Part shown: piece after piece, positions 1-55,396 of the stretch
Layout: each line of letters begins with the position of its first letter
Position numbering within the stretch: position 1 is the first letter of the stretch
Virus record (IMG/VR): IMGVR_UViG_3300049926_000093
Location: 1 to 55,396 of that record
DNA from: a virus
Lineage: Duplodnaviria > Caudoviricetes
Length of the DNA: 55,396 nucleotides
Reading direction: 5' to 3' (one strand)
Position numbers and translations under genes: made by a program
The notes under the pieces: generated by a model
The model's database searches: none
The model's input: the letters and a program-made list of their open reading frames with translations, nothing else
Told to the model about the DNA's origin: nothing

Positions 1-127
1 CCTGAATTAAAAGAAAATACACAAGCACAAAGGGAGCGGCTAGGCTTTGAGCCTAACAACCCGCTATATATGACGGGCAAACTAGCGAACAGCATCAATT
101 ATCACGTCACTGCACCAATCGCTCAAA
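1..127. repeat. Terminal direct repeat, copy 1 (assembly overlap of a circular contig)
   Basis: 1-127 is identical to 55270-55396. Confidence 0.97.
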
Positions 128-285
128 TAGGCAGCGACAGCGATTTAATGGTCTATCACGAGAACGGAACAAAAACGATTCCTCCACGACCTGTTTTAGG
201 GCCAGCAGCATTTGAGAGCAAGGAAAAAGTTGGTGAGATTTTTGCTAAAGTTTTTGTAGCGTGGCTAAAGGGTAAGACAATATGA
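1..285 (+). CDS. 3' part of a tail completion/virion morphogenesis protein (HK97 gp10/Mu gpG-like) that spans the circular junction
   Basis: In frame with the ORF starting at ATG 55099 (151 aa in total); motifs TGKLANSI, YHENGTKTIPPRPVLGPA. Confidence 0.75.
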   Translation, partial: PELKENTQAQRERLGFEPNNPLYMTGKLANSINYHVTAPIAQIGSDSDLMVYHENGTKTIPPRPVLGPAAFESKEKVGEIFAKVFVAWLKGKTI

Positions 286-2432
286 GTTTTTCAGATGTTT
301 ATAAAATTGGTGTTAATCTTGCCCTCACGGGTGATGCCCCCAAAAAACTTAATCTCTTTAATCGTGCCGTAAAAACAGCAAGCGAATCAACCTCAGTTCT
401 AACAAGCCGTTTAAAGCCCTTAAATAATGAACTAAGGACGATGGGTTCATTGCTTCAAACGCTTAACCCTCGGCTGTCAAGATTTACTGTAGAAACTGGC
501 GGAACTAGAAATGCGCTCACTAGCGTTAACACGAGCCTAAGCGGATTTAATAAACGCATTGATACCAGTATAAATCGAGTATCAGTTTTATCGACTAGAG
601 CGGCAAAATTGACAGCTGAACTATCGGGGATCGCTGTTATGGGCGATGCTGCCGCTGTAGGTATAGGTGCTGTCTCTGCATCATCATTACCACTAATTGG
701 TGGGGGTGGCAGGAGGTCTGGCGGCGGAAGAGTGGGTGGTTCTTCAGGCGGAAGGAAAGACCCATTTGGCTTGATGTTTGCAGGGGCAGTTCCCTTATTT
801 GGAGTGGATCGACTTTACCGAGAATCCAAGAAATACATGCAGGCCCAGGCGGAGTTTTCGCAAATAAATTTGGGGGATGCGCAAAACAAAATAGCTGATA
901 ATTATGCAAAAAATCTTAATCTTGAAGGCGTTAGCTCAATAGAAGCACTAAAAACGTTGCGTGATAGCGTTGTTGTAATGGGCGACACGAAGCATGCGAT
1001 GGAGATAGCCCCAGTAATTAGTAAAATGCAGTTTGCTAATAATGCCTTATTTTCTGGCTCTGGTATAAAGATAGGAGAAAGCCAATATCAAGACTTGCTT
1101 CGTGTCGTAGAAATACGAGGCGGCTTTAAATCAACAGAAGAGATGATAAAACAAATCGACTATGGACAGCATGTTATCAGCGGAACAGGTGGAAGAGTTT
1201 TATTTAACCAATATTTAAATTTATTAAAAACGGGTGGTGTGGCAGCGCAACATCTCGACAATGAAGTATTGTATTACGGATTAGAACCGCTTATCCAAGA
1301 ACTTGGTGGATTTCGAGTTGGAACTGGATTAATGTCTATATACCAGACAATTAATAGCGGAAAAATGACTACTGCGGCAGCAATGAGATGGCAAAAGCTC
1401 GGGCTTCTTAAAAAAGGCGGTGCTGAATATACTAGCATAGGCACGATAAAGAGAATAAAAAAAGGTGGTGTTAAAAATAATGAATTGGCAAGCACAGATA
1501 TTCTTAAATATATTTATGACGTTTATTTGCCAGCACTTGCAAAAGCTGGAATTAATACAGAATCAGAAATTTTACAGGAAATTGCATACGATTTTGGAAA
1601 CAGAACAGCGGCGAACCTTGTAAGCAAAATTTATCTTCAAAGAGGAAAAATTGAAAAAAACATGGCGATAGATAAAAACGCCATGGGTAGCGAAGAAAGT
1701 TATGCCGCAGCATTAAAAACAGCCATAGGAACGGAAGAAAATTTTGCTTCACAGTGGTCAAGATTTAAGGTTGCAATAGGAGAACCCATAACACCCACAA
1801 TTTTGTCTGGGATAAGTGCTTTAACTGTTGTTTTTAAAACATTGGCAGATGAAGCGACAGAATTTCCACGAGTGGCTGGCAATATAACGCTCCTAGTCAC
1901 ATCATTGGCAACGCTCGCCATTTCCCGCGCATCCTATATCCTAATCGCGGGAAGCTTGCATCAATTGGCCCTTGGTCTTGGATTTACTAGCATAGGCGGG
2001 GCTTTAGGGTTATCCAAGATAGCTACTGGTTTTAGGCTAATATCTGTCGGATTATTAGCCCTATTGCCTATGCTAGGACCGATTGCCGCGCTAGCTTTAG
2101 CGGGGGCTGCTGCTTATAAAATAGCGGGGTCTGTTAAATCAAATACGGACGCGCTTAAGTCAGCGGGAAAATTTAGTAACCCTGGAAGCCTGTCAAATCA
2201 ATTTTCTAACTTATTACATCCTAGTAATAACTTATCAAAATACAACACGACTCCTTCCGCCAGTCGAAATGGCGGCTCACAAATAAATAATGTTATTAAT
2301 ATAGACGGTAAAAAAGTTGCTGATATCGTTACTCATCATCAAGTGAAAGCCGCTCGCTCTCCAAACTATTCAACCAGACCAGATGGCAGCATGACCCCTT
2401 TCCATAATATTTTAACGCAGCCGAGCTACTAA
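282..2432 (+). CDS. Tail tape measure protein
   Basis: 716 aa, helical, Ala/Gly-rich with hydrophobic C-terminal segments; follows tube and chaperone genes on the circle. Confidence 0.85.
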   Translation: MSFSDVYKIGVNLALTGDAPKKLNLFNRAVKTASESTSVLTSRLKPLNNELRTMGSLLQTLNPRLSRFTVETGGTRNALTSVNTSLSGFNKRIDTSINRVSVLSTRAAKLTAELSGIAVMGDAAAVGIGAVSASSLPLIGGGGRRSGGGRVGGSSGGRKDPFGLMFAGAVPLFGVDRLYRESKKYMQAQAEFSQINLGDAQNKIADNYAKNLNLEGVSSIEALKTLRDSVVVMGDTKHAMEIAPVISKMQFANNALFSGSGIKIGESQYQDLLRVVEIRGGFKSTEEMIKQIDYGQHVISGTGGRVLFNQYLNLLKTGGVAAQHLDNEVLYYGLEPLIQELGGFRVGTGLMSIYQTINSGKMTTAAAMRWQKLGLLKKGGAEYTSIGTIKRIKKGGVKNNELASTDILKYIYDVYLPALAKAGINTESEILQEIAYDFGNRTAANLVSKIYLQRGKIEKNMAIDKNAMGSEESYAAALKTAIGTEENFASQWSRFKVAIGEPITPTILSGISALTVVFKTLADEATEFPRVAGNITLLVTSLATLAISRASYILIAGSLHQLALGLGFTSIGGALGLSKIATGFRLISVGLLALLPMLGPIAALALAGAAAYKIAGSVKSNTDALKSAGKFSNPGSLSNQFSNLLHPSNNLSKYNTTPSASRNGGSQINNVINIDGKKVADIVTHHQVKAARSPNYSTRPDGSMTPFHNILTQPSY

Positions 2433-2472
2433 ATAATTTAAAAAACATAAAATTGTTTGAAATGGATTTCAA

Positions 2473-3090
2473 ATGGCAGATACAGTTATTACTCTCGGAA
2501 ATTTCCAGTTTAGGGATTTAGAAATTCCTGTTTCTATTAATTTCGGGGGGGAACAAAAGTTAAATATTCATGAATTAGTGGGCGGCTCTCGCGTTATTGA
2601 TGTGCTTGGTGGGCAAAACGACGATATCAGTTGGGGCGGCTTAATGACAGGCTCCGATGCACTAAGTCGAGCACTTCAATTAGACAGCATGAGAATCGCT
2701 GGTGATATATTGCAGCTTTCCTGGTTCAATTTAAATTATTCCGTACTTATAAAGCATTTTAAAGCAAACACTGAACGATTTTATCAAGTCAATTATGAAA
2801 TTACGCTGACCGTTGTACAAGATGCAAGCCAAAGCGATTTTTTAAGTATTTTTGGAATCAATGAAGCGGTGTTGGGGGATTTATTGGTGGCCAATACATT
2901 ATCAGCGGCTATTAATAGCTCCACCCTATCGCCACTTATGTCTTCCCTTACAACAGCCATGAATGCAGTCACCACGTTTCAGGGCGCATCGCAGTCAACA
3001 ATCAACAGCGTTTTAACACCTCTAACAGCCGTAAAAAATAACGTGGCATCATCTTTATCTGCTGTAAGTGCTAGACTTTTCGGAGCATAA
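2473..3090 (+). CDS. Tail tube initiator/baseplate-proximal protein (P2 gpU-like)
   Basis: Directly after the tape measure gene; ITLGNFQF...FGGEQKLNIHELVGGSRVID pattern. Confidence 0.65.
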   Translation: MADTVITLGNFQFRDLEIPVSINFGGEQKLNIHELVGGSRVIDVLGGQNDDISWGGLMTGSDALSRALQLDSMRIAGDILQLSWFNLNYSVLIKHFKANTERFYQVNYEITLTVVQDASQSDFLSIFGINEAVLGDLLVANTLSAAINSSTLSPLMSSLTTAMNAVTTFQGASQSTINSVLTPLTAVKNNVASSLSAVSARLFGA

Positions 3091-3091
3091 A

Positions 3092-3400
3092 ATGTCATCA
3101 ACTGAAAATCTAAGCCTACAAGCGGAAGATATGCAGCTTTATATGGAGTTGTACCAACTTCAGTTTTTTCTTAATCGGATTGAAAAAAACTTAAATTTAA
3201 TAAATTCAGTTCCTAACGCGAAACTAATAACAGTAATTGGCGGGAATCTTTTTGATTTGTCCGCAAAGTATTATCAGGATGCCTCGCAATGGCCTTATAT
3301 TGCAAAAGCAAACGGGTTAACAGACCCCTATATTACAGGACAGATGACGTTAGTTATTCCCCCGTACACCAATGTTGACAGTGGCGGAATTTTGCAATGA
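3092..3400 (+). CDS. LysM/tail X-like baseplate protein
   Basis: GGNLFDLSAKYYQDASQWPYIAKANGLTDP...LVIP; ATG 3092 preferred over GTG 3068. Confidence 0.8.
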   Translation: MSSTENLSLQAEDMQLYMELYQLQFFLNRIEKNLNLINSVPNAKLITVIGGNLFDLSAKYYQDASQWPYIAKANGLTDPYITGQMTLVIPPYTNVDSGGILQ

Positions 3401-4536
3401 GCCTTACCGATACAATTTCATCTCTGTTTCAATTGCCGAACTCGGCAAGGAAGCCAAGAGGGTCTGTGAGCATTAACGGAATTATCATTCCTTTTGATAG
3501 TTTTGAAATTGATAATAACTCGTATTACATAGCTGATACTTTTCGTGTAGAAATTCCCGTTAAATCACTTCCGCTTAATTTGGCTCCGATCGTAATAATA
3601 AGCCAGCCTGCTATCATTGTGGAAATATCCGCGGGGTTTCCTTTGCTCCCTGACATATTAAGCACAGCTGGACTTGATAATTTAATCACGGGCCAAGTTG
3701 ATGATGTGGACTATGAGCCAGCCAGCGGAAAAATAACTTTATCAGGCCGTGACTTAACTGCACTGTTTATTGACAGCAAAACAACTGAAAAATTCGTCAA
3801 CCTAACCAGTAGTCAAATTGCAACGCTATTCGCAAAACGAAGAAATTTAACGCCTGTCGTTACAGATACCACAATTAAAGTCGGCAAATATTACGAAATT
3901 GACCACGCAAGACTAACAAGCCAGCGAACGGAATGGGATTTGCTGACATTTTTAGCGCAAGAAGAAAACTTTAACGTTTTTGTGAAAGGCAAAAGTCTAT
4001 ATTTTCAGCCTAAGCCATCAGGCGACTCTATTCCTTACGTCATTAATTATGTCCCTGGCTTTCTGGGCGGCTCTGATAATAGCAACATGGTTAGTATTGT
4101 TTTTTCAAGAAATTTTACTCTATCAAAAGATATTATTGTTGAGGTCAGAAGTTGGAATCAAAAACAGAGAAAAGGATTTACCAAAAGAGCTACTGCAACA
4201 CACACTAAAAATAGCGTACTAAGTGGGGCGGCTCAGCCTATCGGAGAGGCTCAGGTTTTTCCTTATATATTTCCAAACTTAACACCCGAACAGGCACTTC
4301 AAAAAGCACAAAATCTTCTAAAACAATTAAGCTCTCACGAGGTGAAGTTAAGAGCAGAAGGGCCAGCTGACAATCTAATCAATATCAACTCATCCATTCA
4401 AGTTTTGGGAACAGGAACACTTTTCGACCAAATTTATTTTCCTAGTAGCATTATAAGAAGAATGAGCGTTAACGATGGATATTCAATGACAATTTCCGCC
4501 AAAAATCATTCGCCAGAAACGGAGATTTTAGTATGA
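3397..4536 (+). CDS. Baseplate hub protein (P2 gpD/Mu gp44-like)
   Basis: ADTF, LSGRD, EWDLLTFLAQEENF motifs; size and position. Confidence 0.8.
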   Translation: MSLTDTISSLFQLPNSARKPRGSVSINGIIIPFDSFEIDNNSYYIADTFRVEIPVKSLPLNLAPIVIISQPAIIVEISAGFPLLPDILSTAGLDNLITGQVDDVDYEPASGKITLSGRDLTALFIDSKTTEKFVNLTSSQIATLFAKRRNLTPVVTDTTIKVGKYYEIDHARLTSQRTEWDLLTFLAQEENFNVFVKGKSLYFQPKPSGDSIPYVINYVPGFLGGSDNSNMVSIVFSRNFTLSKDIIVEVRSWNQKQRKGFTKRATATHTKNSVLSGAAQPIGEAQVFPYIFPNLTPEQALQKAQNLLKQLSSHEVKLRAEGPADNLININSSIQVLGTGTLFDQIYFPSSIIRRMSVNDGYSMTISAKNHSPETEILV

Positions 4537-5120
4537 GCATGGATTTATTTTTAAATCACATGCGTATGCAAGCGCAGGCAGTTACACAAAACTTAGCGCA
4601 AACGCGACTTGCTACGATTTCCGCCTATGATCCCAATAATTATGCAGTAAAAGTTTTATACCAACCTGACCAAAGCGAAAGCGGCTGGCTTCCTATTTTA
4701 AGCCCTTGGGTGGGTAATGGGTGGGGAATGTTTTCACCGCCAACTATCGGACAAATGGCAAAAGTTTCTTTTCAAGAGGGATCATTTGAAGCTGGCATGG
4801 TTTCATTGCTCGGCTTTAATGATGTCGATCGCCCACTTCCTGCGCCCCCTGGTGAATTCTGGCTAGTTCATTCCACGGGAAGCGTCATCAAGATGAATAA
4901 CGATGGCACGATAACTATTCAAGCATCAACGTTAAACCTCACGGGAAATCTTGTTATGACGGGTGACTTAACGGTCACTGGCTCGGTTATGGTAACGGAA
5001 AACATTACAGATAATACCGGATCAAATGCTAACGGAATGTCTCAAATGAGAGCCATTTACAATGCACACACCCACCCAACGCCTGACGGAACATCAAGCG
5101 CACCCAATCAACCAATGTAA
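4533..5120 (+). CDS. Baseplate central spike (gpV-like)
   Basis: SGWLP, PPTIGQ OB-fold motifs and C-terminal HTH(P) metal-binding tip (YNAHTHP). Confidence 0.88.
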   Translation: MSMDLFLNHMRMQAQAVTQNLAQTRLATISAYDPNNYAVKVLYQPDQSESGWLPILSPWVGNGWGMFSPPTIGQMAKVSFQEGSFEAGMVSLLGFNDVDRPLPAPPGEFWLVHSTGSVIKMNNDGTITIQASTLNLTGNLVMTGDLTVTGSVMVTENITDNTGSNANGMSQMRAIYNAHTHPTPDGTSSAPNQPM

Positions 5121-5131
5121 AAAGGCGATAC

Positions 5132-5503
5132 ATGGAAGTATCACATTATTTCGGCTCTGACATTCTAACGAGTGTTAACGGAGACCTGCAAAGCGTAGAT
5201 GTTTTAACGCTTAGCAACCAAAGAATTTTAAGGCGATTGCTCACAAATCCAGGCGCGTACATTTGGCACCTAGATTACGGCGCAGGCTTACCAGCATACA
5301 TTGGCCAAACACTTTCAAACTCAAAAATTCAAGAAATTATAGGCATTATTCGTAACCAAATTTTTCTAGAAACAAGTGTTTCACAAATACCCGCACCCAT
5401 CATCACAATAACACCGATTACAGACGGAATTTATTGCAGCATTCAATACACCGAAGCAACCACGCAAACACTACAACTTTTAACTTTTAACGTGAGCAAT
5501 TAA
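5132..5503 (+). CDS. Baseplate wedge protein (gpW/gp25-like)
   Basis: RRLLTNPGAYIWHLDYGAGL motif. Confidence 0.8.
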   Translation: MEVSHYFGSDILTSVNGDLQSVDVLTLSNQRILRRLLTNPGAYIWHLDYGAGLPAYIGQTLSNSKIQEIIGIIRNQIFLETSVSQIPAPIITITPITDGIYCSIQYTEATTQTLQLLTFNVSN

Positions 5504-5505
5504 CG

Positions 5506-6651
5506 ATGCCATTACAGACACAAAGTTACTCAACACTTGTGCAAAATCAAGTGGCTGCAATTCAAGCAAGCTCAAGCGCATTGTTAGATTTTGAAATCGG
5601 CTCTATTTTGCTTGCGCTTGTCGAAAGCAACACCGCGAATGTTGGTTTGTTTATTCAAGGATTACTACTGGCATTATTAGCAACAACTCGTTTATCAACA
5701 AGCCAAGGAAACGATGTTGATACTTTTATAGCCGATTACGGATTAAAAAGATTGGCAGCCGTAGCAGCAACGGGAACGGTTACTTTTGCGCGCTTTACAA
5801 GCACTCAACAGGGAATAGTTCTTGCAAACGAAACTCCGTCATTGAGCACGCAAGTTCAAACAGCAGATGGGCTTCAAATATTTTATGTAACGATTGATAC
5901 ATCAAATCCAAATTACAGCGCGCCCCTTGGTGGTTATGTTTTGCTGGCTAACACAGCTAGCATTGATGTGCCAGTTGAAGCAAGCGTTGCTGGAGCGGCT
6001 GGAAACGTAGCCGTTGGTGCATTAAATACGATAGTGGGCACCATTCCTTTTGTTGACACCGTTACAAATGCCTCGTCTTTTACAAACGGAGTTGACAAAG
6101 AATCAGACGCAGCCGTCAAAATCCGATTTGTTGCTTATATAGGCTCGCTCAGCAAAGCCACAAAAACGGCTATTGGCTTTGCTATCACGAGCGTACAACA
6201 GGGTTTGATTTATACCTTGACCGAGAACGAAGATTATAACGGCGATACTGACTACGGTTATTTTTATGTCGTTGTTGATGACGGCACAGGCACTCCATCG
6301 GGAGACCTTTTGAGTACTGTGAGCAATGCCATTGACGCTGTAAGAGGCTGCGCTATTCGATTCGGCGTTTTTGCACCTATTGTCACAACGGCAAACGTTT
6401 CGATGACTGTAACCGTCACGTCAGGCTATGTGCAGGGAACCGTTGCAGGCATCGTTGAAGATGCGCTTACAGACTATATAAATGCATTGCCTTTGGGAAC
6501 AACGCTCGCGTATACCCGTTTAATGCAGGTTGCCTATGATGCAAGTCCTGGGGTATTGGATGTCACGAGCGTGCTTCTTAATAGCGGAACATCTGACGTA
6601 ACAGCGAATGCGCAGCATGTGATAAAAGCAGGCACTATCACCGTTAACTAA
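5506..6651 (+). CDS. Baseplate J-like protein
   Basis: GLKRLAAVAATGTVTF, GAAGNV, NGVDKESDA motifs. Confidence 0.9.
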   Translation: MPLQTQSYSTLVQNQVAAIQASSSALLDFEIGSILLALVESNTANVGLFIQGLLLALLATTRLSTSQGNDVDTFIADYGLKRLAAVAATGTVTFARFTSTQQGIVLANETPSLSTQVQTADGLQIFYVTIDTSNPNYSAPLGGYVLLANTASIDVPVEASVAGAAGNVAVGALNTIVGTIPFVDTVTNASSFTNGVDKESDAAVKIRFVAYIGSLSKATKTAIGFAITSVQQGLIYTLTENEDYNGDTDYGYFYVVVDDGTGTPSGDLLSTVSNAIDAVRGCAIRFGVFAPIVTTANVSMTVTVTSGYVQGTVAGIVEDALTDYINALPLGTTLAYTRLMQVAYDASPGVLDVTSVLLNSGTSDVTANAQHVIKAGTITVN

Positions 6652-6664
6652 TAAAAGGATTTAT

Positions 6665-7333
6665 ATGGCGATTGGTGATCAAAATGATTTTACAAAAAGA
6701 ATAAAATCAACGCTGCCGCAAGCTTGGTTCGGCGATGCTTCGACGCCAATATTAAATGGCGTTCTTGCAGGATATTCTTGGCTTGGCGCGTTAATGTATT
6801 CCGACTATACCTATTCCGCATTGCAAACAAGAATAAAAACAGCAACCGATGATTTTTTAGATTTAATTTCGCAAGATTTTTTTGGAACGACACTGCCAAG
6901 AAATCAGGGCGAAAGTGACGCGAGCTTTAGAAACAGAATTATTGTTAATTTGATTCGCATAAGAGCAACACGCCAAGGAATTATAAATGTACTCGTCGAT
7001 TTGACGGGAAGAACACCGCTTATTTTTGAGCCTCAGCGGCCAATGGATACGGGCGGCTACTCCATAGGTGGGGCAGGGTACGGCGTGGCTGGCGGATGGG
7101 GTTCCGTACAACTGACTTGTCAGGCATTTTGTATTGCATATCGACCAAATCAAACAGGAATTCCTTCAGTCGCTGGGTATGGCGTTAGTACTGGAGCATA
7201 CAGCACAGCTAGCCAAGCATCGTGGGCAAACATTAGCCAAGTATTAGTTCAAGTTCAAGACGCCCAAATATACGCGGCAATCGACAACGTAAAAACCGCA
7301 GGAACCATCATTTGGACACAAATTCAAAGCTAG
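6665..7333 (+). CDS. Baseplate wedge protein (gpI-like)
   Basis: TATDDFLDLISQDFFG...R..GESDASFR motif after gpJ. Confidence 0.8.
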   Translation: MAIGDQNDFTKRIKSTLPQAWFGDASTPILNGVLAGYSWLGALMYSDYTYSALQTRIKTATDDFLDLISQDFFGTTLPRNQGESDASFRNRIIVNLIRIRATRQGIINVLVDLTGRTPLIFEPQRPMDTGGYSIGGAGYGVAGGWGSVQLTCQAFCIAYRPNQTGIPSVAGYGVSTGAYSTASQASWANISQVLVQVQDAQIYAAIDNVKTAGTIIWTQIQS

Positions 7334-7375
7334 TTAATGGATTAATTTCTTTAAAGGATTAAGGAGAAGTAAAAA

Positions 7376-9379
7376 ATGGATCGTCAAATTGTCTATATTG
7401 GTCAAATTCCACAAGATACCGATGTTTTAAATACAAACCTGGATTCGTATATTGGTCAAGCAAAATTAGCGGCTGCCGTGCTCGGAACAAGCCAGCTTAT
7501 TAATGGCGGTGCCTGTACGCCTACTTCGCCAACAAGTCTTAGCGTGAAAGTTGCCGCTGTAGAAATATACAGTTTACAGAATGTTGATGATTCGGGATAT
7601 GGAAGCATACCCTTAGATACAACGCATCAAATTGTTAAACAGGGCGTTAATCTTGACACTACAACTTTATCTTGCCCAGCACCAGCCACGGTTGGAAACA
7701 GTATTAATTACCTTATCCAATATGGATTTAGTGAAACAGACGGAGGCAGCACAGTACTGCCTTACTATAACGCCTCAAATCCTGCGCAAGCTTTTAGCGG
7801 TCCTGGAAATGATGGGCAGCCAAACAATACAATTCGACAAGACCAAGTTAACGTAACTGTAAAGGCTGGCGTATCAGCACCCACGGGAACCCAGGTCACG
7901 TCTAGCCCTGACTCTGGTTTTTCTGGCGGATATGTCGTAACCGTTGCCCAAGGACAAACCACTATCACAAGCGGAGATATTAGTTTATACAGCGGCGCGC
8001 CCTTTATTACTGAAACGCTCACACAAAAAATATCACAGACAACAGCGGATGCAAGATATACACAGGCAACACAAATACAAAGCGGAATCCTAATTTATGG
8101 CGTTGATTCCAGTGTGTCTGCAAATACTTTAACCGTTACTTTAAGTCCTGCAATTACAAGTTATACAGCGGGCATGGAATTTAATATAAAAGTGGCCAAC
8201 ACAAATTCAGGCGCATCGACTATAAATATAAACGGCTTAGGCGCAAAAAATATAAAGCTTTCAAGCGGGGCAAATCCAACGGCGGGAGATTTATTAGCGA
8301 ACGCCATTTCAATATTATTTTATGATGGCACAAATTTTCAACTTCTAAATCCTCAAACAGTTAGCTTCTCGGCATCCCCCATTCAAAATAGCAGCTATGT
8401 TTATATTGCAGATTCTGGCGCGGTCAATGCGTATGCGGCAACGCTCGCGCCAGCCGTTGCTAGCTATGTTGCAGGACTACAAGTTTTTATAAAAATAGCA
8501 AACACAAACACAAGCACGACTACGACCTTAAACGTTAACTCGCTGGGAACAAAAAGCATCAAATTAACAAATGGAAGCAATATTAATATCGGAGATTTAT
8601 TGTCTGGAATGGTTGCTCGCCTTATTTATGATGGCACTAATTTCCAATTGATAAATCCTGCAAGCTACGCTTCACAACAAGGTGTCCAGAATTCATCTTA
8701 CAATTATTCGGTTGATGGCGGCTCTGCAAATGCTTACACAGTTACGCTAACTCCAGCCCCAGCATCATATACGAATGGAATGATTGTTCTTATAAAGATA
8801 TCAAATACAAACACAGGAACATCGACAATCAATGTTAATTCTCTTGGGGCTAAAACAATAAAAAATGGCGGTGGATCGAATTTAAATGCAGGAATATTAC
8901 AAAGCGGAGGAATATATAGTCTTTCTTATGACGGAACTAATTTTGTTATTGTGGGTTCTCTATCTAAGGCGGACATTTCATTTTTCGCTTATCGAGCAGC
9001 TTCAACACAAGCTATACCAGATAGCACATTCACAAAAGTTAACTTTTCCCAGGAGAATATAGACACCAATAACAACTATGATACAAGTACTTATAGGTTT
9101 ACAGCAACAAGGGCAGGCCGTTATTGGATATATGGACAGTTTCAGTGGGATCAAGCTGGCGCAACCAGCAACAATTTCCGAATAGATATCTATGTCAATG
9201 GCGTAAGCACAGGATATTCAAATGTTAGAGGAATTGCTGGCTCATCATACGTAAATATGGGCGGCGTATATAATCTTACCGTAAATGATTACGTAGAAAT
9301 TTATGCTTTTCAAGATTCAGGGGTCAGCAAAAATATTACCGCAGACACATCGAATTTTTCTGGCTTCTTAATTAATTAA
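7376..9379 (+). CDS. Tail fibre with three internal repeats of about 100 aa and a C-terminal C1q-like head
   Basis: Three copies of D..AN...TL.PA..SY..G...IK..NTN....T.N.N.LG.K.IK...YDGTNF; C-terminus FFAY...KVNF...RFTA..AGRY...FSGFLI. Confidence 0.85.
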   Translation: MDRQIVYIGQIPQDTDVLNTNLDSYIGQAKLAAAVLGTSQLINGGACTPTSPTSLSVKVAAVEIYSLQNVDDSGYGSIPLDTTHQIVKQGVNLDTTTLSCPAPATVGNSINYLIQYGFSETDGGSTVLPYYNASNPAQAFSGPGNDGQPNNTIRQDQVNVTVKAGVSAPTGTQVTSSPDSGFSGGYVVTVAQGQTTITSGDISLYSGAPFITETLTQKISQTTADARYTQATQIQSGILIYGVDSSVSANTLTVTLSPAITSYTAGMEFNIKVANTNSGASTININGLGAKNIKLSSGANPTAGDLLANAISILFYDGTNFQLLNPQTVSFSASPIQNSSYVYIADSGAVNAYAATLAPAVASYVAGLQVFIKIANTNTSTTTTLNVNSLGTKSIKLTNGSNINIGDLLSGMVARLIYDGTNFQLINPASYASQQGVQNSSYNYSVDGGSANAYTVTLTPAPASYTNGMIVLIKISNTNTGTSTINVNSLGAKTIKNGGGSNLNAGILQSGGIYSLSYDGTNFVIVGSLSKADISFFAYRAASTQAIPDSTFTKVNFSQENIDTNNNYDTSTYRFTATRAGRYWIYGQFQWDQAGATSNNFRIDIYVNGVSTGYSNVRGIAGSSYVNMGGVYNLTVNDYVEIYAFQDSGVSKNITADTSNFSGFLIN

Positions 9380-9381
9380 GG

Positions 9382-9729
9382 ATGAAAACAATGAATTATT
9401 TTGCAGCTTTAAAAAAGATATATCCAGGATTAACAAAAGAGCAGGTGGAGTTGCACGATCATGGTCAAGGTGTTGTTATTACAAAGTGGTCATATAATGC
9501 GCCAGTGCCTGATTTATCAAGTTTATCCATGGATGCAAAATGTTGCGAGGATAAAATTACGTCAGCTCATGATGGGATAGCCTACCTTAAAAAAACAGAT
9601 TGGTATGTAATAAGGAAATATGAAAAAGGAACGCCAATACCAAAAAACGTAGAATCTGAAAGAAAAGCAGCAAGAAATAGCGTTAGTCTGGCAAAGGATG
9701 AAGGTTTAATTTCAGATGATGAAATTTAA
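9382..9729 (+). CDS. Tail fibre assembly/chaperone-like protein
   Basis: XkdW-like N-terminus; YLKKTDWYVIR...GTPIP...RKAAR C-terminus. Confidence 0.65.
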   Translation: MKTMNYFAALKKIYPGLTKEQVELHDHGQGVVITKWSYNAPVPDLSSLSMDAKCCEDKITSAHDGIAYLKKTDWYVIRKYEKGTPIPKNVESERKAARNSVSLAKDEGLISDDEI

Positions 9730-9976
9730 TTCAATCATTATGGTGGCGACAAAAAAAATTGTAAAAAATATACTAACAGGGCGCGACAATGAAACGTTCG
9801 ACATTGCGCGTGTAATGTGGGGATTTAGCGTCCTTGTTTTTCTCGGAATTACAGTCGCATCATTCATAAGAGGCGATTCGTGGCATCCGTACGAAACCGC
9901 CCAAGGGATCGCTTGGATTCTTTTTGGAGGGGGCGCGAGCGTAGCAGTAAAAGGAAACACAGAGCCAGGAGGGTAA
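9716..9976 (+). CDS. Putative holin (two transmembrane helices)
   Basis: Two hydrophobic helices; next to spanin-like genes. Confidence 0.55.
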   Translation: MMKFNSIIMVATKKIVKNILTGRDNETFDIARVMWGFSVLVFLGITVASFIRGDSWHPYETAQGIAWILFGGGASVAVKGNTEPGG

Positions 9977-9978
9977 AA

Positions 9979-10344
9979 ATGTTTGAATCATTGAAGCCAA
10001 CAAGTCTGTATGGAATATACTTCTTAATTGCCATTATTTTAATTTTATCTCTTACTGAGATATTTCAGAAACAAGAAATAAATGTATTAAAAGCTCAAAA
10101 AGAAGAGGCGCAGCAAAAATTAAATACTGTAATATTAACTACGAATAATGCAACAGAAAAACTTAAAATTCAATCATTGTCAGAAATTAACAAGATGAAT
10201 AAAGCTGAATTAAACGCTAAGATTCTCGATATCAAAAACAAAAAAGATGAGGAATATCTATTGAAACAAAAAGTTCCAGCCGATTGCTTAATGGCGAATG
10301 GTTGGGCAATCGAAAGAGCAAAACATTTAGTTGATGGTTGGTGA
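9979..10344 (+). CDS. Putative inner-membrane spanin (Rz-like)
   Basis: ATG 9979 with GGAGG SD; N-terminal TM helix, coiled coil, C-terminal Cys. Confidence 0.6.
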   Translation: MFESLKPTSLYGIYFLIAIILILSLTEIFQKQEINVLKAQKEEAQQKLNTVILTTNNATEKLKIQSLSEINKMNKAELNAKILDIKNKKDEEYLLKQKVPADCLMANGWAIERAKHLVDGW

Positions 10345-10587
10345 TGAGATGCCTTTCAGCCTTACCCTATATTCGTTGATATCGCCCTGCAATATGCTAA
10401 CCGTTGCAACATAAGCTCTAAAGGTTTCGCTTGGCTTACTATTAATGTTTAAATCTGATATTGGGAGTTTAGATTTTGCTGGAATAGACGGGGCAGGGCA
10501 GGGAATGGCGACAGGAATTTCCAATGTCTTAATGTCAGAAGCGCAACCAGAAATCAATGCAAAAAAGATAATCGCTAATTTTTTCAA
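10327..10587 (-). CDS. Lipoprotein, putative outer-membrane spanin (Rz1-like)
   Basis: Signal peptide with lipobox LISG-C, then Pro-rich EIPVAIPCPAPSIP and a helical tail. Confidence 0.65.
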   Translation of the reverse strand: MKKLAIIFFALISGCASDIKTLEIPVAIPCPAPSIPAKSKLPISDLNINSKPSETFRAYVATVSILQGDINEYRVRLKGISSPTIN

Positions 10588-10606
10588 ACTTTTATTCCTT
10601 TATTTT

Positions 10607-10999
10607 TCAGGCCAACGGGCTTTCCCAGGCCACTTTATCTTTACAATTTAAACATATATCCCAATATTCATGCTCATGAAATGCTGCATTTTGCGAATTT
10701 AATTTTATCCAGCATATTGTACAGACGAGTCTATCAAATAAATGGATCATGGTATACTTTGTTTTTAATAAGTCAGAAAACTCAGAAACCTTCCCGCGTG
10801 TTTTTTCTATAATGCAATCTATGCACCATGCCTTCACAGGATTTTCTTTAACTTGCTCTCGCAGAGCATCAATTTTTTCACTAACCCATATTTTTTGATT
10901 GCAATTTCCGCATAGTTCAATAGTACATTTTTTTTGCTCTGGCGGTGGCGTTTCTCTATGGTTCAGAGGAACGCCTATAGCATACATCGGGGATGACAT
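10607..10999 (-). CDS. Zinc-finger protein (paralog of 12696..12965)
   Basis: Four CxxC pairs; C..C...IWV...C..CIIE shared with the paralog. Confidence 0.55.
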   Translation of the reverse strand: MSSPMYAIGVPLNHRETPPPEQKKCTIELCGNCNQKIWVSEKIDALREQVKENPVKAWCIDCIIEKTRGKVSEFSDLLKTKYTMIHLFDRLVCTICWIKLNSQNAAFHEHEYWDICLNCKDKVAWESPLA

Positions 11000-11067
11000 T
11001 TTAAGCTTCCTTGCTAATTAAATACTGTCCTGTTTTATACTAAAAATAGTCTATTTAAATTTTTTAG

Positions 11068-11274
11068 CTATATCAACGATTTTTTCATTTTTCTCAAAGT
11101 ATTTAAATAGAATTGGTAGCTTGCTTCTCTTTGAGTCCAAAACTCAGACGCAACACCTAATGCTCTTTCAAGCTGAAAAGATATATCTGAATCAATTGAG
11201 CCATTACCACTGATAATTTCATTAATGGTCTTTATTGGAAGCTCTATTTCATTTGCAACATATGCCATAGTCAT
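11068..11274 (-). CDS. HigA-like XRE HTH protein, orphan and possibly N-terminally truncated
   Basis: TINEIISG...I...ISFQLERALGVASEFW...EASY matches HigA antitoxins. Confidence 0.7.
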   Translation of the reverse strand: MTMAYVANEIELPIKTINEIISGNGSIDSDISFQLERALGVASEFWTQREASYQFYLNTLRKMKKSLI

Positions 11275-11280
11275 TCCTTG

Positions 11281-11655
11281 CTATCTGCTACAATTGCTAC
11301 AACGATTGGTTTCCGTTACCAGTTGTACCCGTTTTGACTCAATAAGATCAATAATAAGCATTTTTGCTCGCGCATCCGCTTCACTATAATCTAAATTTGA
11401 TTCTATAGCTCTAAATTGAAGCATATTTCCAAGCTCTGCAACGGTGAAGGCTGAAAATATTTCATAATTTTCTAGTGAGTCTTCATCTTCAAAATTATCA
11501 AAATCATGGATATACATAATGCTGAAGCACTCAACCCCACGCTCTAATAGCTTGTCTTTTTCAGCAACCCAATAAAATAACGAGGATTGATCAACCCCTA
11601 TTTTTTTTAATTTTTTAGCTAATTCAAGAGAGCAAACTTGTGATTTTAAATCCAT
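11281..11655 (-). CDS. Phage hypothetical protein
   Basis: QVCSLELAKKLKKIG...FSAFTVAELG...EADARAKMLI pattern common in phage ORFs. Confidence 0.6.
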   Translation of the reverse strand: MDLKSQVCSLELAKKLKKIGVDQSSLFYWVAEKDKLLERGVECFSIMYIHDFDNFEDEDSLENYEIFSAFTVAELGNMLQFRAIESNLDYSEADARAKMLIIDLIESKRVQLVTETNRCSNCSR

Positions 11656-11768
11656 TATAAAAATACTCCATCGTCATCAATTTTCTAAAATTAACGAGGC
11701 GTTATTGCGATTTTCAATGTTTAAAAGATTAAAAATCAATGCAGCAGCAAAGCACCGATAAAAACTAT

Positions 11769-11987
11769 CTAGCCATTTAAATCAATACAATTAATACAAT
11801 CGAGTATTTTAAAGTAAATTTCCCTACCTGTTTTTTCTATATCGTCATGGCGAAAACCTACAAATTCTTCATGGTCATCAAGAATTTTTCTTAAAACCTC
11901 TAATTCATTAAGTGTAAAATCAATAGTAATGCTCTTAGTACTCATTATCAAACCACCAAATTGTCTTTCGGAAACGTCAGCCAACAT
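11769..11987 (-). CDS. Hypothetical protein
   Basis: ORF in the leftward gene run. Confidence 0.45.
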   Translation of the reverse strand: MLADVSERQFGGLIMSTKSITIDFTLNELEVLRKILDDHEEFVGFRHDDIEKTGREIYFKILDCINCIDLNG

Positions 11988-12238
11988 TTATCGCAGGGCT
12001 TTATATATAAAAAGCCATCGTGTTGCTTCAATTCCACCGCTTCTAATATTTCATCGCAATTATAACACTTGGCATTGATTTCTATATTTACGTCAATAGT
12101 TCGATTTATGTGCATTTTAACCCCCATTTTTTATATTGAAATGGCATTAATAATAACATATTAATGCAAATCGGCGGGGAGAGGTTCGGACAACTTAAAC
12201 CCCAGATTTTTAATAATTTTTTGAGTAGTTGGAGCCAA

Positions 12239-12439
12239 TTACACATTGTTTAGATTTCGATAACACATTTCTTCCAAGACTTTCTTAATTGTTCTAATGC
12301 TAGCATCATCAAATCGCATGTGTGCTTTAAAACCTAGATGGACTCTCGAGACTTCGCTAGTTAGTTTTAAAATAAGTTCATCGGCGGTAGCGGTTTCATA
12401 AAGGCGTTCTGTTGTTTTTGTTTTCATTTGATTACCCAT
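12239..12439 (-). CDS. Hypothetical protein
   Basis: ORF downstream of a TATACT -10 and operator motif at 12468-12485. Confidence 0.5.
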   Translation of the reverse strand: MGNQMKTKTTERLYETATADELILKLTSEVSRVHLGFKAHMRFDDASIRTIKKVLEEMCYRNLNNV

Positions 12440-12587
12440 CCTTATCTAATTTCTTACTATATATAAAGTATAGCGTATATACGCTGGTTTGCATGTTAAA
12501 TGTACTATAATTTTTTGCCAGTCAAGAGTGGGTTTAGGACACTGAGCCACAGCTTTTCAAGCCTTGATTGGTGTTTTTTAAACATCC

Positions 12588-12625
12588 ATCAAAACACCGA
12601 TAATAAAGTTTATCGGTGTTTTGAT
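12588..12625. repeat. Perfect 16-bp inverted repeat with a 6-bp spacer (ATAA-N6-TTAT core)
   Basis: ATCAAAACACCGATAA-taaagt-TTATCGGTGTTTTGAT. Confidence 0.85.
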
Positions 12626-12695
12626 ATCGGGGTATGAACCCCTCATCTGTAACCATTCTCCTGATTTCAGGAAAATGGTTATAAAGCCCAGTTCA

Positions 12696-12965
12696 TTATT
12701 TCCCATCAGGATTAAGATTCTTAATTATTACCTGAAGGGGGTCAATTCTATCTTTATGGTTAGCCTCTTCCTCGGTAAACTCAATCACACATTTTCGGCA
12801 CATTTGAATAAAATCCGCTTTTTTATTCCTTCTTCTAAGCTCTATTGATTTAACGCCGACCCAAACCACATCCCCGCAGCCATCGCAAATCCCTTTTTTT
12901 GCGTTATAGTCAGGGATAGGGTTTTCGTCTATTGATAGGCAAGAAATTATTGTACAGTCTTCCAT
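12696..12965 (-). CDS. Zinc-finger protein
   Basis: CDGC...CRKC; similar to 10607..10999. Confidence 0.55.
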   Translation of the reverse strand: MEDCTIISCLSIDENPIPDYNAKKGICDGCGDVVWVGVKSIELRRRNKKADFIQMCRKCVIEFTEEEANHKDRIDPLQVIIKNLNPDGK

Positions 12966-13001
12966 TTTTCAATCACGCTGTTAGAAAATAACGTTTAAAG
13001 T

Positions 13002-13319
13002 TTAATATGACCTAGAGTCTAAGCCCCTATCGTTACAGATAGTTATATGGCCACCGAAATCAGGGGAATCATTTTTTTCTATTAAAAGCAATCCAAATTC
13101 ATTTTGGAAATTCACAAGTGCTTCTATTGTTTCAATATCCAAACACGTATAAGGCCACCTGCATCCTGCCGAGTTCTCTAAAAATGGCCCACTTAAAACA
13201 AAAGAGTGTTCGCTTTCTTCAAACGTAAACCCTATTTTTTCGAGTCGTTTCACTTCTAATATGTCTTCTTCATAATTTTTATAGAAGCAATCTTCGGCTG
13301 ATTGGACAATAAATTTCAT
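13002..13319 (-). CDS. Hypothetical protein
   Basis: ORF with a 4-bp overlap to the upstream gene. Confidence 0.5.
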   Translation of the reverse strand: MKFIVQSAEDCFYKNYEEDILEVKRLEKIGFTFEESEHSFVLSGPFLENSAGCRWPYTCLDIETIEALVNFQNEFGLLLIEKNDSPDFGGHITICNDRGLDSRSY

Positions 13320-13639
13320 CTTTTATTCTTCGCTTTTCCAACAGAAACGCATTTTTCTAAGATGTCTTTTGCTGATATCGCTATATCTCCGCAAAGCTTA
13401 TCGATTGTTGCTGCCATAATATTTTTCGCTTTCGCGGCATCATCAGCCTTCATGCCAAATGACGTTAGCATTGATACCATCGAGGATGCCGCGGCACCAC
13501 AATAAATATTCAATGATTCACTTGGAGGTAAATCGCGGCTTTTTTCAAACATTTCAAGGGTTAAAGCGCGAAATTTGGGATAGAATTCCTTAGCAATTTT
13601 ATACCCTTCGACATTAAAAGCTTCATCTAATTCGGCCAT
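13316..13639 (-). CDS. Hypothetical protein (tandem paralog of 13680..13982)
   Basis: Shared M.ELDE.FN...KEF...IY..A.A...ML..F...ADD....KNI...T.DK.C..I...AK. Confidence 0.65.
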   Translation of the reverse strand: MAELDEAFNVEGYKIAKEFYPKFRALTLEMFEKSRDLPPSESLNIYCGAAASSMVSMLTSFGMKADDAAKAKNIMAATIDKLCGDIAISAKDILEKCVSVGKAKNKR

Positions 13640-13679
13640 GACTGATCCTTTCTGTTATCTTCTGATTGAACAATAAATT

Positions 13680-13982
13680 TCACGATCCATCCTTAAAGAC
13701 ATTGACATCCTCTATCATCAAAATTTTTGCTGCCAGTGATATTCTTGAGCAAATCTTGTCAACAGTATTGAGTATAATATTTTTAATTTCCACTTCATCA
13801 TCAGCTTCTGTCTGAAATTGCTCGAGCATTCTTATAATAGCGGCAGCTGTAGCCATGCTATAAATGTGAAAGATTTCATCAATATCAAGCCCACTATTTT
13901 TTTTAGCCAGGTTAACAGCTAAGGCAGAAGATTCAGAATCGAATTCTTTAAAAATATTAAACCCTTCGTCTAATTCGGTCAT
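13680..13982 (-). CDS. Hypothetical protein (tandem paralog of 13316..13639)
   Basis: As for the paralog; upstream DNA is also similar. Confidence 0.65.
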   Translation of the reverse strand: MTELDEGFNIFKEFDSESSALAVNLAKKNSGLDIDEIFHIYSMATAAAIIRMLEQFQTEADDEVEIKNIILNTVDKICSRISLAAKILMIEDVNVFKDGS

Positions 13983-14058
13983 GACCCATCTGTTCCTGTT
14001 ATCTATAGATTAGATGCAACAATTGATATTTATAGATGTTAATTGTTAGAAAATAAAA

Positions 14059-14334
14059 TCAAAAATCATAGACCTCTCTCCTACTCCCTACCCTCACAAC
14101 TAAAACTATAGATTCATCCTCTTCAATTCGACAAATAACCCGCAAATCTTTTACACGATAACGCCACAAGCCATGCTTATCGTAAGAAAGGGGCTTTCCA
14201 AAACGCTTGGGGTCATCATCGACAGCAATTCTATCTCTTAGATATTTTAGAATTTCTTTTTGAGATTGCTTGTCTAACTTTCTCAGTTCTTTTCGCGCGC
14301 TGTCGTCAAATTCAACTATCCAGGTCAAGACCAT
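14059..14334 (-). CDS. relE: RelE/StbE family type II toxin
   Basis: ARKELRKLD...DPKRFGKPL...GLWRYRV.D.RVIC.I...VLVVRVG.RREVY. Confidence 0.9.
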   Translation of the reverse strand: MVLTWIVEFDDSARKELRKLDKQSQKEILKYLRDRIAVDDDPKRFGKPLSYDKHGLWRYRVKDLRVICRIEEDESIVLVVRVGSRREVYDF

Positions 14335-14524
14335 TCTCCAAGTCTTTTAACGGCCATCGCTTTTTGCGTTTTTCTAATCTATTTAAAGACAGGTAGATAT
14401 CTTCTAGCTCTTCGAGATGCTCTAGCACGGCTGCTCGAATATAATAAGCTTTTGGACGCCCCGTTTTTTCTGACAATAAATCAAGTCGGTTTTCTATTGA
14501 TTCTGGTAGGCGTATGGAAACCAT
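14312..14524 (-). CDS. RHH antitoxin (RelB/DUF6290-like)
   Basis: MVSIRLPESIENRLDLLSEKTGRPKAYYIRAAVLEHLEELED; overlaps the toxin start. Confidence 0.85.
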   Translation of the reverse strand: MVSIRLPESIENRLDLLSEKTGRPKAYYIRAAVLEHLEELEDIYLSLNRLEKRKKRWPLKDLENGLDLDS

Positions 14525-14625
14525 GGCTTTCCTCCTGTCAAAAAGATACATGTATTTTAATTGAGATACAAGTATACATCGAACGAGCTAAAAAATCTAC
14601 TCAATCAACGCTTGTCATTTTTTAT

Positions 14626-15438
14626 TCACATACTGCATGATAAACTAGGCGGCTCTGATTCCTGGCTTGCTTTAACATCATTATCAATCTTTTTGAAGCC
14701 ATGTTTGTCTAACAGTTTTTGTATTTTACTTTGCATTTCTTGATTTACTTCTAGTGTAGCGGGATTTACTAATTTTACGGCGGGATTTAGTGGGTAAGTT
14801 CTTCCACCACGTTTGTACCGCTCTTCAAGCGACCATTTTTCATAGAAATTACCGTCCGCACCTTTAACTGGAAATTGCATCACTTGCATAGTCACAGGGC
14901 ATCGGATATCTATTAATTCAACTTCTGGAATTTTATCCGAAAGAAAAGAATCAATTTCGTTTGAAGGCCAAATTATTTTGGCTTCGGAAATCTCAACAAG
15001 CTTACTTTCAGCATTAGCCTCCGCATCTAAAGAACCGTATAAAATATAGACATTTGACATTAAACGCCTATTTTCTGAAATTAACATCGCCTTTTCTTCT
15101 GCTAGAGCAGCCATTTTTTCTTCTAAAGTGGACTTATTTTCTAATAGGGCGGCCTTCTCTTCTGCTAGAGCCGCTTTCTCTTCTGCTAGAGAAGCTTTCT
15201 CTTCTGTTAAACGCGCATCCCAATTATCCAAAAAATCTTTAATTTTTTTAAAAACAAAAAAAGCTCCAATACTAGATATTGCTGTTAACGCATATTCTAT
15301 AGGTGATTCCACGATAATCCCTCCATAAACACAAAGCCACATAATCAATGTCATAGAAAATATGGAAAATATAAAAATGATTGGGGGTGTTAAAAAATAA
15401 CGCCAAAATGATAAATTACTACTATCGTTTAAAGTCAT
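14626..15438 (-). CDS. Membrane-anchored coiled-coil U-box domain protein
   Basis: Two N-terminal TM helices, LAEEKAA heptad repeats, CPVTMQVMQFPVKGADGNFYEKWSL...YPLNP...N; probable start ATG 15438. Confidence 0.8.
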   Translation of the reverse strand: MTLNDSSNLSFWRYFLTPPIIFIFSIFSMTLIMWLCVYGGIIVESPIEYALTAISSIGAFFVFKKIKDFLDNWDARLTEEKASLAEEKAALAEEKAALLENKSTLEEKMAALAEEKAMLISENRRLMSNVYILYGSLDAEANAESKLVEISEAKIIWPSNEIDSFLSDKIPEVELIDIRCPVTMQVMQFPVKGADGNFYEKWSLEERYKRGGRTYPLNPAVKLVNPATLEVNQEMQSKIQKLLDKHGFKKIDNDVKASQESEPPSLSCSM

Positions 15439-16168
15439 TAAAAGCACCTTTTTCTTCTGTTTCCTTTTCGCATGAAAAAGAATTTTCAATTTTTTTCAAT
15501 CCTATGTGAATAGATGTAAAGCTGTTATTTTTTAATTCTTTTTGCCTATTTCTTTCTGATGTTAAGGCCAGGCAATAAGCTGGTGTTTTCTTGATTTCTT
15601 TTATATTTTCTATGAAGTCTATATTTTTCGGCAACAAATCTGGATCAGATAATTTAATATTTTGATTAAACGGATAAACAGTGCCACCCTTTGCTATAAT
15701 GCCATGTAATGTTTTTCTATTATATGTGCGTCCGTCACCCCCCAAAACACAATCATCATCAAGAGGCTCCGCGGTTATTGGGTCTGTGGGATTAAGTGCA
15801 TCGATATTTATCCCAAACTCTTCCCGAACAATTCTTATTATATCTTCATTGGATATCTCAGCAAATTTAGCTACTTTCAGAACTTGTTCGATCGCTCTTG
15901 CTTGCGCTTTTGTGGCAACAAGCTCGTCCCTAAGCTCCTCGTTATCTTTTTCTAATTTTGATATTTTTTCTTTTGAATTTAAGTCTTCCTTTTTTAATTT
16001 CAATATCTCTTCTTTTGATTTTAACTGTTCTTTTTTTAATTCTATCAGTTCTTCCTCAGCCGAATAACTTTTCATTATTCTTTTGTAAACCCAAACGACG
16101 CCAACCGCAACAATTGCAACAGTTGCAACAATTGCAGCACCGCCAAGAAGAATTGTAATCGGATCCAT
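15422..16168 (-). CDS. Membrane-anchored coiled-coil U-box domain protein
   Basis: N-terminal TM helix, coiled coil, DPITAEPLDDDCVLGGDGRTYNRKTL...YPFNQ...LPKN. Confidence 0.75.
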   Translation of the reverse strand: MDPITILLGGAAIVATVAIVAVGVVWVYKRIMKSYSAEEELIELKKEQLKSKEEILKLKKEDLNSKEKISKLEKDNEELRDELVATKAQARAIEQVLKVAKFAEISNEDIIRIVREEFGINIDALNPTDPITAEPLDDDCVLGGDGRTYNRKTLHGIIAKGGTVYPFNQNIKLSDPDLLPKNIDFIENIKEIKKTPAYCLALTSERNRQKELKNNSFTSIHIGLKKIENSFSCEKETEEKGAFNDFKR

Positions 16169-16354
16169 AGTGTCTCCTTACTTTAAATTTTTATAGAAAA
16201 ATAGTTTTTTGATTAGCGATGATGGAACTTTTTTTGATGCTGGTTTTTTTATTTAACCGCCAGCCATTATTTTTTCATTTCCAGATAAATTGCAAGCCTT
16301 TTTTGATCTATTTGTTACAAACTAACCAAAAAGGGTATTTTAGACCAAAATGAA

Positions 16355-16388
16355 AAGTGGGCATCCCTGCCCGTGCCATGAACCTTTA
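16355..16388 (-). repeat. Intergenic repeat copy 1 with GGGCA-GGGA-UGCCC hairpin
   Basis: aagtgggcatccctgcccgtgccatgaaccttta, identical to 18161-18194. Confidence 0.92.
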
Positions 16389-16392
16389 AGTC

Positions 16393-17043
16393 TTATTTTT
16401 TCATGCCATTACCTTTTTCTTCTTTAACATCAGAATCTATTTTTTTAGAACCATTTTCTAGTGTTTCTTTTATTGCTACTACTTGTAGATTTTCTCTTCT
16501 TATTGTTCCTTTTTCACCCAAGTTGTAAGCAGCGTATTCTGTTGAACTACTTGGCGCGAGATCGCGCGCCTTTGCAATTACAGAAGTTGCAACAGAGATA
16601 CAACCGATAGAAATTATAGCTATGCTTACAGCTGAAATTGGTAAAAATACCCCCAAAATAATTGCTGAAACGCCTGCGGAAAAAAGTAGAATTTTCCAAT
16701 TTTTTTGAAAAAAGGATTTATTTAATAAGGTTCTTTCTGATTCCATTATTAACCCTAAAATATTATCCATCTCTGCTCTGGACCTATTAATAATCTTTAA
16801 ATCCATAATCTTTTCTGACCGATCACTTCTTTGTAATAGAGATAATTCATATTTTAACCTTGTTTCCTCCTTAGACAGCTTGGCATCTAATTTCAAAAGG
16901 ACAAGATCAGCATCCTGTATTTTTTGTAAATATGTATAATCGTGTCTAGATAAAATATCTATAGCGTTGTCTATTTCATTGGCCAAGCTTGAATTAAATT
17001 CTTTTAAATAAATCAGCTTTTTTATTATTATTTGTGTGTTCAT
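16393..17043 (-). CDS. Coiled-coil protein with a long bilobed hydrophobic segment
   Basis: About 40-aa hydrophobic stretch ILLFSAG...ATSVIA. Confidence 0.65.
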   Translation of the reverse strand: MNTQIIIKKLIYLKEFNSSLANEIDNAIDILSRHDYTYLQKIQDADLVLLKLDAKLSKEETRLKYELSLLQRSDRSEKIMDLKIINRSRAEMDNILGLIMESERTLLNKSFFQKNWKILLFSAGVSAIILGVFLPISAVSIAIISIGCISVATSVIAKARDLAPSSSTEYAAYNLGEKGTIRRENLQVVAIKETLENGSKKIDSDVKEEKGNGMKK

Positions 17044-17117
17044 AACTATTTACCCCTCATTTTTGTTGTTATTATCAAGTTAATTCACCAATAAAAATCA
17101 TCTCCTTAATTAATGTA

Positions 17118-17144
17118 CATCCCTGCCCGTGCCATGAACCTTTA
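17118..17144 (-). repeat. Intergenic repeat copy 2 (27-bp core)
   Basis: catccctgcccgtgccatgaaccttta. Confidence 0.92.
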
Positions 17145-17148
17145 TTTC

Positions 17149-18081
17149 CTAAGAAGGCCTAGGGGTCGGTGCCGTTTCTAGCGCATTAGACGCCTTCACT
17201 TCTATCTTCTTTCCATCCTCACTATATGCTGTCACTCCAAGCTCTTTATATTTTTTCGCTGCTTCTTCTGTTAAACCTTTGTCATTACCTCCTACAATTA
17301 CTTCTTTTGCACCCGTTGACGCGACATGCTCACATAGTTGATGGACTGATTTCAGTTTATCTTGATACGAAGCTTCTTGCGTTGGTTTATATTCAAACTT
17401 TCCCCCTTCTTTTTTGTATGCTTCTTTTGTATCTAACACTTTATAGATTCCGTCTTTCATTTTATCAGCAAAAAAGCTATAGCTCGGTGGCGGCGTTGGA
17501 ACTGGTAAAATGGGTAAATTTAACGATTTCGGTTTTATTTCAGAAGAAAAAGAAATTTCAGGCGTGTGTTTTTGAGTATGATCAGCAGCCCTAGAAACTT
17601 CTTTCTCCTCTTTTGCTTCTTTTTTTGGTCCATCAAGTGATTCTAGCCGTTTTTTCATCCTCTCAAACTCTGCCTTTTCTTCTGGCGTTTCTTCAATATT
17701 TTCATCATTTAAAGCATCAAGCTCAGATTTTTCTTCTGATACTTCTTCAATATCTTTATTGCTTTCTAATCCTGATAAATCATCCTCTTTAATTGCATCT
17801 TGTGAATTATCTTCAATTTTTACACTTTCATTAATATTATATTTTTTCTGAAGCTCAATAAGCTCACTAGGCGAAATTCCATCGTATCTAAGTATTTCTC
17901 GCCATTTTTCTTCTAATGCTATACTTTTTCTTTTTAGCTCATCTAGTCTTTTTTGTTGCTCTTCTGTCAACCCTCTCTCTTTTTGTAAATATTCCAAATG
18001 TCTCAATTCTTCTATCTCGCCTTTTGTCATTTCAAGTTTTTTTAATTTCTTTAGTCCTTCTTCTATTTCTTGTCTGTTCAT
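17149..18081 (-). CDS. Charged low-complexity protein with an LPD7-like C-terminal domain (paralog of 18192..18947)
   Basis: DGIYKV..TKE.YKK.G...EY...H....GAKE....G.DK.L...A.....E.G.T. Confidence 0.6.
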   Translation of the reverse strand: MNRQEIEEGLKKLKKLEMTKGEIEELRHLEYLQKERGLTEEQQKRLDELKRKSIALEEKWREILRYDGISPSELIELQKKYNINESVKIEDNSQDAIKEDDLSGLESNKDIEEVSEEKSELDALNDENIEETPEEKAEFERMKKRLESLDGPKKEAKEEKEVSRAADHTQKHTPEISFSSEIKPKSLNLPILPVPTPPPSYSFFADKMKDGIYKVLDTKEAYKKEGGKFEYKPTQEASYQDKLKSVHQLCEHVASTGAKEVIVGGNDKGLTEEAAKKYKELGVTAYSEDGKKIEVKASNALETAPTPRPS

Positions 18082-18160
18082 GACACACCCCTTTTGTTAT
18101 TATTTTTAATGCTCCATGTCAAATGCCATTTCCAAAAAACTTTTTATTAGACCACTTCCT

Positions 18161-18194
18161 AAGTGGGCATCCCTGCCCGTGCCATGAACCTTTA
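18161..18194 (-). repeat. Intergenic repeat copy 3 (supplies the TAA stop of 18192..18947)
   Basis: Identical to 16355-16388. Confidence 0.92.
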
Positions 18195-18947
18195 TTTAAC
18201 AAACCGTGGAGGGGCTTGTATCATTGGTGGATCGATTCCCTCCGGCAGTTTAATTTTTGTTATTCCGTGCTCTTGAAGTCTATAGCACGCGATGTGTAGC
18301 AAGTTTTTATCCGTTCCCCTTAACTCAGCCTCTTTTCCACCGTTTTCAACAAAGTGATCAACCATTTGCTGCACTACTTTTATCTGATCAGCTTTATTAC
18401 CTTTTACCGCATACTCATAAGAGTCACCCGTTTTTTTGTACTCTTCTTTTGTTTCTGGAACTTTATAAACACCGTCTTCTCTTCCGAACTTCAACCTTTC
18501 GGGCGGCTTCGGTACCTGCCTATTTGATTTAGTTTTTTGATGAACACTAGAGACCCGCATCCCTACGTTAGGCTGTACATCTTCAATCACAACGATAGGA
18601 GTTGAAGCACTATAAGCATTTGTTCTCCCCTCCCCCTCCGAATATTTTTGATCAAGCTTATCAGACCCTTCTTGGCCCTTTTCTTCCTTTTCCGCTTCCG
18701 ATTTATCTTTAGGCGTCACCTTTAATTTTTTTATTAATTCTAGAGATTCCTCCATCGCCTTTTTTCTTGGCTCATTAGTCTCTTTATTTTTCAAAAGATT
18801 TAATCGTTCAACTTCTATATCAATGAGCGAATCAAAAACACCTTCGTTTCCAGACCTTCCGAAATGTATCGCATTTTGAAGCTTCATTCCGAGCCAATGT
18901 TTTCTATTAAGATTTTCTATCGCCTCAAATACTTTTTCGTTTATCAT
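18192..18947 (-). CDS. Charged protein with an LPD7-like C-terminal domain
   Basis: DGVYKVPETKEEYKKTG...MVDHFVENGGKEAELRGTDKNLLHIACYRLQEHGIT. Confidence 0.6.
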   Translation of the reverse strand: MINEKVFEAIENLNRKHWLGMKLQNAIHFGRSGNEGVFDSLIDIEVERLNLLKNKETNEPRKKAMEESLELIKKLKVTPKDKSEAEKEEKGQEGSDKLDQKYSEGEGRTNAYSASTPIVVIEDVQPNVGMRVSSVHQKTKSNRQVPKPPERLKFGREDGVYKVPETKEEYKKTGDSYEYAVKGNKADQIKVVQQMVDHFVENGGKEAELRGTDKNLLHIACYRLQEHGITKIKLPEGIDPPMIQAPPRFVK

Positions 18948-18986
18948 GGCACTCTCCTATTTTTAGTTTATTTTCTAAAAATATTC

Positions 18987-19559
18987 CTATCTTTTAAAAC
19001 TTTTTGCTTCAAGCTGTTTCAGCTTTTCAGATATAAAGCCTTTCATTACCTCATCAGTGCCTGATAGTTGTGAATCACCTCTGGCACCATATTCAGAAAA
19101 ATATATATCCGCGAGATGGTTTGAAACCTCAATTTTTTCGCTAAATGTTTTCGCTTTACCCACAAAAAATGCCAACTCATGCTTAAAAAAGGCTGTTTTG
19201 CATGTTTGCCGCACAATGAAACCAGTGCCAGAACTCTCATAAGAAGATATTGTTGATGAATATTTAATGCCATTAATTAGCGCGTCTGTTTCTATAATAG
19301 AAAGACGTTTGCTTAAATCCGTCGCCCTATTTCTGTTATCAAGAATTTCTTTATATTCTTTACCGCTAACATCAGCGTCAGGCTCTAGATATGTGTCACA
19401 AAATTCGATACCGTTTAGAATATTCGGCGTTATTAGCTTTATAATAGCCGCCGCCTCTCTATAACCGACCACGCCTTTTTCTATCATGCTTATCAGCGTT
19501 TCGGCATCATCTAGCTGAGAAGCGTTTAATTCTAGCGCGTCTTCTATATATTTATTCAC
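18987..19559 (-). CDS. Hypothetical protein
   Basis: N-terminal half resembles 19556..19876 (CD..LE...S.....E...). Confidence 0.6.
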   Translation of the reverse strand: MNKYIEDALELNASQLDDAETLISMIEKGVVGYREAAAIIKLITPNILNGIEFCDTYLEPDADVSGKEYKEILDNRNRATDLSKRLSIIETDALINGIKYSSTISSYESSGTGFIVRQTCKTAFFKHELAFFVGKAKTFSEKIEVSNHLADIYFSEYGARGDSQLSGTDEVMKGFISEKLKQLEAKSFKR

Positions 19560-19876
19560 GACACGCCCCCCATTTTTTTCACATTATTCATCAAGCTTTC
19601 AATTATCATTTTCGTATTAACTTTTGAAACCCTATCATAAAAATCAATTGACAAAGCTTTTTGCTTGCAAAGCTCTTCGCGATCAAAATCACTTATTACG
19701 TTCTTTTTTTCAAGAAACAAATCACAATAATCCATTGCTGAAAAAACATATCTACACATTTTATCCATCTCTTTCTTGCTCTTTTTTAAAGCTCCACCCT
19801 CTATTAATGCCAGTTCTTTAATTGAATTCTCTATTAGAAATCTTGTGTCTTCTAGCTGTCTCGTAATTTTTCGCAT
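19556..19876 (-). CDS. Hypothetical protein
   Basis: GGGGG SD; 4-bp overlap with the next gene. Confidence 0.6.
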   Translation of the reverse strand: MRKITRQLEDTRFLIENSIKELALIEGGALKKSKKEMDKMCRYVFSAMDYCDLFLEKKNVISDFDREELCKQKALSIDFYDRVSKVNTKMIIESLMNNVKKMGGVS

Positions 19877-19906
19877 TTTACACCCCCACAGGAAAATGTT
19901 ATTTAC

Positions 19907-20113
19907 TTAAAATTTCCCCTTTAATACTCTTTCTTTTACTCGCTCACTTTCAGACACATCACCGCTAATGTATATTTTATTGAGCTCCTCTTTTTTTATA
20001 GATAAAAGCTCCCTTAAAATAGCATCCCCCTCGCCTTCTTGTTTGCTTCTAAAAATTTTCAATTGCACCTCAGCTTCTCTTATAAGTTTGTCTATGTTAT
20101 CTTTTGTTTTCAT
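19907..20113 (-). CDS. Hypothetical protein
   Basis: ATG 20113 preceded by GGAGGT. Confidence 0.55.
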   Translation of the reverse strand: MKTKDNIDKLIREAEVQLKIFRSKQEGEGDAILRELLSIKKEELNKIYISGDVSESERVKERVLKGKF

Positions 20114-20172
20114 GACACCTACCTCCATTCCTACTTATAACTACAAACATCTGAAAATCTTCTTGCACTTAC

Positions 20173-20202
20173 ATTATAGTACAAAAACATAAATATGTTT
20201 TT
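20173..20202 (-). promoter_or_regulatory. Leftward -10 (TATAAT) with an adjacent 9-bp inverted-repeat operator
   Basis: attata at 20173-20178; AAAAACATA-aa-TATGTTTTT at 20183-20202, divergent from an RHH gene. Confidence 0.55.
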
Positions 20203-20269
20203 ATTCTTTGCATGAAATGCGTTTTAATGTTAAGATTGAGGGTGTTTTTTTAATTATTAAGGGATTCTT

Positions 20270-20452
20270 ATGAAAGAACGGATGGCAAAAAGGAATTTTG
20301 TGGAAAAGGGAACGAATAAACTATCTAGAACTACCATTTATCTTCCCGAAGAATTAAAGAGGGCCCTAAAAACAAAGGCTGCCGCTGAGGGGATCACAAT
20401 GGTAAAAATAATTGTAGGCCTGGTTGAAGAATACGTAAAAAGAAAAAGTTAA
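20270..20452 (+). CDS. Ribbon-helix-helix (CopG/ParG-like) DNA-binding protein
   Basis: RTTIYLPEELKRALKTKAAAEGITMVKIIVGLVEEY. Confidence 0.85.
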   Translation: MKERMAKRNFVEKGTNKLSRTTIYLPEELKRALKTKAAAEGITMVKIIVGLVEEYVKRKS

Positions 20453-20458
20453 AAACCT

Positions 20459-20827
20459 CTATCCTGTAATAAATTTCTCAAGCTCCTCAATATTGAGGGG
20501 CTTCGTCATATGAGCGTCTATCTTGACGCCCTGCATTTCATCTTGATCGTGATTCGTCGCGCTAACAACTATTATAGTAGCCGTCGGCTGTTTGCTGTTG
20601 TGTCTAATATGTTTCGCTACCTCGAAGCCGCTCATGTCGGGTAGGCCTATATCAAGGAGAATAGCATCATATAATTTACCCCCTTCGATTTTGCAAATTG
20701 CTTCGCTACCAGACATAGCTACGTCTACACTATAACCGTTATCTTGCAAACGTAGCCCTACCACTTTTACGACAAGCTCGTTGTCTTCTACAAGTAAAAT
20801 ACTTTTTTTACTATTATTATCCTGCAT
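20459..20827 (-). CDS. Single-domain response regulator (receiver)
   Basis: LLVEDN, LLD59IGLPDMSG, S89, K109-P. Confidence 0.95.
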   Translation of the reverse strand: MQDNNSKKSILLVEDNELVVKVVGLRLQDNGYSVDVAMSGSEAICKIEGGKLYDAILLDIGLPDMSGFEVAKHIRHNSKQPTATIIVVSATNHDQDEMQGVKIDAHMTKPLNIEELEKFITG

Positions 20828-20832
20828 TATCG

Positions 20833-22002
20833 CTAAGCCTCAGCCAGTTCCTGTTCAATTAATGACAGCTTGTATGGTATCAATATTTTAAATACAGAGC
20901 CGCCACCTTCCCTATTGTCTACGCTGTAAACTTCGCCGCCGATATCTTCCAGAAATTTACTAACTATCCGCAACCCTAAACCATGGCCTTCATAAATCCC
21001 CTTATACGATGGGGTTATTCTAGTAAAACGTTCAAAAATAATACCTTTCTTATCCTCTGGGATTCCTATGCCTGTATCCTCTATGTTAAATTGCACAACT
21101 ATATTTTTTCCCGATTTTTTTATTAAAGATGCGGAAAGTCTTACATGTCCTTTATTTGTGAATTTTATAGCATTTGATAAAAGATTCATTAGTACTCGAT
21201 GGGTTCTCAAAGAATCGCCGATTATTTTTTTGGGGATTCTTTCATCAATGTTAACGCTAAATTTCAATTTTTTTTCAAAAGCGAGCGGAGACATAAGGTC
21301 ACTTAAACCAATCAATATGCCGTGCAAATTAAATACTTTATTTTGTACATTTCCTTCAACTTCTTCTATCTGTATAATTTCAACGACTTCATTTAGCATT
21401 CTAAGATGCTCGCTGGCTGCATTATAAGCGGAATTAAGCAAGTCTTTTTTTTCATCGTCTTCTTCAGCATCCCTAAAATGTTCAATAATCCCCATTATTG
21501 ATGAGAAAGGCGTCCTTATATCGTGCCTCATGTTATACAAAAATTCTTTTTTTGATTGTTCAGAAATTTTGGCTCGCTCAGTCGCTATCAAAAACGCTTG
21601 CTCCATAACTTTAAACTTCGTAATATCGACAGACACGCCAACTATACCGACAACATCGCCAATATCATTCCACAGAGGTTTTTTTGTTGTAAAAAAATGC
21701 TTTTGGCCGCCAACAGCAATCATCGGACACTCTTCTATTTCAATAGTTTTTTTTGTTAAAATAACCTCCTTGTCTATTTTTTCTAAATTTTCAGAAATAT
21801 CTTTCCACGGCAGTTGATTATCCTTTTTTCCGATAAGTTCATCTCGAGACTCCACCCCCGACATATTAAGCATGAATCGATTGCAGCTTATATATTTTAA
21901 GTCTAAATCTTTGGCGTAAATACTGACACCAGGAACGCAGTCAATCATTTGCATAACTAAGTTATCAAGTTCTTTCTTGTGATTTTTGTTGTTCTTTTCC
22001 AC
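20833..22002 (-). CDS. Cytoplasmic PAS-domain sensor histidine kinase
   Basis: PAS/PAC ending GIVGVSVDIT; H-box NMRHDIRTP; N-box NLLSNAIKFT; DTGIGI; GHGLGL; no TM helix. Confidence 0.95.
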   Translation of the reverse strand: MEKNNKNHKKELDNLVMQMIDCVPGVSIYAKDLDLKYISCNRFMLNMSGVESRDELIGKKDNQLPWKDISENLEKIDKEVILTKKTIEIEECPMIAVGGQKHFFTTKKPLWNDIGDVVGIVGVSVDITKFKVMEQAFLIATERAKISEQSKKEFLYNMRHDIRTPFSSIMGIIEHFRDAEEDDEKKDLLNSAYNAASEHLRMLNEVVEIIQIEEVEGNVQNKVFNLHGILIGLSDLMSPLAFEKKLKFSVNIDERIPKKIIGDSLRTHRVLMNLLSNAIKFTNKGHVRLSASLIKKSGKNIVVQFNIEDTGIGIPEDKKGIIFERFTRITPSYKGIYEGHGLGLRIVSKFLEDIGGEVYSVDNREGGGSVFKILIPYKLSLIEQELAEA

Positions 22003-22711
22003 GCGCTTCTCCGAGTATAAATTGATCGCTGTTTTTAATTATCGCCTCTACTTTTAAAAATCCCTGCCGCTCATCAATCATAATGCCTTTATTAAAAATT
22101 TCTATTAAGAAATCTGGAGGTTTGTTGTAAGCGAAGACCGATGATTTTACTTGTAGAATATAAGAAGTTTTTATAAAAAGAGGGAACTCATGTAAAAAAT
22201 ATTTGACCGCTATGTTTATTTTTTCTTCTGTAATTTCATCCACCTTTTCACTTAACGATAAAATATGATGGGCTGTTTGAATGCAGGCATCTTTAAATTC
22301 TTTGTTGGTATCAAACATAGAAAGACAATGATTGTAAACTTCTTGATATCTTACGTTAGAAAGCAGTGCGCTTATTGTAACGATCGTATCTTCTGATTTA
22401 CCAAGCCTACTTAAAGCCTTAGCGGCTTTGTTTCTCAAATAACAATCTTGTCTTTTTGTCTTTCGTTCCGCATCTTGCTTTTCATAACCGATTGCTTGAA
22501 GTGTGTAGCTAGATATAAAGTCGGGTATGAATAAATGCACGCTTTCAAAATTTTTGAAAGCCCACTCCGTCAATCTAAAAATTCTTTCTTCTGAAAAATA
22601 ACTATTGAACGGGCTAATGCCAATCAGTATGTGTTTTTTTTCTTTATAGATTAGCTTTGATTGTTGGCCTATCGGGCATGCTTCTACTTCTGAAAAATCA
22701 GATAATTCCAT
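21965..22711 (-). CDS. tRNA-dependent cyclodipeptide synthase (AlbC/YvmC-like)
   Basis: HILIGIS33PFN36SYFS, Y171FLHE175FP, AY195, C-terminal QGF; 248 aa. Confidence 0.92.
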   Translation of the reverse strand: MELSDFSEVEACPIGQQSKLIYKEKKHILIGISPFNSYFSEERIFRLTEWAFKNFESVHLFIPDFISSYTLQAIGYEKQDAERKTKRQDCYLRNKAAKALSRLGKSEDTIVTISALLSNVRYQEVYNHCLSMFDTNKEFKDACIQTAHHILSLSEKVDEITEEKINIAVKYFLHEFPLFIKTSYILQVKSSVFAYNKPPDFLIEIFNKGIMIDERQGFLKVEAIIKNSDQFILGEARGKEQQKSQERT

Positions 22712-22815
22712 CTCAATTGCTCCCCTCGTTGGGCAAAAGTTTTAATTTTTTTCGCGAGGAGAGCTTTCGCATCAACTCACTTCGACGCGGAAAATATCAC
22801 CATTCGTTATACTAT

Positions 22816-23070
22816 TCAACCAACTTGTATATATCCATGCGACACACGCCGTTTTTTGACTTGCTCTATATAGTCATGAACCACGCTCTTATCATTAAAA
22901 GTAAGATTTTCTAAGTTAACGCCGCGCTTCCCTGCCCCGCCCCATATTTTGGTCACAACGAATTCGCCAAACGGCGTTGGCTGTATTGCAATTGTGTAAT
23001 ACCTATGTAGTGCAACTTTGCTATCATCCCTGATTATTTTCTCCCATCGAAAAAAAACGGGATCAGACAT
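22816..23070 (-). CDS. WGR-domain protein
   Basis: RYYTIAIQPTPFGEFVVTKIWGGAGKRG...KRRVSHGY (WGG in place of WGR). Confidence 0.75.
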   Translation of the reverse strand: MSDPVFFRWEKIIRDDSKVALHRYYTIAIQPTPFGEFVVTKIWGGAGKRGVNLENLTFNDKSVVHDYIEQVKKRRVSHGYIQVG

Positions 23071-23101
23071 TCTTTATATTTCTCCAATAGTTTATTGTCA
23101 A

Positions 23102-23536
23102 TCAGAAGGGAATATCATCAAAATTTTCAGGCATAATGCCAGGATAAGTTTCAAGCTTTTCATCTTTCGATTTATCAGGAAACGATCCTTGTTCACCACC
23201 ACGGCTATCTAACATTTGCAGCTCTTTTCCAAGAATCTTTGTTGCTTGTCTATCTTGCCCTTCTTTGTCTTTCCATTTTTGAGTTTGGAGCTTACCTTCA
23301 ATATAAACCTTTGACCCTTTTTTGAGAAACTCTCCAGCTATTTCAGCAAGACGACCAAAAAGAGCGACGTTGTGCCATTCTGTTTTATCATGATTTTCGC
23401 CTGTTTTTTTATCTTTCCAAGACTCGTTTGTCGCAATGCTGATATTTGTAAAAGCATCGCCGCTAGGCATGTAACGAATCTCTGGATCATTTCCTAGATT
23501 GCCGATTAAAATAACTTTGTTTACTCCTCTAGCCAT
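23102..23536 (-). CDS. ssb: Single-stranded DNA-binding protein
   Basis: [18 protein letters not shown]...TEWH...DDIPF. Confidence 0.97.
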
Positions 23537-23538
23537 GC

Positions 23539-24492
23539 TTATTCTCCCTTTTCTTCGTCACCAAAAAAATCTTGTGATACTTTTTCTGTTTCTTTTTCTT
23601 TCATTAACTGAATCTGTTTGTTTTTAAATGATTTTCTAACTAAGCCTTTATCTGTTTCATCGAGGGATTTTGCCTGCTCGCTAATATCGTTTAAAAGCTC
23701 TAATGTATCAGCCTTTTCTATTTTTTCTAAAATGGTTTTTTTATCTACAATTGGCTTTTCTTCTTGAGTATTTTTTGTTGTTTTTGTGCGAAGCTTGTCC
23801 CTGATAGAGTCAATTTTGTTAAGTTGACCAAATTGTTTTGTTATATTTTCTACTAGTTCCTCAACCTCAACTGAATCAAGCGTTTTCCCTTCCATTTCTT
23901 CCGCAGTTGGTTGAGAGCAAAATTCTGGAAATGCTTTTCTCAGTGCTTGGGCTTCCGCACATTTTGCAATTTGGCCAAAAGACCTTTTAGCCCACATGGC
24001 ATTAGGCTCTAGTTTTAATTGTTTGGTTATTTTATCTTTCCCCGCATTAGCATAATTTTCTAGCCAAAATTCTTTGGCCGGGAACTCTGCAATCACGTTA
24101 CCAACTAGCTTTTTAACAATAACACGCGACCATTCAGGAAATGTGAATTCCTTTTCTCCAAGCTTTTTTGTTATTAATGGCCCAAATTCAGGCTCTGTAG
24201 TGCCAACATGCAAGCCAGTACGGCTCGCTTGGATACGGTACAGCCCTACCCCAGGCATAACAACGTCGCGGAAGCTATATTCGCGAGCTTGAGAATCATA
24301 AACATTCATGGCCACTATATGTACTGGTTTTTGCATAACATCTAATTTTGCTGCTTTACAATATGAAACCACCATGGCAATGCTTTCATCTTTTGCCCCA
24401 GGATAAATACTGCTTTTAAGTGCGGAATAAATGTATTTGTCAATTCCAAAAGACTCAATTATTGCTGGTACTTCAATTTCATTAGATGACAT
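23539..24492 (-). CDS. bet: Phage recombinase (Bet/RecT family)
   Basis: [22 protein letters not shown]...TAEEM; ATG 24492 with AGGAG SD. Confidence 0.9.
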
Positions 24493-24508
24493 TAAAAAAC
24501 TCCTATTG

Positions 24509-25327
24509 TTAATTGAAGGCCCAGCTGGGCAACGTAATATATTTCTGCTCGTAGCCAGGCCAGTTATTTTTTTCCAAACATTCTTTATATTGAACCAACA
24601 GTTTTTTAAACTCTTCTCTACCTTTTTCAATAGCGTTCTTATCTAAAAAATAGATTGCCGTTAAATAAGGCTTTAATTTTTCAACAGCTATAAATATAAA
24701 TTCATCAACTTGTCTATTCATTTGAGCTTTAATACCTTCCGATATCATCGCTGCTTGAACATGGTAGCCGTAATTGTAAACTGAGCGTTGAAATGCTTTC
24801 TCTGATGCGTTGATTGTCGTTTTCAAATCACATACAATAACTACATTGGCTCCGATTTCATGTAAAATGTCAGGGCGGCACTTGCATAAAACCCCCGTAT
24901 CTGGGTCAATCCAATATATAGATTTTTCATAAGATGCTTTTTGTATTAACTCTAAAATGAACGGGTCTGCGTTTATTGAATTAACCATTCCAAGCAATGT
25001 TTGGTATTCATCGTAAGTTAATATCGTCTTTCCTACATTATCTTCCGTGAACTTCTTTATATATTCCTTGCCTTTTTTTGTTCTCTTATCTACCTTCATA
25101 TCCTCATAGACAAAATCACGCTTGAAAAGATGTGGCTCTAGAATATACGGGTGAAATGCTGCCCCAAATTCTTTAGCGGGCGTGGACTTTTCAGGCTCTC
25201 TATCTTCTTTTAAATATTGATTCCAATAATGTCTTGGTGTTTTGCTGAATGTCATCAACCCACTACGACTTATCCCCTCAGAAAAATGATATTCTTCATT
25301 AGTAATGTCATAAATCCCAGGTTTCAT
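24509..25327 (-). CDS. RecE-like exonuclease (PD-(D/E)XK, exonuclease VIII/DUF3799-like)
   Basis: PGIY.ITNEEYH...ISRSGL...G.AFH..ILEP...KCRPD...DLKTT...YGYHVQAA. Confidence 0.9.
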   Translation of the reverse strand: MKPGIYDITNEEYHFSEGISRSGLMTFSKTPRHYWNQYLKEDREPEKSTPAKEFGAAFHPYILEPHLFKRDFVYEDMKVDKRTKKGKEYIKKFTEDNVGKTILTYDEYQTLLGMVNSINADPFILELIQKASYEKSIYWIDPDTGVLCKCRPDILHEIGANVVIVCDLKTTINASEKAFQRSVYNYGYHVQAAMISEGIKAQMNRQVDEFIFIAVEKLKPYLTAIYFLDKNAIEKGREEFKKLLVQYKECLEKNNWPGYEQKYITLPSWAFN

Positions 25328-25430
25328 ATTGTTTTTTTAAAGCCTCCGCCTTGATTTTAGGTATTTAACTATTTTTTTAAAAAATTTCCTTACTTTCAAG
25401 TACGCACTACTTTTCTTTTTTGCCATTATC

Positions 25431-25856
25431 TCAATCCTTTGAGTTTGCCGCCCGCTTCGCTGGTTCGTCGTATAATCCATCGTATAAATCAATGGCATCT
25501 TCTGCCGCCTTATTTCGTCTATTCTGCTCTGAGTTGTAGGCCTCATTCGCGCTTCTTATTAGTGCGTCAATCTCGTCGAGATAAACACATATCGCATTCT
25601 CTTCTAAACGCTCTAAAAGCTTCTTTCCGATGACATCTTTTAATGCTCGATTATTTTCACCGACATACTCAGCGAGCAATAACGGCATTTCATCGTCGAC
25701 AACAATGCAATTGTATAAATCGCACTTTTTCTCGCTCTTGATTAGTGATGACGTTATTTCCCCAAGCTCTTCCCTGTCTAAATCCTTGGCAGTTTTTCTT
25801 CCTAAAAACGCCAAGTTCTCAACTTTTTGAAAAACGCTCTGCTCGCCGATTTTCAT
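25431..25856 (-). CDS. Hypothetical protein
   Basis: ORF with GGGAG SD in the leftward operon. Confidence 0.55.
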   Translation of the reverse strand: MKIGEQSVFQKVENLAFLGRKTAKDLDREELGEITSSLIKSEKKCDLYNCIVVDDEMPLLLAEYVGENNRALKDVIGKKLLERLEENAICVYLDEIDALIRSANEAYNSEQNRRNKAAEDAIDLYDGLYDEPAKRAANSKD

Positions 25857-25908
25857 ATCTACTACCCCCTTTTTTAATCGTCCTTGACCGCTTTTTATTG
25901 GGATATCT

Positions 25909-26166
25909 CTACTCGTCTAAAAAAATACTATATTTTTCGACAAGCCTTTCAAGAACGCCGTCTATCTCATTTATAATGGACTTGCTTATTTCATCCCACA
26001 GAGGCTTCTTGTGCCGATTAACATAGCAACTAACTTCGCACTCCAACTCCCATATCATCTTCTTTAACTGTTGCCGAACAGCAACCAATGTATTTGCCAT
26101 CTGAAGATGCAAAGCCATCTCGTCTTCATCAAGCACAAGCGTATAGGTGCGTTTTGCGATTTCCAT
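25909..26166 (-). CDS. Hypothetical protein
   Basis: ORF with GAGGGG SD. Confidence 0.55.
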   Translation of the reverse strand: MEIAKRTYTLVLDEDEMALHLQMANTLVAVRQQLKKMIWELECEVSCYVNRHKKPLWDEISKSIINEIDGVLERLVEKYSIFLDE

Positions 26167-26242
26167 TTATTACCCCTCATCTCATTTTTTTAAAAATGAC
26201 AAGCGGCTAATATGTATTATACACATACATACAAGCATTGTC

Positions 26243-26267
26243 TAGTATAGTATAGTATAGTATAGTA
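26243..26267. repeat. (TAGTA)5 tandem repeat
   Basis: Five exact copies in the AT-rich gap downstream of the par genes. Confidence 0.85.
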
Positions 26268-26341
26268 TATATTAATATATATTTGTATATATAGTGATAT
26301 ATTAGTTCCAGCTTTGATAATATAGCTTAGTGTATAAAAAC

Positions 26342-26662
26342 TTATATCTCATCGGCCGAGATAACGATTATTTCCCCCGCTTTCTTTATTTCCTCAAGCC
26401 CCCTCAAAATCAAATAATTAAGCACTACCTGGGCGCTTCCATTGCAATATTTTTCGATATCATCAGCAACATTCTTTTTCAGATAAATTAGTTGGGGTGC
26501 TTTTAGACAATCGGCTCGCCTGTTCCTTCCCGTGATAGAAAGTAGAATTTTTCTATTTTTTTTGTTTTTCGCAGGAATTAACTCTTTGTTAGCGCCTTCA
26601 ATAAAATCGTCAAATGAAGGCTTCGATTTACTTTTGTTTTTAAGATGATCAAATTTGCTCAT
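26342..26662 (-). CDS. Small ParA partner (type Ib centromere-binding candidate)
   Basis: Directly follows parA; FDDFIEGA N-terminus and RHH-like C-terminus. Confidence 0.6.
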   Translation of the reverse strand: MSKFDHLKNKSKSKPSFDDFIEGANKELIPAKNKKNRKILLSITGRNRRADCLKAPQLIYLKKNVADDIEKYCNGSAQVVLNYLILRGLEEIKKAGEIIVISADEI

Positions 26663-26666
26663 AAAA

Positions 26667-27428
26667 TTAATCCCTATTTTTTGAATTTATGTATGTTTCC
26701 AATGTTGAAAAATCTGCCCCTGAAAAATCTGTACCAAATACTTCTTTATAAAGATTGCAGAATTCTATTGATCCTTTATATAGGTAATCTTTGACTTTAT
26801 ATTTGGGTAAACTTTGTCTTCTTTCTTCTTCATATTCAACGACTGCCTGACTTTTTCCGTAAGCATTTTGTATTGACATCCTGTTACAAATAACGGTTGT
26901 AGACAAACTCAAATATTCATATGTGCTAACTAACTCTTTAGCATCTATGGTGTCAGAAGAACTTCCGATTAAAATAGGTACTTGTGTTAAAAGAATGCGG
27001 CAATTTAATTTTTCATTGTGAGATCGGGCAAGATAGACGATCTCATCCATCGTTTGTAAAGTCTCTAAATCTGGAGTGCTAGCTTTAAAGGGAGAATACA
27101 TATCAGTGACGCACGAGGCGGCCATCGCAGATCGAAGTTCCACAGAATCAGCTCCACCTACATCAACAATAACGGTTTCATATCGAGTGTTTAGGCTGTT
27201 TAGCTCTTCATGTATGTATTTCCCATAAATTTTAACGCAATCTGGTGTTGGCTTTAATCCAATTTCTTTTCGCCGATTTATGAATTTTATACTAGATGCT
27301 TGCTTTGCAATTGTTGCGTCCACAAGCATGACATCATGCCCCATTATAGCCGCCATGATTGATAAGTTTACGGCAGTGGTGGTTTTACCCGTTCCGCCTT
27401 TTTCTCCACCGATTAATATAACTGCCAT
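26667..27428 (-). CDS. parA: ParA family partition ATPase
   Basis: Deviant Walker A GGEKGGTGKTT, VMLVDA, VIVDVGGADSVELRSAM. Confidence 0.92.
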   Translation of the reverse strand: MAVILIGGEKGGTGKTTTAVNLSIMAAIMGHDVMLVDATIAKQASSIKFINRRKEIGLKPTPDCVKIYGKYIHEELNSLNTRYETVIVDVGGADSVELRSAMAASCVTDMYSPFKASTPDLETLQTMDEIVYLARSHNEKLNCRILLTQVPILIGSSSDTIDAKELVSTYEYLSLSTTVICNRMSIQNAYGKSQAVVEYEEERRQSLPKYKVKDYLYKGSIEFCNLYKEVFGTDFSGADFSTLETYINSKNRD

Positions 27429-27684
27429 TTTTCCACCCCTCGAATAAAAATAATTACTATTATCTATATTAAGATAGTTTTATCTATATAAAAACATAAA
27501 ACACTTATTTTATTATCACGATATTAATATTATTTAAATTAAAAAATATTAATTTAATATATATTGTCTTATATTAAATTATATAAGTATATATAAATAT
27601 ATATGTCGCGTTATTACTAGGCGATATAGATATTTTTTTCGTTTCTATTGATTTGTTTGCTTAGATAAAGCAGGATTGTCGGGC

Positions 27685-27772
27685 AAAAAAAAAAGCCCAA
27701 CTAACTAGAGAACTTTCGAGGGGCTCAAGTTAGCTGGGCATCTTATCGCTTTCTATACGTTGGGGAATAGCA
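27685..27772 (-). ncRNA. Putative antisense (countertranscript) RNA in the repA leader
   Basis: Minus-strand TTGATT-N16-TAGAAT at 27806-27779; 12-bp stem 27695-27739 followed by U10. Confidence 0.45.
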
Positions 27773-28573
27773 TTGAATATTCTAACAAAGCATCAAAAAA
27801 AATCAATAGGCTACGTTGCTCAAAAACTAGTAATAGCAACTTTTCCACATTCAAAAACAAAAGAGCTTAACTTTACAAGAAAGAATGGCAATTATCGTCT
27901 AAGTTTGCAGGCACTTCCTGAGTTCGGCTTGCCCTACGGTTCTATTCCAAGGCTGCTTCTCGTATGGATAGTAACTGAGGCTGTCAAAAAGAAGAGCCGC
28001 GAGGTTTTGCTGGGTGATAATTTAAGTCAATTTTTGAAAGCATTAAAAATTAACAGATCAGGGGAAAGAATAAGACAAGTTAAAGATCAAATTTCACGCC
28101 TATTAACGACCAAGATAACTTATATCTACATAAACGAAAATAATAGGCTGTCTTTTGAAAACATTAACACTGTTAGCAAGGCAGATATTTTTTGGAATGT
28201 CTCCGGGAGCATTAAAGGCAAGTCCTCGGTAACTTTATCCCAAGAATTTTTCGATAGCATTATTAAAAACCCTGTTCCAATTTCTGTTAATGCCATATAC
28301 GAAATCCGTAAATCTCCGATGGCAATTGACATCTATTGTTGGCTCACTTACAGAATGAGCTACTTGAGCCGAAAAACAAAAATATTATGGTCTCAATTAG
28401 AACAACAGTTTGGATCAAGCTACATTAACTCGCGTGAATTTAAGAGAAAGTTCAACAAACAAATACTAAAAGTTTTAAAGATTTACCCAAGTGCGATGGT
28501 TCAAAAAGTTGAAGATGGAATCATCTTATATCCCTCAAAAACGCATGTATGTAAAAATGGTGTGGATAACTAA
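27773..28573 (+). CDS. repA: Plasmid replication initiator RepA (RepA_C, IncW-like family)
   Basis: FPHS...R.NG...GLPYGSIPRLLL.WI.TEA...SPMAIDIY.WLTYR...W.QL..QFGS.Y; TTG start. Confidence 0.9.
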   Translation: MNILTKHQKKSIGYVAQKLVIATFPHSKTKELNFTRKNGNYRLSLQALPEFGLPYGSIPRLLLVWIVTEAVKKKSREVLLGDNLSQFLKALKINRSGERIRQVKDQISRLLTTKITYIYINENNRLSFENINTVSKADIFWNVSGSIKGKSSVTLSQEFFDSIIKNPVPISVNAIYEIRKSPMAIDIYCWLTYRMSYLSRKTKILWSQLEQQFGSSYINSREFKRKFNKQILKVLKIYPSAMVQKVEDGIILYPSKTHVCKNGVDN

Positions 28574-28777
28574 AGTTATTCGCGATGGATCGGTACACGC
28601 TTTTCGACAAAAAGTGCGATGGATCGGTACACACTGTTGCGATGGATCGGTACACACTCGAGCCTAAAAACCCAATACAGGCTTGAATTTTTCTGTCTTA
28701 GTAGTTATATCCTGTAGTTAAATATATCCTGTAGTTATCCCCCCCTAACTGTGGATAACGCTAACGCGTTACCCACA
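28561..28777. promoter_or_regulatory. Plasmid origin: three iterons, DnaA boxes and AT-rich repeats
   Basis: GCGATGGATCGGTACAC at 28582, 28616, 28639; TGTGGATAA at 28561 and 28750, TTACCCACA at 28769; TATATCCTGTAGTTA at 28706 and 28723. Confidence 0.9.
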
Positions 28778-28959
28778 AACGGGGGTGGACAGCAAGAAAA
28801 AATTTTTATTTTCTTGTAAGACAAAAGCTATAAATTTTGTAAGCAATCGGCTGATAGTTTTGACTTAAAAATATAAATGCAAATCCTATTGCTGACATTA
28901 AAATTTTTGTATAGATTTCATTCCGCACTTAGCGGCAAAACTCTCAAAATGGAATTGTT

Positions 28960-29838
28960 ATGAGAAACTATGGAAAGATTAGCACCAAAATATGGAACGA
29001 TATTCGATTCAATTCCTTATCAAGAGACGGAAAATTAATTTTTTTCTTTCTTCAAACCCATCCAGCCATGACATCACTGGGTGCAATGAGGGGGTCACAA
29101 CCTGGCTTAGCCGCTGAGATGAATTTTAAAAAAGGGGAATTTTCAAAAGCTTTAAACGAGCTTATAAACCACGGGATGGTTGAGTATGACGAAAAATCCA
29201 ATTTTATTGGTCTGCCTAACTTTTTAAAACATAATGTGCCAGAATCGCCTAATGTAATTAGATCATGGGCCAAGGCTATTGAATGGATACCCGAGTGCAA
29301 ATTGAAAATTAAGTTGATAAGAAGAGCTGTGGATTTTGTAGAAGGTCTTCCGAAAGGGTTTAAGGAGGCTTTACCTAAGGTCTTTGAGAAGACCTACCTT
29401 AATCAAGAACAAGAACAAGAACAAGAACAAGATATAAAATCTCTTCCTCCTTCGTCGTCAGAGATTTTTACCGCAGAGCTGGAAGAAAAAAATATTTTTA
29501 TTTTCATCCCTTTGCAAAGCCATGAAGAATTTCCGATTCAGAAAAGCAAAGTCGAGGAGTGGGGAAAACTGTATCCCGCGGTAGACGTGGAGCAAGAATT
29601 GCGAAAAATGAAAGGCTGGTGCGATGCAAATGTTGATCGCCGAAAAACGAAAAAAGGTATTTTACGTTTTGTAACAAACTGGTTAGCAAAGCAGCAGGAT
29701 AGTGGAAAAAATAACAGGGAGAGTTATAAAAATGGGTCAAGCACAGGCATTATCAGAGATTTTACAAGACCACGATCCAAAGTCGATATTTTTGAAGAAT
29801 CAACAAGAAGTGCATTTAAAACAGCCGAAAACGCCTAA
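28960..29838 (+). CDS. Phage lytic replication initiator (replisome organiser)
   Basis: YGKIST.IWND..F..LS N-terminus, QEQEQEQE linker, YPAVDV.QEL..M..W...N..RRKT..G..RF..NWL C-terminus. Confidence 0.8.
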   Translation: MRNYGKISTKIWNDIRFNSLSRDGKLIFFFLQTHPAMTSLGAMRGSQPGLAAEMNFKKGEFSKALNELINHGMVEYDEKSNFIGLPNFLKHNVPESPNVIRSWAKAIEWIPECKLKIKLIRRAVDFVEGLPKGFKEALPKVFEKTYLNQEQEQEQEQDIKSLPPSSSEIFTAELEEKNIFIFIPLQSHEEFPIQKSKVEEWGKLYPAVDVEQELRKMKGWCDANVDRRKTKKGILRFVTNWLAKQQDSGKNNRESYKNGSSTGIIRDFTRPRSKVDIFEESTRSAFKTAENA

Positions 29839-30223
29839 GCAATTGCCCCCGCAATGGATTGAAAGAATTTTTGTAAAGTTAGGGGCAATCTACGGGCATT
29901 TGTGGAAATCACGATGTGCATCACTGCAAGAGTGGGAGGTGTCGAAAAACGAATGGTCTGAAAAATTAGCAGATTTAGAAGTTTTTGAAATTATTTACGC
30001 ACTAGACAAATGCGCGCGCGAAGTTCCAATGCCCCCCACATTGCCACAATTTTTAGAGCTTGCTAGACCTAAAGGTTCTAGGACTAATCATGATGCCTAC
30101 AAAGATTTTAAACCCGCATTGATGCAACCACAAAATAAGGAGCTTGCAAGGCATTCGCTCGAACAAATTAAGAATATCCTGAAATATGGAAATTCAAGGG
30201 GCGAAGTCGATGGAAAAAATTAA
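29702..30223 (+). CDS. Replication protein P/helicase loader-like
   Basis: IF..LGAIYGHLW...EW...L...PPTLPQFL.L. Confidence 0.7.
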   Translation: MEKITGRVIKMGQAQALSEILQDHDPKSIFLKNQQEVHLKQPKTPKQLPPQWIERIFVKLGAIYGHLWKSRCASLQEWEVSKNEWSEKLADLEVFEIIYALDKCAREVPMPPTLPQFLELARPKGSRTNHDAYKDFKPALMQPQNKELARHSLEQIKNILKYGNSRGEVDGKN

Positions 30224-30488
30224 TCCATGCATATGCCAACCTGTAAAAAAAACGGTTAGGGTTGTAGAGAAAGTCTTAAATATACATTTAAGAGTTGAGT
30301 GCTTTTCATGCGGAAAAAGAACCCTGGATTACGATTTTCGCAGGGAAGGTTATGACGCAACGAAAGAAAAAGCTATCCATGAGTGGAACAGCATTTCATC
30401 AACAACGATTAAAGATTATTATGCTTTTCACTCAATGACCAAAATGCCAACAAAAAAAATAAACAACGAAAAAGTTGATTGGGAATGA
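30186..30488 (+). CDS. Lar-like zinc-ribbon protein
   Basis: PCIC...VECFSCG...KEKAIHEWN. Confidence 0.55.
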   Translation: MEIQGAKSMEKINPCICQPVKKTVRVVEKVLNIHLRVECFSCGKRTLDYDFRREGYDATKEKAIHEWNSISSTTIKDYYAFHSMTKMPTKKINNEKVDWE

Positions 30489-30892
30489 AAAAGCCTGGAT
30501 CGGAAGAGTACGAACAAAAATCCTTATTTAAAATACTCGAACTTTATCCAGAGATAAATGCATGCACTTTTGCTATCGCCAATGGAGGAAGCCGACACAT
30601 TTTAGAAGCCGTAAATTTAAAAAAAATGGGTCTCAAACCTGGAATACTTGATATTTTTATGGCAATCCCATCCCGTGGTTTTCACGGACTTTTCATTGAG
30701 ATGAAATGCAAAGATGAAAAAAAAGCAAAAGTAAGCAAAAATCAGATATATTATATCAAGCTATTTAGGGAACAAGGTTATGCGGCCGAAGTGACTTACG
30801 GATGTGATGAGGCATGGAATTTGATTCTCTTTTATTTAGAAAAATCAAAAAGAGAAATGATGAGCGAAAGGGAGAAGAAATGGCTGATGTAA
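30479..30892 (+). CDS. VRR-NUC family nuclease
   Basis: AIANGGSR...LKKMGLKPGILD...GLFIEMK...SKNQ...GY. Confidence 0.9.
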   Translation: MGMKKPGSEEYEQKSLFKILELYPEINACTFAIANGGSRHILEAVNLKKMGLKPGILDIFMAIPSRGFHGLFIEMKCKDEKKAKVSKNQIYYIKLFREQGYAAEVTYGCDEAWNLILFYLEKSKREMMSEREKKWLM

Positions 30893-31374
30893 ATCCTGAA
30901 AAATTATTGGAAATCCGACTCGATCATTGGGCTCACTTTTTTGGTGTTATCTTGCCTAGGTCTTTCGGGCTTGGCTATCCCTCCATTTCGTCTGGCTTTT
31001 CTGTCTATTCATCTGAGCGAAGAATAAAGCGAGGCATTGGCAACGTTGTTGAAGACCCAGAGGCAGAAGAAATCGAGCAGTGGGTAAAAGAAATGACAGG
31101 GCTAGGGGGATTATATCCTTTTTGCGCGATATGCTTAAGAGAACGCTATTTTGGTGGTAGAAAGGTGTCAACATCAAAGCTAAGCAAGAAACTTAGCGTC
31201 TCGCCCAGCACTTTTGAAAAGAGGGTACAGCAAGCCAAGACATTTTTACTTGGCAGAATTACACCATCCGAATCATCTTCTTTCGCAAATGGCACAAAGA
31301 TAAAAGTAATTTATATTACTGAGCAGCACAGGGAGCGGTACAGAGAACAAATAAGGGAAAGAAAACAAGCATAA
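30880..31374 (+). CDS. Q-like late antiterminator
   Basis: RLDHWA...LGYP...C-terminal HTH; immediately upstream of a promoter-terminator leader. Confidence 0.7.
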   Translation: MADVNPEKLLEIRLDHWAHFFGVILPRSFGLGYPSISSGFSVYSSERRIKRGIGNVVEDPEAEEIEQWVKEMTGLGGLYPFCAICLRERYFGGRKVSTSKLSKKLSVSPSTFEKRVQQAKTFLLGRITPSESSSFANGTKIKVIYITEQHRERYREQIRERKQA

Positions 31375-31379
31375 AAAAT

Positions 31380-31408
31380 TTGACTTAGTACGTAAAGAAG
31401 GGTACCAT
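31380..31408 (+). promoter_or_regulatory. Late promoter (pR'-like)
   Basis: TTGACT-N17-TACCAT just after the Q-like gene. Confidence 0.75.
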
Positions 31409-31512
31409 TTTTCTAGCATGTAATCTCATGCTCCTTTGTTATAAAACCCACTGCCGAATAGGCAGATTAGAGAAATAAAAATTTACTGCTGAATAAGCAG
31501 AGCAAGAAATTG

Positions 31513-31544
31513 AAGGCCGCCAAGAGTGCGGCCTTTTTTATTTT
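31513..31544 (+). terminator. Intrinsic terminator of the late leader
   Basis: AAGGCCGC-caagagt-GCGGCCTT then T-tract. Confidence 0.85.
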
Positions 31545-31559
31545 AAAATTTGGGGAATT

Positions 31560-31826
31560 ATGGAAAAAGAATTAATTGAGCTCTCAAAAAAAATAGAAAA
31601 GTTAGAGAGTGAATTAATAACCCTAAAAATTTCGCAAGAAAACTACAGAATAAAAAAAATAGAAGAATACATCATATCTTCTAATGAAAAAGCTGATTTT
31701 CTTAAAGCCGCTTACAAATACAAAAATATCATCATTATCTCGCTAATCATTTCCTATTTTTTCGGTTTAACTATTCACGATTTAGGTGCGATTAAAGCCA
31801 TTATTAATCTAGAGACTTTTCTATAA
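31560..31826 (+). CDS. Coiled-coil membrane protein (holin/antiholin candidate)
   Basis: One TM helix; coupled to the endolysin by TAATG overlap. Confidence 0.5.
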   Translation: MEKELIELSKKIEKLESELITLKISQENYRIKKIEEYIISSNEKADFLKAAYKYKNIIIISLIISYFFGLTIHDLGAIKAIINLETFL

Positions 31827-32293
31827 TGAAAGCAAGAAGCTTAGAAGACGCGGTTTCGAGATACGGCGAAATTATTAACGGTGTATGGAAAAACGAAGCA
31901 GATTGGATGTGCTTAACAGAAATGCCGCGTTGGTTTGAAAACCAAGTTATCAATTCTTTCACAAAAAAAGGTTGCTCACGGATTTATTTAAATCGTGATA
32001 TTCAACAACCGCTTCTAGACGCCCTATATTCAATAAAAAAATTAGGCTTAGATGATGAGCTAAAGACGTTTAACGGTTGTTTAAATGTTAGGCCTGTTCG
32101 CGGTGAAAATGTTATTTCTACACACGCATACGGTCTTGCGCTAGACTTTAACGCGCTTTTAAACCCGATGGGATCATTCCACTCTTCTTTTTCCTCTGAT
32201 TTTGTTGCTTGCTTTCAAAAAGCAGGCTTTGCGTGGGGCGGGTGTTTTCACCGAGAAATAGATTGCATGCATTTTAGCTACGCTTGGGAGTAG
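31826..32293 (+). CDS. Endolysin, M15 family peptidase
   Basis: R..RG...STHAYGLALDFN...F...GF.WGG...D.MHF. Confidence 0.9.
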   Translation: MKARSLEDAVSRYGEIINGVWKNEADWMCLTEMPRWFENQVINSFTKKGCSRIYLNRDIQQPLLDALYSIKKLGLDDELKTFNGCLNVRPVRGENVISTHAYGLALDFNALLNPMGSFHSSFSSDFVACFQKAGFAWGGCFHREIDCMHFSYAWE

Positions 32294-32384
32294 CAATAAA
32301 AAGGTTCAGCGTTCCACTGAAGTCATCAGATACAAGGCAAGAAGCCGATGGCCGCAAGGATGCGGGTGGTGACTAGATGGGCCT

Positions 32385-32549
32385 CTAGATGAGGCGGAAA
32401 GCCAGGAAAACGAGCAAGAAAGGCGTGGAAGCAATAGCGAGCTGTATTGCCGTTATAGCGACACAAAAAAACAAAGCTCTCGTTATTCTTGTGTCTATCA
32501 GTGCTAACATTGCTAGTATTAGCACTATGATTGTGAGTGTTATAACCAT
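32385..32549 (-). CDS. Small two-helix membrane protein
   Basis: ATG 32549 with GGAG SD; almost entirely hydrophobic. Confidence 0.55.
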   Translation of the reverse strand: MVITLTIIVLILAMLALIDTRITRALFFCVAITAIQLAIASTPFLLVFLAFRLI

Positions 32550-32677
32550 GACACTATCTCCCCAAAAATTAATGAAAACAAACAAATTCCAATCCAAAGC
32601 ATTGATATTAAAATTAACCCTTTTCTGTCGTCATCCAGGCTTCCTTTTCTAGTTTTTCTTAGTAGTAGCATTGTCAT
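32540..32677 (-). CDS. 45-aa membrane peptide (not in the ORF track)
   Basis: MTMLLLRKTRKGSLDDDRKGLILISMLWIGICLFSLIFGEIVSWL; AGGAG SD; -10 and operator upstream. Confidence 0.55.
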   Translation of the reverse strand: MTMLLLRKTRKGSLDDDRKGLILISMLWIGICLFSLIFGEIVSWL

Positions 32678-32732
32678 GACACTCTCCTTTTCCCTTATTT
32701 TTAAGCAATTCTAAAATGTTCCTATACTATAG

Positions 32733-32801
32733 TTATAGCGCATAAACGCAGAATTACAATAAAATAAAAGGATATATTTTTGCGTATAAGCGCAGAATTA
32801 C
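32733..32801. promoter_or_regulatory. Two copies of the GCGYATAWRCGC operator-like motif
   Basis: ttataGCGCATAAACGCagaatta at 32733 and GCGTATAAGCGCagaattac at 32782. Confidence 0.7.
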
Positions 32802-32836
32802 GCCAACTATTAAGGTTTTCTTACGGGTTCGATTGA

Positions 32837-34207
32837 ATGATAATTAATGATGACTGTATTGTTGCGATGCAAGAACTTGTAGAGCAGGGCGTACAAGTTG
32901 ATAGCATCGTGACGGACCCCCCGTATCAAATTGGCTTCATGGGCAAAGATTGGGATAAGTCGGGCGTTACTAATAATGTCGAAGTTTGGAAATTGTGTTT
33001 TCAGCTCCTGAAGCCAGGCGGCCATCTTTTATCTTTTGGTGGTGCGCGCACTTATCATCGTATGACTTGCGCAATTGAAGACGCAGGCTTTCAAATCCGA
33101 GATCAAATCATGTGGGTTTTCGGATCAGGGTTTCCGAAATCACTCGATATCAGTAAGGCCATTGATAAAAGAGGCGGTGATGATATCTCATGGTTCGGGA
33201 AATTTTTAATGGAAGAAAGAAAGCGGCGCGGAATAAAACGCAAAGATTTGGCTATCCATTTCCCCAGTAAAACTGGAGGTTTAACGGGCTGTATTGATAA
33301 CTGGGAGCTAGGGCTTGGCTTACCTACGCCAGAACAATTTAACAAATTGTGTGAAATTCTTAACTTGCCGTTTACAAAAATAGAAGAAGCAGAGCGCAAA
33401 ATAATAGGCAGTTCTGTCGTAAATTTAAGCCCGTATAGAAATATTGGTGACTCAAATATTTCTGGCACGATTAATACCACAACAGCAGCAAGCAATTTAG
33501 CAAAAAAATGGCAAGGCTGGCACACAGCTTTAAAACCCGCACACGAACCCATCTTGCTCGCACGAAAGCCGTTAAGCGAAGCAACGATCGCGACAAACGT
33601 TATTAAATATGGAACAGGCGCGATTAATGTTGATGGGTGTAGGGTTGAAGCTAAAGACCAGGATGCGCTTACTGCGAAACGTGAAAGCGTTAAAGATTGC
33701 AATGCTGTTGGATTCAAAATTGATGGCTGTAAAACTCTATCGCCCAACATGACCCCAGGCCGATTCCCCGCCAATTTGATTCACGATGGCAGCGAAGAGG
33801 TGATGGAAGAGTTTGCAAAGTATGGCGAGAGGAAGAGCGGTGGTGGTAATAAAAATACTGGAAATCGTGAAGGTATTTATGGGCATCTGGGTAAAGGTAA
33901 TGGCGATGGAATAGGTGGTGATACAGGCACAGCCTCGCGCTTCTACTATTGCGCTAAAGCTTCAAAGAAAGAGCGTAACGGCTCGAAGCATCCAACCGTA
34001 AAGCCCCTAGCTTTAATGCGCTACCTATGCCGCCTTGTTACTCCACCTGGCGGTACAGTGCTAGACCCGTTCGCAGGAACTGGCACAACTGGCCAAGCAG
34101 CTATTGAAGAAGGTTTCAAAGTAATCTTGATTGAGAAAGAAAAAGAATACCTCGCGGATATTGAAAAAAGGTTATCGAGCTTAAATGAAAGCGTTGCAAA
34201 CAAATAA
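32837..34207 (+). CDS. N4/N6 DNA methyltransferase (beta order) with an internal XRE HTH insertion
   Basis: TDPPY, HPTVKP, LDPFAGTGTT; insertion ERKRRGIKRKDLA...NWELG..LPT.EQF..LC. Confidence 0.9.
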   Translation: MIINDDCIVAMQELVEQGVQVDSIVTDPPYQIGFMGKDWDKSGVTNNVEVWKLCFQLLKPGGHLLSFGGARTYHRMTCAIEDAGFQIRDQIMWVFGSGFPKSLDISKAIDKRGGDDISWFGKFLMEERKRRGIKRKDLAIHFPSKTGGLTGCIDNWELGLGLPTPEQFNKLCEILNLPFTKIEEAERKIIGSSVVNLSPYRNIGDSNISGTINTTTAASNLAKKWQGWHTALKPAHEPILLARKPLSEATIATNVIKYGTGAINVDGCRVEAKDQDALTAKRESVKDCNAVGFKIDGCKTLSPNMTPGRFPANLIHDGSEEVMEEFAKYGERKSGGGNKNTGNREGIYGHLGKGNGDGIGGDTGTASRFYYCAKASKKERNGSKHPTVKPLALMRYLCRLVTPPGGTVLDPFAGTGTTGQAAIEEGFKVILIEKEKEYLADIEKRLSSLNESVANK

Positions 34208-34389
34208 CGAAGAAATCATCGCTAGATTAGAAAAACTAGAAAAGCTACTTGATAAATACCTAAGCCCGAGCATGCGTGATATTGATTATCTGGAACAACG
34301 ATTTAGATTTATTGAATCAAACTTACAAAATATGAACAAGAAACGATGATACCTTTTTTATCATTAATTTATAAACCAGAGTCTATTTC

Positions 34390-34845
34390 ATGCAAGAGCT
34401 CACAGACAAGCAAAAAAGTTTTGTAGAAAATTACGTCCTAACTTTAAACGCAACCGATGCGGCTAAGAAAGCGGGTTACAGTGAAAAGACCGCCTATTCA
34501 ATAGGTTCTGAGAACCTCACAAAACCTGAAATTAAAAAAGCTATCAAAGAACATTTGGACGCGCTTCAGGATGAGCAGCGTAAACGCTTTATAAAAGGTT
34601 CAAGCAGGGCCATTGATGCCCTTTTAGATGTCTTAGAAAATGGCGGAAGTCTGGCTAGGGTTCAGGCCGCCAATTCTTTGCTTGATAGGGCAGGGCATAA
34701 ACCTGTTGATCAAATCAGGGCAGACGTAACAAATCACGATGCAATTAGCGAAATCACGGAAGATAAACAACAGCAAGCAATTATGGACGCCGCCGAAGCT
34801 CTCGGCTCCGTTGTCGCATTTAAGCGCAATAGCGGCAAGAAATAG
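34390..34845 (+). CDS. terS: Terminase small subunit
   Basis: LTDKQK.FV..Y....NAT.AA.KAGYSEKTAYSIGSENL.KPEI. Confidence 0.93.
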   Translation: MQELTDKQKSFVENYVLTLNATDAAKKAGYSEKTAYSIGSENLTKPEIKKAIKEHLDALQDEQRKRFIKGSSRAIDALLDVLENGGSLARVQAANSLLDRAGHKPVDQIRADVTNHDAISEITEDKQQQAIMDAAEALGSVVAFKRNSGKK

Positions 34846-36145
34846 CTTAATTGCCTTTGCTAGGCTGACTCACGCGAACTATAAGCCTAGCTGGCATCAT
34901 AAGCTGCTCGCCTCGCACTTAGAGGCGGTCGCGCGCGGTGATATTCGACGACTAATTATCTCGATGCCACCGCGGCACGGAAAAACTGAGTTAGCATCAA
35001 TACGTTTTGCACCTTGGTTTTTGGGTAGAAATCCAGATAAAAACATTATTCAAGCAACTTATGCGGCAGAATTCGCAGAAGAAAGCGCAAAAAAGTCACG
35101 CTCAATACTTTCTTCGCCTGTGTACGAACAGATATTTGACGTAAAGCTCGCACAGGACAGCAGGGCGGTATCTCGGTGGCAAACTAACCGCGGCGGTAGT
35201 TATTACGCGGTAGGGGTTGGGGGTCCATTGACTGGCAGGGGAGCGAATCTGCTCGTAGTCGACGACCCCCATAAAAACAGGCAGGAAGCCGAAAGCGTCG
35301 TAATGCGCGCTAATGTTTGGGAATGGTTTACTTCGACAGCTTATACACGGCTCGAGGATAATGCTAGCGCAATCCTAATCATGACGAGATGGCATGAAGA
35401 CGACCTTGCAGGCCGATTGTTGCGAGGCGATGAGCATTGGGAATATTTATCATTGCCCGCTATCGCTGAACAAGATGAGCCGTACCGCAAGCATGGCGAG
35501 GCTTTGTGGCCACAGAAATTCGATGTAGAAGCCTTAGAGAACATCCGTTGCGCTATAGGCTCTAGGGAATGGGCTAGCTTGTATCAACAACAGCCAAGCG
35601 TTGCAGAAGGTGAAATTTTTAAGCGCGAGTGGTGGCACTTTTATTCGATGCGCCCACATTTTCAAAAAATAGTTCAGTCTTGGGATACAGCATTTAAAAA
35701 AGGTAAGGAAAACGACTTCAGTGTATGCACAACCTGGGGCGTTGCGCCTAACGGCTATTATTTGATACATGTGTGGAAAGAAAAAGTTGAATTCCCCGAG
35801 TTGAAGCGCGCGGTCGTGATGCTCGCATCAGAATTCGCGCCCGATGAGATTTTGATAGAAGACAAGGCAAGCGGGCAGAGTTTGCTACAAGAAATAAGGC
35901 AAGAAACAAGACTTCCAATAACGGCGATTAAAGTAGACGCGGACAAGATTGCGCGAGCTTATGCTGTCACGCCGACAATAGAGGCAGGTAATGTTTTTCT
36001 TCCTGAAAATGCGGCGTGGGTTAGAGATTACGTTGATAGCTTAGCGGCTTTTCCTAACGCCGCCCATGACGATGATGTTGATAGTACAACGCAAGCCCTG
36101 GCTCATATGAAATATGTGCCTCAATTTGCGTTCGGGGCTATCTAA
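34739..36145 (+). CDS. terL: Terminase large subunit
   Basis: MPPRHGKT, LLVVDDP, MTRWHEDDL, SWDTA, HDDDVD. Confidence 0.95.
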   Translation: MQLAKSRKINNSKQLWTPPKLSAPLSHLSAIAARNSLIAFARLTHANYKPSWHHKLLASHLEAVARGDIRRLIISMPPRHGKTELASIRFAPWFLGRNPDKNIIQATYAAEFAEESAKKSRSILSSPVYEQIFDVKLAQDSRAVSRWQTNRGGSYYAVGVGGPLTGRGANLLVVDDPHKNRQEAESVVMRANVWEWFTSTAYTRLEDNASAILIMTRWHEDDLAGRLLRGDEHWEYLSLPAIAEQDEPYRKHGEALWPQKFDVEALENIRCAIGSREWASLYQQQPSVAEGEIFKREWWHFYSMRPHFQKIVQSWDTAFKKGKENDFSVCTTWGVAPNGYYLIHVWKEKVEFPELKRAVVMLASEFAPDEILIEDKASGQSLLQEIRQETRLPITAIKVDADKIARAYAVTPTIEAGNVFLPENAAWVRDYVDSLAAFPNAAHDDDVDSTTQALAHMKYVPQFAFGAI

Positions 36146-36353
36146 GAGCCGCTTGCTGCTTTAAGAGTGCCTGTATCTCTGTTTTCCATTGCTTTGCATA
36201 CGTGATACACATTGGCGACACACATTGCCCATAGGTCTTTTCAATAGATTCATCTGAAAAGCTAGTGAGATTCTCGGCATCCGCAAATGCTGCTAGCTTA
36301 GCTATCCACTTTTGCTTGTTATTTTCAGCGTTCTTGTTAAATTCAAGCTTCAT
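36138..36353 (-). CDS. Small hypothetical protein (island)
   Basis: AAGGGG SD; antisense to the late operon. Confidence 0.6.
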   Translation of the reverse strand: MKLEFNKNAENNKQKWIAKLAAFADAENLTSFSDESIEKTYGQCVSPMCITYAKQWKTEIQALLKQQAALR

Positions 36354-36363
36354 GACACACCCC

Positions 36364-36522
36364 TTATTTTTTTAAGCTTTCGTATCCGTAGCCGTATTGT
36401 AGATAAATGAAGTATTCAGCTTCTTTCTTGGTCTTAAATTGTGCGTGTACACCAATTTCTCCAAACATACTTATTGTGATAATGTCCCATGTTTTTTCTA
36501 TCTTGTTGTATTTGATTTTCAT
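36364..36522 (-). CDS. 52-aa hypothetical protein (not in the ORF track)
   Basis: MKIKYNKIEKTWDIITISMFGEIGVHAQFKTKKEAEYFIYLQYGYGYESLKK; AGGGG SD; promoter/operator at 36572-36593. Confidence 0.6.
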   Translation of the reverse strand: MKIKYNKIEKTWDIITISMFGEIGVHAQFKTKKEAEYFIYLQYGYGYESLKK

Positions 36523-36633
36523 GACACTTTACCCCTTTATTTAAGTGCTTCTAATATATTCTCTTATTTATATTATAGCGCATAAACGCAGAAATATGAG
36601 GAAAAAACATAAATATTTTTTATTAAGAAAAGC

Positions 36634-36846
36634 TTAAAAAATAGGCTTTTTCTTCTTGCGCTTTGGTCCGCGCTTGTGAATATGAATGTCAGGAAGTGAT
36701 TTTCTGTCGATGAAGTAAGTGCCTCCGATATACTCGGCTTTTATGTCGCCGCTCGCGCATTGGGCTTGTATGGCTCTTGCTGATATTGGCTTTCCATCGC
36801 GCGCCTCTACGATTGTTTTAGCTTCTTTAACCGTAATTAGCTTCAT
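36634..36846 (-). CDS. Small HTH DNA-binding protein (excisionase/HTH_17-like)
   Basis: LITVKEA...ISARAIQAQCASGDIKAEYIGGTYFID, basic tail. Confidence 0.8.
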   Translation of the reverse strand: MKLITVKEAKTIVEARDGKPISARAIQAQCASGDIKAEYIGGTYFIDRKSLPDIHIHKRGPKRKKKKPIF

Positions 36847-36856
36847 TTGTATTCTC

Positions 36857-37027
36857 CTATGTTAGCTGTCGGTGCCTTAAAATTGTTTCGATCATGTCTT
36901 GCATCCCCGTTAGGTTTTCTGTCGGAACTTGTGATAGAGCATCAAATATTTCTTGTCCAGACCTTGCTGAATGAAGGGCGTCAACTATATTTGAAATCCT
37001 TTCTTCACTTTGTTTTAAATGTTTCAT
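36857..37027 (-). CDS. 56-aa hypothetical protein (not in the ORF track)
   Basis: MKHLKQSEERISNIVDALHS...RHRQLT; TAATG coupling to the upstream ORF. Confidence 0.55.
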   Translation of the reverse strand: MKHLKQSEERISNIVDALHSARSGQEIFDALSQVPTENLTGMQDMIETILRHRQLT

Positions 37028-37182
37028 TATTGATTCCCCTTGGCATCGTACTTAGGGTTTATTCTTATTTTATAGAGATATTTTTTAAGGCTTTTTTCAC
37101 AATCCGCCTCTTTAAAATCTACCCATTTTTTGTGCAGCTTACTGAAATACTGTAATTTCAGTTTTTCTATTTCGTTTTTCAT
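37027..37182 (-). CDS. 51-aa basic hypothetical protein (not in the ORF track)
   Basis: MKNEIEKLKLQYFSKLHKKWVDFKE...; AGGAG SD; promoter/operator at 37214-37239. Confidence 0.55.
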   Translation of the reverse strand: MKNEIEKLKLQYFSKLHKKWVDFKEADCEKSLKKYLYKIRINPKYDAKGNQ

Positions 37183-37432
37183 TGAATTTTCTCCTTTTGT
37201 TTATAGTAATTTAATTATAGCGTATAAGCGCAGAATTACCCGAATAAAAATAAATTATTTTATCAAGAAATGCCTGAATTTATACTATAATTGAACTGGT
37301 TGTCTGGAAAAACTTTTTAATAATTCCTTAATATTATTATAAAATATCATCAAAAATATTTTTTCTTTACACCCATAATTTATGCGCTTATGCGCTATAA
37401 TTAAAACGACAAGATAACGTGGGGGGTGTAAA

Positions 37433-37879
37433 ATGTACGAGCTCATTGATAAAGATAAAAAAGTCTATTATGTACAAAGAAATCCCGATTCTTGTGATAT
37501 CGACTATTCGCACTGCGAGAGCTGGGAAGAAGCCGTAAAAGAGATTCGGAGCGATGGTATAGACGACCTTACAGACGAACAGCTTTACCGGTCTCTTTTA
37601 ATAAAACAAGCGGAGGAGGATGCGCTTTTCGGAACGCCGACTTTCCCTATCGACGGCGGCGGCGATGACGATAAATTCGGGGTTGATAAAGAAGAGGAGA
37701 TACCCGTTTACACAGACGAAGAAAGAGAGGAGCTAAGAGAAAGGGCTGCGATCGAATATCTCTATGCATATACTCCAGAAGAGGTTCTGGAAATTGCAAA
37801 CGGAGAAGATGGGGAGTTTCCCGAGGACTTATGCTGGGTTGAGGAAGTTGAGGAAGTTGACGAAGACGAAGATGAATAA
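37433..37879 (+). CDS. Highly acidic protein (about 34% Asp+Glu)
   Basis: About 51 of 148 residues are D/E by hand count; TATAAT at 37396 with operator; GGGGG SD. Confidence 0.75.
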   Translation: MYELIDKDKKVYYVQRNPDSCDIDYSHCESWEEAVKEIRSDGIDDLTDEQLYRSLLIKQAEEDALFGTPTFPIDGGGDDDKFGVDKEEEIPVYTDEEREELRERAAIEYLYAYTPEEVLEIANGEDGEFPEDLCWVEEVEEVDEDEDE

Positions 37880-37899
37880 TAAAATAAATACAAATAATA

Positions 37900-37987
37900 A
37901 TTTTCTCCACATTTGTGGAGGTGTCTCAGAGCAGGAAATGTAACTTTAAGTTGCATTTAATTTTCCCCACATTCGTGGGGGTGTCTA
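37900..37987 (+). CRISPR. Orphan mini-array: two type I-E-like repeats and one spacer of about 32 nt
   Basis: ATTTTCTCCACATTTGTGGAGGTGTCTC and ATTTTCCCCACATTCGTGGGGGTGTCTA, 60-bp period, compensatory change in the stem. Confidence 0.7.
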
Positions 37988-38013
37988 AAGCCCATAAAAT
38001 TATGGGCTTTTTT
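37987..38013 (+). terminator. Intrinsic terminator after the mini-array
   Basis: AAAGCCCATAA-aa-TTATGGGCTTT then T-tract. Confidence 0.8.
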
Positions 38014-38036
38014 ATAAGAGAAATGGATTTCTAAAA

Positions 38037-39356
38037 ATGGGATTTTTTCGCAGCGTCACTAACTTAATGTCTGGGCGCAATCGAAAAGCGCCTACACGTG
38101 ACACGGAAACTTATCCGCGATTGATGCAAATCGGCCAGGCGATGCGTCAAAAAGCGCAGATGAAGCCAACGCCCCCGAACATTAGATACTTTAGTCGTAC
38201 GCCGTACGCTAGAGCTGCGATAAGAACGATTAGAGAGCCGCTTACTCAATTCGCATGGGAAATCGTTCCAAAAAAAGACGTCAAATTAAATTCAGAACTA
38301 GAGCGACAAATTGAAATAGCAACGCATTGCTTGTCTAGACCTAACAAAGAAGATTCGTTTCACTCGATGCTAGGCTTGCTCATCGAAGACTTTTTGGTCT
38401 TCGGCTCGGCTGTCATCGAGAAGCAAATCAGCGGCGATATGATGCGGCCTCTTTGGATGTGGCCTGTCGACTCGCAAAGTATTCAGATTTTCCCTTGTTG
38501 GTCTGGCGACAAGAACGAAGCTCGATATATTCAAACGCTCGGATTTACAAATGTAGGAATATTTGAAGGCCGAAAGCTGCGTAACGACGAAATTATTTAC
38601 ATCCGCGATAACTCGAGCACTGAAACGCCTTATGGATACGGCATGCTTGAAATAGCGTTCGCCACAATCAACCGACAGCTCGGCGTTGCAGATTATGCTG
38701 GTAACTTAGCAAGCAATGCGCAGCCATTATCAATTTTATATCTCGGCAGTTACAGCACGGCAGACATCAGGGCGTTTCGCGATTATTGGAGAAATGAAAT
38801 AGAAGGGCAGGGTCTAATGCCGATTATAGGCGGGAATGGGCAATCAGAACCAAAATCAATACCATTGCACGAAGGCACTGACAACGCGCTTTATTTGAAA
38901 TATCAAGAATTCATCATCAGGGAAATCGCCACAACGTTTGGCATCAGCCCACAGAATTTGGGGCTTGAAGCGGACGTGAACCGTAACACGGCGGAAGTGG
39001 GTGCTGACCGAGACTTGGACAGAGTCATTAAGCCGATAGCAAAGCTCTTCGCTGAGAGCTTAACGCGGCATGCGTTACACGGTGCGCTGGGCTGGCATCA
39101 AATCGAATTCAAGTTCGTTGGCTTAGACAGAGAAGACGAAGAAGCCACGGCTAAAATATACGAAACATATTATAAGGGTAATGCAATTACACCGAACGAG
39201 CAGCGAGCAAGACTTGGCCTTGAGCCTATGGACAATCAATGGGGCAACTTAGTTTACGCTGATACACAAATCGCACTAAGCGCAGCCCGTGGCGTTGGTC
39301 AGGTTGATGACAAAGACTTGAGCATAAACAATAGAAAGAAGCAGAAAAAGAAATGA
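38037..39356 (+). CDS. Portal protein
   Basis: RPN, YGYG.LE, FGISPQ.LG, ITPNE.RA.LGL.P motifs. Confidence 0.92.
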   Translation: MGFFRSVTNLMSGRNRKAPTRDTETYPRLMQIGQAMRQKAQMKPTPPNIRYFSRTPYARAAIRTIREPLTQFAWEIVPKKDVKLNSELERQIEIATHCLSRPNKEDSFHSMLGLLIEDFLVFGSAVIEKQISGDMMRPLWMWPVDSQSIQIFPCWSGDKNEARYIQTLGFTNVGIFEGRKLRNDEIIYIRDNSSTETPYGYGMLEIAFATINRQLGVADYAGNLASNAQPLSILYLGSYSTADIRAFRDYWRNEIEGQGLMPIIGGNGQSEPKSIPLHEGTDNALYLKYQEFIIREIATTFGISPQNLGLEADVNRNTAEVGADRDLDRVIKPIAKLFAESLTRHALHGALGWHQIEFKFVGLDREDEEATAKIYETYYKGNAITPNEQRARLGLEPMDNQWGNLVYADTQIALSAARGVGQVDDKDLSINNRKKQKKK

Positions 39357-39670
39357 GTGATTTAGAAAAAACAGATTATGATTTGATGGCTGAAGAGCTT
39401 CTTGATTTATACAAGAAAAAATATAACGAAATTGGCGAATATAACAAAAATAACAATAAGGCCAGCGATAAAGACATGCTTGAGTTTGTAAATGGCAATC
39501 TGTTTGTATTATCAAAGATTGTAACTAATGTAATTTTTGTTTTATCTTCGCCTTTTTCGAATGAAGAAAAAAATATAAGAAAAGATGTCAGAAGCTCGTT
39601 AACTAAAGAATTAATGATGATGATTGACGAATTAAATAATAATATTGATGAAATGAACGATAAAAAATAA
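39353..39670 (+). CDS. Hypothetical AT-rich protein
   Basis: Overlaps the portal stop; terminator at 39695-39718. Confidence 0.5.
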   Translation: MSDLEKTDYDLMAEELLDLYKKKYNEIGEYNKNNNKASDKDMLEFVNGNLFVLSKIVTNVIFVLSSPFSNEEKNIRKDVRSSLTKELMMMIDELNNNIDEMNDKK

Positions 39671-39750
39671 ATTGAATTGAAACGGATTTCAAATAAGCCC
39701 GCCTAGTGCGGGTTTTTTATTGCTTGTAAAAACTAAAAGGAGTTAGTGAA

Positions 39751-41223
39751 ATGCCAATCGAAGACCGAGTAATAGAGCAAGTAGACGGCTCAAACTTTAG
39801 CAGAACAGACCGTGTTATCTGTGGAATACAATCCAACATTTCTAATAACGGAAGCCCAGGGGTTATCTCGACCGTTGCCGTTGGTACAGCTGGTTCTTAT
39901 GCAACGCTGCCAACAATCGGCACGAGCGGAAACGGCACGGGCGCAACTTTAGTTGCTAACATGAAAGCGGTTTCCGCCGCAGTTGCTTCGCCTGGGGCTG
40001 GCTACATTCAAAATGACACAGTCACTTTGACGAGCGGGACTGGAACGAAGCCAGTAATGACGGTCAATACGACAAAGCTAGTAAGTGCCGCAGTCAACGC
40101 GCCTGGAACTAATTACAGCCCCACGGATCAAATCGTGTGTGCTGGGGGTTCCTTCACAACTGCCGCAACTTTAACCGTAGCTACAACGAAACTAATTAGC
40201 GCGTCTGTTCTTGCTCCTGGGGTCGGTTTTGCAATCAATGACACGGTGACCCTCGGGGGCGGTTCTGGAGCAACCCCAGCGGTTTTAACCGTTACACATG
40301 CGAAATTGGTTAGTCTCGCAATCAATAGCGGTGGGAGTGGGTACAATATCGGGGATACGGTAGTGTTAAGTGGGGGAACAGCGGGAACGAAAGCAGTGAT
40401 CACGGTCAGCACTGTATCCGCTGGAGCGATTGCAACTTTTAGTATATCAACAGCTGGCGATTACACGGTGGAATCTACCACGTTTACACAGTTTTCTACT
40501 TCGGGAAGCGGAACAGGCGCAACTTTCAATGCTGCACTATACGGTATACTTACTTTCACCGTATCAACCGCGGGCTCTTACACAACAAACTCTACAACGT
40601 TTACCCAAGCATCAACAAGCGGCTCAGGTACGGGCGCGACTTTCAATACGGGCGTCTTCGGCGTTAATACTTTCACTATTAGTAACGCTGGGATTTATCA
40701 AACGAACGCGGCAAGCTTTACGCAAGGCTCTACTTCTGGAAGCGGAACAGGCGCGACATTTAATACAACCTCTTATGGCGTTCTCGGCTTTACTATTTCA
40801 ACCGTCGGCTCCATGACAGTTCTACCCTCAAATCCAGTGGCGCAAGGTTCTACCTCTGGAAGCGGAACGGGTGCGACATTTAACGTGACGGGCTGGGGTG
40901 TGGGAACAGTGACAGTTAGTGCTGGCGGTACGGGATACGATAGCGGCTCACTTGTTACATTTACGGGCGGTACGCCTGCGATTGCTGCTGTGGCAACGAT
41001 TACACTGACAACGCAAACGGGAAATGCTGTTACTGTTCCTGTTTCATTCGCTAGCACTGCAAATCTTCCGAGCACTTACAGCGTTTTTGTTAATCCGAAA
41101 CAGCCCGTTTTCTGGGAAGTTGATGAGGCAAGCAAAACCGCGACGGGGTTTAACGTAATTTTAACGCCCCTTGCTGCATCAACCGTTGCGGCAGGAACAA
41201 TTGACGTTTTGGTGGTGGGGTAA
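39751..41223 (+). CDS. Gly/Thr/Ser-rich repetitive virion protein (decoration/stalk candidate)
   Basis: Repeats clearly homologous to an insertion in the tail sheath. Confidence 0.7.
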   Translation: MPIEDRVIEQVDGSNFSRTDRVICGIQSNISNNGSPGVISTVAVGTAGSYATLPTIGTSGNGTGATLVANMKAVSAAVASPGAGYIQNDTVTLTSGTGTKPVMTVNTTKLVSAAVNAPGTNYSPTDQIVCAGGSFTTAATLTVATTKLISASVLAPGVGFAINDTVTLGGGSGATPAVLTVTHAKLVSLAINSGGSGYNIGDTVVLSGGTAGTKAVITVSTVSAGAIATFSISTAGDYTVESTTFTQFSTSGSGTGATFNAALYGILTFTVSTAGSYTTNSTTFTQASTSGSGTGATFNTGVFGVNTFTISNAGIYQTNAASFTQGSTSGSGTGATFNTTSYGVLGFTISTVGSMTVLPSNPVAQGSTSGSGTGATFNVTGWGVGTVTVSAGGTGYDSGSLVTFTGGTPAIAAVATITLTTQTGNAVTVPVSFASTANLPSTYSVFVNPKQPVFWEVDEASKTATGFNVILTPLAASTVAAGTIDVLVVG

Positions 41224-41225
41224 TT

Positions 41226-41582
41226 ATGGCTAAAAAAGACGAAGTTAAAGAAGAAGTCAAAATTGAATCGCAAGAAGTTATGCATGAGCCACAAGCGATG
41301 CCTGTTGAGAATCAACAGGCAAAGCACACGCAACGAAGAGACCCTTACCAGGCATTGATGCCTGGTAACGAAGAAATCCCTGCGTTCGGTGGCGTTGTGG
41401 GCGAGATTGAGCACGCGATAATTGTCGCTGAAAAAAGAGGCAATCGAGAAGCCGCTTCTGATTTGCGCGTACTTTTAAACAAATTAGGCGAGATTCGTTA
41501 TCATTTAGTGCAGTGTGAAAACAAAGCAGATGAAGAAATTAAACATCTTTATACGCGCATCTTAAAATTGTTTTCAAGATAG
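41226..41582 (+). CDS. Hypothetical protein
   Basis: ORF in the head module. Confidence 0.55.
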   Translation: MAKKDEVKEEVKIESQEVMHEPQAMPVENQQAKHTQRRDPYQALMPGNEEIPAFGGVVGEIEHAIIVAEKRGNREAASDLRVLLNKLGEIRYHLVQCENKADEEIKHLYTRILKLFSR

Positions 41583-41590
41583 GGTGAAAT

Positions 41591-43018
41591 ATGGCGTTGA
41601 CTAAAAGCAAACGAAATGGCTTGCCTGATAGTGATTTTGCGGTTCCTAACAAGCGCGCGTTACCGATGCACGATGAGACGCATGTGAGGCTAGCCTGGGA
41701 TATGGTGAGTCGCACGCATGGGCTAACGCCAGAGGAAAAATCGCATGCCCGCTCACGCATTTTAAAAAAAGCACATAGCTTAGGAATTGATACCGATGAA
41801 TGGAATAAAAAAGAAGCCAACGCAGAAAGCGCAGAAAAAGAAACCGAAAACGAAAAAGAAAAAAATAGTTACGAAAAAGAAGAAATGCACGCCGTCAGGT
41901 TCGAAGCACTTGCCATGGTTTTGCCAGATATTTCAGACCATCCGAACCGCCTTCCTTTTAAGGGCATTCTTACAAGAGTTGATAAGCCGAGCGATAACCC
42001 GCTTGGCGGAAGTGATGGGAAGTGCGTCATTCTTCCAAAGTCGGTGGCTGAAAAAGCATTACCGACGTTGATAGGGATGGCGATTGATTTCACGCCAGAT
42101 TTAAGCGGACATGACGCACAAAGTAAAATTGGATTAATTACGGAAGCCAATATCAGTGGTGATGCAATTGATATTGGTGGTTTTTTCTACGCATCAGATT
42201 TTCCAGGAGAAGTAAAGCGCATTCGGGAAGAAAAGGCACGCATGGGGTTCAGTTATGAATGTCAGGCGCAAATTTCAGACTTGAAAGCAGACCCTTGGAT
42301 TATTAAAGATTGTATTTTCACAGGAGCAGCGGTGTTGTACAAAGACAAAGCCGCTTATACATCAACCGCGCTTCACGCGCAAAAAGAGGAAAAAATTATG
42401 GAACACGAAGCAGATTTAAAAGTTATGGATACGATTGAAAGCTTGAGAAAAGAAATTGATGAGCTAAGAAGTTTGCAAAAAAGAGACATGATAGAAGATA
42501 AGGATATGCGGGCGGGATCAATCCATGCGATGGTTAAGCCACATGCTGACAGGCTTCGTTCTTGCGCAGCCGCAATGGAAGCCGCTGGCATTGGCATGCA
42601 CGCTAAGCACGGGCATGTTGCTGTTTTGCATCACATGGCTGACAGCATGGAAGCGGATGCTAGCATTGGTAAAGTGCCGCACGTTTATCAAGTCAATGAC
42701 TACTTGATGAATGCTTCTGCAAATGTCGTTGAAGACAAAAAAATGTCGGCGATTGAAGATGCATTAAAATCAATTAGCACAAAGTTAGCAGACTTAGAAG
42801 CATCTAAGTTTGAGGCTTCTGCTGCGCCAGAACGTAAAACACTTGACCCATCCATTGCTAAGCTTTTGGCAAAATCGGGAATTGAATCATCTGGGAAAAA
42901 TCTGGACATTTCTGCTGTAAACAAGGCTTTAGATGATGCGGGCTTCAACACACGCAGAAGATTCGCTGCAAAAGTTTCGCTAGCGCAATCAGGGTTAATT
43001 GACCAGGCAAACGCCTAA
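41591..43018 (+). CDS. Prohead protease/scaffold-like protein with a DUF6582-like N-terminus
   Basis: LPDSDFAVP.KRALP.HDE.HVR.A; H...GFSYE...FTGAA protease-like core; upstream of the capsid gene. Confidence 0.7.
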   Translation: MALTKSKRNGLPDSDFAVPNKRALPMHDETHVRLAWDMVSRTHGLTPEEKSHARSRILKKAHSLGIDTDEWNKKEANAESAEKETENEKEKNSYEKEEMHAVRFEALAMVLPDISDHPNRLPFKGILTRVDKPSDNPLGGSDGKCVILPKSVAEKALPTLIGMAIDFTPDLSGHDAQSKIGLITEANISGDAIDIGGFFYASDFPGEVKRIREEKARMGFSYECQAQISDLKADPWIIKDCIFTGAAVLYKDKAAYTSTALHAQKEEKIMEHEADLKVMDTIESLRKEIDELRSLQKRDMIEDKDMRAGSIHAMVKPHADRLRSCAAAMEAAGIGMHAKHGHVAVLHHMADSMEADASIGKVPHVYQVNDYLMNASANVVEDKKMSAIEDALKSISTKLADLEASKFEASAAPERKTLDPSIAKLLAKSGIESSGKNLDISAVNKALDDAGFNTRRRFAAKVSLAQSGLIDQANA

Positions 43019-43085
43019 TCAATCACTAAAAGACAACGGAATTAAGCGCATTTTTGCGCTTTTTTATTAATACGGAGATTAAAAA

Positions 43086-44075
43086 ATGTCAGTTACAAAA
43101 CAGTTTATCCCATTAAATGCGTCGGCCGATTTTTTAGGCACTGGTGCAATTGAAATTAACATGTATGAAAGAGAGATTTTCGACGTTGTTCGTAGAACAA
43201 GCGTGGCGTTAAATCGCTTGCCTACCATGAGAGCAACAGGCCACCCACACCGATACTTTGAACAAACGGCTATCGCTAGCGGTGCGTTTACTGATCCACG
43301 CAACATAAGCCCAGCGGTAACATCGCCTACGCGTGTTGAAAGGACGGCTTATATAAAAGCGTTAGTCGCCCAGTCTAACTTGTCGATTTTCGATAAAGAC
43401 GTGACTCAACAACAAGGCGTTTTTGCTTATGTGGTCGGTAAAGATATCGAAGATATTATCTCAGGTATCGAAGTCACAAGAGCAGGCGCATTGTGGACGG
43501 GTAACGATACGAGCATGAGCAGCCCAACAACCACGCAGTACTTCGGTCTTTTAACGCAAATTACACAAACAAGCGTTATAGCACCTGGTGCCAGCATCGT
43601 TGACGGCTTAAAAGCACAAATCGCGGCAATGGTTGCTAACTCAACATACGTCGTACGTCCAAGTGCTATCTACATGAATCCAATCTTGGCTGATTACTTA
43701 GACAGAGAAGCAAAAGCAGCCCAAATCACTTTTGGAAGTGCTGAAGTGGTTGCTGGCGTTAAAGTAAAAACACTTTCAACGCAAGCAGGGGAATTACCGA
43801 TTATTTCAGACCCTTACATCCCCAGCGCGTCAGGTTCCGCGTACAACTTTAGTGCGCCGCCTGCGGGAAACAAAAATTATTTTTGTGCAATCATCATGGA
43901 AGATGAAATTGAAATCCCGTACATCTCGGGCGAGCAAGACAACCCACACCCAAGACTTTTTCAACTTGGCTTAACTGGAAACTTGGCTGGTCAATACGTC
44001 GGCATAAAGTTCGACGCTGTTCTAGCAAAAGGTCCATCTTACGCACACAGCATCGTTGCTGTTCAACGTCCATAA
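43086..44075 (+). CDS. Major capsid protein
   Basis: 329 aa; ALWTGN...YFGLL..I, PSAIYMNP, ELPIISDPY; flanked by terminators. Confidence 0.85.
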   Translation: MSVTKQFIPLNASADFLGTGAIEINMYEREIFDVVRRTSVALNRLPTMRATGHPHRYFEQTAIASGAFTDPRNISPAVTSPTRVERTAYIKALVAQSNLSIFDKDVTQQQGVFAYVVGKDIEDIISGIEVTRAGALWTGNDTSMSSPTTTQYFGLLTQITQTSVIAPGASIVDGLKAQIAAMVANSTYVVRPSAIYMNPILADYLDREAKAAQITFGSAEVVAGVKVKTLSTQAGELPIISDPYIPSASGSAYNFSAPPAGNKNYFCAIIMEDEIEIPYISGEQDNPHPRLFQLGLTGNLAGQYVGIKFDAVLAKGPSYAHSIVAVQRP

Positions 44076-44116
44076 AATTGACGGCCTCCCCATTCCTAGG
44101 CCGTTCAATTAATGGT

Positions 44117-44149
44117 AGCCGCTCCTTAAAAAAGAGCGGCTTTTATTTT
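44117..44149 (+). terminator. Intrinsic terminator after the capsid gene
   Basis: AGCCGCTC...GAGCGGCT then T-tract. Confidence 0.75.
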
Positions 44150-44174
44150 CTGTTTTAATAAAAAGGGCTAATTA

Positions 44175-44393
44175 ATGAAAGTATATGTTACCCAGGCTTC
44201 GAGCAATCACACGATCCACGTACAGCCTGGACATGAATTTAAGGATGTAAGTGATTGGGTGGATGCGCAAGGCCACCCAATTTTGCTTTCCGTCAAATTC
44301 AATAACGGCGTTGCAGATGTTGAAAGTAATTTAGGCAAGTACTTAATTGACAAAGGATTGGCTAAAAAAAGCAGGTTGATCCTACCGCATTAA
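44175..44393 (+). CDS. Small head-associated protein
   Basis: V.F.NGVA.V...LG.YLI..G pattern after the capsid gene. Confidence 0.6.
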   Translation: MKVYVTQASSNHTIHVQPGHEFKDVSDWVDAQGHPILLSVKFNNGVADVESNLGKYLIDKGLAKKSRLILPH

Positions 44394-44408
44394 TTTAAGG
44401 AGATTGGT

Positions 44409-44804
44409 ATGTCTTTAGCAACTCAAAACGTTGATGCGTGTACACCCGTTGATATTGGATCGCCGTTGCAGTTTGTTGTGCCTAGCGCATCTTTAAACCT
44501 TGATACAACAGTCGCGGCAAGCGGCAGCACTGTTTCTGACCTGATTCTAACCAACGGATACAAAAATTTTGCTTTTGGCATAACAAGCACACAAACAGGC
44601 TCTGTTAGTATTCAGCGGTATATTGATGCGGCTGGCACAATCAAGCAAGGGTCTGCTGTGACAGGTTCTTTAGTCGCGAATACGGCGTTAACGGTTAATT
44701 CGACAGATTCAAATCCGTACCAAAGTCTTATTGTTACGATTTCAAACAGCGGCGGAAGCACGGCAACGCTTAGCAATCAAATCCTTTTATTGCAGAGCTA
44801 CTAA
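44409..44804 (+). CDS. Beta-rich virion protein
   Basis: Composition and position. Confidence 0.55.
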   Translation: MSLATQNVDACTPVDIGSPLQFVVPSASLNLDTTVAASGSTVSDLILTNGYKNFAFGITSTQTGSVSIQRYIDAAGTIKQGSAVTGSLVANTALTVNSTDSNPYQSLIVTISNSGGSTATLSNQILLLQSY

Positions 44805-44807
44805 GAA

Positions 44808-45716
44808 ATGGGAAGCGTTTACTTGCAGTCAAGCGATTATGATGCCTACGGTGTCGCATCGTCGACAACAGCGGCGCAAGTAACGCAAGCATCCACGGTT
44901 ATTGATAGTTATCTACAGAGGCCAGAAGGTTTAATCTGGATGCCCGATGCAAATGGCGCGCCTGCTTATATGCAATCGCTTGCGCCCACTATTACGCTTG
45001 TATCGACGGGTTCAATCTCGCCAGGAGTAAACGTAAACGTGACGGTCACGGGGCCAGTCGTTGCGGTACAAGTCGGGTTCGTTGCGATTTTAAATAAATC
45101 GAACTCGGAAGCTGTCGAGGCTTGCTCGATAGTGGCGATTGCTGGAAATGTTATCACTTTAACTTCAGTACAGTTTTCGCACGATGCGGGATGCACACTC
45201 GATTTTGGATTAACGATTTTTGAAACGCTTTCGATGCCACAAAATCGGCCACTGACTAGATTAAGTCGATTTCCTGTTTTAAATTTACTGAGCGGACAAG
45301 GGCGTTACGGTTATACAAGACGGGGCGCATCGCCTGCGGGGGTTGTTGACCAATACAATCTTCTTGCAACAATAACGAAATTTGGTGGGCCGCCCGTGTG
45401 GGAGCCGTTTGATGTAACCGTTTGCAGCATAACAGACCCTTACACTGCGAATTTATGGATACCCGCTGGTGTGCTGATTGCTTATTATTCGGAAATCAGG
45501 GTCAATTATGCCGCAGGTTGGCAATATACCAATTTACCATCAGATATAAAACAGTCGTGCGCTAACATTCTGAATGCATCTCTAAACGCTCCGATTTTCG
45601 GCAATATGAAAATGATGAAAGCAGGGGATACAGCACTTGAAAGAGCGACATCGACTTACTTGGATGATGATACAAAAAATATGCTGGCGCAGTACAGGGC
45701 TAGGAGCTTTGTTTAA
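44808..45716 (+). CDS. Head-tail adaptor
   Basis: AS.VIDSYL N-terminus; V.Y.AG....LP.DIKQ.C...ML..YR C-terminus. Confidence 0.75.
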   Translation: MGSVYLQSSDYDAYGVASSTTAAQVTQASTVIDSYLQRPEGLIWMPDANGAPAYMQSLAPTITLVSTGSISPGVNVNVTVTGPVVAVQVGFVAILNKSNSEAVEACSIVAIAGNVITLTSVQFSHDAGCTLDFGLTIFETLSMPQNRPLTRLSRFPVLNLLSGQGRYGYTRRGASPAGVVDQYNLLATITKFGGPPVWEPFDVTVCSITDPYTANLWIPAGVLIAYYSEIRVNYAAGWQYTNLPSDIKQSCANILNASLNAPIFGNMKMMKAGDTALERATSTYLDDDTKNMLAQYRARSFV

Positions 45717-46058
45717 GTGAGCTTTATATACCCCAGGATAATTTCTATCAGACGCCCTATCCCAACAATGGGTGTGGGTGCGCTGGACTACCAAGGGCTA
45801 GACCCCACACAAGAAACGGTAATCGCCACCAGTTTGCCCGCGAGCATCCAAAAATCAAAGAATTTACGAAACCCGCCTTCGGGGTTGCCTTCCGACATTG
45901 TTAGAAATACTTCATGGGATATTTTCTTTAAAAGCCCAAATGGAACATTGCAATCAAGAGATATTATTGTGGATGACTTAGGCGTGCGCTATCAAGTTAC
46001 CGCACCCTATTGGAATTCACTAGGATACAAGGCTGAATGCGAACGCCTCGAAATATAA
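45717..46058 (+). CDS. Head closure/stopper protein
   Basis: RDIIVDDLG.RYQV; follows the adaptor. Confidence 0.65.
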   Translation: MSFIYPRIISIRRPIPTMGVGALDYQGLDPTQETVIATSLPASIQKSKNLRNPPSGLPSDIVRNTSWDIFFKSPNGTLQSRDIIVDDLGVRYQVTAPYWNSLGYKAECERLEI

Positions 46059-46256
46059 AACGTGAAACGTGCTCCATTCCTTTGCCAGAAGAAGGTTCTG
46101 TTTTTTTAGTCGATGATATCGAGTTTCGGGTAACTAAAGTGCTTGAAGAAAAAGATAAAAACAATTTTATTGCTCACGCACGCCTAGAGACGAACGATTG
46201 CAGCATTTCCATCAAGTTTGAGTCCTCAAAACCTTTTTTGCGAGACGAGGATTTAA

Positions 46257-47069
46257 ATGGCTGATATTTATGATGTTCAAGTTGTGCTGACAGCATTAGC
46301 GCAGACTGCTATTTATCCAAACGGCACTGGAAGCCCAAGCATTTCGGGCTGCGATGTTAAAATTTTCCCAGGTTACCCTATCCCTGCCGCGCTCGACTCG
46401 GATTTGACGGCGAGAAATGCGCAAGTAAGTATAGTGCCTGGCGTCGCTAAAATGTCGACAAGATTCGATAAGTCGTGGCAGACGACTTCTATTAATGTTG
46501 CAACACTGATATTGACGATTGATGCAAGCCAATCAACGCCGACAAGCACAATTACTATCACGGGTACCGTGACAACGCCGCAGACTTGCATGGTTATCGT
46601 GAACGATATTGCCTACGCTTACGGCGTACAAGCAAATGATACGATAAACACGATTGCAAGCAGTATAGCCGACATGATTGCTGGCGCGTCTGCTTTAAAC
46701 AACGTTATCACTATTACGAACGCTTATCATTTAGCCGCGCGAATCAGTGTGTCGGGCACAAGCGTTCAAGAGCTTGCAAGAGAGAGAAGGGAGCTAACGG
46801 TTACGGTTTGGGCTCCTACGCCGATTGTTCGCTCACAAATCGGTAATGCGCTTATCGTCACTTTTGCATCAAGCCCTAGGATTGCATTACCTGACGGCTA
46901 CTATGCACAACTTACTTTCAACGGTTCAAAAGAATCCGACAGAATGGAAAAAACGAAATGTTATGCAAGAGAGATTAATTTCTCGGTTGACTACGCTATC
47001 ACGAATACTGAAACTGATTACACGGTTGCTGAAACTATCAATAATATATCTTCGGTCAATAGTATATAA
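46257..47069 (+). CDS. Tail terminator-like neck protein, paralog A
   Basis: MAD.YDVQV.LT.LAQTA.YPNG...TVWAPTP..R. Confidence 0.65.
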   Translation: MADIYDVQVVLTALAQTAIYPNGTGSPSISGCDVKIFPGYPIPAALDSDLTARNAQVSIVPGVAKMSTRFDKSWQTTSINVATLILTIDASQSTPTSTITITGTVTTPQTCMVIVNDIAYAYGVQANDTINTIASSIADMIAGASALNNVITITNAYHLAARISVSGTSVQELARERRELTVTVWAPTPIVRSQIGNALIVTFASSPRIALPDGYYAQLTFNGSKESDRMEKTKCYAREINFSVDYAITNTETDYTVAETINNISSVNSI

Positions 47070-47072
47070 AAA

Positions 47073-47945
47073 ATGGCGGATGCTTATGATGTCCAAGTTG
47101 CACTAACCATTTTAGCGCAAACAGCTTTATATCCGAACGGTATTAATTTCCCCAGCATAGCCAATTGCGACATCAGAATATTTCCAGGATGGCCGATACC
47201 CGAAACGCTGGACGCAGATTTAACGGCGCGTAAAGCACAGGTAAGCGTTTACCCGCTCATGAGCAGGGCAACGACACGATTTGATACGTCATGGCAAACG
47301 ATTAGCATTAATCCCGCGACGATTACGTTAAGCACGAATGCAGCTGTCACGCAGGTAACCGTAGGCGGCGCGGTTAATTCAAATCCTCAAACCTGTATGA
47401 TTACGGTGAACGGAAACGGCTATAACTATGCGGTACAGCCCACCGATACAACGACTTTAATTGCCGAAAACCTTGCGCAACGAATCCCAGGCGCGACATA
47501 TTCATCCAATATTATTAATATTCCGAACGCTTACCGTATTTCAACGGGAATAGGTGTAACAGGGGTAAGCGCAAGAGAATTAGCGAGAGAAGAGCGTGTT
47601 TTCACTTTAACCGTGTGGGCACCTACGCCACAAGTTCGAGAAGAAATTGGAAACGCCATTTCTTCTCTATTTGCATCATTTTCAAGAATCGTGATGCCAG
47701 ACGGTTATTTTTCACAATTGAAATTTGTTGGCTCAAGTGAACACGATGAGCTACAAAAAACAAAGTGTTATCGAAGAGATATTAAATTTTTAGTTGAATA
47801 CGCTATTACTGAAAGTGAAACGGATTATTCAATCACGAACAACATCGTCAATATTTCGCCTTACCCTTACCCACAATTATTATTATTGGATGGTTCTTAT
47901 TTCATCTTATTAGATGGAGAGTTATTCGGCTTATTTGGAAATTAA
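47073..47945 (+). CDS. Tail terminator-like neck protein, paralog B
   Basis: Collinear homology with 46257..47069. Confidence 0.65.
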   Translation: MADAYDVQVALTILAQTALYPNGINFPSIANCDIRIFPGWPIPETLDADLTARKAQVSVYPLMSRATTRFDTSWQTISINPATITLSTNAAVTQVTVGGAVNSNPQTCMITVNGNGYNYAVQPTDTTTLIAENLAQRIPGATYSSNIINIPNAYRISTGIGVTGVSARELAREERVFTLTVWAPTPQVREEIGNAISSLFASFSRIVMPDGYFSQLKFVGSSEHDELQKTKCYRRDIKFLVEYAITESETDYSITNNIVNISPYPYPQLLLLDGSYFILLDGELFGLFGN

Positions 47946-48432
47946 TATTATGTCAAGAAATATTAACCAGATTTTCCAAGATAATCCCGCCACAAATATA
48001 CAAAATACGGATTTATTTTATTTAGGGCGTTCTCCGTACAATCCCGAAAATGACATGGCCGCGCAATTTTCAACCATTGCAGACGCGCTGGTTAATAGTC
48101 AATTTCCGTGGAGCATTATTACACAATCAAGCGCGCAATTGAGCGCGAATAATGGGTATTTTATAAATCGCCCCTCAATTTGTATGTTAACAATGCCCGC
48201 TCTTTGCTTGGTTGGCTCTTCTATAAAAATAATAAATGTTAACAAATTGGGAAATTTTATTTTGTCACTAAATGACAATCAAACAATAAATGGTGGAATT
48301 ACGTCAACGTCAGCGGGCCCAATGGGCTATATACAAAGTAAAAATGTGGGTAACGCAATCGAAATCGTTTGTTTTGAAGAAAACATAACTTTTTGGGTGG
48401 TTAACGGCCAAGGGAATCTTGAATTTATCTAA
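47914..48432 (+). CDS. Collar/fibre-associated protein
   Basis: NN.Y..N.....LT.P....VGS...I domain shared with 48442..48975. Confidence 0.55.
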   Translation: MESYSAYLEINIMSRNINQIFQDNPATNIQNTDLFYLGRSPYNPENDMAAQFSTIADALVNSQFPWSIITQSSAQLSANNGYFINRPSICMLTMPALCLVGSSIKIINVNKLGNFILSLNDNQTINGGITSTSAGPMGYIQSKNVGNAIEIVCFEENITFWVVNGQGNLEFI

Positions 48433-48441
48433 AGGAATATC

Positions 48442-48975
48442 ATGTCTAATTTCAATGCAATTGATTCATCCTATCCGTTCGAAACCGCTGACTATAGCGA
48501 CAACTCTTTAACTTACGCGAAGTTTCAGCAAGCATCGGCCGCCAATATTTTATTGGGTAATCCAACGGCGGGGGCGGCTAATTACTCTGAGGTGACGCTA
48601 GGGGCTGGACTATCATTCGTCGGTACCGCACTTACTTCATCGCTTGCATTGCCTACGACTGTCGTCAGCGGAACATCGCAAACCATGGCGGTTAATAATT
48701 CGTATATCGCGAATAACGCGTCTTTAGTTACGCTTACACTTCCAACATCGGCGGTGGTGGGCAGTATTTTTGAAATAAATGGATTAGGCGCAGGGCTTTT
48801 TAAAATAGCTCAGGGCTCTGGCCAACAGATTGTATCAGGCTCAAAAACCACGACTTCTGGTTCAGGCGGCAGCTTAACGGCTGTTGATCAATACGGATAC
48901 ATAGCACTTAAATGTATCGTCGCAAATAATACATTTGCTGTTATCGGCTATGTTGGAAACTTTACGGGTGCTTAA
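48442..48975 (+). CDS. Collar/fibre-associated protein
   Basis: Shares its C-domain with 47914 and its N-terminus with 48975. Confidence 0.55.
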   Translation: MSNFNAIDSSYPFETADYSDNSLTYAKFQQASAANILLGNPTAGAANYSEVTLGAGLSFVGTALTSSLALPTTVVSGTSQTMAVNNSYIANNASLVTLTLPTSAVVGSIFEINGLGAGLFKIAQGSGQQIVSGSKTTTSGSGGSLTAVDQYGYIALKCIVANNTFAVIGYVGNFTGA

Positions 48976-49211
48976 TGAGTAATTTAAATTCAATTAATTC
49001 ATCTTATCCTTTTGCGACAACAGATTACACGAATAACTCTGTTACATATGCAAAAATCCAAACAGTCTCATCATTAAAATTGATTGGAAATTTAACCGCA
49101 TCGACAGCGAACGCATCAGAGGTTGGGGTAAGTTCAAATACTGCATTAACGAGCGCAACAATCAATATCCCGTCTGATTTATTTAGCTATACATACTTTG
49201 GAGGATTATAA
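48975..49211 (+). CDS. Short fibre-like protein
   Basis: MSN.N.I.SSYPF.T.DY..NS.TYAK.Q shared with 48442. Confidence 0.55.
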   Translation: MSNLNSINSSYPFATTDYTNNSVTYAKIQTVSSLKLIGNLTASTANASEVGVSSNTALTSATINIPSDLFSYTYFGGL

Positions 49212-49214
49212 AAA

Positions 49215-49634
49215 ATGGCCGTTACTGCAACTCCAATATTCCCGCAAACAATCACAAATGGACTTGTTCAAATAGCTAATGCGGACGCTCAGAATCTAAA
49301 AACAATCTATACGGCAGGCACAAACGGTTCAAAAATTGAGAATATTCTTGTTAGCAGCACAGACTCTTCCGCGAGAGATGTGCAATTTTCAATTGTTGCA
49401 AGTGCGGTAACTTACATTATCGGAACCATTTCAATACCTGCTAACTCTGGCAATACAAACGCGCTCCCCGTTATTAATGTTTTGGGAAACTCTCAAATTC
49501 CAAGCTTATCCAGGGATTCAAATGGAAACTACTATCTATATTTGTCTAACGGCTCAGTATTAAAAGCATCTGCATTAACGACAGTTACTGCAGCAAAAGT
49601 GATTTCTATTTTTGCTCAAGGCGGAGATTATTAA
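49215..49634 (+). CDS. Beta-sandwich virion protein
   Basis: TPIFPQT...TIYTAGTNGSKI...GGDY. Confidence 0.55.
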   Translation: MAVTATPIFPQTITNGLVQIANADAQNLKTIYTAGTNGSKIENILVSSTDSSARDVQFSIVASAVTYIIGTISIPANSGNTNALPVINVLGNSQIPSLSRDSNGNYYLYLSNGSVLKASALTTVTAAKVISIFAQGGDY

Positions 49635-51188
49635 ATGTTTGGAGAATTTAGCCCAAAATTGCAAGGCGTTAAAAGTAACGCGATAGCAACCAATACCGTT
49701 ACATCAATAATAGGAAGCAATGGCGTTTTGGCTAGCAACCCAGCGGGAAATGTCACTTTAAGCTTAAATTATAATACAGATAACCTGCAATTGACCGCGT
49801 CCCAAATTAATACAATCCAAGATATTAGCAGCACAGCATCACCAACCTTCGGCGGATTATTTATAAACGGATCAGTGACATTCGATGCTAATAATATAAT
49901 AAATACAAACGCGATGCAGTATACGGGCACTCTTAATATAACATCTAATGCGCAAGCGGGCGTTGAACTTAATCACGCTTTTGTTGTTTCCGCAAACTCA
50001 ACGTATGTTTATGCCCAATCAATAGTTCCAAGTTTCACGATGGCTTTCTCTACGCTAGTTAACGCCATAGGCTGCTATGTAGGCATTGGCGGACAAGCTG
50101 GCAGCTCTATTACAAATGGTTTTGGTATTTATATAGAAGAACCAGCATTCGGTACTAATAAATACGCAGCAAATTTAAAAGGCCGCGTTACGATTGGAAC
50201 GACAGGGCAATTTGATATATCACGACTGGGCGTTGTAACGGCTGGAACATGGAACGGCTCTAGCATAGCAACGACTTACACGGATGCAAAAGTAACAAGC
50301 ATTGGTGGCACCTCTAATCGTATAACTGTAGGGGGAACCTCAACAGTTCCCACTATTGATATCAGCTCTGCATATGTAGGTCAAAGTACAATAACGACTC
50401 TCGGAACAATAGCAACGGGAACATGGCAAGGAACGGTTATTGGCGGAAGTTTTTTAAACTATAATACGACAAATTTAAAAGTTACGGCGTCTCAAATTAA
50501 TACGATCCAAGATATCGCCACTTCTTCTACCCCCGTATTTACTAAAATTGGAACAATTTCATCCCCTGTGGTGGAGATGCACGCCAAACTAAGCGCGGGA
50601 GACCCCATTGTGGCCGTCCAAAATGGAGGAAATTCTATTTTTGGCATGCAATCTGATTCAGATTCTGGATTGCGTTTGGGGGTATATTCGGGCGGCAATA
50701 TTACAAATCAGGTATATATTAGTAAAATCGGAAATGTGGGCTTATTCGCAAGCCCGTCTGCGGGCGGCGGCACATCAGTCTTATTTATAGCTAATTCTGC
50801 TGGAATTCCTGGAAGCAATCCTACCGCGGGATATATCATTTATAGCCAAAGCGGCGCATTAAAAGGGCGGGGCACTTCGGGAACAGTTACTACAATAGGT
50901 AATGCTGACCCCCATTGCCCAGTTTGCGGCTCAGATTTTGCCGTACAGTGGGAAAATGATTTTTACGGCGGCGAGCTTAGAGTATGTAAAATCTGTGAAA
51001 TTGACTACATATGTCAAAATCATCGCATGATGAAAGCGTTGTCAGACCATGTATTGGGTAATGCTACAGCAATAACGGCGGATGAAATTACTAACTTCTA
51101 TGCTTCCGATCCCGCTTATTTCTTGTGGAATAGTGAACGTACTGATGAATATCGTGGAGTTAGGATGCCTGCTATTGAAACAAGGTGA
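49635..51188 (+). CDS. Fibre/whisker-like protein with a C-terminal CxxC...CxxC
   Basis: LNYNT.NL..TASQINTIQDI twice, GTW.G repeats, CPVC...CKIC. Confidence 0.65.
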   Translation: MFGEFSPKLQGVKSNAIATNTVTSIIGSNGVLASNPAGNVTLSLNYNTDNLQLTASQINTIQDISSTASPTFGGLFINGSVTFDANNIINTNAMQYTGTLNITSNAQAGVELNHAFVVSANSTYVYAQSIVPSFTMAFSTLVNAIGCYVGIGGQAGSSITNGFGIYIEEPAFGTNKYAANLKGRVTIGTTGQFDISRLGVVTAGTWNGSSIATTYTDAKVTSIGGTSNRITVGGTSTVPTIDISSAYVGQSTITTLGTIATGTWQGTVIGGSFLNYNTTNLKVTASQINTIQDIATSSTPVFTKIGTISSPVVEMHAKLSAGDPIVAVQNGGNSIFGMQSDSDSGLRLGVYSGGNITNQVYISKIGNVGLFASPSAGGGTSVLFIANSAGIPGSNPTAGYIIYSQSGALKGRGTSGTVTTIGNADPHCPVCGSDFAVQWENDFYGGELRVCKICEIDYICQNHRMMKALSDHVLGNATAITADEITNFYASDPAYFLWNSERTDEYRGVRMPAIETR

Positions 51189-51239
51189 GGCCGCTTTGAC
51201 AAAACGGAAAATGGGAAAAATTAAACAAGGAGCAATAAA

Positions 51240-51404
51240 GTGAAAAATTATATTTTAACAGAGCAGCAAAGAGATGATTTTATAAAGTTTCTGGGAGAGT
51301 TTAAGCATAATCAAGTTGATGGCGCTATTGCTTTCCTTAAAAATTTAAAAGAAGCAGAGCCTGCAATTAATATTTCCGAAAACGAAACAGCTCAGAGTGC
51401 CTAA
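51240..51404 (+). CDS. 54-aa protein (not in the ORF track)
   Basis: GTG start with AAGGAG SD; MKNYILTEQQRDDFIKFLGE... Confidence 0.5.
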   Translation: MKNYILTEQQRDDFIKFLGEFKHNQVDGAIAFLKNLKEAEPAINISENETAQSA

Positions 51405-51455
51405 TTTTTTATCGTTAAATCATAACTCAATCATACTTCAAAAAGGAATTTTGAA

Positions 51456-51707
51456 ATGAATGCTATTCATAAGCTCGTTGTTGTTTTGCCTTTTGATAAT
51501 TACAAGCGCGGCGATTACATCTTGGATCAAGATGCCGTCGAAAAATATATGCACTCATCACATGTAAGAAGAGTCAAGTTGCTTGAGGATGAAAGATTAA
51601 TGCTTCAAGCGAAAGAAGATTCGAAAAATTTCATTGAAGCGCAAATTGTTGAAGAATTGGATGAAAAGCCGATTATTAAACTCAAAAGCGTATACGAAAA
51701 GAAGTAA
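51456..51707 (+). CDS. Small conserved pre-sheath protein
   Basis: LVVV.PF..Y.RGD.I.D pattern. Confidence 0.55.
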   Translation: MNAIHKLVVVLPFDNYKRGDYILDQDAVEKYMHSSHVRRVKLLEDERLMLQAKEDSKNFIEAQIVEELDEKPIIKLKSVYEKK

Positions 51708-51736
51708 ATTCATTAGATTACTAAGGAGACTCAAGG

Positions 51737-53989
51737 ATGAGTATCATACAGTCAGGAAGCATCAATACAACGGCACTTTCAGTTCCCGATTTATATGTCC
51801 AGATAGTTCCACCACAAAATGCGTTTATTAATGGCGTGCCAACCAATGTGCTTGGTGTTGTAGGAACGGCGACATGGGGGCCAACTAACAGCCCAACTAT
51901 TGTAGGTAATTTGACACAGTACGTCCAAAATTTTGGCGGCGTTCAAACTAACAAATACGATATGGGAACTCATGTGGCTGTCGCATCGTTGCAGTATGCT
52001 AATAATTTTCGATGCGTACGTGTAACTGACGGAACGGACGTTGCGGCAACGATTGCAATTGTTGATACAAACGGTTCGCCAGTCACAGGCGTTACTTTAA
52101 CCGCATACTATACGGGAACGGTCGGCAATACAGTAACGGCTACAATCTCAACAGGCTCTAGCTATACAGCATCAGTACCTACCTACAAACTGACTTTAGT
52201 CATTCCAAACGGTGTGCCAGAAGTTTTTGATAACATTGGCGGAACAGGCACCGTTTTTTGGTCTAACTTATCGAACGCGGTTAACCTTGGCCAAAGCTCA
52301 TCGCGCGGCCCATCACAACTTTGCATCGCGACACTCAACAACTTCATAAACACCGTATCCGTAACAAGAGCGGGAAGCTATGCGACTTTGCCAACTTTAG
52401 GAACAACAGGAAATGGAAGTGGCGCAGTTTTAGCGGCAACAATGAAATCCGTTTCGGCGACTGTTGCATCGGCAGGAACCGGATATTCCCCCACAGACAC
52501 GGTAACGATTACGAGCGGAACCCATACAATAAGTTCAATTTTTAACGTGGCCACAACGAAACTAGTTAGTATTGCCGTCAATGCTGGCGGTTCAAATTAT
52601 CTAGTCGGAGACCTTATAACACTTGCGGGGGGAACCGCTGGAACGAAAGCCGTTTTGACCGTTTCATCGGTGAGTGGCGGCGCAGTAACAGCGGTTACAA
52701 TTTCAACGGCGGGTTCTTATTCTGCTAACAGCGCAACATTTACTCAGTTCGCAACAAGCGGCGTAGGTAGCGGAGCAACTTTCAATACTGCGCTATTTGG
52801 CGTGAATACTCTGACGGTTAATACGGCGGGGGCTTATACGGTACTTCCATCCAGCCCAGTCGCCCAAGGCTCAACATCGGGTAGCGGAGCAAGTGCCACC
52901 TTAACTGTTTTATGGGGTTTATTATCGGTTCAAGTCACATCAGAAGGAACTGGTTATGATTCTACTTCTGCGCTTTCAGTAACAGGCGGCGGCGGAACAG
53001 GTGGGGCAACAGGCACACTAAGCATAGGCTCAGCATCAGCACCTGCGGTGGCAACGTATACGCTTGCAGGTGGAACAGACGGTAATACTAACGTGACCGC
53101 GACTACATTAATTGGGCAAGATGTTGTGCCACGGACGGGTATGTATGCGCTTAGAAATTCTGGCGCATCAATCGTCGATTTATGTGACTGTGACGACTCA
53201 ACAACGTGGTCAACTCAAGTCTCCTACGGTCTATCTGAAGGTTCTTACATGATTATGATTGGGCCGTCTGGTGAAACGATTGCGTCAGCCATTACAGCGA
53301 AACAAACGGCGGGCATAGATTCTTATGCTGCAAAATTATTACTCGGCGACTGGATATACTGGCTAGACAGTTACAATAATCAATTGAGGGTAATTAGCCC
53401 CCAAGGTTTTGTCTCTGGATTATTAGCAAACCTGAGCCCTGAACGCAGCAGTTTGAATAAGCCGCTTTATGGAATCGTAGGTACACAAAAATCATACTCA
53501 AACCAAACCTATAGCCAAGCTGATTTGCAAGCCATAGGCGGTGCAGGGTTAGACGTGATTACAAACCCAGTGCCAGGTGGCAATTACTTTGGCCCACGGT
53601 TTGGTCGGAACACGTCAAGCAACGCCGTCATTCACGGCGACAACTACACCCGCATGACAAACTACATTGCCGCGACTTTAAATGCGGGGATGGGTATGTA
53701 TGTCGGTCAGCTGCAAACAGTGACAGAACGCTTGAACGCTCAAAACACCATTCAAACTTTCCTAAGCAACTTGCAACAGCAAAATATGATTGGTGCTGTA
53801 AACGGTGGCCCCGCTTATCAAGTCATTTTAAACGCCAGCAATAACCCATCTTCACGCGTTGCGCTTGGGTATCAACAAGCCGATGTGAAAGTTATTTACT
53901 TAAGCGTAGTTGAATACTTCATTATCAACGTCGAAGGCGGACAGAGCGTTTCTATTGATAGAACCGCAACATTGCCAAACTTGTCTTAA
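51737..53989 (+). CDS. Tail sheath protein with a large repetitive insertion
   Basis: VPDLYVQIVPP...GVVGTA.WGP.N; LAGGTDG; NYTRMTNYIA. Confidence 0.92.
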   Translation: MSIIQSGSINTTALSVPDLYVQIVPPQNAFINGVPTNVLGVVGTATWGPTNSPTIVGNLTQYVQNFGGVQTNKYDMGTHVAVASLQYANNFRCVRVTDGTDVAATIAIVDTNGSPVTGVTLTAYYTGTVGNTVTATISTGSSYTASVPTYKLTLVIPNGVPEVFDNIGGTGTVFWSNLSNAVNLGQSSSRGPSQLCIATLNNFINTVSVTRAGSYATLPTLGTTGNGSGAVLAATMKSVSATVASAGTGYSPTDTVTITSGTHTISSIFNVATTKLVSIAVNAGGSNYLVGDLITLAGGTAGTKAVLTVSSVSGGAVTAVTISTAGSYSANSATFTQFATSGVGSGATFNTALFGVNTLTVNTAGAYTVLPSSPVAQGSTSGSGASATLTVLWGLLSVQVTSEGTGYDSTSALSVTGGGGTGGATGTLSIGSASAPAVATYTLAGGTDGNTNVTATTLIGQDVVPRTGMYALRNSGASIVDLCDCDDSTTWSTQVSYGLSEGSYMIMIGPSGETIASAITAKQTAGIDSYAAKLLLGDWIYWLDSYNNQLRVISPQGFVSGLLANLSPERSSLNKPLYGIVGTQKSYSNQTYSQADLQAIGGAGLDVITNPVPGGNYFGPRFGRNTSSNAVIHGDNYTRMTNYIAATLNAGMGMYVGQLQTVTERLNAQNTIQTFLSNLQQQNMIGAVNGGPAYQVILNASNNPSSRVALGYQQADVKVIYLSVVEYFIINVEGGQSVSIDRTATLPNLS

Positions 53990-54008
53990 AAATCATTCAT
54001 GGATGAAT

Positions 54009-54036
54009 AAAGCCCGTATTTTACGGGCTTTTTATT
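54009..54036 (+). terminator. Intrinsic terminator between sheath and tube
   Basis: AAAGCCCGTA-ttt-TACGGGCTTT then T-tract. Confidence 0.75.
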
Positions 54037-54053
54037 AAATAAGGAGATTAATC

Positions 54054-54485
54054 GTGCCTATTAACGGAATTTCAGTTGGTAAAGATGTGGTACTCACATT
54101 AAATGATCAAAGTGGACTGGTTACAACCAACCGAATCAAAATGTTTTCATCAAAGCAAAAAACATCGAACAGAGAAACCGCTTCTCTGGATGGAACAAAC
54201 CGCCACATTAATATCCCGATGGGTTGGGAAGGAAGTTTTGAGATGGAAAGAACAAGCAGCGCGATAGATGACTACATCGCCAACCTAGAAGCGAATTATT
54301 ATCAGGGTCAAAACATCCCATCACTAACTATTACAGAAACAATCACAGAAGCGAATGGAGCTACAACACAATTTCAATTTGTAGGCGTTGTTTTAACTTA
54401 CGATGATGCAGGAGATTGGAAGGCAGAAGATTACATAACGCAAAAAATGAGTTTCTCAGCAGAAAAAAGAAATAAATTATCTTAA
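54054..54485 (+). CDS. Tail tube protein
   Basis: 143 aa after the sheath; GWEGSF..ER. Confidence 0.85.
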   Translation: MPINGISVGKDVVLTLNDQSGLVTTNRIKMFSSKQKTSNRETASLDGTNRHINIPMGWEGSFEMERTSSAIDDYIANLEANYYQGQNIPSLTITETITEANGATTQFQFVGVVLTYDDAGDWKAEDYITQKMSFSAEKRNKLS

Positions 54486-54503
54486 TTTTTTTATAGGGGA
54501 ATT

Positions 54504-54899
54504 ATGACTAAAGTTACTTTGCATCAAAATAATATATCGGAAGATAAGAAGCCTATTAATAAAAATGAAGCATTAATAGAAGACGCCATGGGGAGAGCTA
54601 TTCTAATAAGGAAGCCTCCTTTTAGTGCTCAATTCAATGTGATTAAATGGGTGGGTGCTGAGCTTGCAAATAATATCCCGTATGTGGAACATGTTTGCGC
54701 GCTGCATTGGTTGGTCAGCATTAATGGTGAAATCGTATCCACCCCTTTTTCAGAAAGAGAGGTTAACGCATTAACCGATAGACTAGACGACTATGGCTAT
54801 AACGCTTTATTAAAAGGTATTTTAAAAATAAGAGGCGTATCTAGTGACGAAGAAAGAGAGGCCGAACAAAAAAATGAGATTGCAGTTGCAAAAAAATAG
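54504..54899 (+). CDS. Tail assembly chaperone (G)
   Basis: After the tube gene; ends at a slippery A7 run. Confidence 0.8.
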   Translation: MTKVTLHQNNISEDKKPINKNEALIEDAMGRAILIRKPPFSAQFNVIKWVGAELANNIPYVEHVCALHWLVSINGEIVSTPFSEREVNALTDRLDDYGYNALLKGILKIRGVSSDEEREAEQKNEIAVAKK

Positions 54900-55102
54900 C
54901 AACTTCCTCAGATGTCCGTGAGCGATTGTGGTTATTAAAAAACGGCATCCCATGGAATATCATTTTTGGCGAAGAAAAACTATGGGAAGGTGAAATCCCC
55001 GAGGCGTGGCAAATGGCTTTTTCTGTTATTTTCAGCGATTTTGAAAGAGAAAAAAACGGGAAAAATCGGTTTGACTGGCAAACACTGACATTCCCAGAAT
55101 GA
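54890..55102 (+). CDS. -1 frameshift extension of the tail assembly chaperone (GT)
   Basis: A-AAA-AAA at 54890-54896; -1 frame open to TGA 55102 (IATSSDVRERLWLLKNGIPW...FDWQTLTFPE). Confidence 0.8.
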   Translation, partial: KKIATSSDVRERLWLLKNGIPWNIIFGEEKLWEGEIPEAWQMAFSVIFSDFEREKNGKNRFDWQTLTFPE

Positions 55103-55396
55103 AAAACTTCAAAAATTTACAAGAATTTTCTGGGTATTTAACAAAGCTAGAAAGTAGATATCGGCTGGCCGAGATAGAAGCCCTTAGCCTCGGCGCGCAG
55201 CATATTCAAGAAGAAGCAAAAAGGAAATTTGGCGTCTATCAAGATGCTGTTGGCCAATATCCTGCATGGCCTGAATTAAAAGAAAATACACAAGCACAAA
55301 GGGAGCGGCTAGGCTTTGAGCCTAACAACCCGCTATATATGACGGGCAAACTAGCGAACAGCATCAATTATCACGTCACTGCACCAATCGCTCAAA
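55099..55396 (+). CDS. 5' part of the junction-spanning tail completion protein
   Basis: ATG 55099 MKNFKNLQEF...G.YQ...AWPEL continues into 1..285. Confidence 0.75.
   Translation, partial: MKNFKNLQEFSGYLTKLESRYRLAEIEALSLGAQHIQEEAKRKFGVYQDAVGQYPAWPELKENTQAQRERLGFEPNNPLYMTGKLANSINYHVTAPIAQ
55270..55396. repeat. Terminal direct repeat, copy 2
   Basis: Identical to 1-127. Confidence 0.97.

Follow-up and report, generated by a model that had tools for sequence, protein, structure and literature searches.

A phage-borne cyclodipeptide synthase, PAS histidine kinase and receiver: candidate synthase-sensor cassette of a probable phage-plasmid

The window (the whole stretch of DNA analysed here, 55,396 nucleotides, IMG/VR virus record IMGVR_UViG_3300049926_000093, Caudoviricetes) contains a trio of minus-strand genes encoding a cyclodipeptide synthase (CDPS), a sensor histidine kinase and a response-regulator receiver. 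The trio and those of its surroundings that bear on its interpretation are the following.

20270-20452, plus strand: CopG-type ribbon-helix-helix gene, convergent with the trio (PF07878, 29.9 bits; PF01402, 22.6 bits)
20459-20827, minus strand: single-domain response-regulator receiver, 122 aa
20833-22002, minus strand: soluble sensor histidine kinase, 389 aa, GTG start, with a VqmA/ArcB-type PAS domain (about residues 15-135), HisKA (H160) and HATPase_c (Pfam: PAS_4, HisKA, HATPase_c)
21965-22711, minus strand: CDPS, 248 aa
22712-22815, minus strand: gap of 104 nt upstream of the CDPS gene, with the CDPS Shine-Dalgarno motif inside a short hairpin
23102-23536, minus strand: SSB (Pfam)
23539-24630, minus strand: RecT (Pfam)
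24509-25327, minus strand: DUF3799 nuclease (Pfam)
26667-27428, minus strand: ParA (ParA families; plasmid-type maintenance)
27773-28573, plus strand: RepA (RepA_C, 85.9 bits)

An earlier note on this DNA had described the three genes as tightly packed, and the open reading frames were found where it had placed them. The CDPS and kinase reading frames overlap by 38 nt and a gap of 5 nt separates kinase from receiver (from the coordinates, with the junctions read directly); a Shine-Dalgarno-like motif precedes each of the three genes. On the distal side, the stop of the ribbon-helix-helix gene lies 6 nt from that of the receiver. On the proximal side, the 104-nt gap, with its hairpin reported at 22717-22736, is a possible entry point for separate control, judging from the sequence. 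Promoter-like and terminator-like sites occur at chance level in the scans (31 versus 31.3 and 7 versus 6.0, respectively), and the boundaries of the operon are thus not fixed. The recombination module (23102-25327, minus strand) lies upstream. Neither a tailoring enzyme nor a transporter adjoins the trio, in agreement with the note: the Pfam families of the neighbours are WGR, SSB, RecT and DUF3799 nuclease upstream and CopG-type ribbon-helix-helix downstream. No Pfam family is found in the reading frames of 16393-19559. The GC content of the trio equals that of its flanks.

The 21965-22711 product is, by profile, a true member of the CDPS family with predicted activity. It matches PF16715 with 186.3 bits (cut-off 27) over profile positions 3-218 of 220 and TIGR04539 with 206.6 bits (cut-off 45). 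Residues S33, Y171, E175 and Y195 are invariant in an alignment of 19 CDPS sequences and align with S37, Y178, E182 and Y202 of AlbC. (The intactness of the catalytic residues of CDPS, kinase and receiver had been noticed earlier; the alignments bear it out for the first two, and the receiver residues were read from the translation.) The NYH signature (AlbC N40-Y202-H203) is incomplete, in that N36 and Y195 are present and position 196 is Asn instead of His; other members of the kinase-linked CDPS clade, described below, have H or K at this position. The nearest solved enzymes, BtCDPS and YvmC, are of the NYH type, and the phage enzyme is by its residues NYH-like, no strict NYH member. Its pocket signatures (P1, LGFPILFF; P2, THISKPD) do not exactly match any characterised product group. 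P1 comes closest, with 6 of 8 positions, to Leu- or Pro-accommodating motifs in the available part of the published set. The best identity of any CDPS to the phage CDPS is 48%.

The kinase has HisKA (40.7 bits) and HATPase_c (81 bits) domains by Pfam, and H160, N277, D309, G313, G339, G341 and G343, which make up its H, N and G1/G2 boxes, are invariant in 16 kinases. It has no transmembrane segment, as the earlier note had it: the highest 19-residue hydropathy is 1.29, compared with 2.61 for a membrane-like control reading frame. The protein ends after HATPase_c and the receiver is a separate reading frame, which sets it apart from tripartite hybrid kinases of the ArcB/BarA type. The receiver is the only REC domain of the phage genome; its PF00072 match (75.3 bits) spans profile positions 1-110 of 111, which leaves the 122-residue protein without an output domain, again as noted before. 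It has E14-D15, D59, S89 and K109. An Hpt domain is found nowhere in the phage genome; with neither Hpt nor output domain, the receiver would have to act by protein contact or feed a host phosphorelay. The closest relative of the kinase (P0086) is 67% identical and has the same C-terminal end, implying that the split form is conserved. The two proteins are 78% identical in the kinase core and just 49% in PAS. The contig encoding P0086 was not found in IMG/VR, and one metagenome scan yielded only an unrelated locus of 26% identity.

The genome that carries the trio has an exact 127-bp end repeat, which indicates a circular assembly; it is complete and circular. TerL (424 bits), TerS, portal, tape measure, baseplate and endolysin genes make it a phage, and the ParA/RepA region (26667-28573), within which a match to phrog_164 lies and whose RepA matches 1105 plasmid records, is of plasmid type; no integrase of PF00589 or PF00239 is found in the genome. 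This combination makes the element, whose sequence comes from a metagenome, probably a phage-plasmid. The earlier note had seen no recognisable CI, and in fact no S24 (CI/LexA-type) peptidase is encoded, the sole regulator of this sort being a small HTH_3 reading frame near 11143-11280. There are no tRNA genes in the genome. No close relatives of the phage were found, the best TerL identities being 51% in IMG/VR, 44% among GenBank phages and 43% among plasmids. RepA has no match among the 149 Legionellaceae genomes scored, and U-box domain matches are found in just 5 of these 149. Among public sequencing runs, one DNA run that holds this genome is listed, perhaps the source sample itself, and no RNA run. 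The earlier note had remarked neither on the phage-plasmid lifestyle nor on the absence of Hpt or the ArcB-type cysteine of the kinase (below).

The search for similar synteny that the note had proposed shows that the arrangement recurs in Legionella plasmids, in other bacteria and in a second phage lineage. A homologous kinase stands beside the CDPS in 10 of 80 cellular CDPS loci (9 places; 70 are without one). A single clade of 21 rows, the one in which the phage CDPS sits, contains every one of the 15 kinase-linked CDPSs and takes in the Legionella plasmid loci together with single-protein fusions; its support is 98 in FastTree and 98 by SH-aLRT in IQ-TREE, the latter on 50 of the 92 rows (the 42 dropped were one Legionella sequence inside the clade, L065, and 41 outside it). 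Outside the clade none of 71 CDPS rows is kinase-linked. Within it, 15 of the 17 CDPSs whose context is visible are, the exceptions being a CDPS pseudogene (L027) and a CDPS that stands alone (L076). On two Legionella plasmids, and also in L. saoudiensis and in L. erythra, the CDPS gene overlaps the start of a gene for a PAS-HisKA-HATPase-REC-Hpt hybrid kinase. Elsewhere the two are fused, in either domain order: CDPS-PAS-HATPase (L005, L008) and PAS-HisKA-HATPase-CDPS (L071, L073). All three of the long CDPS-containing proteins found are CDPS/PAS-kinase fusions, and such fusions contradict a 2010 statement that all CDPSs are stand-alone proteins. One genome (G017) has a PAS-only reading frame of 92 aa, devoid of kinase core, beside its CDPS. 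Taken over these genomes, the CDPS-kinase link is ancient and conserved. Prior art consists of one sentence, in Skinnider et al. 2018, noting PAS domains in CDPS clusters. The possibility raised in the note, that the trio is a common block recently captured, is contradicted by the 48% ceiling on CDPS identity and by a GC content equal to that of the flanks.

Among viruses, an unrelated prophage, of a second lineage, has a divergent CDPS gene directly upstream of a kinase of the same PAS type, inside the phage, in a locus that also has an MFS transporter and an OmpR-type regulator. This CDPS has Phe at the position of the catalytic Tyr of the solved enzymes; the DUF3799 nuclease of the phage is 46.5% identical to that of this second CDPS-carrying prophage. 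There are no CDPS matches in 50,697 GenBank phage records and no CDPS relatives in IMG/VR by exact-motif scans, counts that are floors, since exact-motif scans and Pfam at 1e-3 missed the divergent CDPS of this second lineage (G152/G153).

It is the PAS domain, rather than the kinase core, that tracks the CDPS in these comparisons. Most alphaproteobacterial fusions share 40-45% identity with the phage protein in PAS and just 20-26% in the kinase core. Ranked by PAS, 11 of 13 linked kinases occupy places 4-21 of 132 (the other two are at 44 and 74); ranked by kinase core, the fusions and L003/L004 occupy places 124-132. PAS accounts for 14 of the 24 columns that are invariant in 16 kinases, and in all five CDPS-bearing Legionellaceae genomes the CDPS-linked PAS comes first among 36 PAS matches. 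The receiver does not behave in this way, the CDPS-linked REC being the top match in only one of three genomes.

By profile and by predicted fold, the closest solved relative of the CDPS-linked PAS is VqmA. A profile of 10 CDPS-linked PAS domains places VqmA bound to DPO first in the PDB (E 1e-9, compared with 6e-5 for BvgS), with a match that spans positions 14-118 of 120, and the top six fold matches of the PAS model (pLDDT 93) are VqmA chains, with TMq of 0.83-0.84, the next being at 0.73. BvgS, the best single-sequence PDB match, ranks 48th by fold. At approximately 20% identity, which makes the mapping of individual residues uncertain, VqmA K101 aligns with the invariant K107, F67 with L73 and F99 with T105. 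As a control, the PAS of E. coli ArcB also matches VqmA and BvgS (E about 0.02), so the likeness to VqmA is partly a trait of the subfamily. In addition, C40 is invariant in 16 kinases, and C40-N41-R42 aligns with C180-N181-R182 of ArcB in a shared C-N-R motif; the second cysteine of ArcB, C241, aligns with H102, which is not conserved.

The clade, the fusions in both orders, the PAS orthology and the VqmA-like PAS provide strong comparative support for functional coupling of synthase and kinase with PAS as the link. In an evenly balanced judgement, the trio is a cognate synthase-sensor cassette, one signalling unit of an old, horizontally mobile CDPS and PAS-kinase module carried as mobile cargo. 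The CDPS would use host aminoacyl-tRNAs to form a cyclodipeptide in which one residue or both are probably hydrophobic; this compound or a close derivative would be bound by the cytoplasmic VqmA-like PAS of the kinase; binding would alter autophosphorylation of H160 and phosphotransfer to D59 of the receiver, whose output would pass by protein contact or through a host phosphorelay. Located in the early/accessory arm, the cassette would be carried as cargo by a phage that probably persists as a plasmid. The computation establishes which domains are present, that their catalytic residues are intact, that CDPS and kinase show conserved linkage and are in places fused, that the PAS domains are orthologous and that they resemble VqmA; we infer that PAS binds what the CDPS makes, and with it the direction of signalling, the output, and action between cells as opposed to within the producer.

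Several observations weigh against the cassette so conceived. Its ligand, product and activity are all predictions. The VqmA likeness is in part shared with ArcB, the stacking residues of VqmA (F67/F99) align, with the uncertainty given above, with L73/T105 in the phage PAS, and the invariant C40 in register with ArcB C180 suggests thiol or redox sensing. The receiver gives no orthology signal, the Hpt domain of the Legionella proteins is missing from the phage version, which could be a stripped remnant, the CDPS of the second phage lineage has Phe for the catalytic Tyr, and two members of the clade (L027, L076) are without kinase. Fusion of synthase to sensor is an odd design for a signal that reports on other cells, and cell-autonomous signalling would account for it no less well than cell-cell communication.

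The cysteine is the starting point of an alternative that we consider unlikely but a real rival, in which the kinase senses redox state in the manner of ArcB through Cys40. The cyclodipeptide would then not be what the kinase binds, but either an output or a secondary metabolite inherited along with it, directed for example at competitors or at a eukaryotic host cell. C180 of ArcB has a role in quinone-dependent silencing. Kinase and receiver each have ArcB as their best NCBIfam model, and BvgS also aligns a Cys with C40. This proposal has to accommodate a kinase that is soluble, with no membrane anchor to hold it beside the quinone pool, and that lacks a counterpart of C241; it leaves unexplained why this PAS type in particular stays with CDPSs in both orders of fusion and as the kinase core changes, and the PAS fold is nearer to VqmA (ranks 1-6) than to BvgS (rank 48), with no ArcB PAS structure among the matches. 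The earlier note had gone in another direction, proposing that a phage-made dipeptide is sensed through PAS as an arbitrium-like switch. The coupling of synthase to kinase through PAS is supported by the comparisons; the switch is not. No connection of the module with lysis or latency is seen, and the same module is found on conjugative and other plasmids of Legionella. That an extracellular dipeptide made by the phage sets lysis against latency or plasmid maintenance through kinase and receiver is accordingly a doubtful proposition, distinctly on the unlikely side. It draws on the joint presence of synthase and matching sensor on a complete element of temperate type, on a closest solved PAS, VqmA, whose homologue in phage VP882 launches lysis, on the analogous pair of the second prophage lineage with its MFS transporter, a possible exporter, and on the divergence of PAS relative to kinase core in P0086 (49% and 78%), a pattern that diversifying signal-receptor pairs would be expected to give. 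It is countered by the lack of any link from the receiver to a lysis or maintenance gene, by the absence of an exporter adjoining the trio, by the occurrence of the module in cellular genomes and on Legionella plasmids, which have no decision on lysis to make, and by the fused proteins, which argue for action within the cell; the search for close phage relatives in which conservation might be compared found none.

Synthase and sensor might, on the other hand, be joined physically. RpfC holds RpfF in DSF signalling, and kinase and CDPS could likewise form one complex in which the kinase gates synthesis, or in which the CDPS reports the supply of aminoacyl-tRNA, the dipeptide being a by-product or an internal messenger. 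The fusions in both orders and the overlapping or closely abutting genes elsewhere would suit such an arrangement, as would the PAS-only reading frame kept beside a CDPS without kinase core, and the lack of exporter and tailoring genes beside the trio and on the two Legionella plasmids (save for unrelated metal-efflux genes). The full conservation of catalytic residues implies that a product is presumably made, the PAS conserved with it is of a ligand-binding type, and contact between CDPS and kinase is itself purely hypothetical (a complex prediction for the two scored 0.00, which counts neither for nor against it); we regard this arrangement as improbable. Very improbable is decay, that is, a trio that is the stripped remnant of a Legionella-type module of CDPS and hybrid kinase, with its receiver split off and its Hpt lost, and that is functionless for the phage. 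The module does decay elsewhere (the L027 pseudogene, the PAS-only remnant of G017), and the phage has no Hpt and, unlike Legionella, a separate receiver gene. Against this, none of the three reading frames is disrupted, no catalytic residue is missing and the ribosome-binding sites are plausible, the split C-terminus is shared with P0086, and the GC content of the trio matches its flanks.

Returning to the cognate cassette, a signalling role for cyclic dipeptides in bacteria is a proposal of long standing, but we know of no characterised receptor that is dedicated to a CDPS product and genetically linked to its synthase. If the product is indeed the ligand, the cassette would embody a chemistry of signal and receptor that is new but akin to DPO-VqmA, the CDPS would be the first found in a phage (none in the 50,697 GenBank phage records), and phages and plasmids would be moving complete make-and-sense units between hosts. 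Even under redox sensing, the module would still join tRNA-dependent peptide synthesis to a two-component relay, a link not described before. The comparative data turn a single odd phage locus into a family that includes unexamined Legionella plasmid loci and fusions, and the cassette, with a single synthase, a soluble sensor domain of ~120 residues, a kinase and a receiver, each of which could be produced in E. coli, is compact and directly testable. A wider generalisation, which we hold to be rather unlikely, is that CDPS and VqmA-type PAS kinase constitute a distinct, uncharacterised class of cyclodipeptide signalling with a dedicated receptor, disseminated among host-associated bacteria, Legionella-like and others, by plasmids and no fewer than two phage lineages, and that the phage-plasmid makes and senses its own dipeptide to choose between plasmid maintenance and lysis. 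If true, this would be the first phage communication system based on a non-ribosomal small molecule synthesised by the phage.

The placing of a small-molecule synthase beside a (hybrid) sensor kinase and receiver is familiar from LuxM/LuxN and CqsA/CqsS of Vibrio and LqsA/LqsS/LqsR of Legionella. Sensors of the LuxN, CqsS and LqsS type sit in the membrane and have acyl-homoserine lactones or hydroxyketones as their ligands, in contrast to the soluble PAS and tRNA-dependent synthase found here. In the arbitrium system of Bacillus phages (AimP/AimR), the phage encodes both signal and receptor, as it would here; however, the arbitrium signal is a ribosomal, secreted and processed peptide and its receptor a TPR-HTH protein, none of which is present in the trio. 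E. coli ArcB is 26% identical to the kinase over PAS, HisKA and HATPase (E 1e-38) and is its best NCBIfam model, with a score (183.7 bits) that is far under the cut-off of 838; it is membrane-anchored and tripartite, whereas the phage kinase is soluble and split. The loci of L. pneumophila LPE509 plasmid NC_020522.1, L. lytica pLlyPCM2298_1, L. saoudiensis, L. erythra and L. shakespearei, which pair a CDPS with a tripartite hybrid kinase, are alike in gene order, strand, CDPS clade and PAS type, and likewise lie on mobile elements; in the literature searched no study of them was found, and their annotation is automatic only. They differ in combining kinase, receiver and Hpt in one protein of 676-684 aa, in place of the split kinase and receiver without Hpt of the phage. 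Phage and Legionella modules are just 37-39% identical, and nothing else is common to the elements.

Closest by profile and fold of PAS is DPO-VqmA, of Vibrio cholerae and, as VqmA(Phage), of vibriophage VP882. DPO, the Vibrio pyrazinone autoinducer, has a six-membered diaza ring and a carbonyl that is hydrogen-bonded by K101 of VqmA, the residue aligned with the invariant K107; for F67 and F99, which stack on the ligand, the phage PAS appears to have other residues. VqmA is a PAS-HTH transcription factor, and the kinase of the trio, which by Pfam has PAS, HisKA and HATPase_c only and no HTH, is not a VqmA. In VP882 a phage-encoded VqmA receptor launches lysis on listening to a signal made by the host, whereas the phage-plasmid described here encodes a synthase of its own.

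The three genes of the trio encode a cyclodipeptide synthase (CDPS), a PAS-containing histidine kinase and a lone receiver (REC), and their profile matches place all three proteins unambiguously in these families:

20459-20827, minus strand: receiver, 122 aa (PF00072)
20833-22002, minus strand: kinase, 389 aa, GTG start (PAS_4, HisKA and HATPase_c)
21965-22711, minus strand: CDPS, 248 aa (PF16715, 186 bits; TIGR04539, 206.6 bits)

These ORFs coincide exactly with the coordinates of the earlier note, and the 38-nt overlap of CDPS with kinase and the 5-nt gap between kinase and receiver follow from them as it had said. Shine-Dalgarno-like motifs are found at all three gene starts. The catalytic residues that it had described as intact are so on alignment: S33, Y171, E175 and Y195 of the CDPS (counterparts of AlbC S37, Y178, E182 and Y202) do not vary among 19 sequences, nor do H160, N277 and the kinase G boxes among 16 kinases, and D59, S89 and K109 of the receiver are all there in its translation. 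The kinase is also, as claimed, devoid of a TM helix, no TM-like segment appearing in a hydropathy scan. Scans for promoter-like and terminator-like sites returned matches at chance level only and so do not mark the limits of an operon. The 104-nt gap that precedes the CDPS gene contains a short GC-rich hairpin (22717-22736) with the Shine-Dalgarno motif of that gene inside it; the hairpin might serve as a gate on CDPS translation.

The pairing of CDPS with a kinase of this type extends beyond the window and is, on comparison of sequences, an old and conserved module. Species-representative genomes yielded 80 CDPS loci, ten of which (at nine places) have a homologue of the window kinase directly beside the CDPS; for the other 70 no such neighbour is found at E 1e-5 in the flanking sequence searched. 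The CDPS overlaps the kinase start in L. saoudiensis, L. erythra and L. shakespearei, on a conjugative plasmid of L. pneumophila LPE509 and on plasmid 1 of L. lytica, and the linked Legionella kinase is a PAS-HisKA-HATPase-REC-Hpt hybrid of 676-684 aa (four of five are readable whole, the L. shakespearei contig being cut). In four alphaproteobacterial assemblies CDPS and kinase are a single protein, ordered CDPS-PAS-HATPase in two and PAS-HisKA-HATPase-CDPS in two, and all three CDPS-containing proteins longer than 434 aa found in a large protein collection are fusions of the latter type. (The CDPS-kinase locus occurs twice on L. saoudiensis NZ_LN901319.1, as L087 and L090, at 1347 and 70567 of 77,155 bp, as would be expected if a circle of ~69 kb had been assembled with redundant ends.) The window and the Legionella elements have only the trio in common. 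CDPS is found in five of 150 Legionellaceae genomes scored, with one left unscored, a rarity that fits an accessory, mobile trait. Synteny of CDPS and PAS kinase, for which the earlier note had proposed a search of phage and plasmid databases, extends to two Legionella plasmids and a second phage lineage.

In a 92-row CDPS tree all 15 kinase-linked rows fall into one 21-row clade (support 98), and the other 71 rows include no linked CDPS; IQ-TREE recovers the same clade from 50 of the 92 rows (SH-aLRT 98). The six unlabelled clade rows are four bare proteins without visible context, an intact CDPS gene standing alone (L076), and a pseudogene with no kinase beside it (L027, ~6000-6670), which has an in-frame stop at a conserved Pro-Asp position and no in-frame start codon. 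The window CDPS, whose nearest relatives are only 46-48% identical, forms a long branch within the clade and outside its Legionella subclade, and was therefore not acquired recently from the Legionella plasmids known so far. Its P1 pocket (LGFPILFF) is hydrophobic and agrees at six of eight positions with published motifs that accommodate Leu or Pro; in its P2 pocket H149 occupies a position that is Trp in 15 of the 20 other clade rows. In a control at one locus the same mapping gave a published P1 motif without a mismatch and P2 at six of seven positions.

Within the kinase, alignments single out the PAS domain as the constant partner of CDPS. The window PAS (residues 15-135) is 40-45% identical to that of most alphaproteobacterial fusions and of the Legionella hybrids, and by PAS score 11 of 13 linked kinases rank at 4-21 of 132 (the fusions L005 and L073 are at 44 and 74). 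In the fusions and at loci L003 and L004 the kinase core is only 20-26% identical to that of the window and ranks at 124-132. Fourteen of the 24 columns invariant across 16 kinases lie within PAS. Among 36 PAS matches to the window PAS, the best is the CDPS-linked one in all five CDPS-bearing Legionellaceae genomes, by a margin of 5 to 28 bits over the next (one genome has that match alone); for the receiver there is no such orthology signal, the CDPS-linked REC being top match in one of three genomes. At L105 (10042-11017 of contig 83 of G017, one of these five genomes) the CDPS gene overlaps a following 92-aa ORF that holds PAS alone, and no kinase core is encoded there; this ORF, whose PAS is 52-57% identical to that of the window, is a remnant or else a partner that stands alone. 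Between the window kinase and its closest relative, P0086, the core is 78% identical and PAS only 49%: the sensor domain diverges far faster than the transmitter.

The second phage lineage was found by a PAS-profile scan of IMG/VR and consists of two related records (G152 and G153), a 36-kb "provirus" and a 25-kb "linear" fragment, 82-84% identical to each other:

5449-10481 of G152 (L116 and L117): CDPS-kinase locus
922-3195 of G153 (L118): CDPS-kinase locus

The kinase, PAS-HisKA-HATPase-REC, is 34% identical to that of the window. The 315-aa ORF directly upstream of it is a divergent CDPS: it has no Pfam match at 1e-3, matches seven distinct solved CDPS sequences (best E 1.7e-8), and scores 0.91 for features in the ESM Atlas (184-190 shared features; structure TM 0.63/0.80). 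It retains Ser and the XYP-type Y-P but has Phe in place of the catalytic Tyr, which makes its activity uncertain. A lone REC, an OmpR-type regulator and an MFS transporter complete the locus, which by its gene content is fuller than the trio, with a candidate exporter and candidate output genes. It lies inside a prophage, with a DUF3799 nuclease 46.5% identical to that of the window to its left and tail, head and replication genes, an HTH_3 gene and an integrase to its right. CDPS followed by this type of PAS kinase, after recombination genes, is thus the order in two otherwise unrelated phage lineages.

The genome carrying the trio, a complete virus record of 55,396 bp (CheckV completeness 100%), is probably a phage-plasmid, judging from its genes. 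Tape measure, baseplate, tail, TerL, portal, DNA methyltransferase, TerS and M15 endolysin genes are accompanied by ParA and a RepA_C-type initiator matching 1,105 plasmid records; family searches of the genome found no tyrosine integrase, serine recombinase or S24 peptidase, and the sole regulator of S24/CI kind is one small HTH_3 ORF. The "direct terminal repeat" (1-127 identical to 55270-55396) is an exact 127-bp overlap, as from a circular molecule assembled at k=127, which would indicate circularity rather than physical phage ends. The trio is in the low-GC early/accessory arm, directly after the DUF3799 nuclease, RecT, SSB and a WGR gene, and at 0.358 its GC is level with the flanks (0.349 and 0.367; remaining genome 0.419). 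This leftward arm (11000-27500) is at ~0.35 and the structural and replication arm at ~0.42, a two-part composition that suggests a mosaic origin. Other ORFs of this arm are:

14626-15489, minus strand: 287-aa protein with a C-terminal U-box (PF04564, 28 bits)
16393-17043, minus strand: 216-aa membrane-like protein (hydropathy 2.61, residues 128-146), no family match
17149-18081, minus strand: charged-residue-rich protein, no Pfam family
18192-18947, minus strand: charged-residue-rich protein, no Pfam family

The last two share, by eye, a similar C-terminal stretch and may be paralogous cargo genes; apart from the 216-aa protein, whose gene is 3.4 kb further downstream, no protein encoded near the trio is membrane-like. 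The U-box, an E3 ligase fold of eukaryotic type, is characteristic of effectors from intracellular bacteria, and domain-level relatives (27-39% identity) occur in five of 149 Legionellaceae genomes scored. These, the named relatives of the kinase (in Coxiellaceae and other Gammaproteobacteria) and the Legionella homologues of the trio point loosely to a Legionellales-like host; RepA, which matches none of 149 Legionellaceae genomes, counts against it.

Skinnider et al. (2018) list PAS, in one sentence, among the commonest non-biosynthetic domains of CDPS clusters and suggest for the products a possible role in quorum sensing, similar to that of the Vibrio system; their paper does not mention kinases, two-component systems, response regulators or phages. 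Aravind and colleagues (2010) recorded CDPSs from intracellular bacteria, Legionella among them, and described every one as a stand-alone protein, and the L. lytica genome paper gives the plasmid CDPS cluster as a list entry only. Among the matches listed in openly available full-text literature, judged partly by title, there is no description of the CDPS-kinase link, the fusions or a phage CDPS, nor, by title, of a Legionella phage-plasmid, and none of 50,697 GenBank phage records yielded a CDPS. A synthase with a sensor kinase is a familiar kind of signalling locus and the chemistry of the trio had been hinted at without being characterised; its CDPS is, in these searches, the first case in phages.

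The best-supported reading, on which we put evenly balanced chances, is that CDPS and kinase are a cognate pair of synthase and sensor. The PAS domain would bind what the CDPS makes, or a derivative of it, and the kinase would phosphorylate the lone receiver. A genome-wide family search found neither an Hpt domain nor an output domain encoded by the phage, so output would be by contact or through host relays. The arbitrium-like switch of the earlier note is improbable; given the CDPS-kinase fusions, the signal is no less likely to act within its own cell than to pass from cell to cell. Physical control of synthase by sensor, or sensing of charged tRNA, is more doubtful again, and that the trio, with its catalytic residues in place, is decaying cargo is very hard to credit. 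What the earlier note had found is real and of greater breadth than it knew; its phage-specific claim has narrowed.

Comparison of the PAS domain with known sensors bears on the cognate pair and on the first of its rivals, itself unlikely, that the kinase is an ArcB-like redox sensor and the dipeptide an unrelated output. A profile of ten CDPS-linked PAS domains places 6ugl, 6kju and 6ide first in the whole PDB (E 1e-9), followed by BvgS (6e-5) and 7dwm (1.2e-4); published work describes the first three as V. cholerae VqmA, and 7DWM as the VqmA of phage VP882, all bound to the pyrazinone autoinducer DPO. Of at least 500 folds matched by an AlphaFold model of the window PAS (pLDDT 93.2), the top six are likewise VqmA chains, with TMq 0.83-0.84; the next PAS fold is at 0.73 and BvgS at rank 48. 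The PAS of E. coli ArcB, as a control, likewise matches VqmA and BvgS (E ~0.02), so part of this likeness is a wider subfamily trait. ArcB C180, the cysteine that mediates quinone-dependent silencing, aligns exactly with the invariant C40 of the window kinase, whereas C241 has no matching Cys there. In the published VqmA ligand site, F67 and F99 stack on either side of DPO and K101 forms a hydrogen bond with it. At an alignment identity of ~20%, and counting by hand, K101 corresponds to the invariant K107, K23 to K31, D71 to D77 and D85 to E91, whereas the stacking pair F67 and F99 is replaced by L73 and T105. A carbonyl-binding Lys that is kept, together with an aromatic stacking pair that is lost, would suit the non-aromatic ring of a diketopiperazine.

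Follow-up and report, generated by a model that had tools for sequence, protein, structure and literature searches.

A type I-E-like repeat-spacer-repeat unit in a soil phage: a possible virus-borne mini-CRISPR array behind a very acidic gene

Background

Does a single spacer between two CRISPR-like repeats, carried by a phage and placed directly behind a gene for a very acidic protein, serve to guide, to occupy or to regulate the CRISPR machinery of the host, or is it the remains of a bacterial array? Viral mini-arrays are a means by which phages can turn host CRISPR on rivals or brake immunity. Virus-borne mini-arrays (Medvedeva et al. 2019, PMC6858448; PMC11656645), Racrs (Camara-Wilpert et al. 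2023, PMC10651486; RacrIE1, RacrIE2) and Cracr arrays (Liu et al., 10.1101/2024.10.29.618823) together with the CreR/CreA mini-arrays of hosts (Shmakov et al. 2023, PMC10120712) are already in print, and the unit described here is no new category.

The phage and its accessory island

The window, that is, the whole stretch of DNA that was analysed, is a complete phage genome of 55.4 kb with terminal repeats. The carrier is a contractile-tailed, myovirus-like phage from soil, and no close relatives of it were found in the public collections searched. Its TerL shares at most 44% identity with any phage record, the tail sheath 63.5% with Ralstonia phages, and ParA 48% with Piscirickettsia plasmids. 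A single-protein scan of IMG/VR gave no relatives of the portal protein. Of 401 genomes drawn from the class of G005, 400 were scored for it, and none matched at E <= 1e-20. Our guess for the host is a low-GC proteobacterium.

terL and the portal gene enclose a non-structural island in which small ORFs, some of them divergent, are found. It harbours the unit under study, which consists of the acidic ORF, two repeats and a terminator hairpin:

37380..37401, + strand: tandem TTATGCGC (two copies), then a TATAAT -10-like hexamer; read from the sequence
37433..37879, + strand: acidic ORF, near-orphan; 148 aa, of which 51/148 are D or E (34.5%), pI 4.05
37857..37885, + strand: candidate sigma-70 promoter TTGACG-17-TAAAAT; from a promoter scan, 10/12 matches
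37900..37927, + strand: repeat 1, 28 nt, ATTTTCTCCAC-ATTT-GTGGAGGTGTCTC, type I-E-like
37928..37959, + strand: variable unit; 37928 is the 29th repeat position, which is variable within natural arrays, and the spacer proper is 37929-37959, 31 nt
37960..37987, + strand: repeat 2, the terminal one, 28 nt, ATTTTCCCCAC-ATTC-GTGGGGGTGTCTA, last base degenerate
37987..38016, + strand: intrinsic-terminator-like hairpin AAAGCCCATAA/TTATGGGCTTT with T-run, an 11/11 complementary inverted repeat

The sequence-only reading of this DNA had described an orphan unit transcribed together with the acidic gene and had seen no cas genes in the genome. The orientation of the unit would indeed allow it to be transcribed together with the acidic gene or immediately behind it, and Cas6e (PF08798), Cas7e (PF09344) and Cas1 (PF01867) were each found in 0/1 in the complete phage record, which thus holds one repeat-flanked spacer and none of these three genes. 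When 37300-38100 was compared with phage records by blastn, nothing matched. Rfam reported no family for the whole window at gathering thresholds, and at E up to 10 the stretch 37850-38050 produced sub-threshold, terminator-driven matches only, with no CRISPR family among them. A search of sequencing runs for the locus turned up no RNA run and a single DNA run, labelled as soil metagenome, which may be the source of this DNA. Its contigs, compared with 37300-51300 at 80% likeness, comprised the source contig and short unrelated pieces only; no variant contig covered the array or the protospacer site described below.

The repeats

Repeat finding returned two 29-nt copies (37898-37926 and 37958-37986), identical at 26 of 29 positions and 60 nt apart from start to start, in agreement with the two repeats 60 bp apart that had been noticed before. 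Two matches to a degenerate 26-nt consensus are present in the window, as against 0/100 shuffles. The limits of 28 nt given above follow the boundaries of natural type I-E repeats.

The core TTCYCCAC-N4-GTGGRGGTGT is present in at least 120 bacterial genome stretches, most of which are arrays with a 61-bp period. Since the phage copies served to build this pattern, positions 4-11 and 16-25 are forced in any comparison with the sequences it retrieves; the unforced positions of repeat 1 agree as well, namely T2 (44/48 natural repeats), T27 (36/48) and C28 (48/48). The natural comparison set comprises 71 arrays with at least four matches, 996 spacers and 48 distinct repeats, and covers all fetched loci, viral ones included. 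Cas6e (PF08798) scored above cut-off in 5/5 sampled array-bearing genomes, and in two or more of the five the contig coordinates place it at a distance of a few kb from the array, so that the family to which the repeats belong occurs in arrays beside type I-E cas genes. Because all five sampled genomes encode Cas6e, we conclude, on sequence grounds, that the phage repeats are of type I-E origin, as their resemblance to type I-E repeats had already suggested.

Repeat 1 preserves all positions that are invariant in natural repeats, C28 among them, and deviates at position 1 (A), loop position 14 (T) and position 26 (C, found in 2/48 natural repeats). Repeat 2 has A at position 28, where the natural consensus repeats have C in 48/48. 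T at position 14 and A at position 29 occur in 0/48 natural consensus repeats. The nearest natural repeats that were compared are identical at 23/28 (L068) and 22/28 (L094) positions, and no array with the GTGTCT variant of the phage was found among metagenome contigs.

Both copies adopt one and the same fold at positions 5-22, a stem of seven pairs capped by a loop of 4 nt, as do the natural L068 and L094 repeats, and all 12 stem positions are intact in both. A single compensatory stem pair separates the copies, C7:G20 in copy 2 versus U7:A20 in copy 1, and both variants are present in natural arrays; the covariation of the stems seen in the letters is therefore real. Repeat 1 has an MFE of -9.6, equal to that of the L068 repeat, and repeat 2, at -11.7, shares both hairpin and energy with the L094 repeat. 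The repeats, of 28-29 nt, thus have their stem-loop towards the 3' end and an 8-nt handle behind it, and an 8-nt 5' handle is described as typical of type I-E in 10.1101/2024.10.29.618823.

Compared with the natural type I-E repeats GTCTTCCCCAC-N4-GTGGGGGTGTTTC (for example L068, Testudinibacter; L094, Methylotenera; L080, Pseudomonas thermotolerans), the phage repeats agree in stem (7 pairs), loop (4 nt), fold energy, C28 and the TT and GTGT on either side, with a period of 60 as against 61. They differ in an AT-enriched loop and in A at position 1 and C at position 26; moreover, the phage unit has only two copies and is not situated next to cas genes. The orientation of the repeats is that of natural repeats, of the flanking gene and of the terminator. 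Similar elements occur in other viruses: of 31 IMG/VR loci with a single match to the repeat core, 11 carry another copy, diverged from the first, at a distance of 60-64 nt, and these 11 loci correspond to about five distinct elements, which indicates that viral type I-E mini-arrays recur.

When the fetched array loci were searched against the phage by BLAST, the repeats matched, as did one AT-rich stretch inside a gene, by chance. Three natural spacers score 24/32 against the phage; these matches are low-complexity or terminator-like and were discarded as a clue to the host.

The spacer

Natural spacers (n = 996) are mostly 32 nt long (907), less often 33 (50), 34 (33) or 31 nt (6), and the spacer of the phage is 1 nt shorter than 99% of them. 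The hairpin that had been reported at 37936-37958 is present; one of its 10 pairs is G:U, and its MFE is -8.4 kcal/mol. It had also been called odd for a guide, a view that loses much of its force in comparison with natural spacers of the same repeat family, 155/991 of which fold at least as well and 104/991 of which have at least 10 pairs. Only 18/5000 shuffles of its own AT-rich composition fold as well, as do 143/5000 random 31-mers of the phage genome. A self-folding spacer is accordingly not very odd; its fold stands out only in relation to its AT-rich composition. A hairpin of 10 bp could stand in the way of loading or of pairing with the target.

The best match of the spacer lies in the genome of the carrier itself:

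49741..49771, + strand: partial spacer match (24/31), the carrier's mismatched version of the presumed protospacer, inside a tail-fibre-like ORF (49635-51188)

The mismatches are at spacer positions 1, 5, 14, 23, 25, 26 and 28. Those at positions 5, 14 and 23 are synonymous third-codon mismatches in the frame of ORF 49635-51188, and the peptide AGNVTLS is encoded by both the spacer and the site. Positions 1 and 5 belong to the I-E seed. The three nucleotides upstream of the site are ACC.

The next-best spacer match in 1.2 Mb scores 20, and 30 shuffled spacers peak at 20-22. Among the controls a score of 24 was reached by 1/1500 shuffles, 0/1500 natural viral 31-mers and 2/991 natural spacers, in total 3/3991. 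AT-rich natural spacers score 24 occasionally, and chance, with odds near 1 in 1000 for each control, could still account for the self-match. Given the rarity of a 24/31 match and the synonymous changes, the spacer looks phage-derived and ordinary, that is, taken from a related phage, the copy of the carrier being mismatched. An earlier suggestion that the spacer guides to a palindromic operator is made less likely by these data, in which the spacer carries the coding signature of a tail-fibre-like gene instead.

Further target searches of the spacer gave nothing above chance. The sequence-only reading had recommended a BLAST comparison of the spacer with phages; phage and plasmid records yielded chance-level matches only (best E = 0.3 and 3). 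No exact 27-mer of the spacer was found in IMG/VR, a codon-degenerate version of the spacer had no match, and no close orthologue of the tail-fibre-like protein was found among 5.8 billion proteins. About 1.15 Mb flanking natural arrays contained no spacer match above those of shuffles (best 20/31), in a region that seldom reaches the cas8e promoter.

The acidic gene and the transcription signals

The acidic protein, earlier described as having 148 aa with about 34% D/E, has the predicted length and composition (34.5%), a net charge of about -38, and exceeds in acidity the products of all other ORFs of 80 aa or more, of which the genome has 79 in total. It had no match in Pfam, PHROG or PDB sequences, and a single-protein scan of IMG/VR gave no relatives. 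The Atlas offered no usable neighbour, all TM scores being at most 0.31, with a pLDDT of 0.50 for the Atlas model. Its only relatives are P0003 and P0004, of 120 and 121 aa, which are encoded on short metagenome contigs of 978 and 1510 bp (BLASTP 30% identity, E = 4e-10); a scan of IMG/VR with P0003 gave no relatives. Because a relative shares conserved N- and C-terminal motifs, we consider the acidic ORF a real gene. The proposal that it encodes a new Acr gained nothing from these comparisons: similarity to known Acr families was found neither in Pfam, PHROGs and PDB sequences nor in the Atlas, and nothing beyond acidity and position speaks in favour of it. The nearest hint of a helix-turn-helix protein is HTH_17 in a divergent 70-aa ORF (36634-36846), with E = 0.11 and 13.3 bits against a cut-off of 27. 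We treat the acidic protein as the product of a separate accessory gene in the same transcription unit as the RNA, the joint action of the two being only putative.

Upstream of the acidic gene, the -10 element and operator that had been proposed are partly borne out: TATAAT is present at 37396-37401 with the tandem TTATGCGC TTATGCGC immediately 5' of it, but no -35 hexamer was found at 16-18 nt and the promoter scan made no call. The tandem repeat and the hexamer may possibly form a regulated promoter/operator of the acidic gene. The second candidate, at 37857-37885, lies in the 3'-terminal part of the acidic gene and precedes repeat 1 by 14 nt. Because promoter-like sites are no more frequent in this region than in shuffles (5 found versus 6.2 expected), this candidate promoter is a lead only.

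The terminator that had been noticed is also seen on folding. Its hairpin (37987-38010) and U-run are present in both the MFE and the centroid fold of 37880-38015, a stretch with z = -5.7 for which 0/200 shuffles are as stable; a simple terminator scan did not flag the hairpin. The terminator ends 20 nt before the portal gene.

Discussion

With moderate confidence we read the locus as a virus-borne type I-E mini-CRISPR array, in which one repeat-spacer-repeat unit has been copied from a bacterial array and the host CRISPR machinery is probably borrowed against a rival phage. The observations on which this reading builds are the type I-E repeats, their conserved fold, the partial, coding-type self-match and a genome in which the cas genes searched for are missing. 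At some time in the past the unit would have entered the accessory island that terminase and portal genes enclose. Its transcript would arise by read-through from the acidic gene, from a promoter of its own or from both, and would stop at the terminator. Host Cas6e would cleave at the base of each repeat hairpin, and a single crRNA composed of the 5' handle of repeat 1, the spacer and the hairpin of repeat 2 would then enter host Cascade. As the spacer seems to derive from a tail-fibre-like gene in a related phage, Cascade-Cas3 of the host would be directed by the crRNA at this competitor, resulting in heterotypic superinfection exclusion. The site of the carrier would escape because it differs from the spacer at seven positions, among them 1 and 5. 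A competitor phage with a perfect match is putative.

A spacer from a related virus, combined with a mismatched copy in the carrier, is a pattern that has been published for inter-phage competition (PMC10120712, PMC11656645). Like the mini-arrays described by Medvedeva et al. 2019 (PMC6858448) and in PMC11656645, which have 1-2 spacers and no cas genes and occur in phages and archaeal viruses, the phage unit has one spacer between two repeats in an intergenic accessory position, comes without cas6e, cas7e or cas1 in the phage, and has no recognisable leader, as reported for phage mini-arrays; the mismatched site in the carrier parallels those of SPV1/SPV2 and of phage mini-arrays. In PMC11656645, by contrast, the repeats of mini-arrays are identical to those of the host, whereas the phage repeats are identical neither to any array found nor to each other, and no perfectly matching target virus was found. 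Against the mini-array reading also count the lack of an intact protospacer in the databases searched, the divergence between the two copies (26/29), the limited identity to the nearest natural repeats compared (22-23/28), and a spacer that is 1 nt short and self-folding.

Several other explanations can be given for the same unit. Rather unlikely, in our view, is a two-repeat, Racr-like decoy, the transcript of which would tie up Cas6e and Cascade of the host in useless complexes and thereby lower immunity, with a short, targetless spacer locked in its hairpin and with the acidic protein as a possible Acr partner. Both repeats are intact Cas6e-type hairpins; the fold of the spacer is unusual for its composition, its length is 1 nt below the norm, and target searches gave none. 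The candidate promoter directly upstream has counterparts in solitary repeat units (PMC10651486), and abundant crRNA of any kind is described as competing with host crRNAs for Cas proteins (10.1101/2024.10.29.618823). The phage unit further resembles Racrs as a phage-borne mimic of type I-E repeats without the searched cas genes, in an accessory island and next to a small protein gene. However, Racrs are solitary repeats, and by the SRUFinder rule given in PMC10651486 two repeats at most 100 bp apart with at least 90% identity constitute a mini-array and no Racr. Here a second copy is found 60 bp away at 90% identity, with a spacer in between, which tells against the Racr that had been suggested from the letters. 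Moreover, the hairpin of the spacer is within the natural range, a coding-type match to a phage structural gene is a trait of acquired spacers and would have no role in a decoy, and repeat 1 keeps all invariant positions of the handle that a working crRNA requires and a dead-end decoy does not.

As to the protein by itself, it may be a DNA mimic with anti-defence function, either anti-CRISPR or anti-restriction in the manner of Ocr/ArdA, expressed from the accessory island. We consider this unlikely. It would accord with the extreme acidity and charge of the protein, its small size, the evidence from a relative that the gene is real, and the situation of the gene in a non-structural island between terL and portal, directly upstream of a CRISPR-derived RNA. 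Acidity by itself, however, is a weak predictor, similarity was found neither in Pfam, PHROG and PDB sequences nor to a usable Atlas neighbour, and the sole nearby helix-turn-helix hint is below threshold. A protein that blocks type I-E would, in addition, oppose a mini-array that depends on type I-E interference.

It is decidedly unlikely that the unit is a decaying relic, in other words a piece of a host array acquired by illegitimate recombination, whose hairpins in the 3' UTR of the acidic gene would act at most as a stabiliser or terminator. Decay could account for the three differing positions among 29, the loss of the invariant C28 in repeat 2, the bases at positions 14 and 29 that natural consensus repeats do not show, the spacer short by 1 nt, and the fact that no host, target or relative with the repeat-spacer-repeat unit was found. 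Yet all 12 stem positions are intact in both copies, and the sole difference in the stem is compensatory, which is not to be expected of neutral decay; repeat 1, too, keeps the handle positions that are invariant in nature. In type I-E processing a part of the terminal repeat stays out of the mature crRNA, and it is in this part that the deviations of repeat 2 fall, which also counts against a relic.

We regard as highly improbable a combination in which a two-repeat RNA anti-CRISPR, with a phage-derived spacer that evolved into a 10-bp hairpin and lost one nucleotide, is co-expressed on a single transcript with a DNA-mimic Acr of a new, extremely acidic family (P0001/P0003/P0004). If true, it would amount to a counter-defence against type I-E made of protein plus RNA, in which the complex of Cas6e and Cascade subunits formed on the unit would be unable to open its target.

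Least probable of all is a regulator of the Cracr type, the spacer of which would pair partly with a host promoter, that of cas8e/casA or of a CRISPR-guarded toxin, so that loaded Cascade silences cas expression without cleavage: viral type I-E Cracr arrays exist, one of them validated, often beside acr genes (10.1101/2024.10.29.618823), viral regulatory mini-arrays have been described (PMC10120712), the phage repeats are diverged from natural ones like psi-repeats, and a near-palindromic spacer might fit an operator-like target, but the processed psi-spacers of the tested type I-E example measure 24 and 21 nt as against 31 nt here (32 with the variable position), the spacer matches best within the coding sequence of a tail-fibre-like gene, from which it differs partly by synonymous changes, and not in a cas or other promoter, and the sequences flanking natural arrays, a weak test for the reason given above, held no match that beat shuffles. 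Diverged repeats around a spacer-like sequence are shared with Cracr arrays and with CreR/CreA, as would be the dependence on Cas proteins of a type I-E host; anti-CRISPR genes are frequent neighbours of such arrays.

The mini-array reading adds a type I-E example from an otherwise unrelated, myovirus-like soil phage. It comes with an internal clue of unusual clarity, the tail-fibre-like gene of the carrier, whose likeness to the spacer persists with silent codon changes among the differences, and thanks to this site the rival-phage reading is directly testable. The near-orphan family of very acidic proteins is in turn a candidate for anti-defence testing.

The sequence GTGGGGG(G)TGT 5' of the ATG of the acidic gene was considered as a third half-repeat and rejected: GTGGGGGTGTAAAATG also precedes ORF 19556-19876 on the minus strand and, since it stands before two genes, is taken as a shared translation-start motif.

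The terminase-portal island and its acidic gene

The window is 55,396 bp long, with direct terminal repeats, a completeness rating of 100% and a G+C content of about 40%. Genes for a tail sheath, a baseplate wedge and a tape-measure protein mark it as a contractile-tailed phage. It also encodes a RecT-like annealing protein, a replication initiator, a Q-like antiterminator, a DNA methyltransferase and a ParA-like partition protein. The interval between terminase and portal is a 1.9-kb island housing the acidic ORF and the repeat unit, in which the plus-strand unit follows the small ORFs:

34739-36145, large terminase
36138-37182, minus strand, five small ORFs, function unassigned
37433-37879, plus strand, acidic ORF
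37900-37927, plus strand, repeat 1
37929-37959, plus strand, spacer, 31 nt by natural repeat boundaries
37960-37987, plus strand, repeat 2
38037-39356, portal

The acidic protein proposed in the sequence-only reading (148 residues, about 34% D/E) is present: D or E make up 51 of its 148 residues (34.5%), its pI is 4.05, and it ranks first in acidity among the 79 genome ORFs of at least 80 aa. The metagenomic protein P0003 (120 aa; near-twin P0004) is 30% identical to it (E = 4e-10), and we regard the ORF as a real gene because these relatives keep its N-terminal YVQ..D.DY.HC.S.E.A and C-terminal YTP.EVL..A.G.D.FP motifs. A profile built from P0003 and P0004 found no further relatives among 5.8 billion clusters, and Pfam, PHROG, PDB sequences and the Atlas gave no lead. 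Given its acidity and position, the protein may have an anti-defence role, though we rate this as unlikely; an inhibitor of I-E interference would also be an awkward neighbour for a guide that depends on it.

Upstream of this gene, the TATAAT taken at first for the -10 of an operator-bearing promoter does directly follow a tandem TTATGCGC TTATGCGC, but a -35 hexamer is missing and no promoter was called there by the scan. The scan did pick out TTGACG-17-TAAAAT (10/12 matches, 37857-37885) just upstream of repeat 1; promoter-like sites showed no excess across the whole region. The RNA fold of 37880-38015 consists of four successive hairpins, namely repeat 1, spacer, repeat 2 and the expected closing terminator (z = -5.7; 0/200 shuffles fold equally well).

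Several minor features of the genome may be recorded here. The 70-aa product of ORF 36634-36846 (minus strand) ends in a lysine-rich tail, matches HTH_17 below threshold (E = 0.11) and may be a small DNA-binding protein that regulates the island. The stretch separating the acidic gene from the divergent small ORFs of the minus strand contains ATAAGCGC (37226-37233) and, about 150 bp away, its inverted partner GCGCTTAT (37384-37391); a shared regulator may use the two as operator half-sites. The motif GTGGGGG(G)TGTAAAATG occupies the translation start region of both the acidic gene (37419-37435, plus strand) and ORF 19556-19876 (19874-19889, minus strand); the first 10 bases of the motif are identical to the handle and 3' stem half of the I-E repeat, possibly by coincidence, and the genome contains GTGGGGG 7 times where 1.65 copies are expected (0/100 shuffles attain 7). 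The ParA-like partition ATPase (26667-27428, minus strand) is 48% identical to a MipZ-annotated protein of Piscirickettsia salmonis plasmids, which hints that the prophage could be maintained in the manner of a plasmid. The paralogous neighbours 46257-47069 and 47073-47945 (plus strand) match phrog_13532 (unknown function; E = 1.6e-54 and 9.2e-64) and are, to judge from these matches, a tandem duplication within the tail module.

Type and structure of the repeats

The two repeats begin 20 bases past the acidic ORF stop and were found as predicted, 60 bp from start to start and identical at 26 of 29 positions; position 29 varies inside natural arrays (mostly T or C, rarely A), so the constant repeat is 28 nt, the length first given. 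Elsewhere in the genome the consensus of the two is absent, as it is from all of 100 shuffles. A search for the core TTCYCCAC-N4-GTGGRGGTGT in one genome per bacterial species returned at least 120 bacterial stretches from many phyla, mostly arrays with a 61-bp period. From these and the viral loci we drew, as the natural reference set, 71 arrays of four or more hits each, containing 996 spacers; their repeats give 48 distinct consensus sequences and the family consensus GTCTTCCCCAC-N4-GTGGGGGTGTTTC. We assign the family to type I-E, the type suspected beforehand, because Cas6e (PF08798) scored above cut-off in all five array-bearing genomes sampled; contig coordinates place it a few kb away from the array in at least two of these genomes. 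The phage itself, searched as a complete genome with profiles of Cas6e, Cas7e and Cas1, matched none of these three families, in line with the earlier statement that it has no cas genes.

The search pattern was derived from the phage copies, so that independent tests are confined to its unconstrained positions. There, repeat 1 agrees with the natural repeats at T2 (44/48), T27 (36/48) and C28 (48/48) and deviates at position 1 (A, 2/48), loop position 14 (T, 0/48) and position 26 (C, 2/48). Both phage copies form a 7-pair stem with a 4-nt loop, as do natural repeats of Testudinibacter (L068) and Methylotenera (L094), at equal fold energies (-9.6 and -11.7 kcal/mol). The co-variation claimed for the stems comes down to one compensatory change, C:G versus U:A, their sole stem difference, and either pair can be found among natural arrays. 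Repeat 2 carries an A at the otherwise invariant position 28. The last base of a terminal I-E repeat lies beyond the hairpin and is absent from the mature crRNA. An 8-nt 5' handle is described as typical of I-E crRNA in 10.1101/2024.10.29.618823.

The spacer and its match within the phage

Natural spacers of the family measure 32 nt (907 of 996), 33 nt (50), 34 nt (33) or 31 nt (6), so that the phage spacer belongs to the rare short class. Its hairpin (10 pairs, -8.4 kcal/mol) had been called odd for a guide. It is indeed unusual for its composition, being equalled in 18/5000 shuffles and 143/5000 random genome 31-mers, but ordinary among natural family spacers, of which 155/991 fold at least as well and 104/991 have at least 10 pairs; these spacers are also richer in G+C. 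Because real spacers so often fold as well, the hairpin is not strong evidence of a special function.

The BLAST comparison proposed at the outset, run against phage and plasmid records, gave only chance-level matches, no exact 27-mer of the spacer occurs in IMG/VR, and a search of the window allowing up to 3 mismatches revealed no second copy. Scanning 1.2 Mb without gaps (loci with the repeat core plus the window, array masked) gave a single outlier, 49741-49771 of the same phage, where 24 of 31 positions match; all other scores were at most 20, and 30 shuffled spacers topped out at 20-22. When only the phage genome was scanned, 24 matches were reached by 1/1500 shuffles, 0/1500 31-mers of natural sequence from other viral loci and 2/991 natural spacers. 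Full-length natural spacers scoring 24/32 are AT-rich or terminator-like.

The site lies within ORF 49635-51188, immediately upstream of the tail sheath gene; tail-fibre-like genes on five IMG/VR contigs share the N-terminal motifs of this ORF. The best match is a coding stretch of a tail-fibre-like gene, which points away from the earlier idea of a guide to a palindromic operator. In its frame the phage reads P-AGNVTLS-LN and the spacer R-AGNVTLS-CI; inside the shared peptide the three mismatches (spacer positions 5, 14 and 23) are silent and hit third codon positions, and the others fall at positions 1, 25, 26 and 28. ACC precedes the site, and positions 1 and 5 lie in the I-E seed. The strength of the self-match is about 1 in 1000, to which the codon pattern is added. 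A 24/31 match with silent differences is expected if the spacer was acquired from a related phage, out of its copy of this gene, and such an origin is suggested here. The codon-degenerate spacer pattern had no match in IMG/VR, the ORF 49635-51188 protein had no close orthologue in a large protein collection, and contigs of the one sequencing run containing the phage show no variant at 49741-49771.

Possible function of the unit

Viral mini-arrays of one or two spacers are described, in PMC6858448, PMC10120712 and PMC11656645, as turning host Cas proteins on related viruses, with point mutations or deletions at the carrier's orthologous site blocking self-targeting; those of phages lack leaders and probably arose by recombination with host arrays. 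The phage unit fits this picture: its Cas6e-type hairpins are intact, repeat 1 keeps all invariant handle positions, the unit is correctly oriented and has a terminator, and the spacer resembles the carrier's own structural gene but is mismatched. For this reason we place first, at about even chances, a guide directed at a competitor. Host Cas proteins would process the transcript and load the guide, which would be directed at a phage matching the spacer (we infer transcription, processing, loading and the existence of this target), and the carrier's own site would be spared through its mismatches, including positions 1 and 5.

A Racr-like decoy, an RNA anti-CRISPR built on a solitary repeat, is unlikely but follows next. 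It would suit the spacer hairpin, the short spacer and the failure to find a target, and any abundant crRNA is stated to compete for Cas proteins (10.1101/2024.10.29.618823); yet this unit is not solitary, the defining property in PMC10651486, and a coding-type self-match is not expected of a designed decoy or of a promoter-directed guide. Somewhat less probable still is a relic, to which the divergence between the repeat copies would point, against the compensatory nature of the stem change and the intact handle. A Cracr-type repressor of cas genes is very improbable given the coding-type match and a spacer of 31-32 nt versus 21-24 nt (10.1101/2024.10.29.618823).

Comparison with other viral loci

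In IMG/VR the repeat core occurs in 46 stretches: 12 long arrays, 3 with two or three hits and 31 with a single hit. Eleven of these 31 have a diverged second copy 60-64 nt away, representing about five distinct elements, and by this layout we count them as mini-arrays like the phage unit; those of L012 and L024 share its 60-bp period. Published counts are 20 viral I-E arrays (16 two-spacer, 4 three-spacer; 10.1101/2024.10.29.618823) and 2,103 viral solitary repeat units (PMC10651486). Because viral mini-arrays with the same core recur and viral I-E arrays are published, the locus belongs to an already known kind. What sets it apart is a partial protospacer in its own genome that differs in part by silent changes, a spacer that is short and self-folding, and a hyper-acidic, near-orphan protein encoded in close linkage.

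Some of the viral and metagenomic loci carry other repeat-like units. In L032 (14108-14268, plus strand, IMG/VR) three unlike units adjoin before a terminator, one ending in GTGGATTGAAAC, one resembling CACTGCCGTACAGG.AGCTTAGAA and one I-E-like. Of these, the former two resemble type I-C and type I-F repeats, and the trio may be a multi-type Racr cluster. Similar are L004, with I-C-like and I-E-like units, and L006, with I-E-like and I-F-like units. L170, a G+C-rich 3-kb metagenome contig, has at 345-369 (minus strand) an I-E-like repeat that is solitary, a second copy being absent there, with the rare GTGTCT handle variant seen in the phage. Four IMG/VR contigs of about 38 kb (L013, L027, L038 and L043) share the identical solitary I-E-like repeat TCTTTCCCCACACTCGTGGGGGTGTATT, which directly follows the end of a gene and leads into T-rich sequence, and which looks like a solitary repeat unit conserved across related phages.
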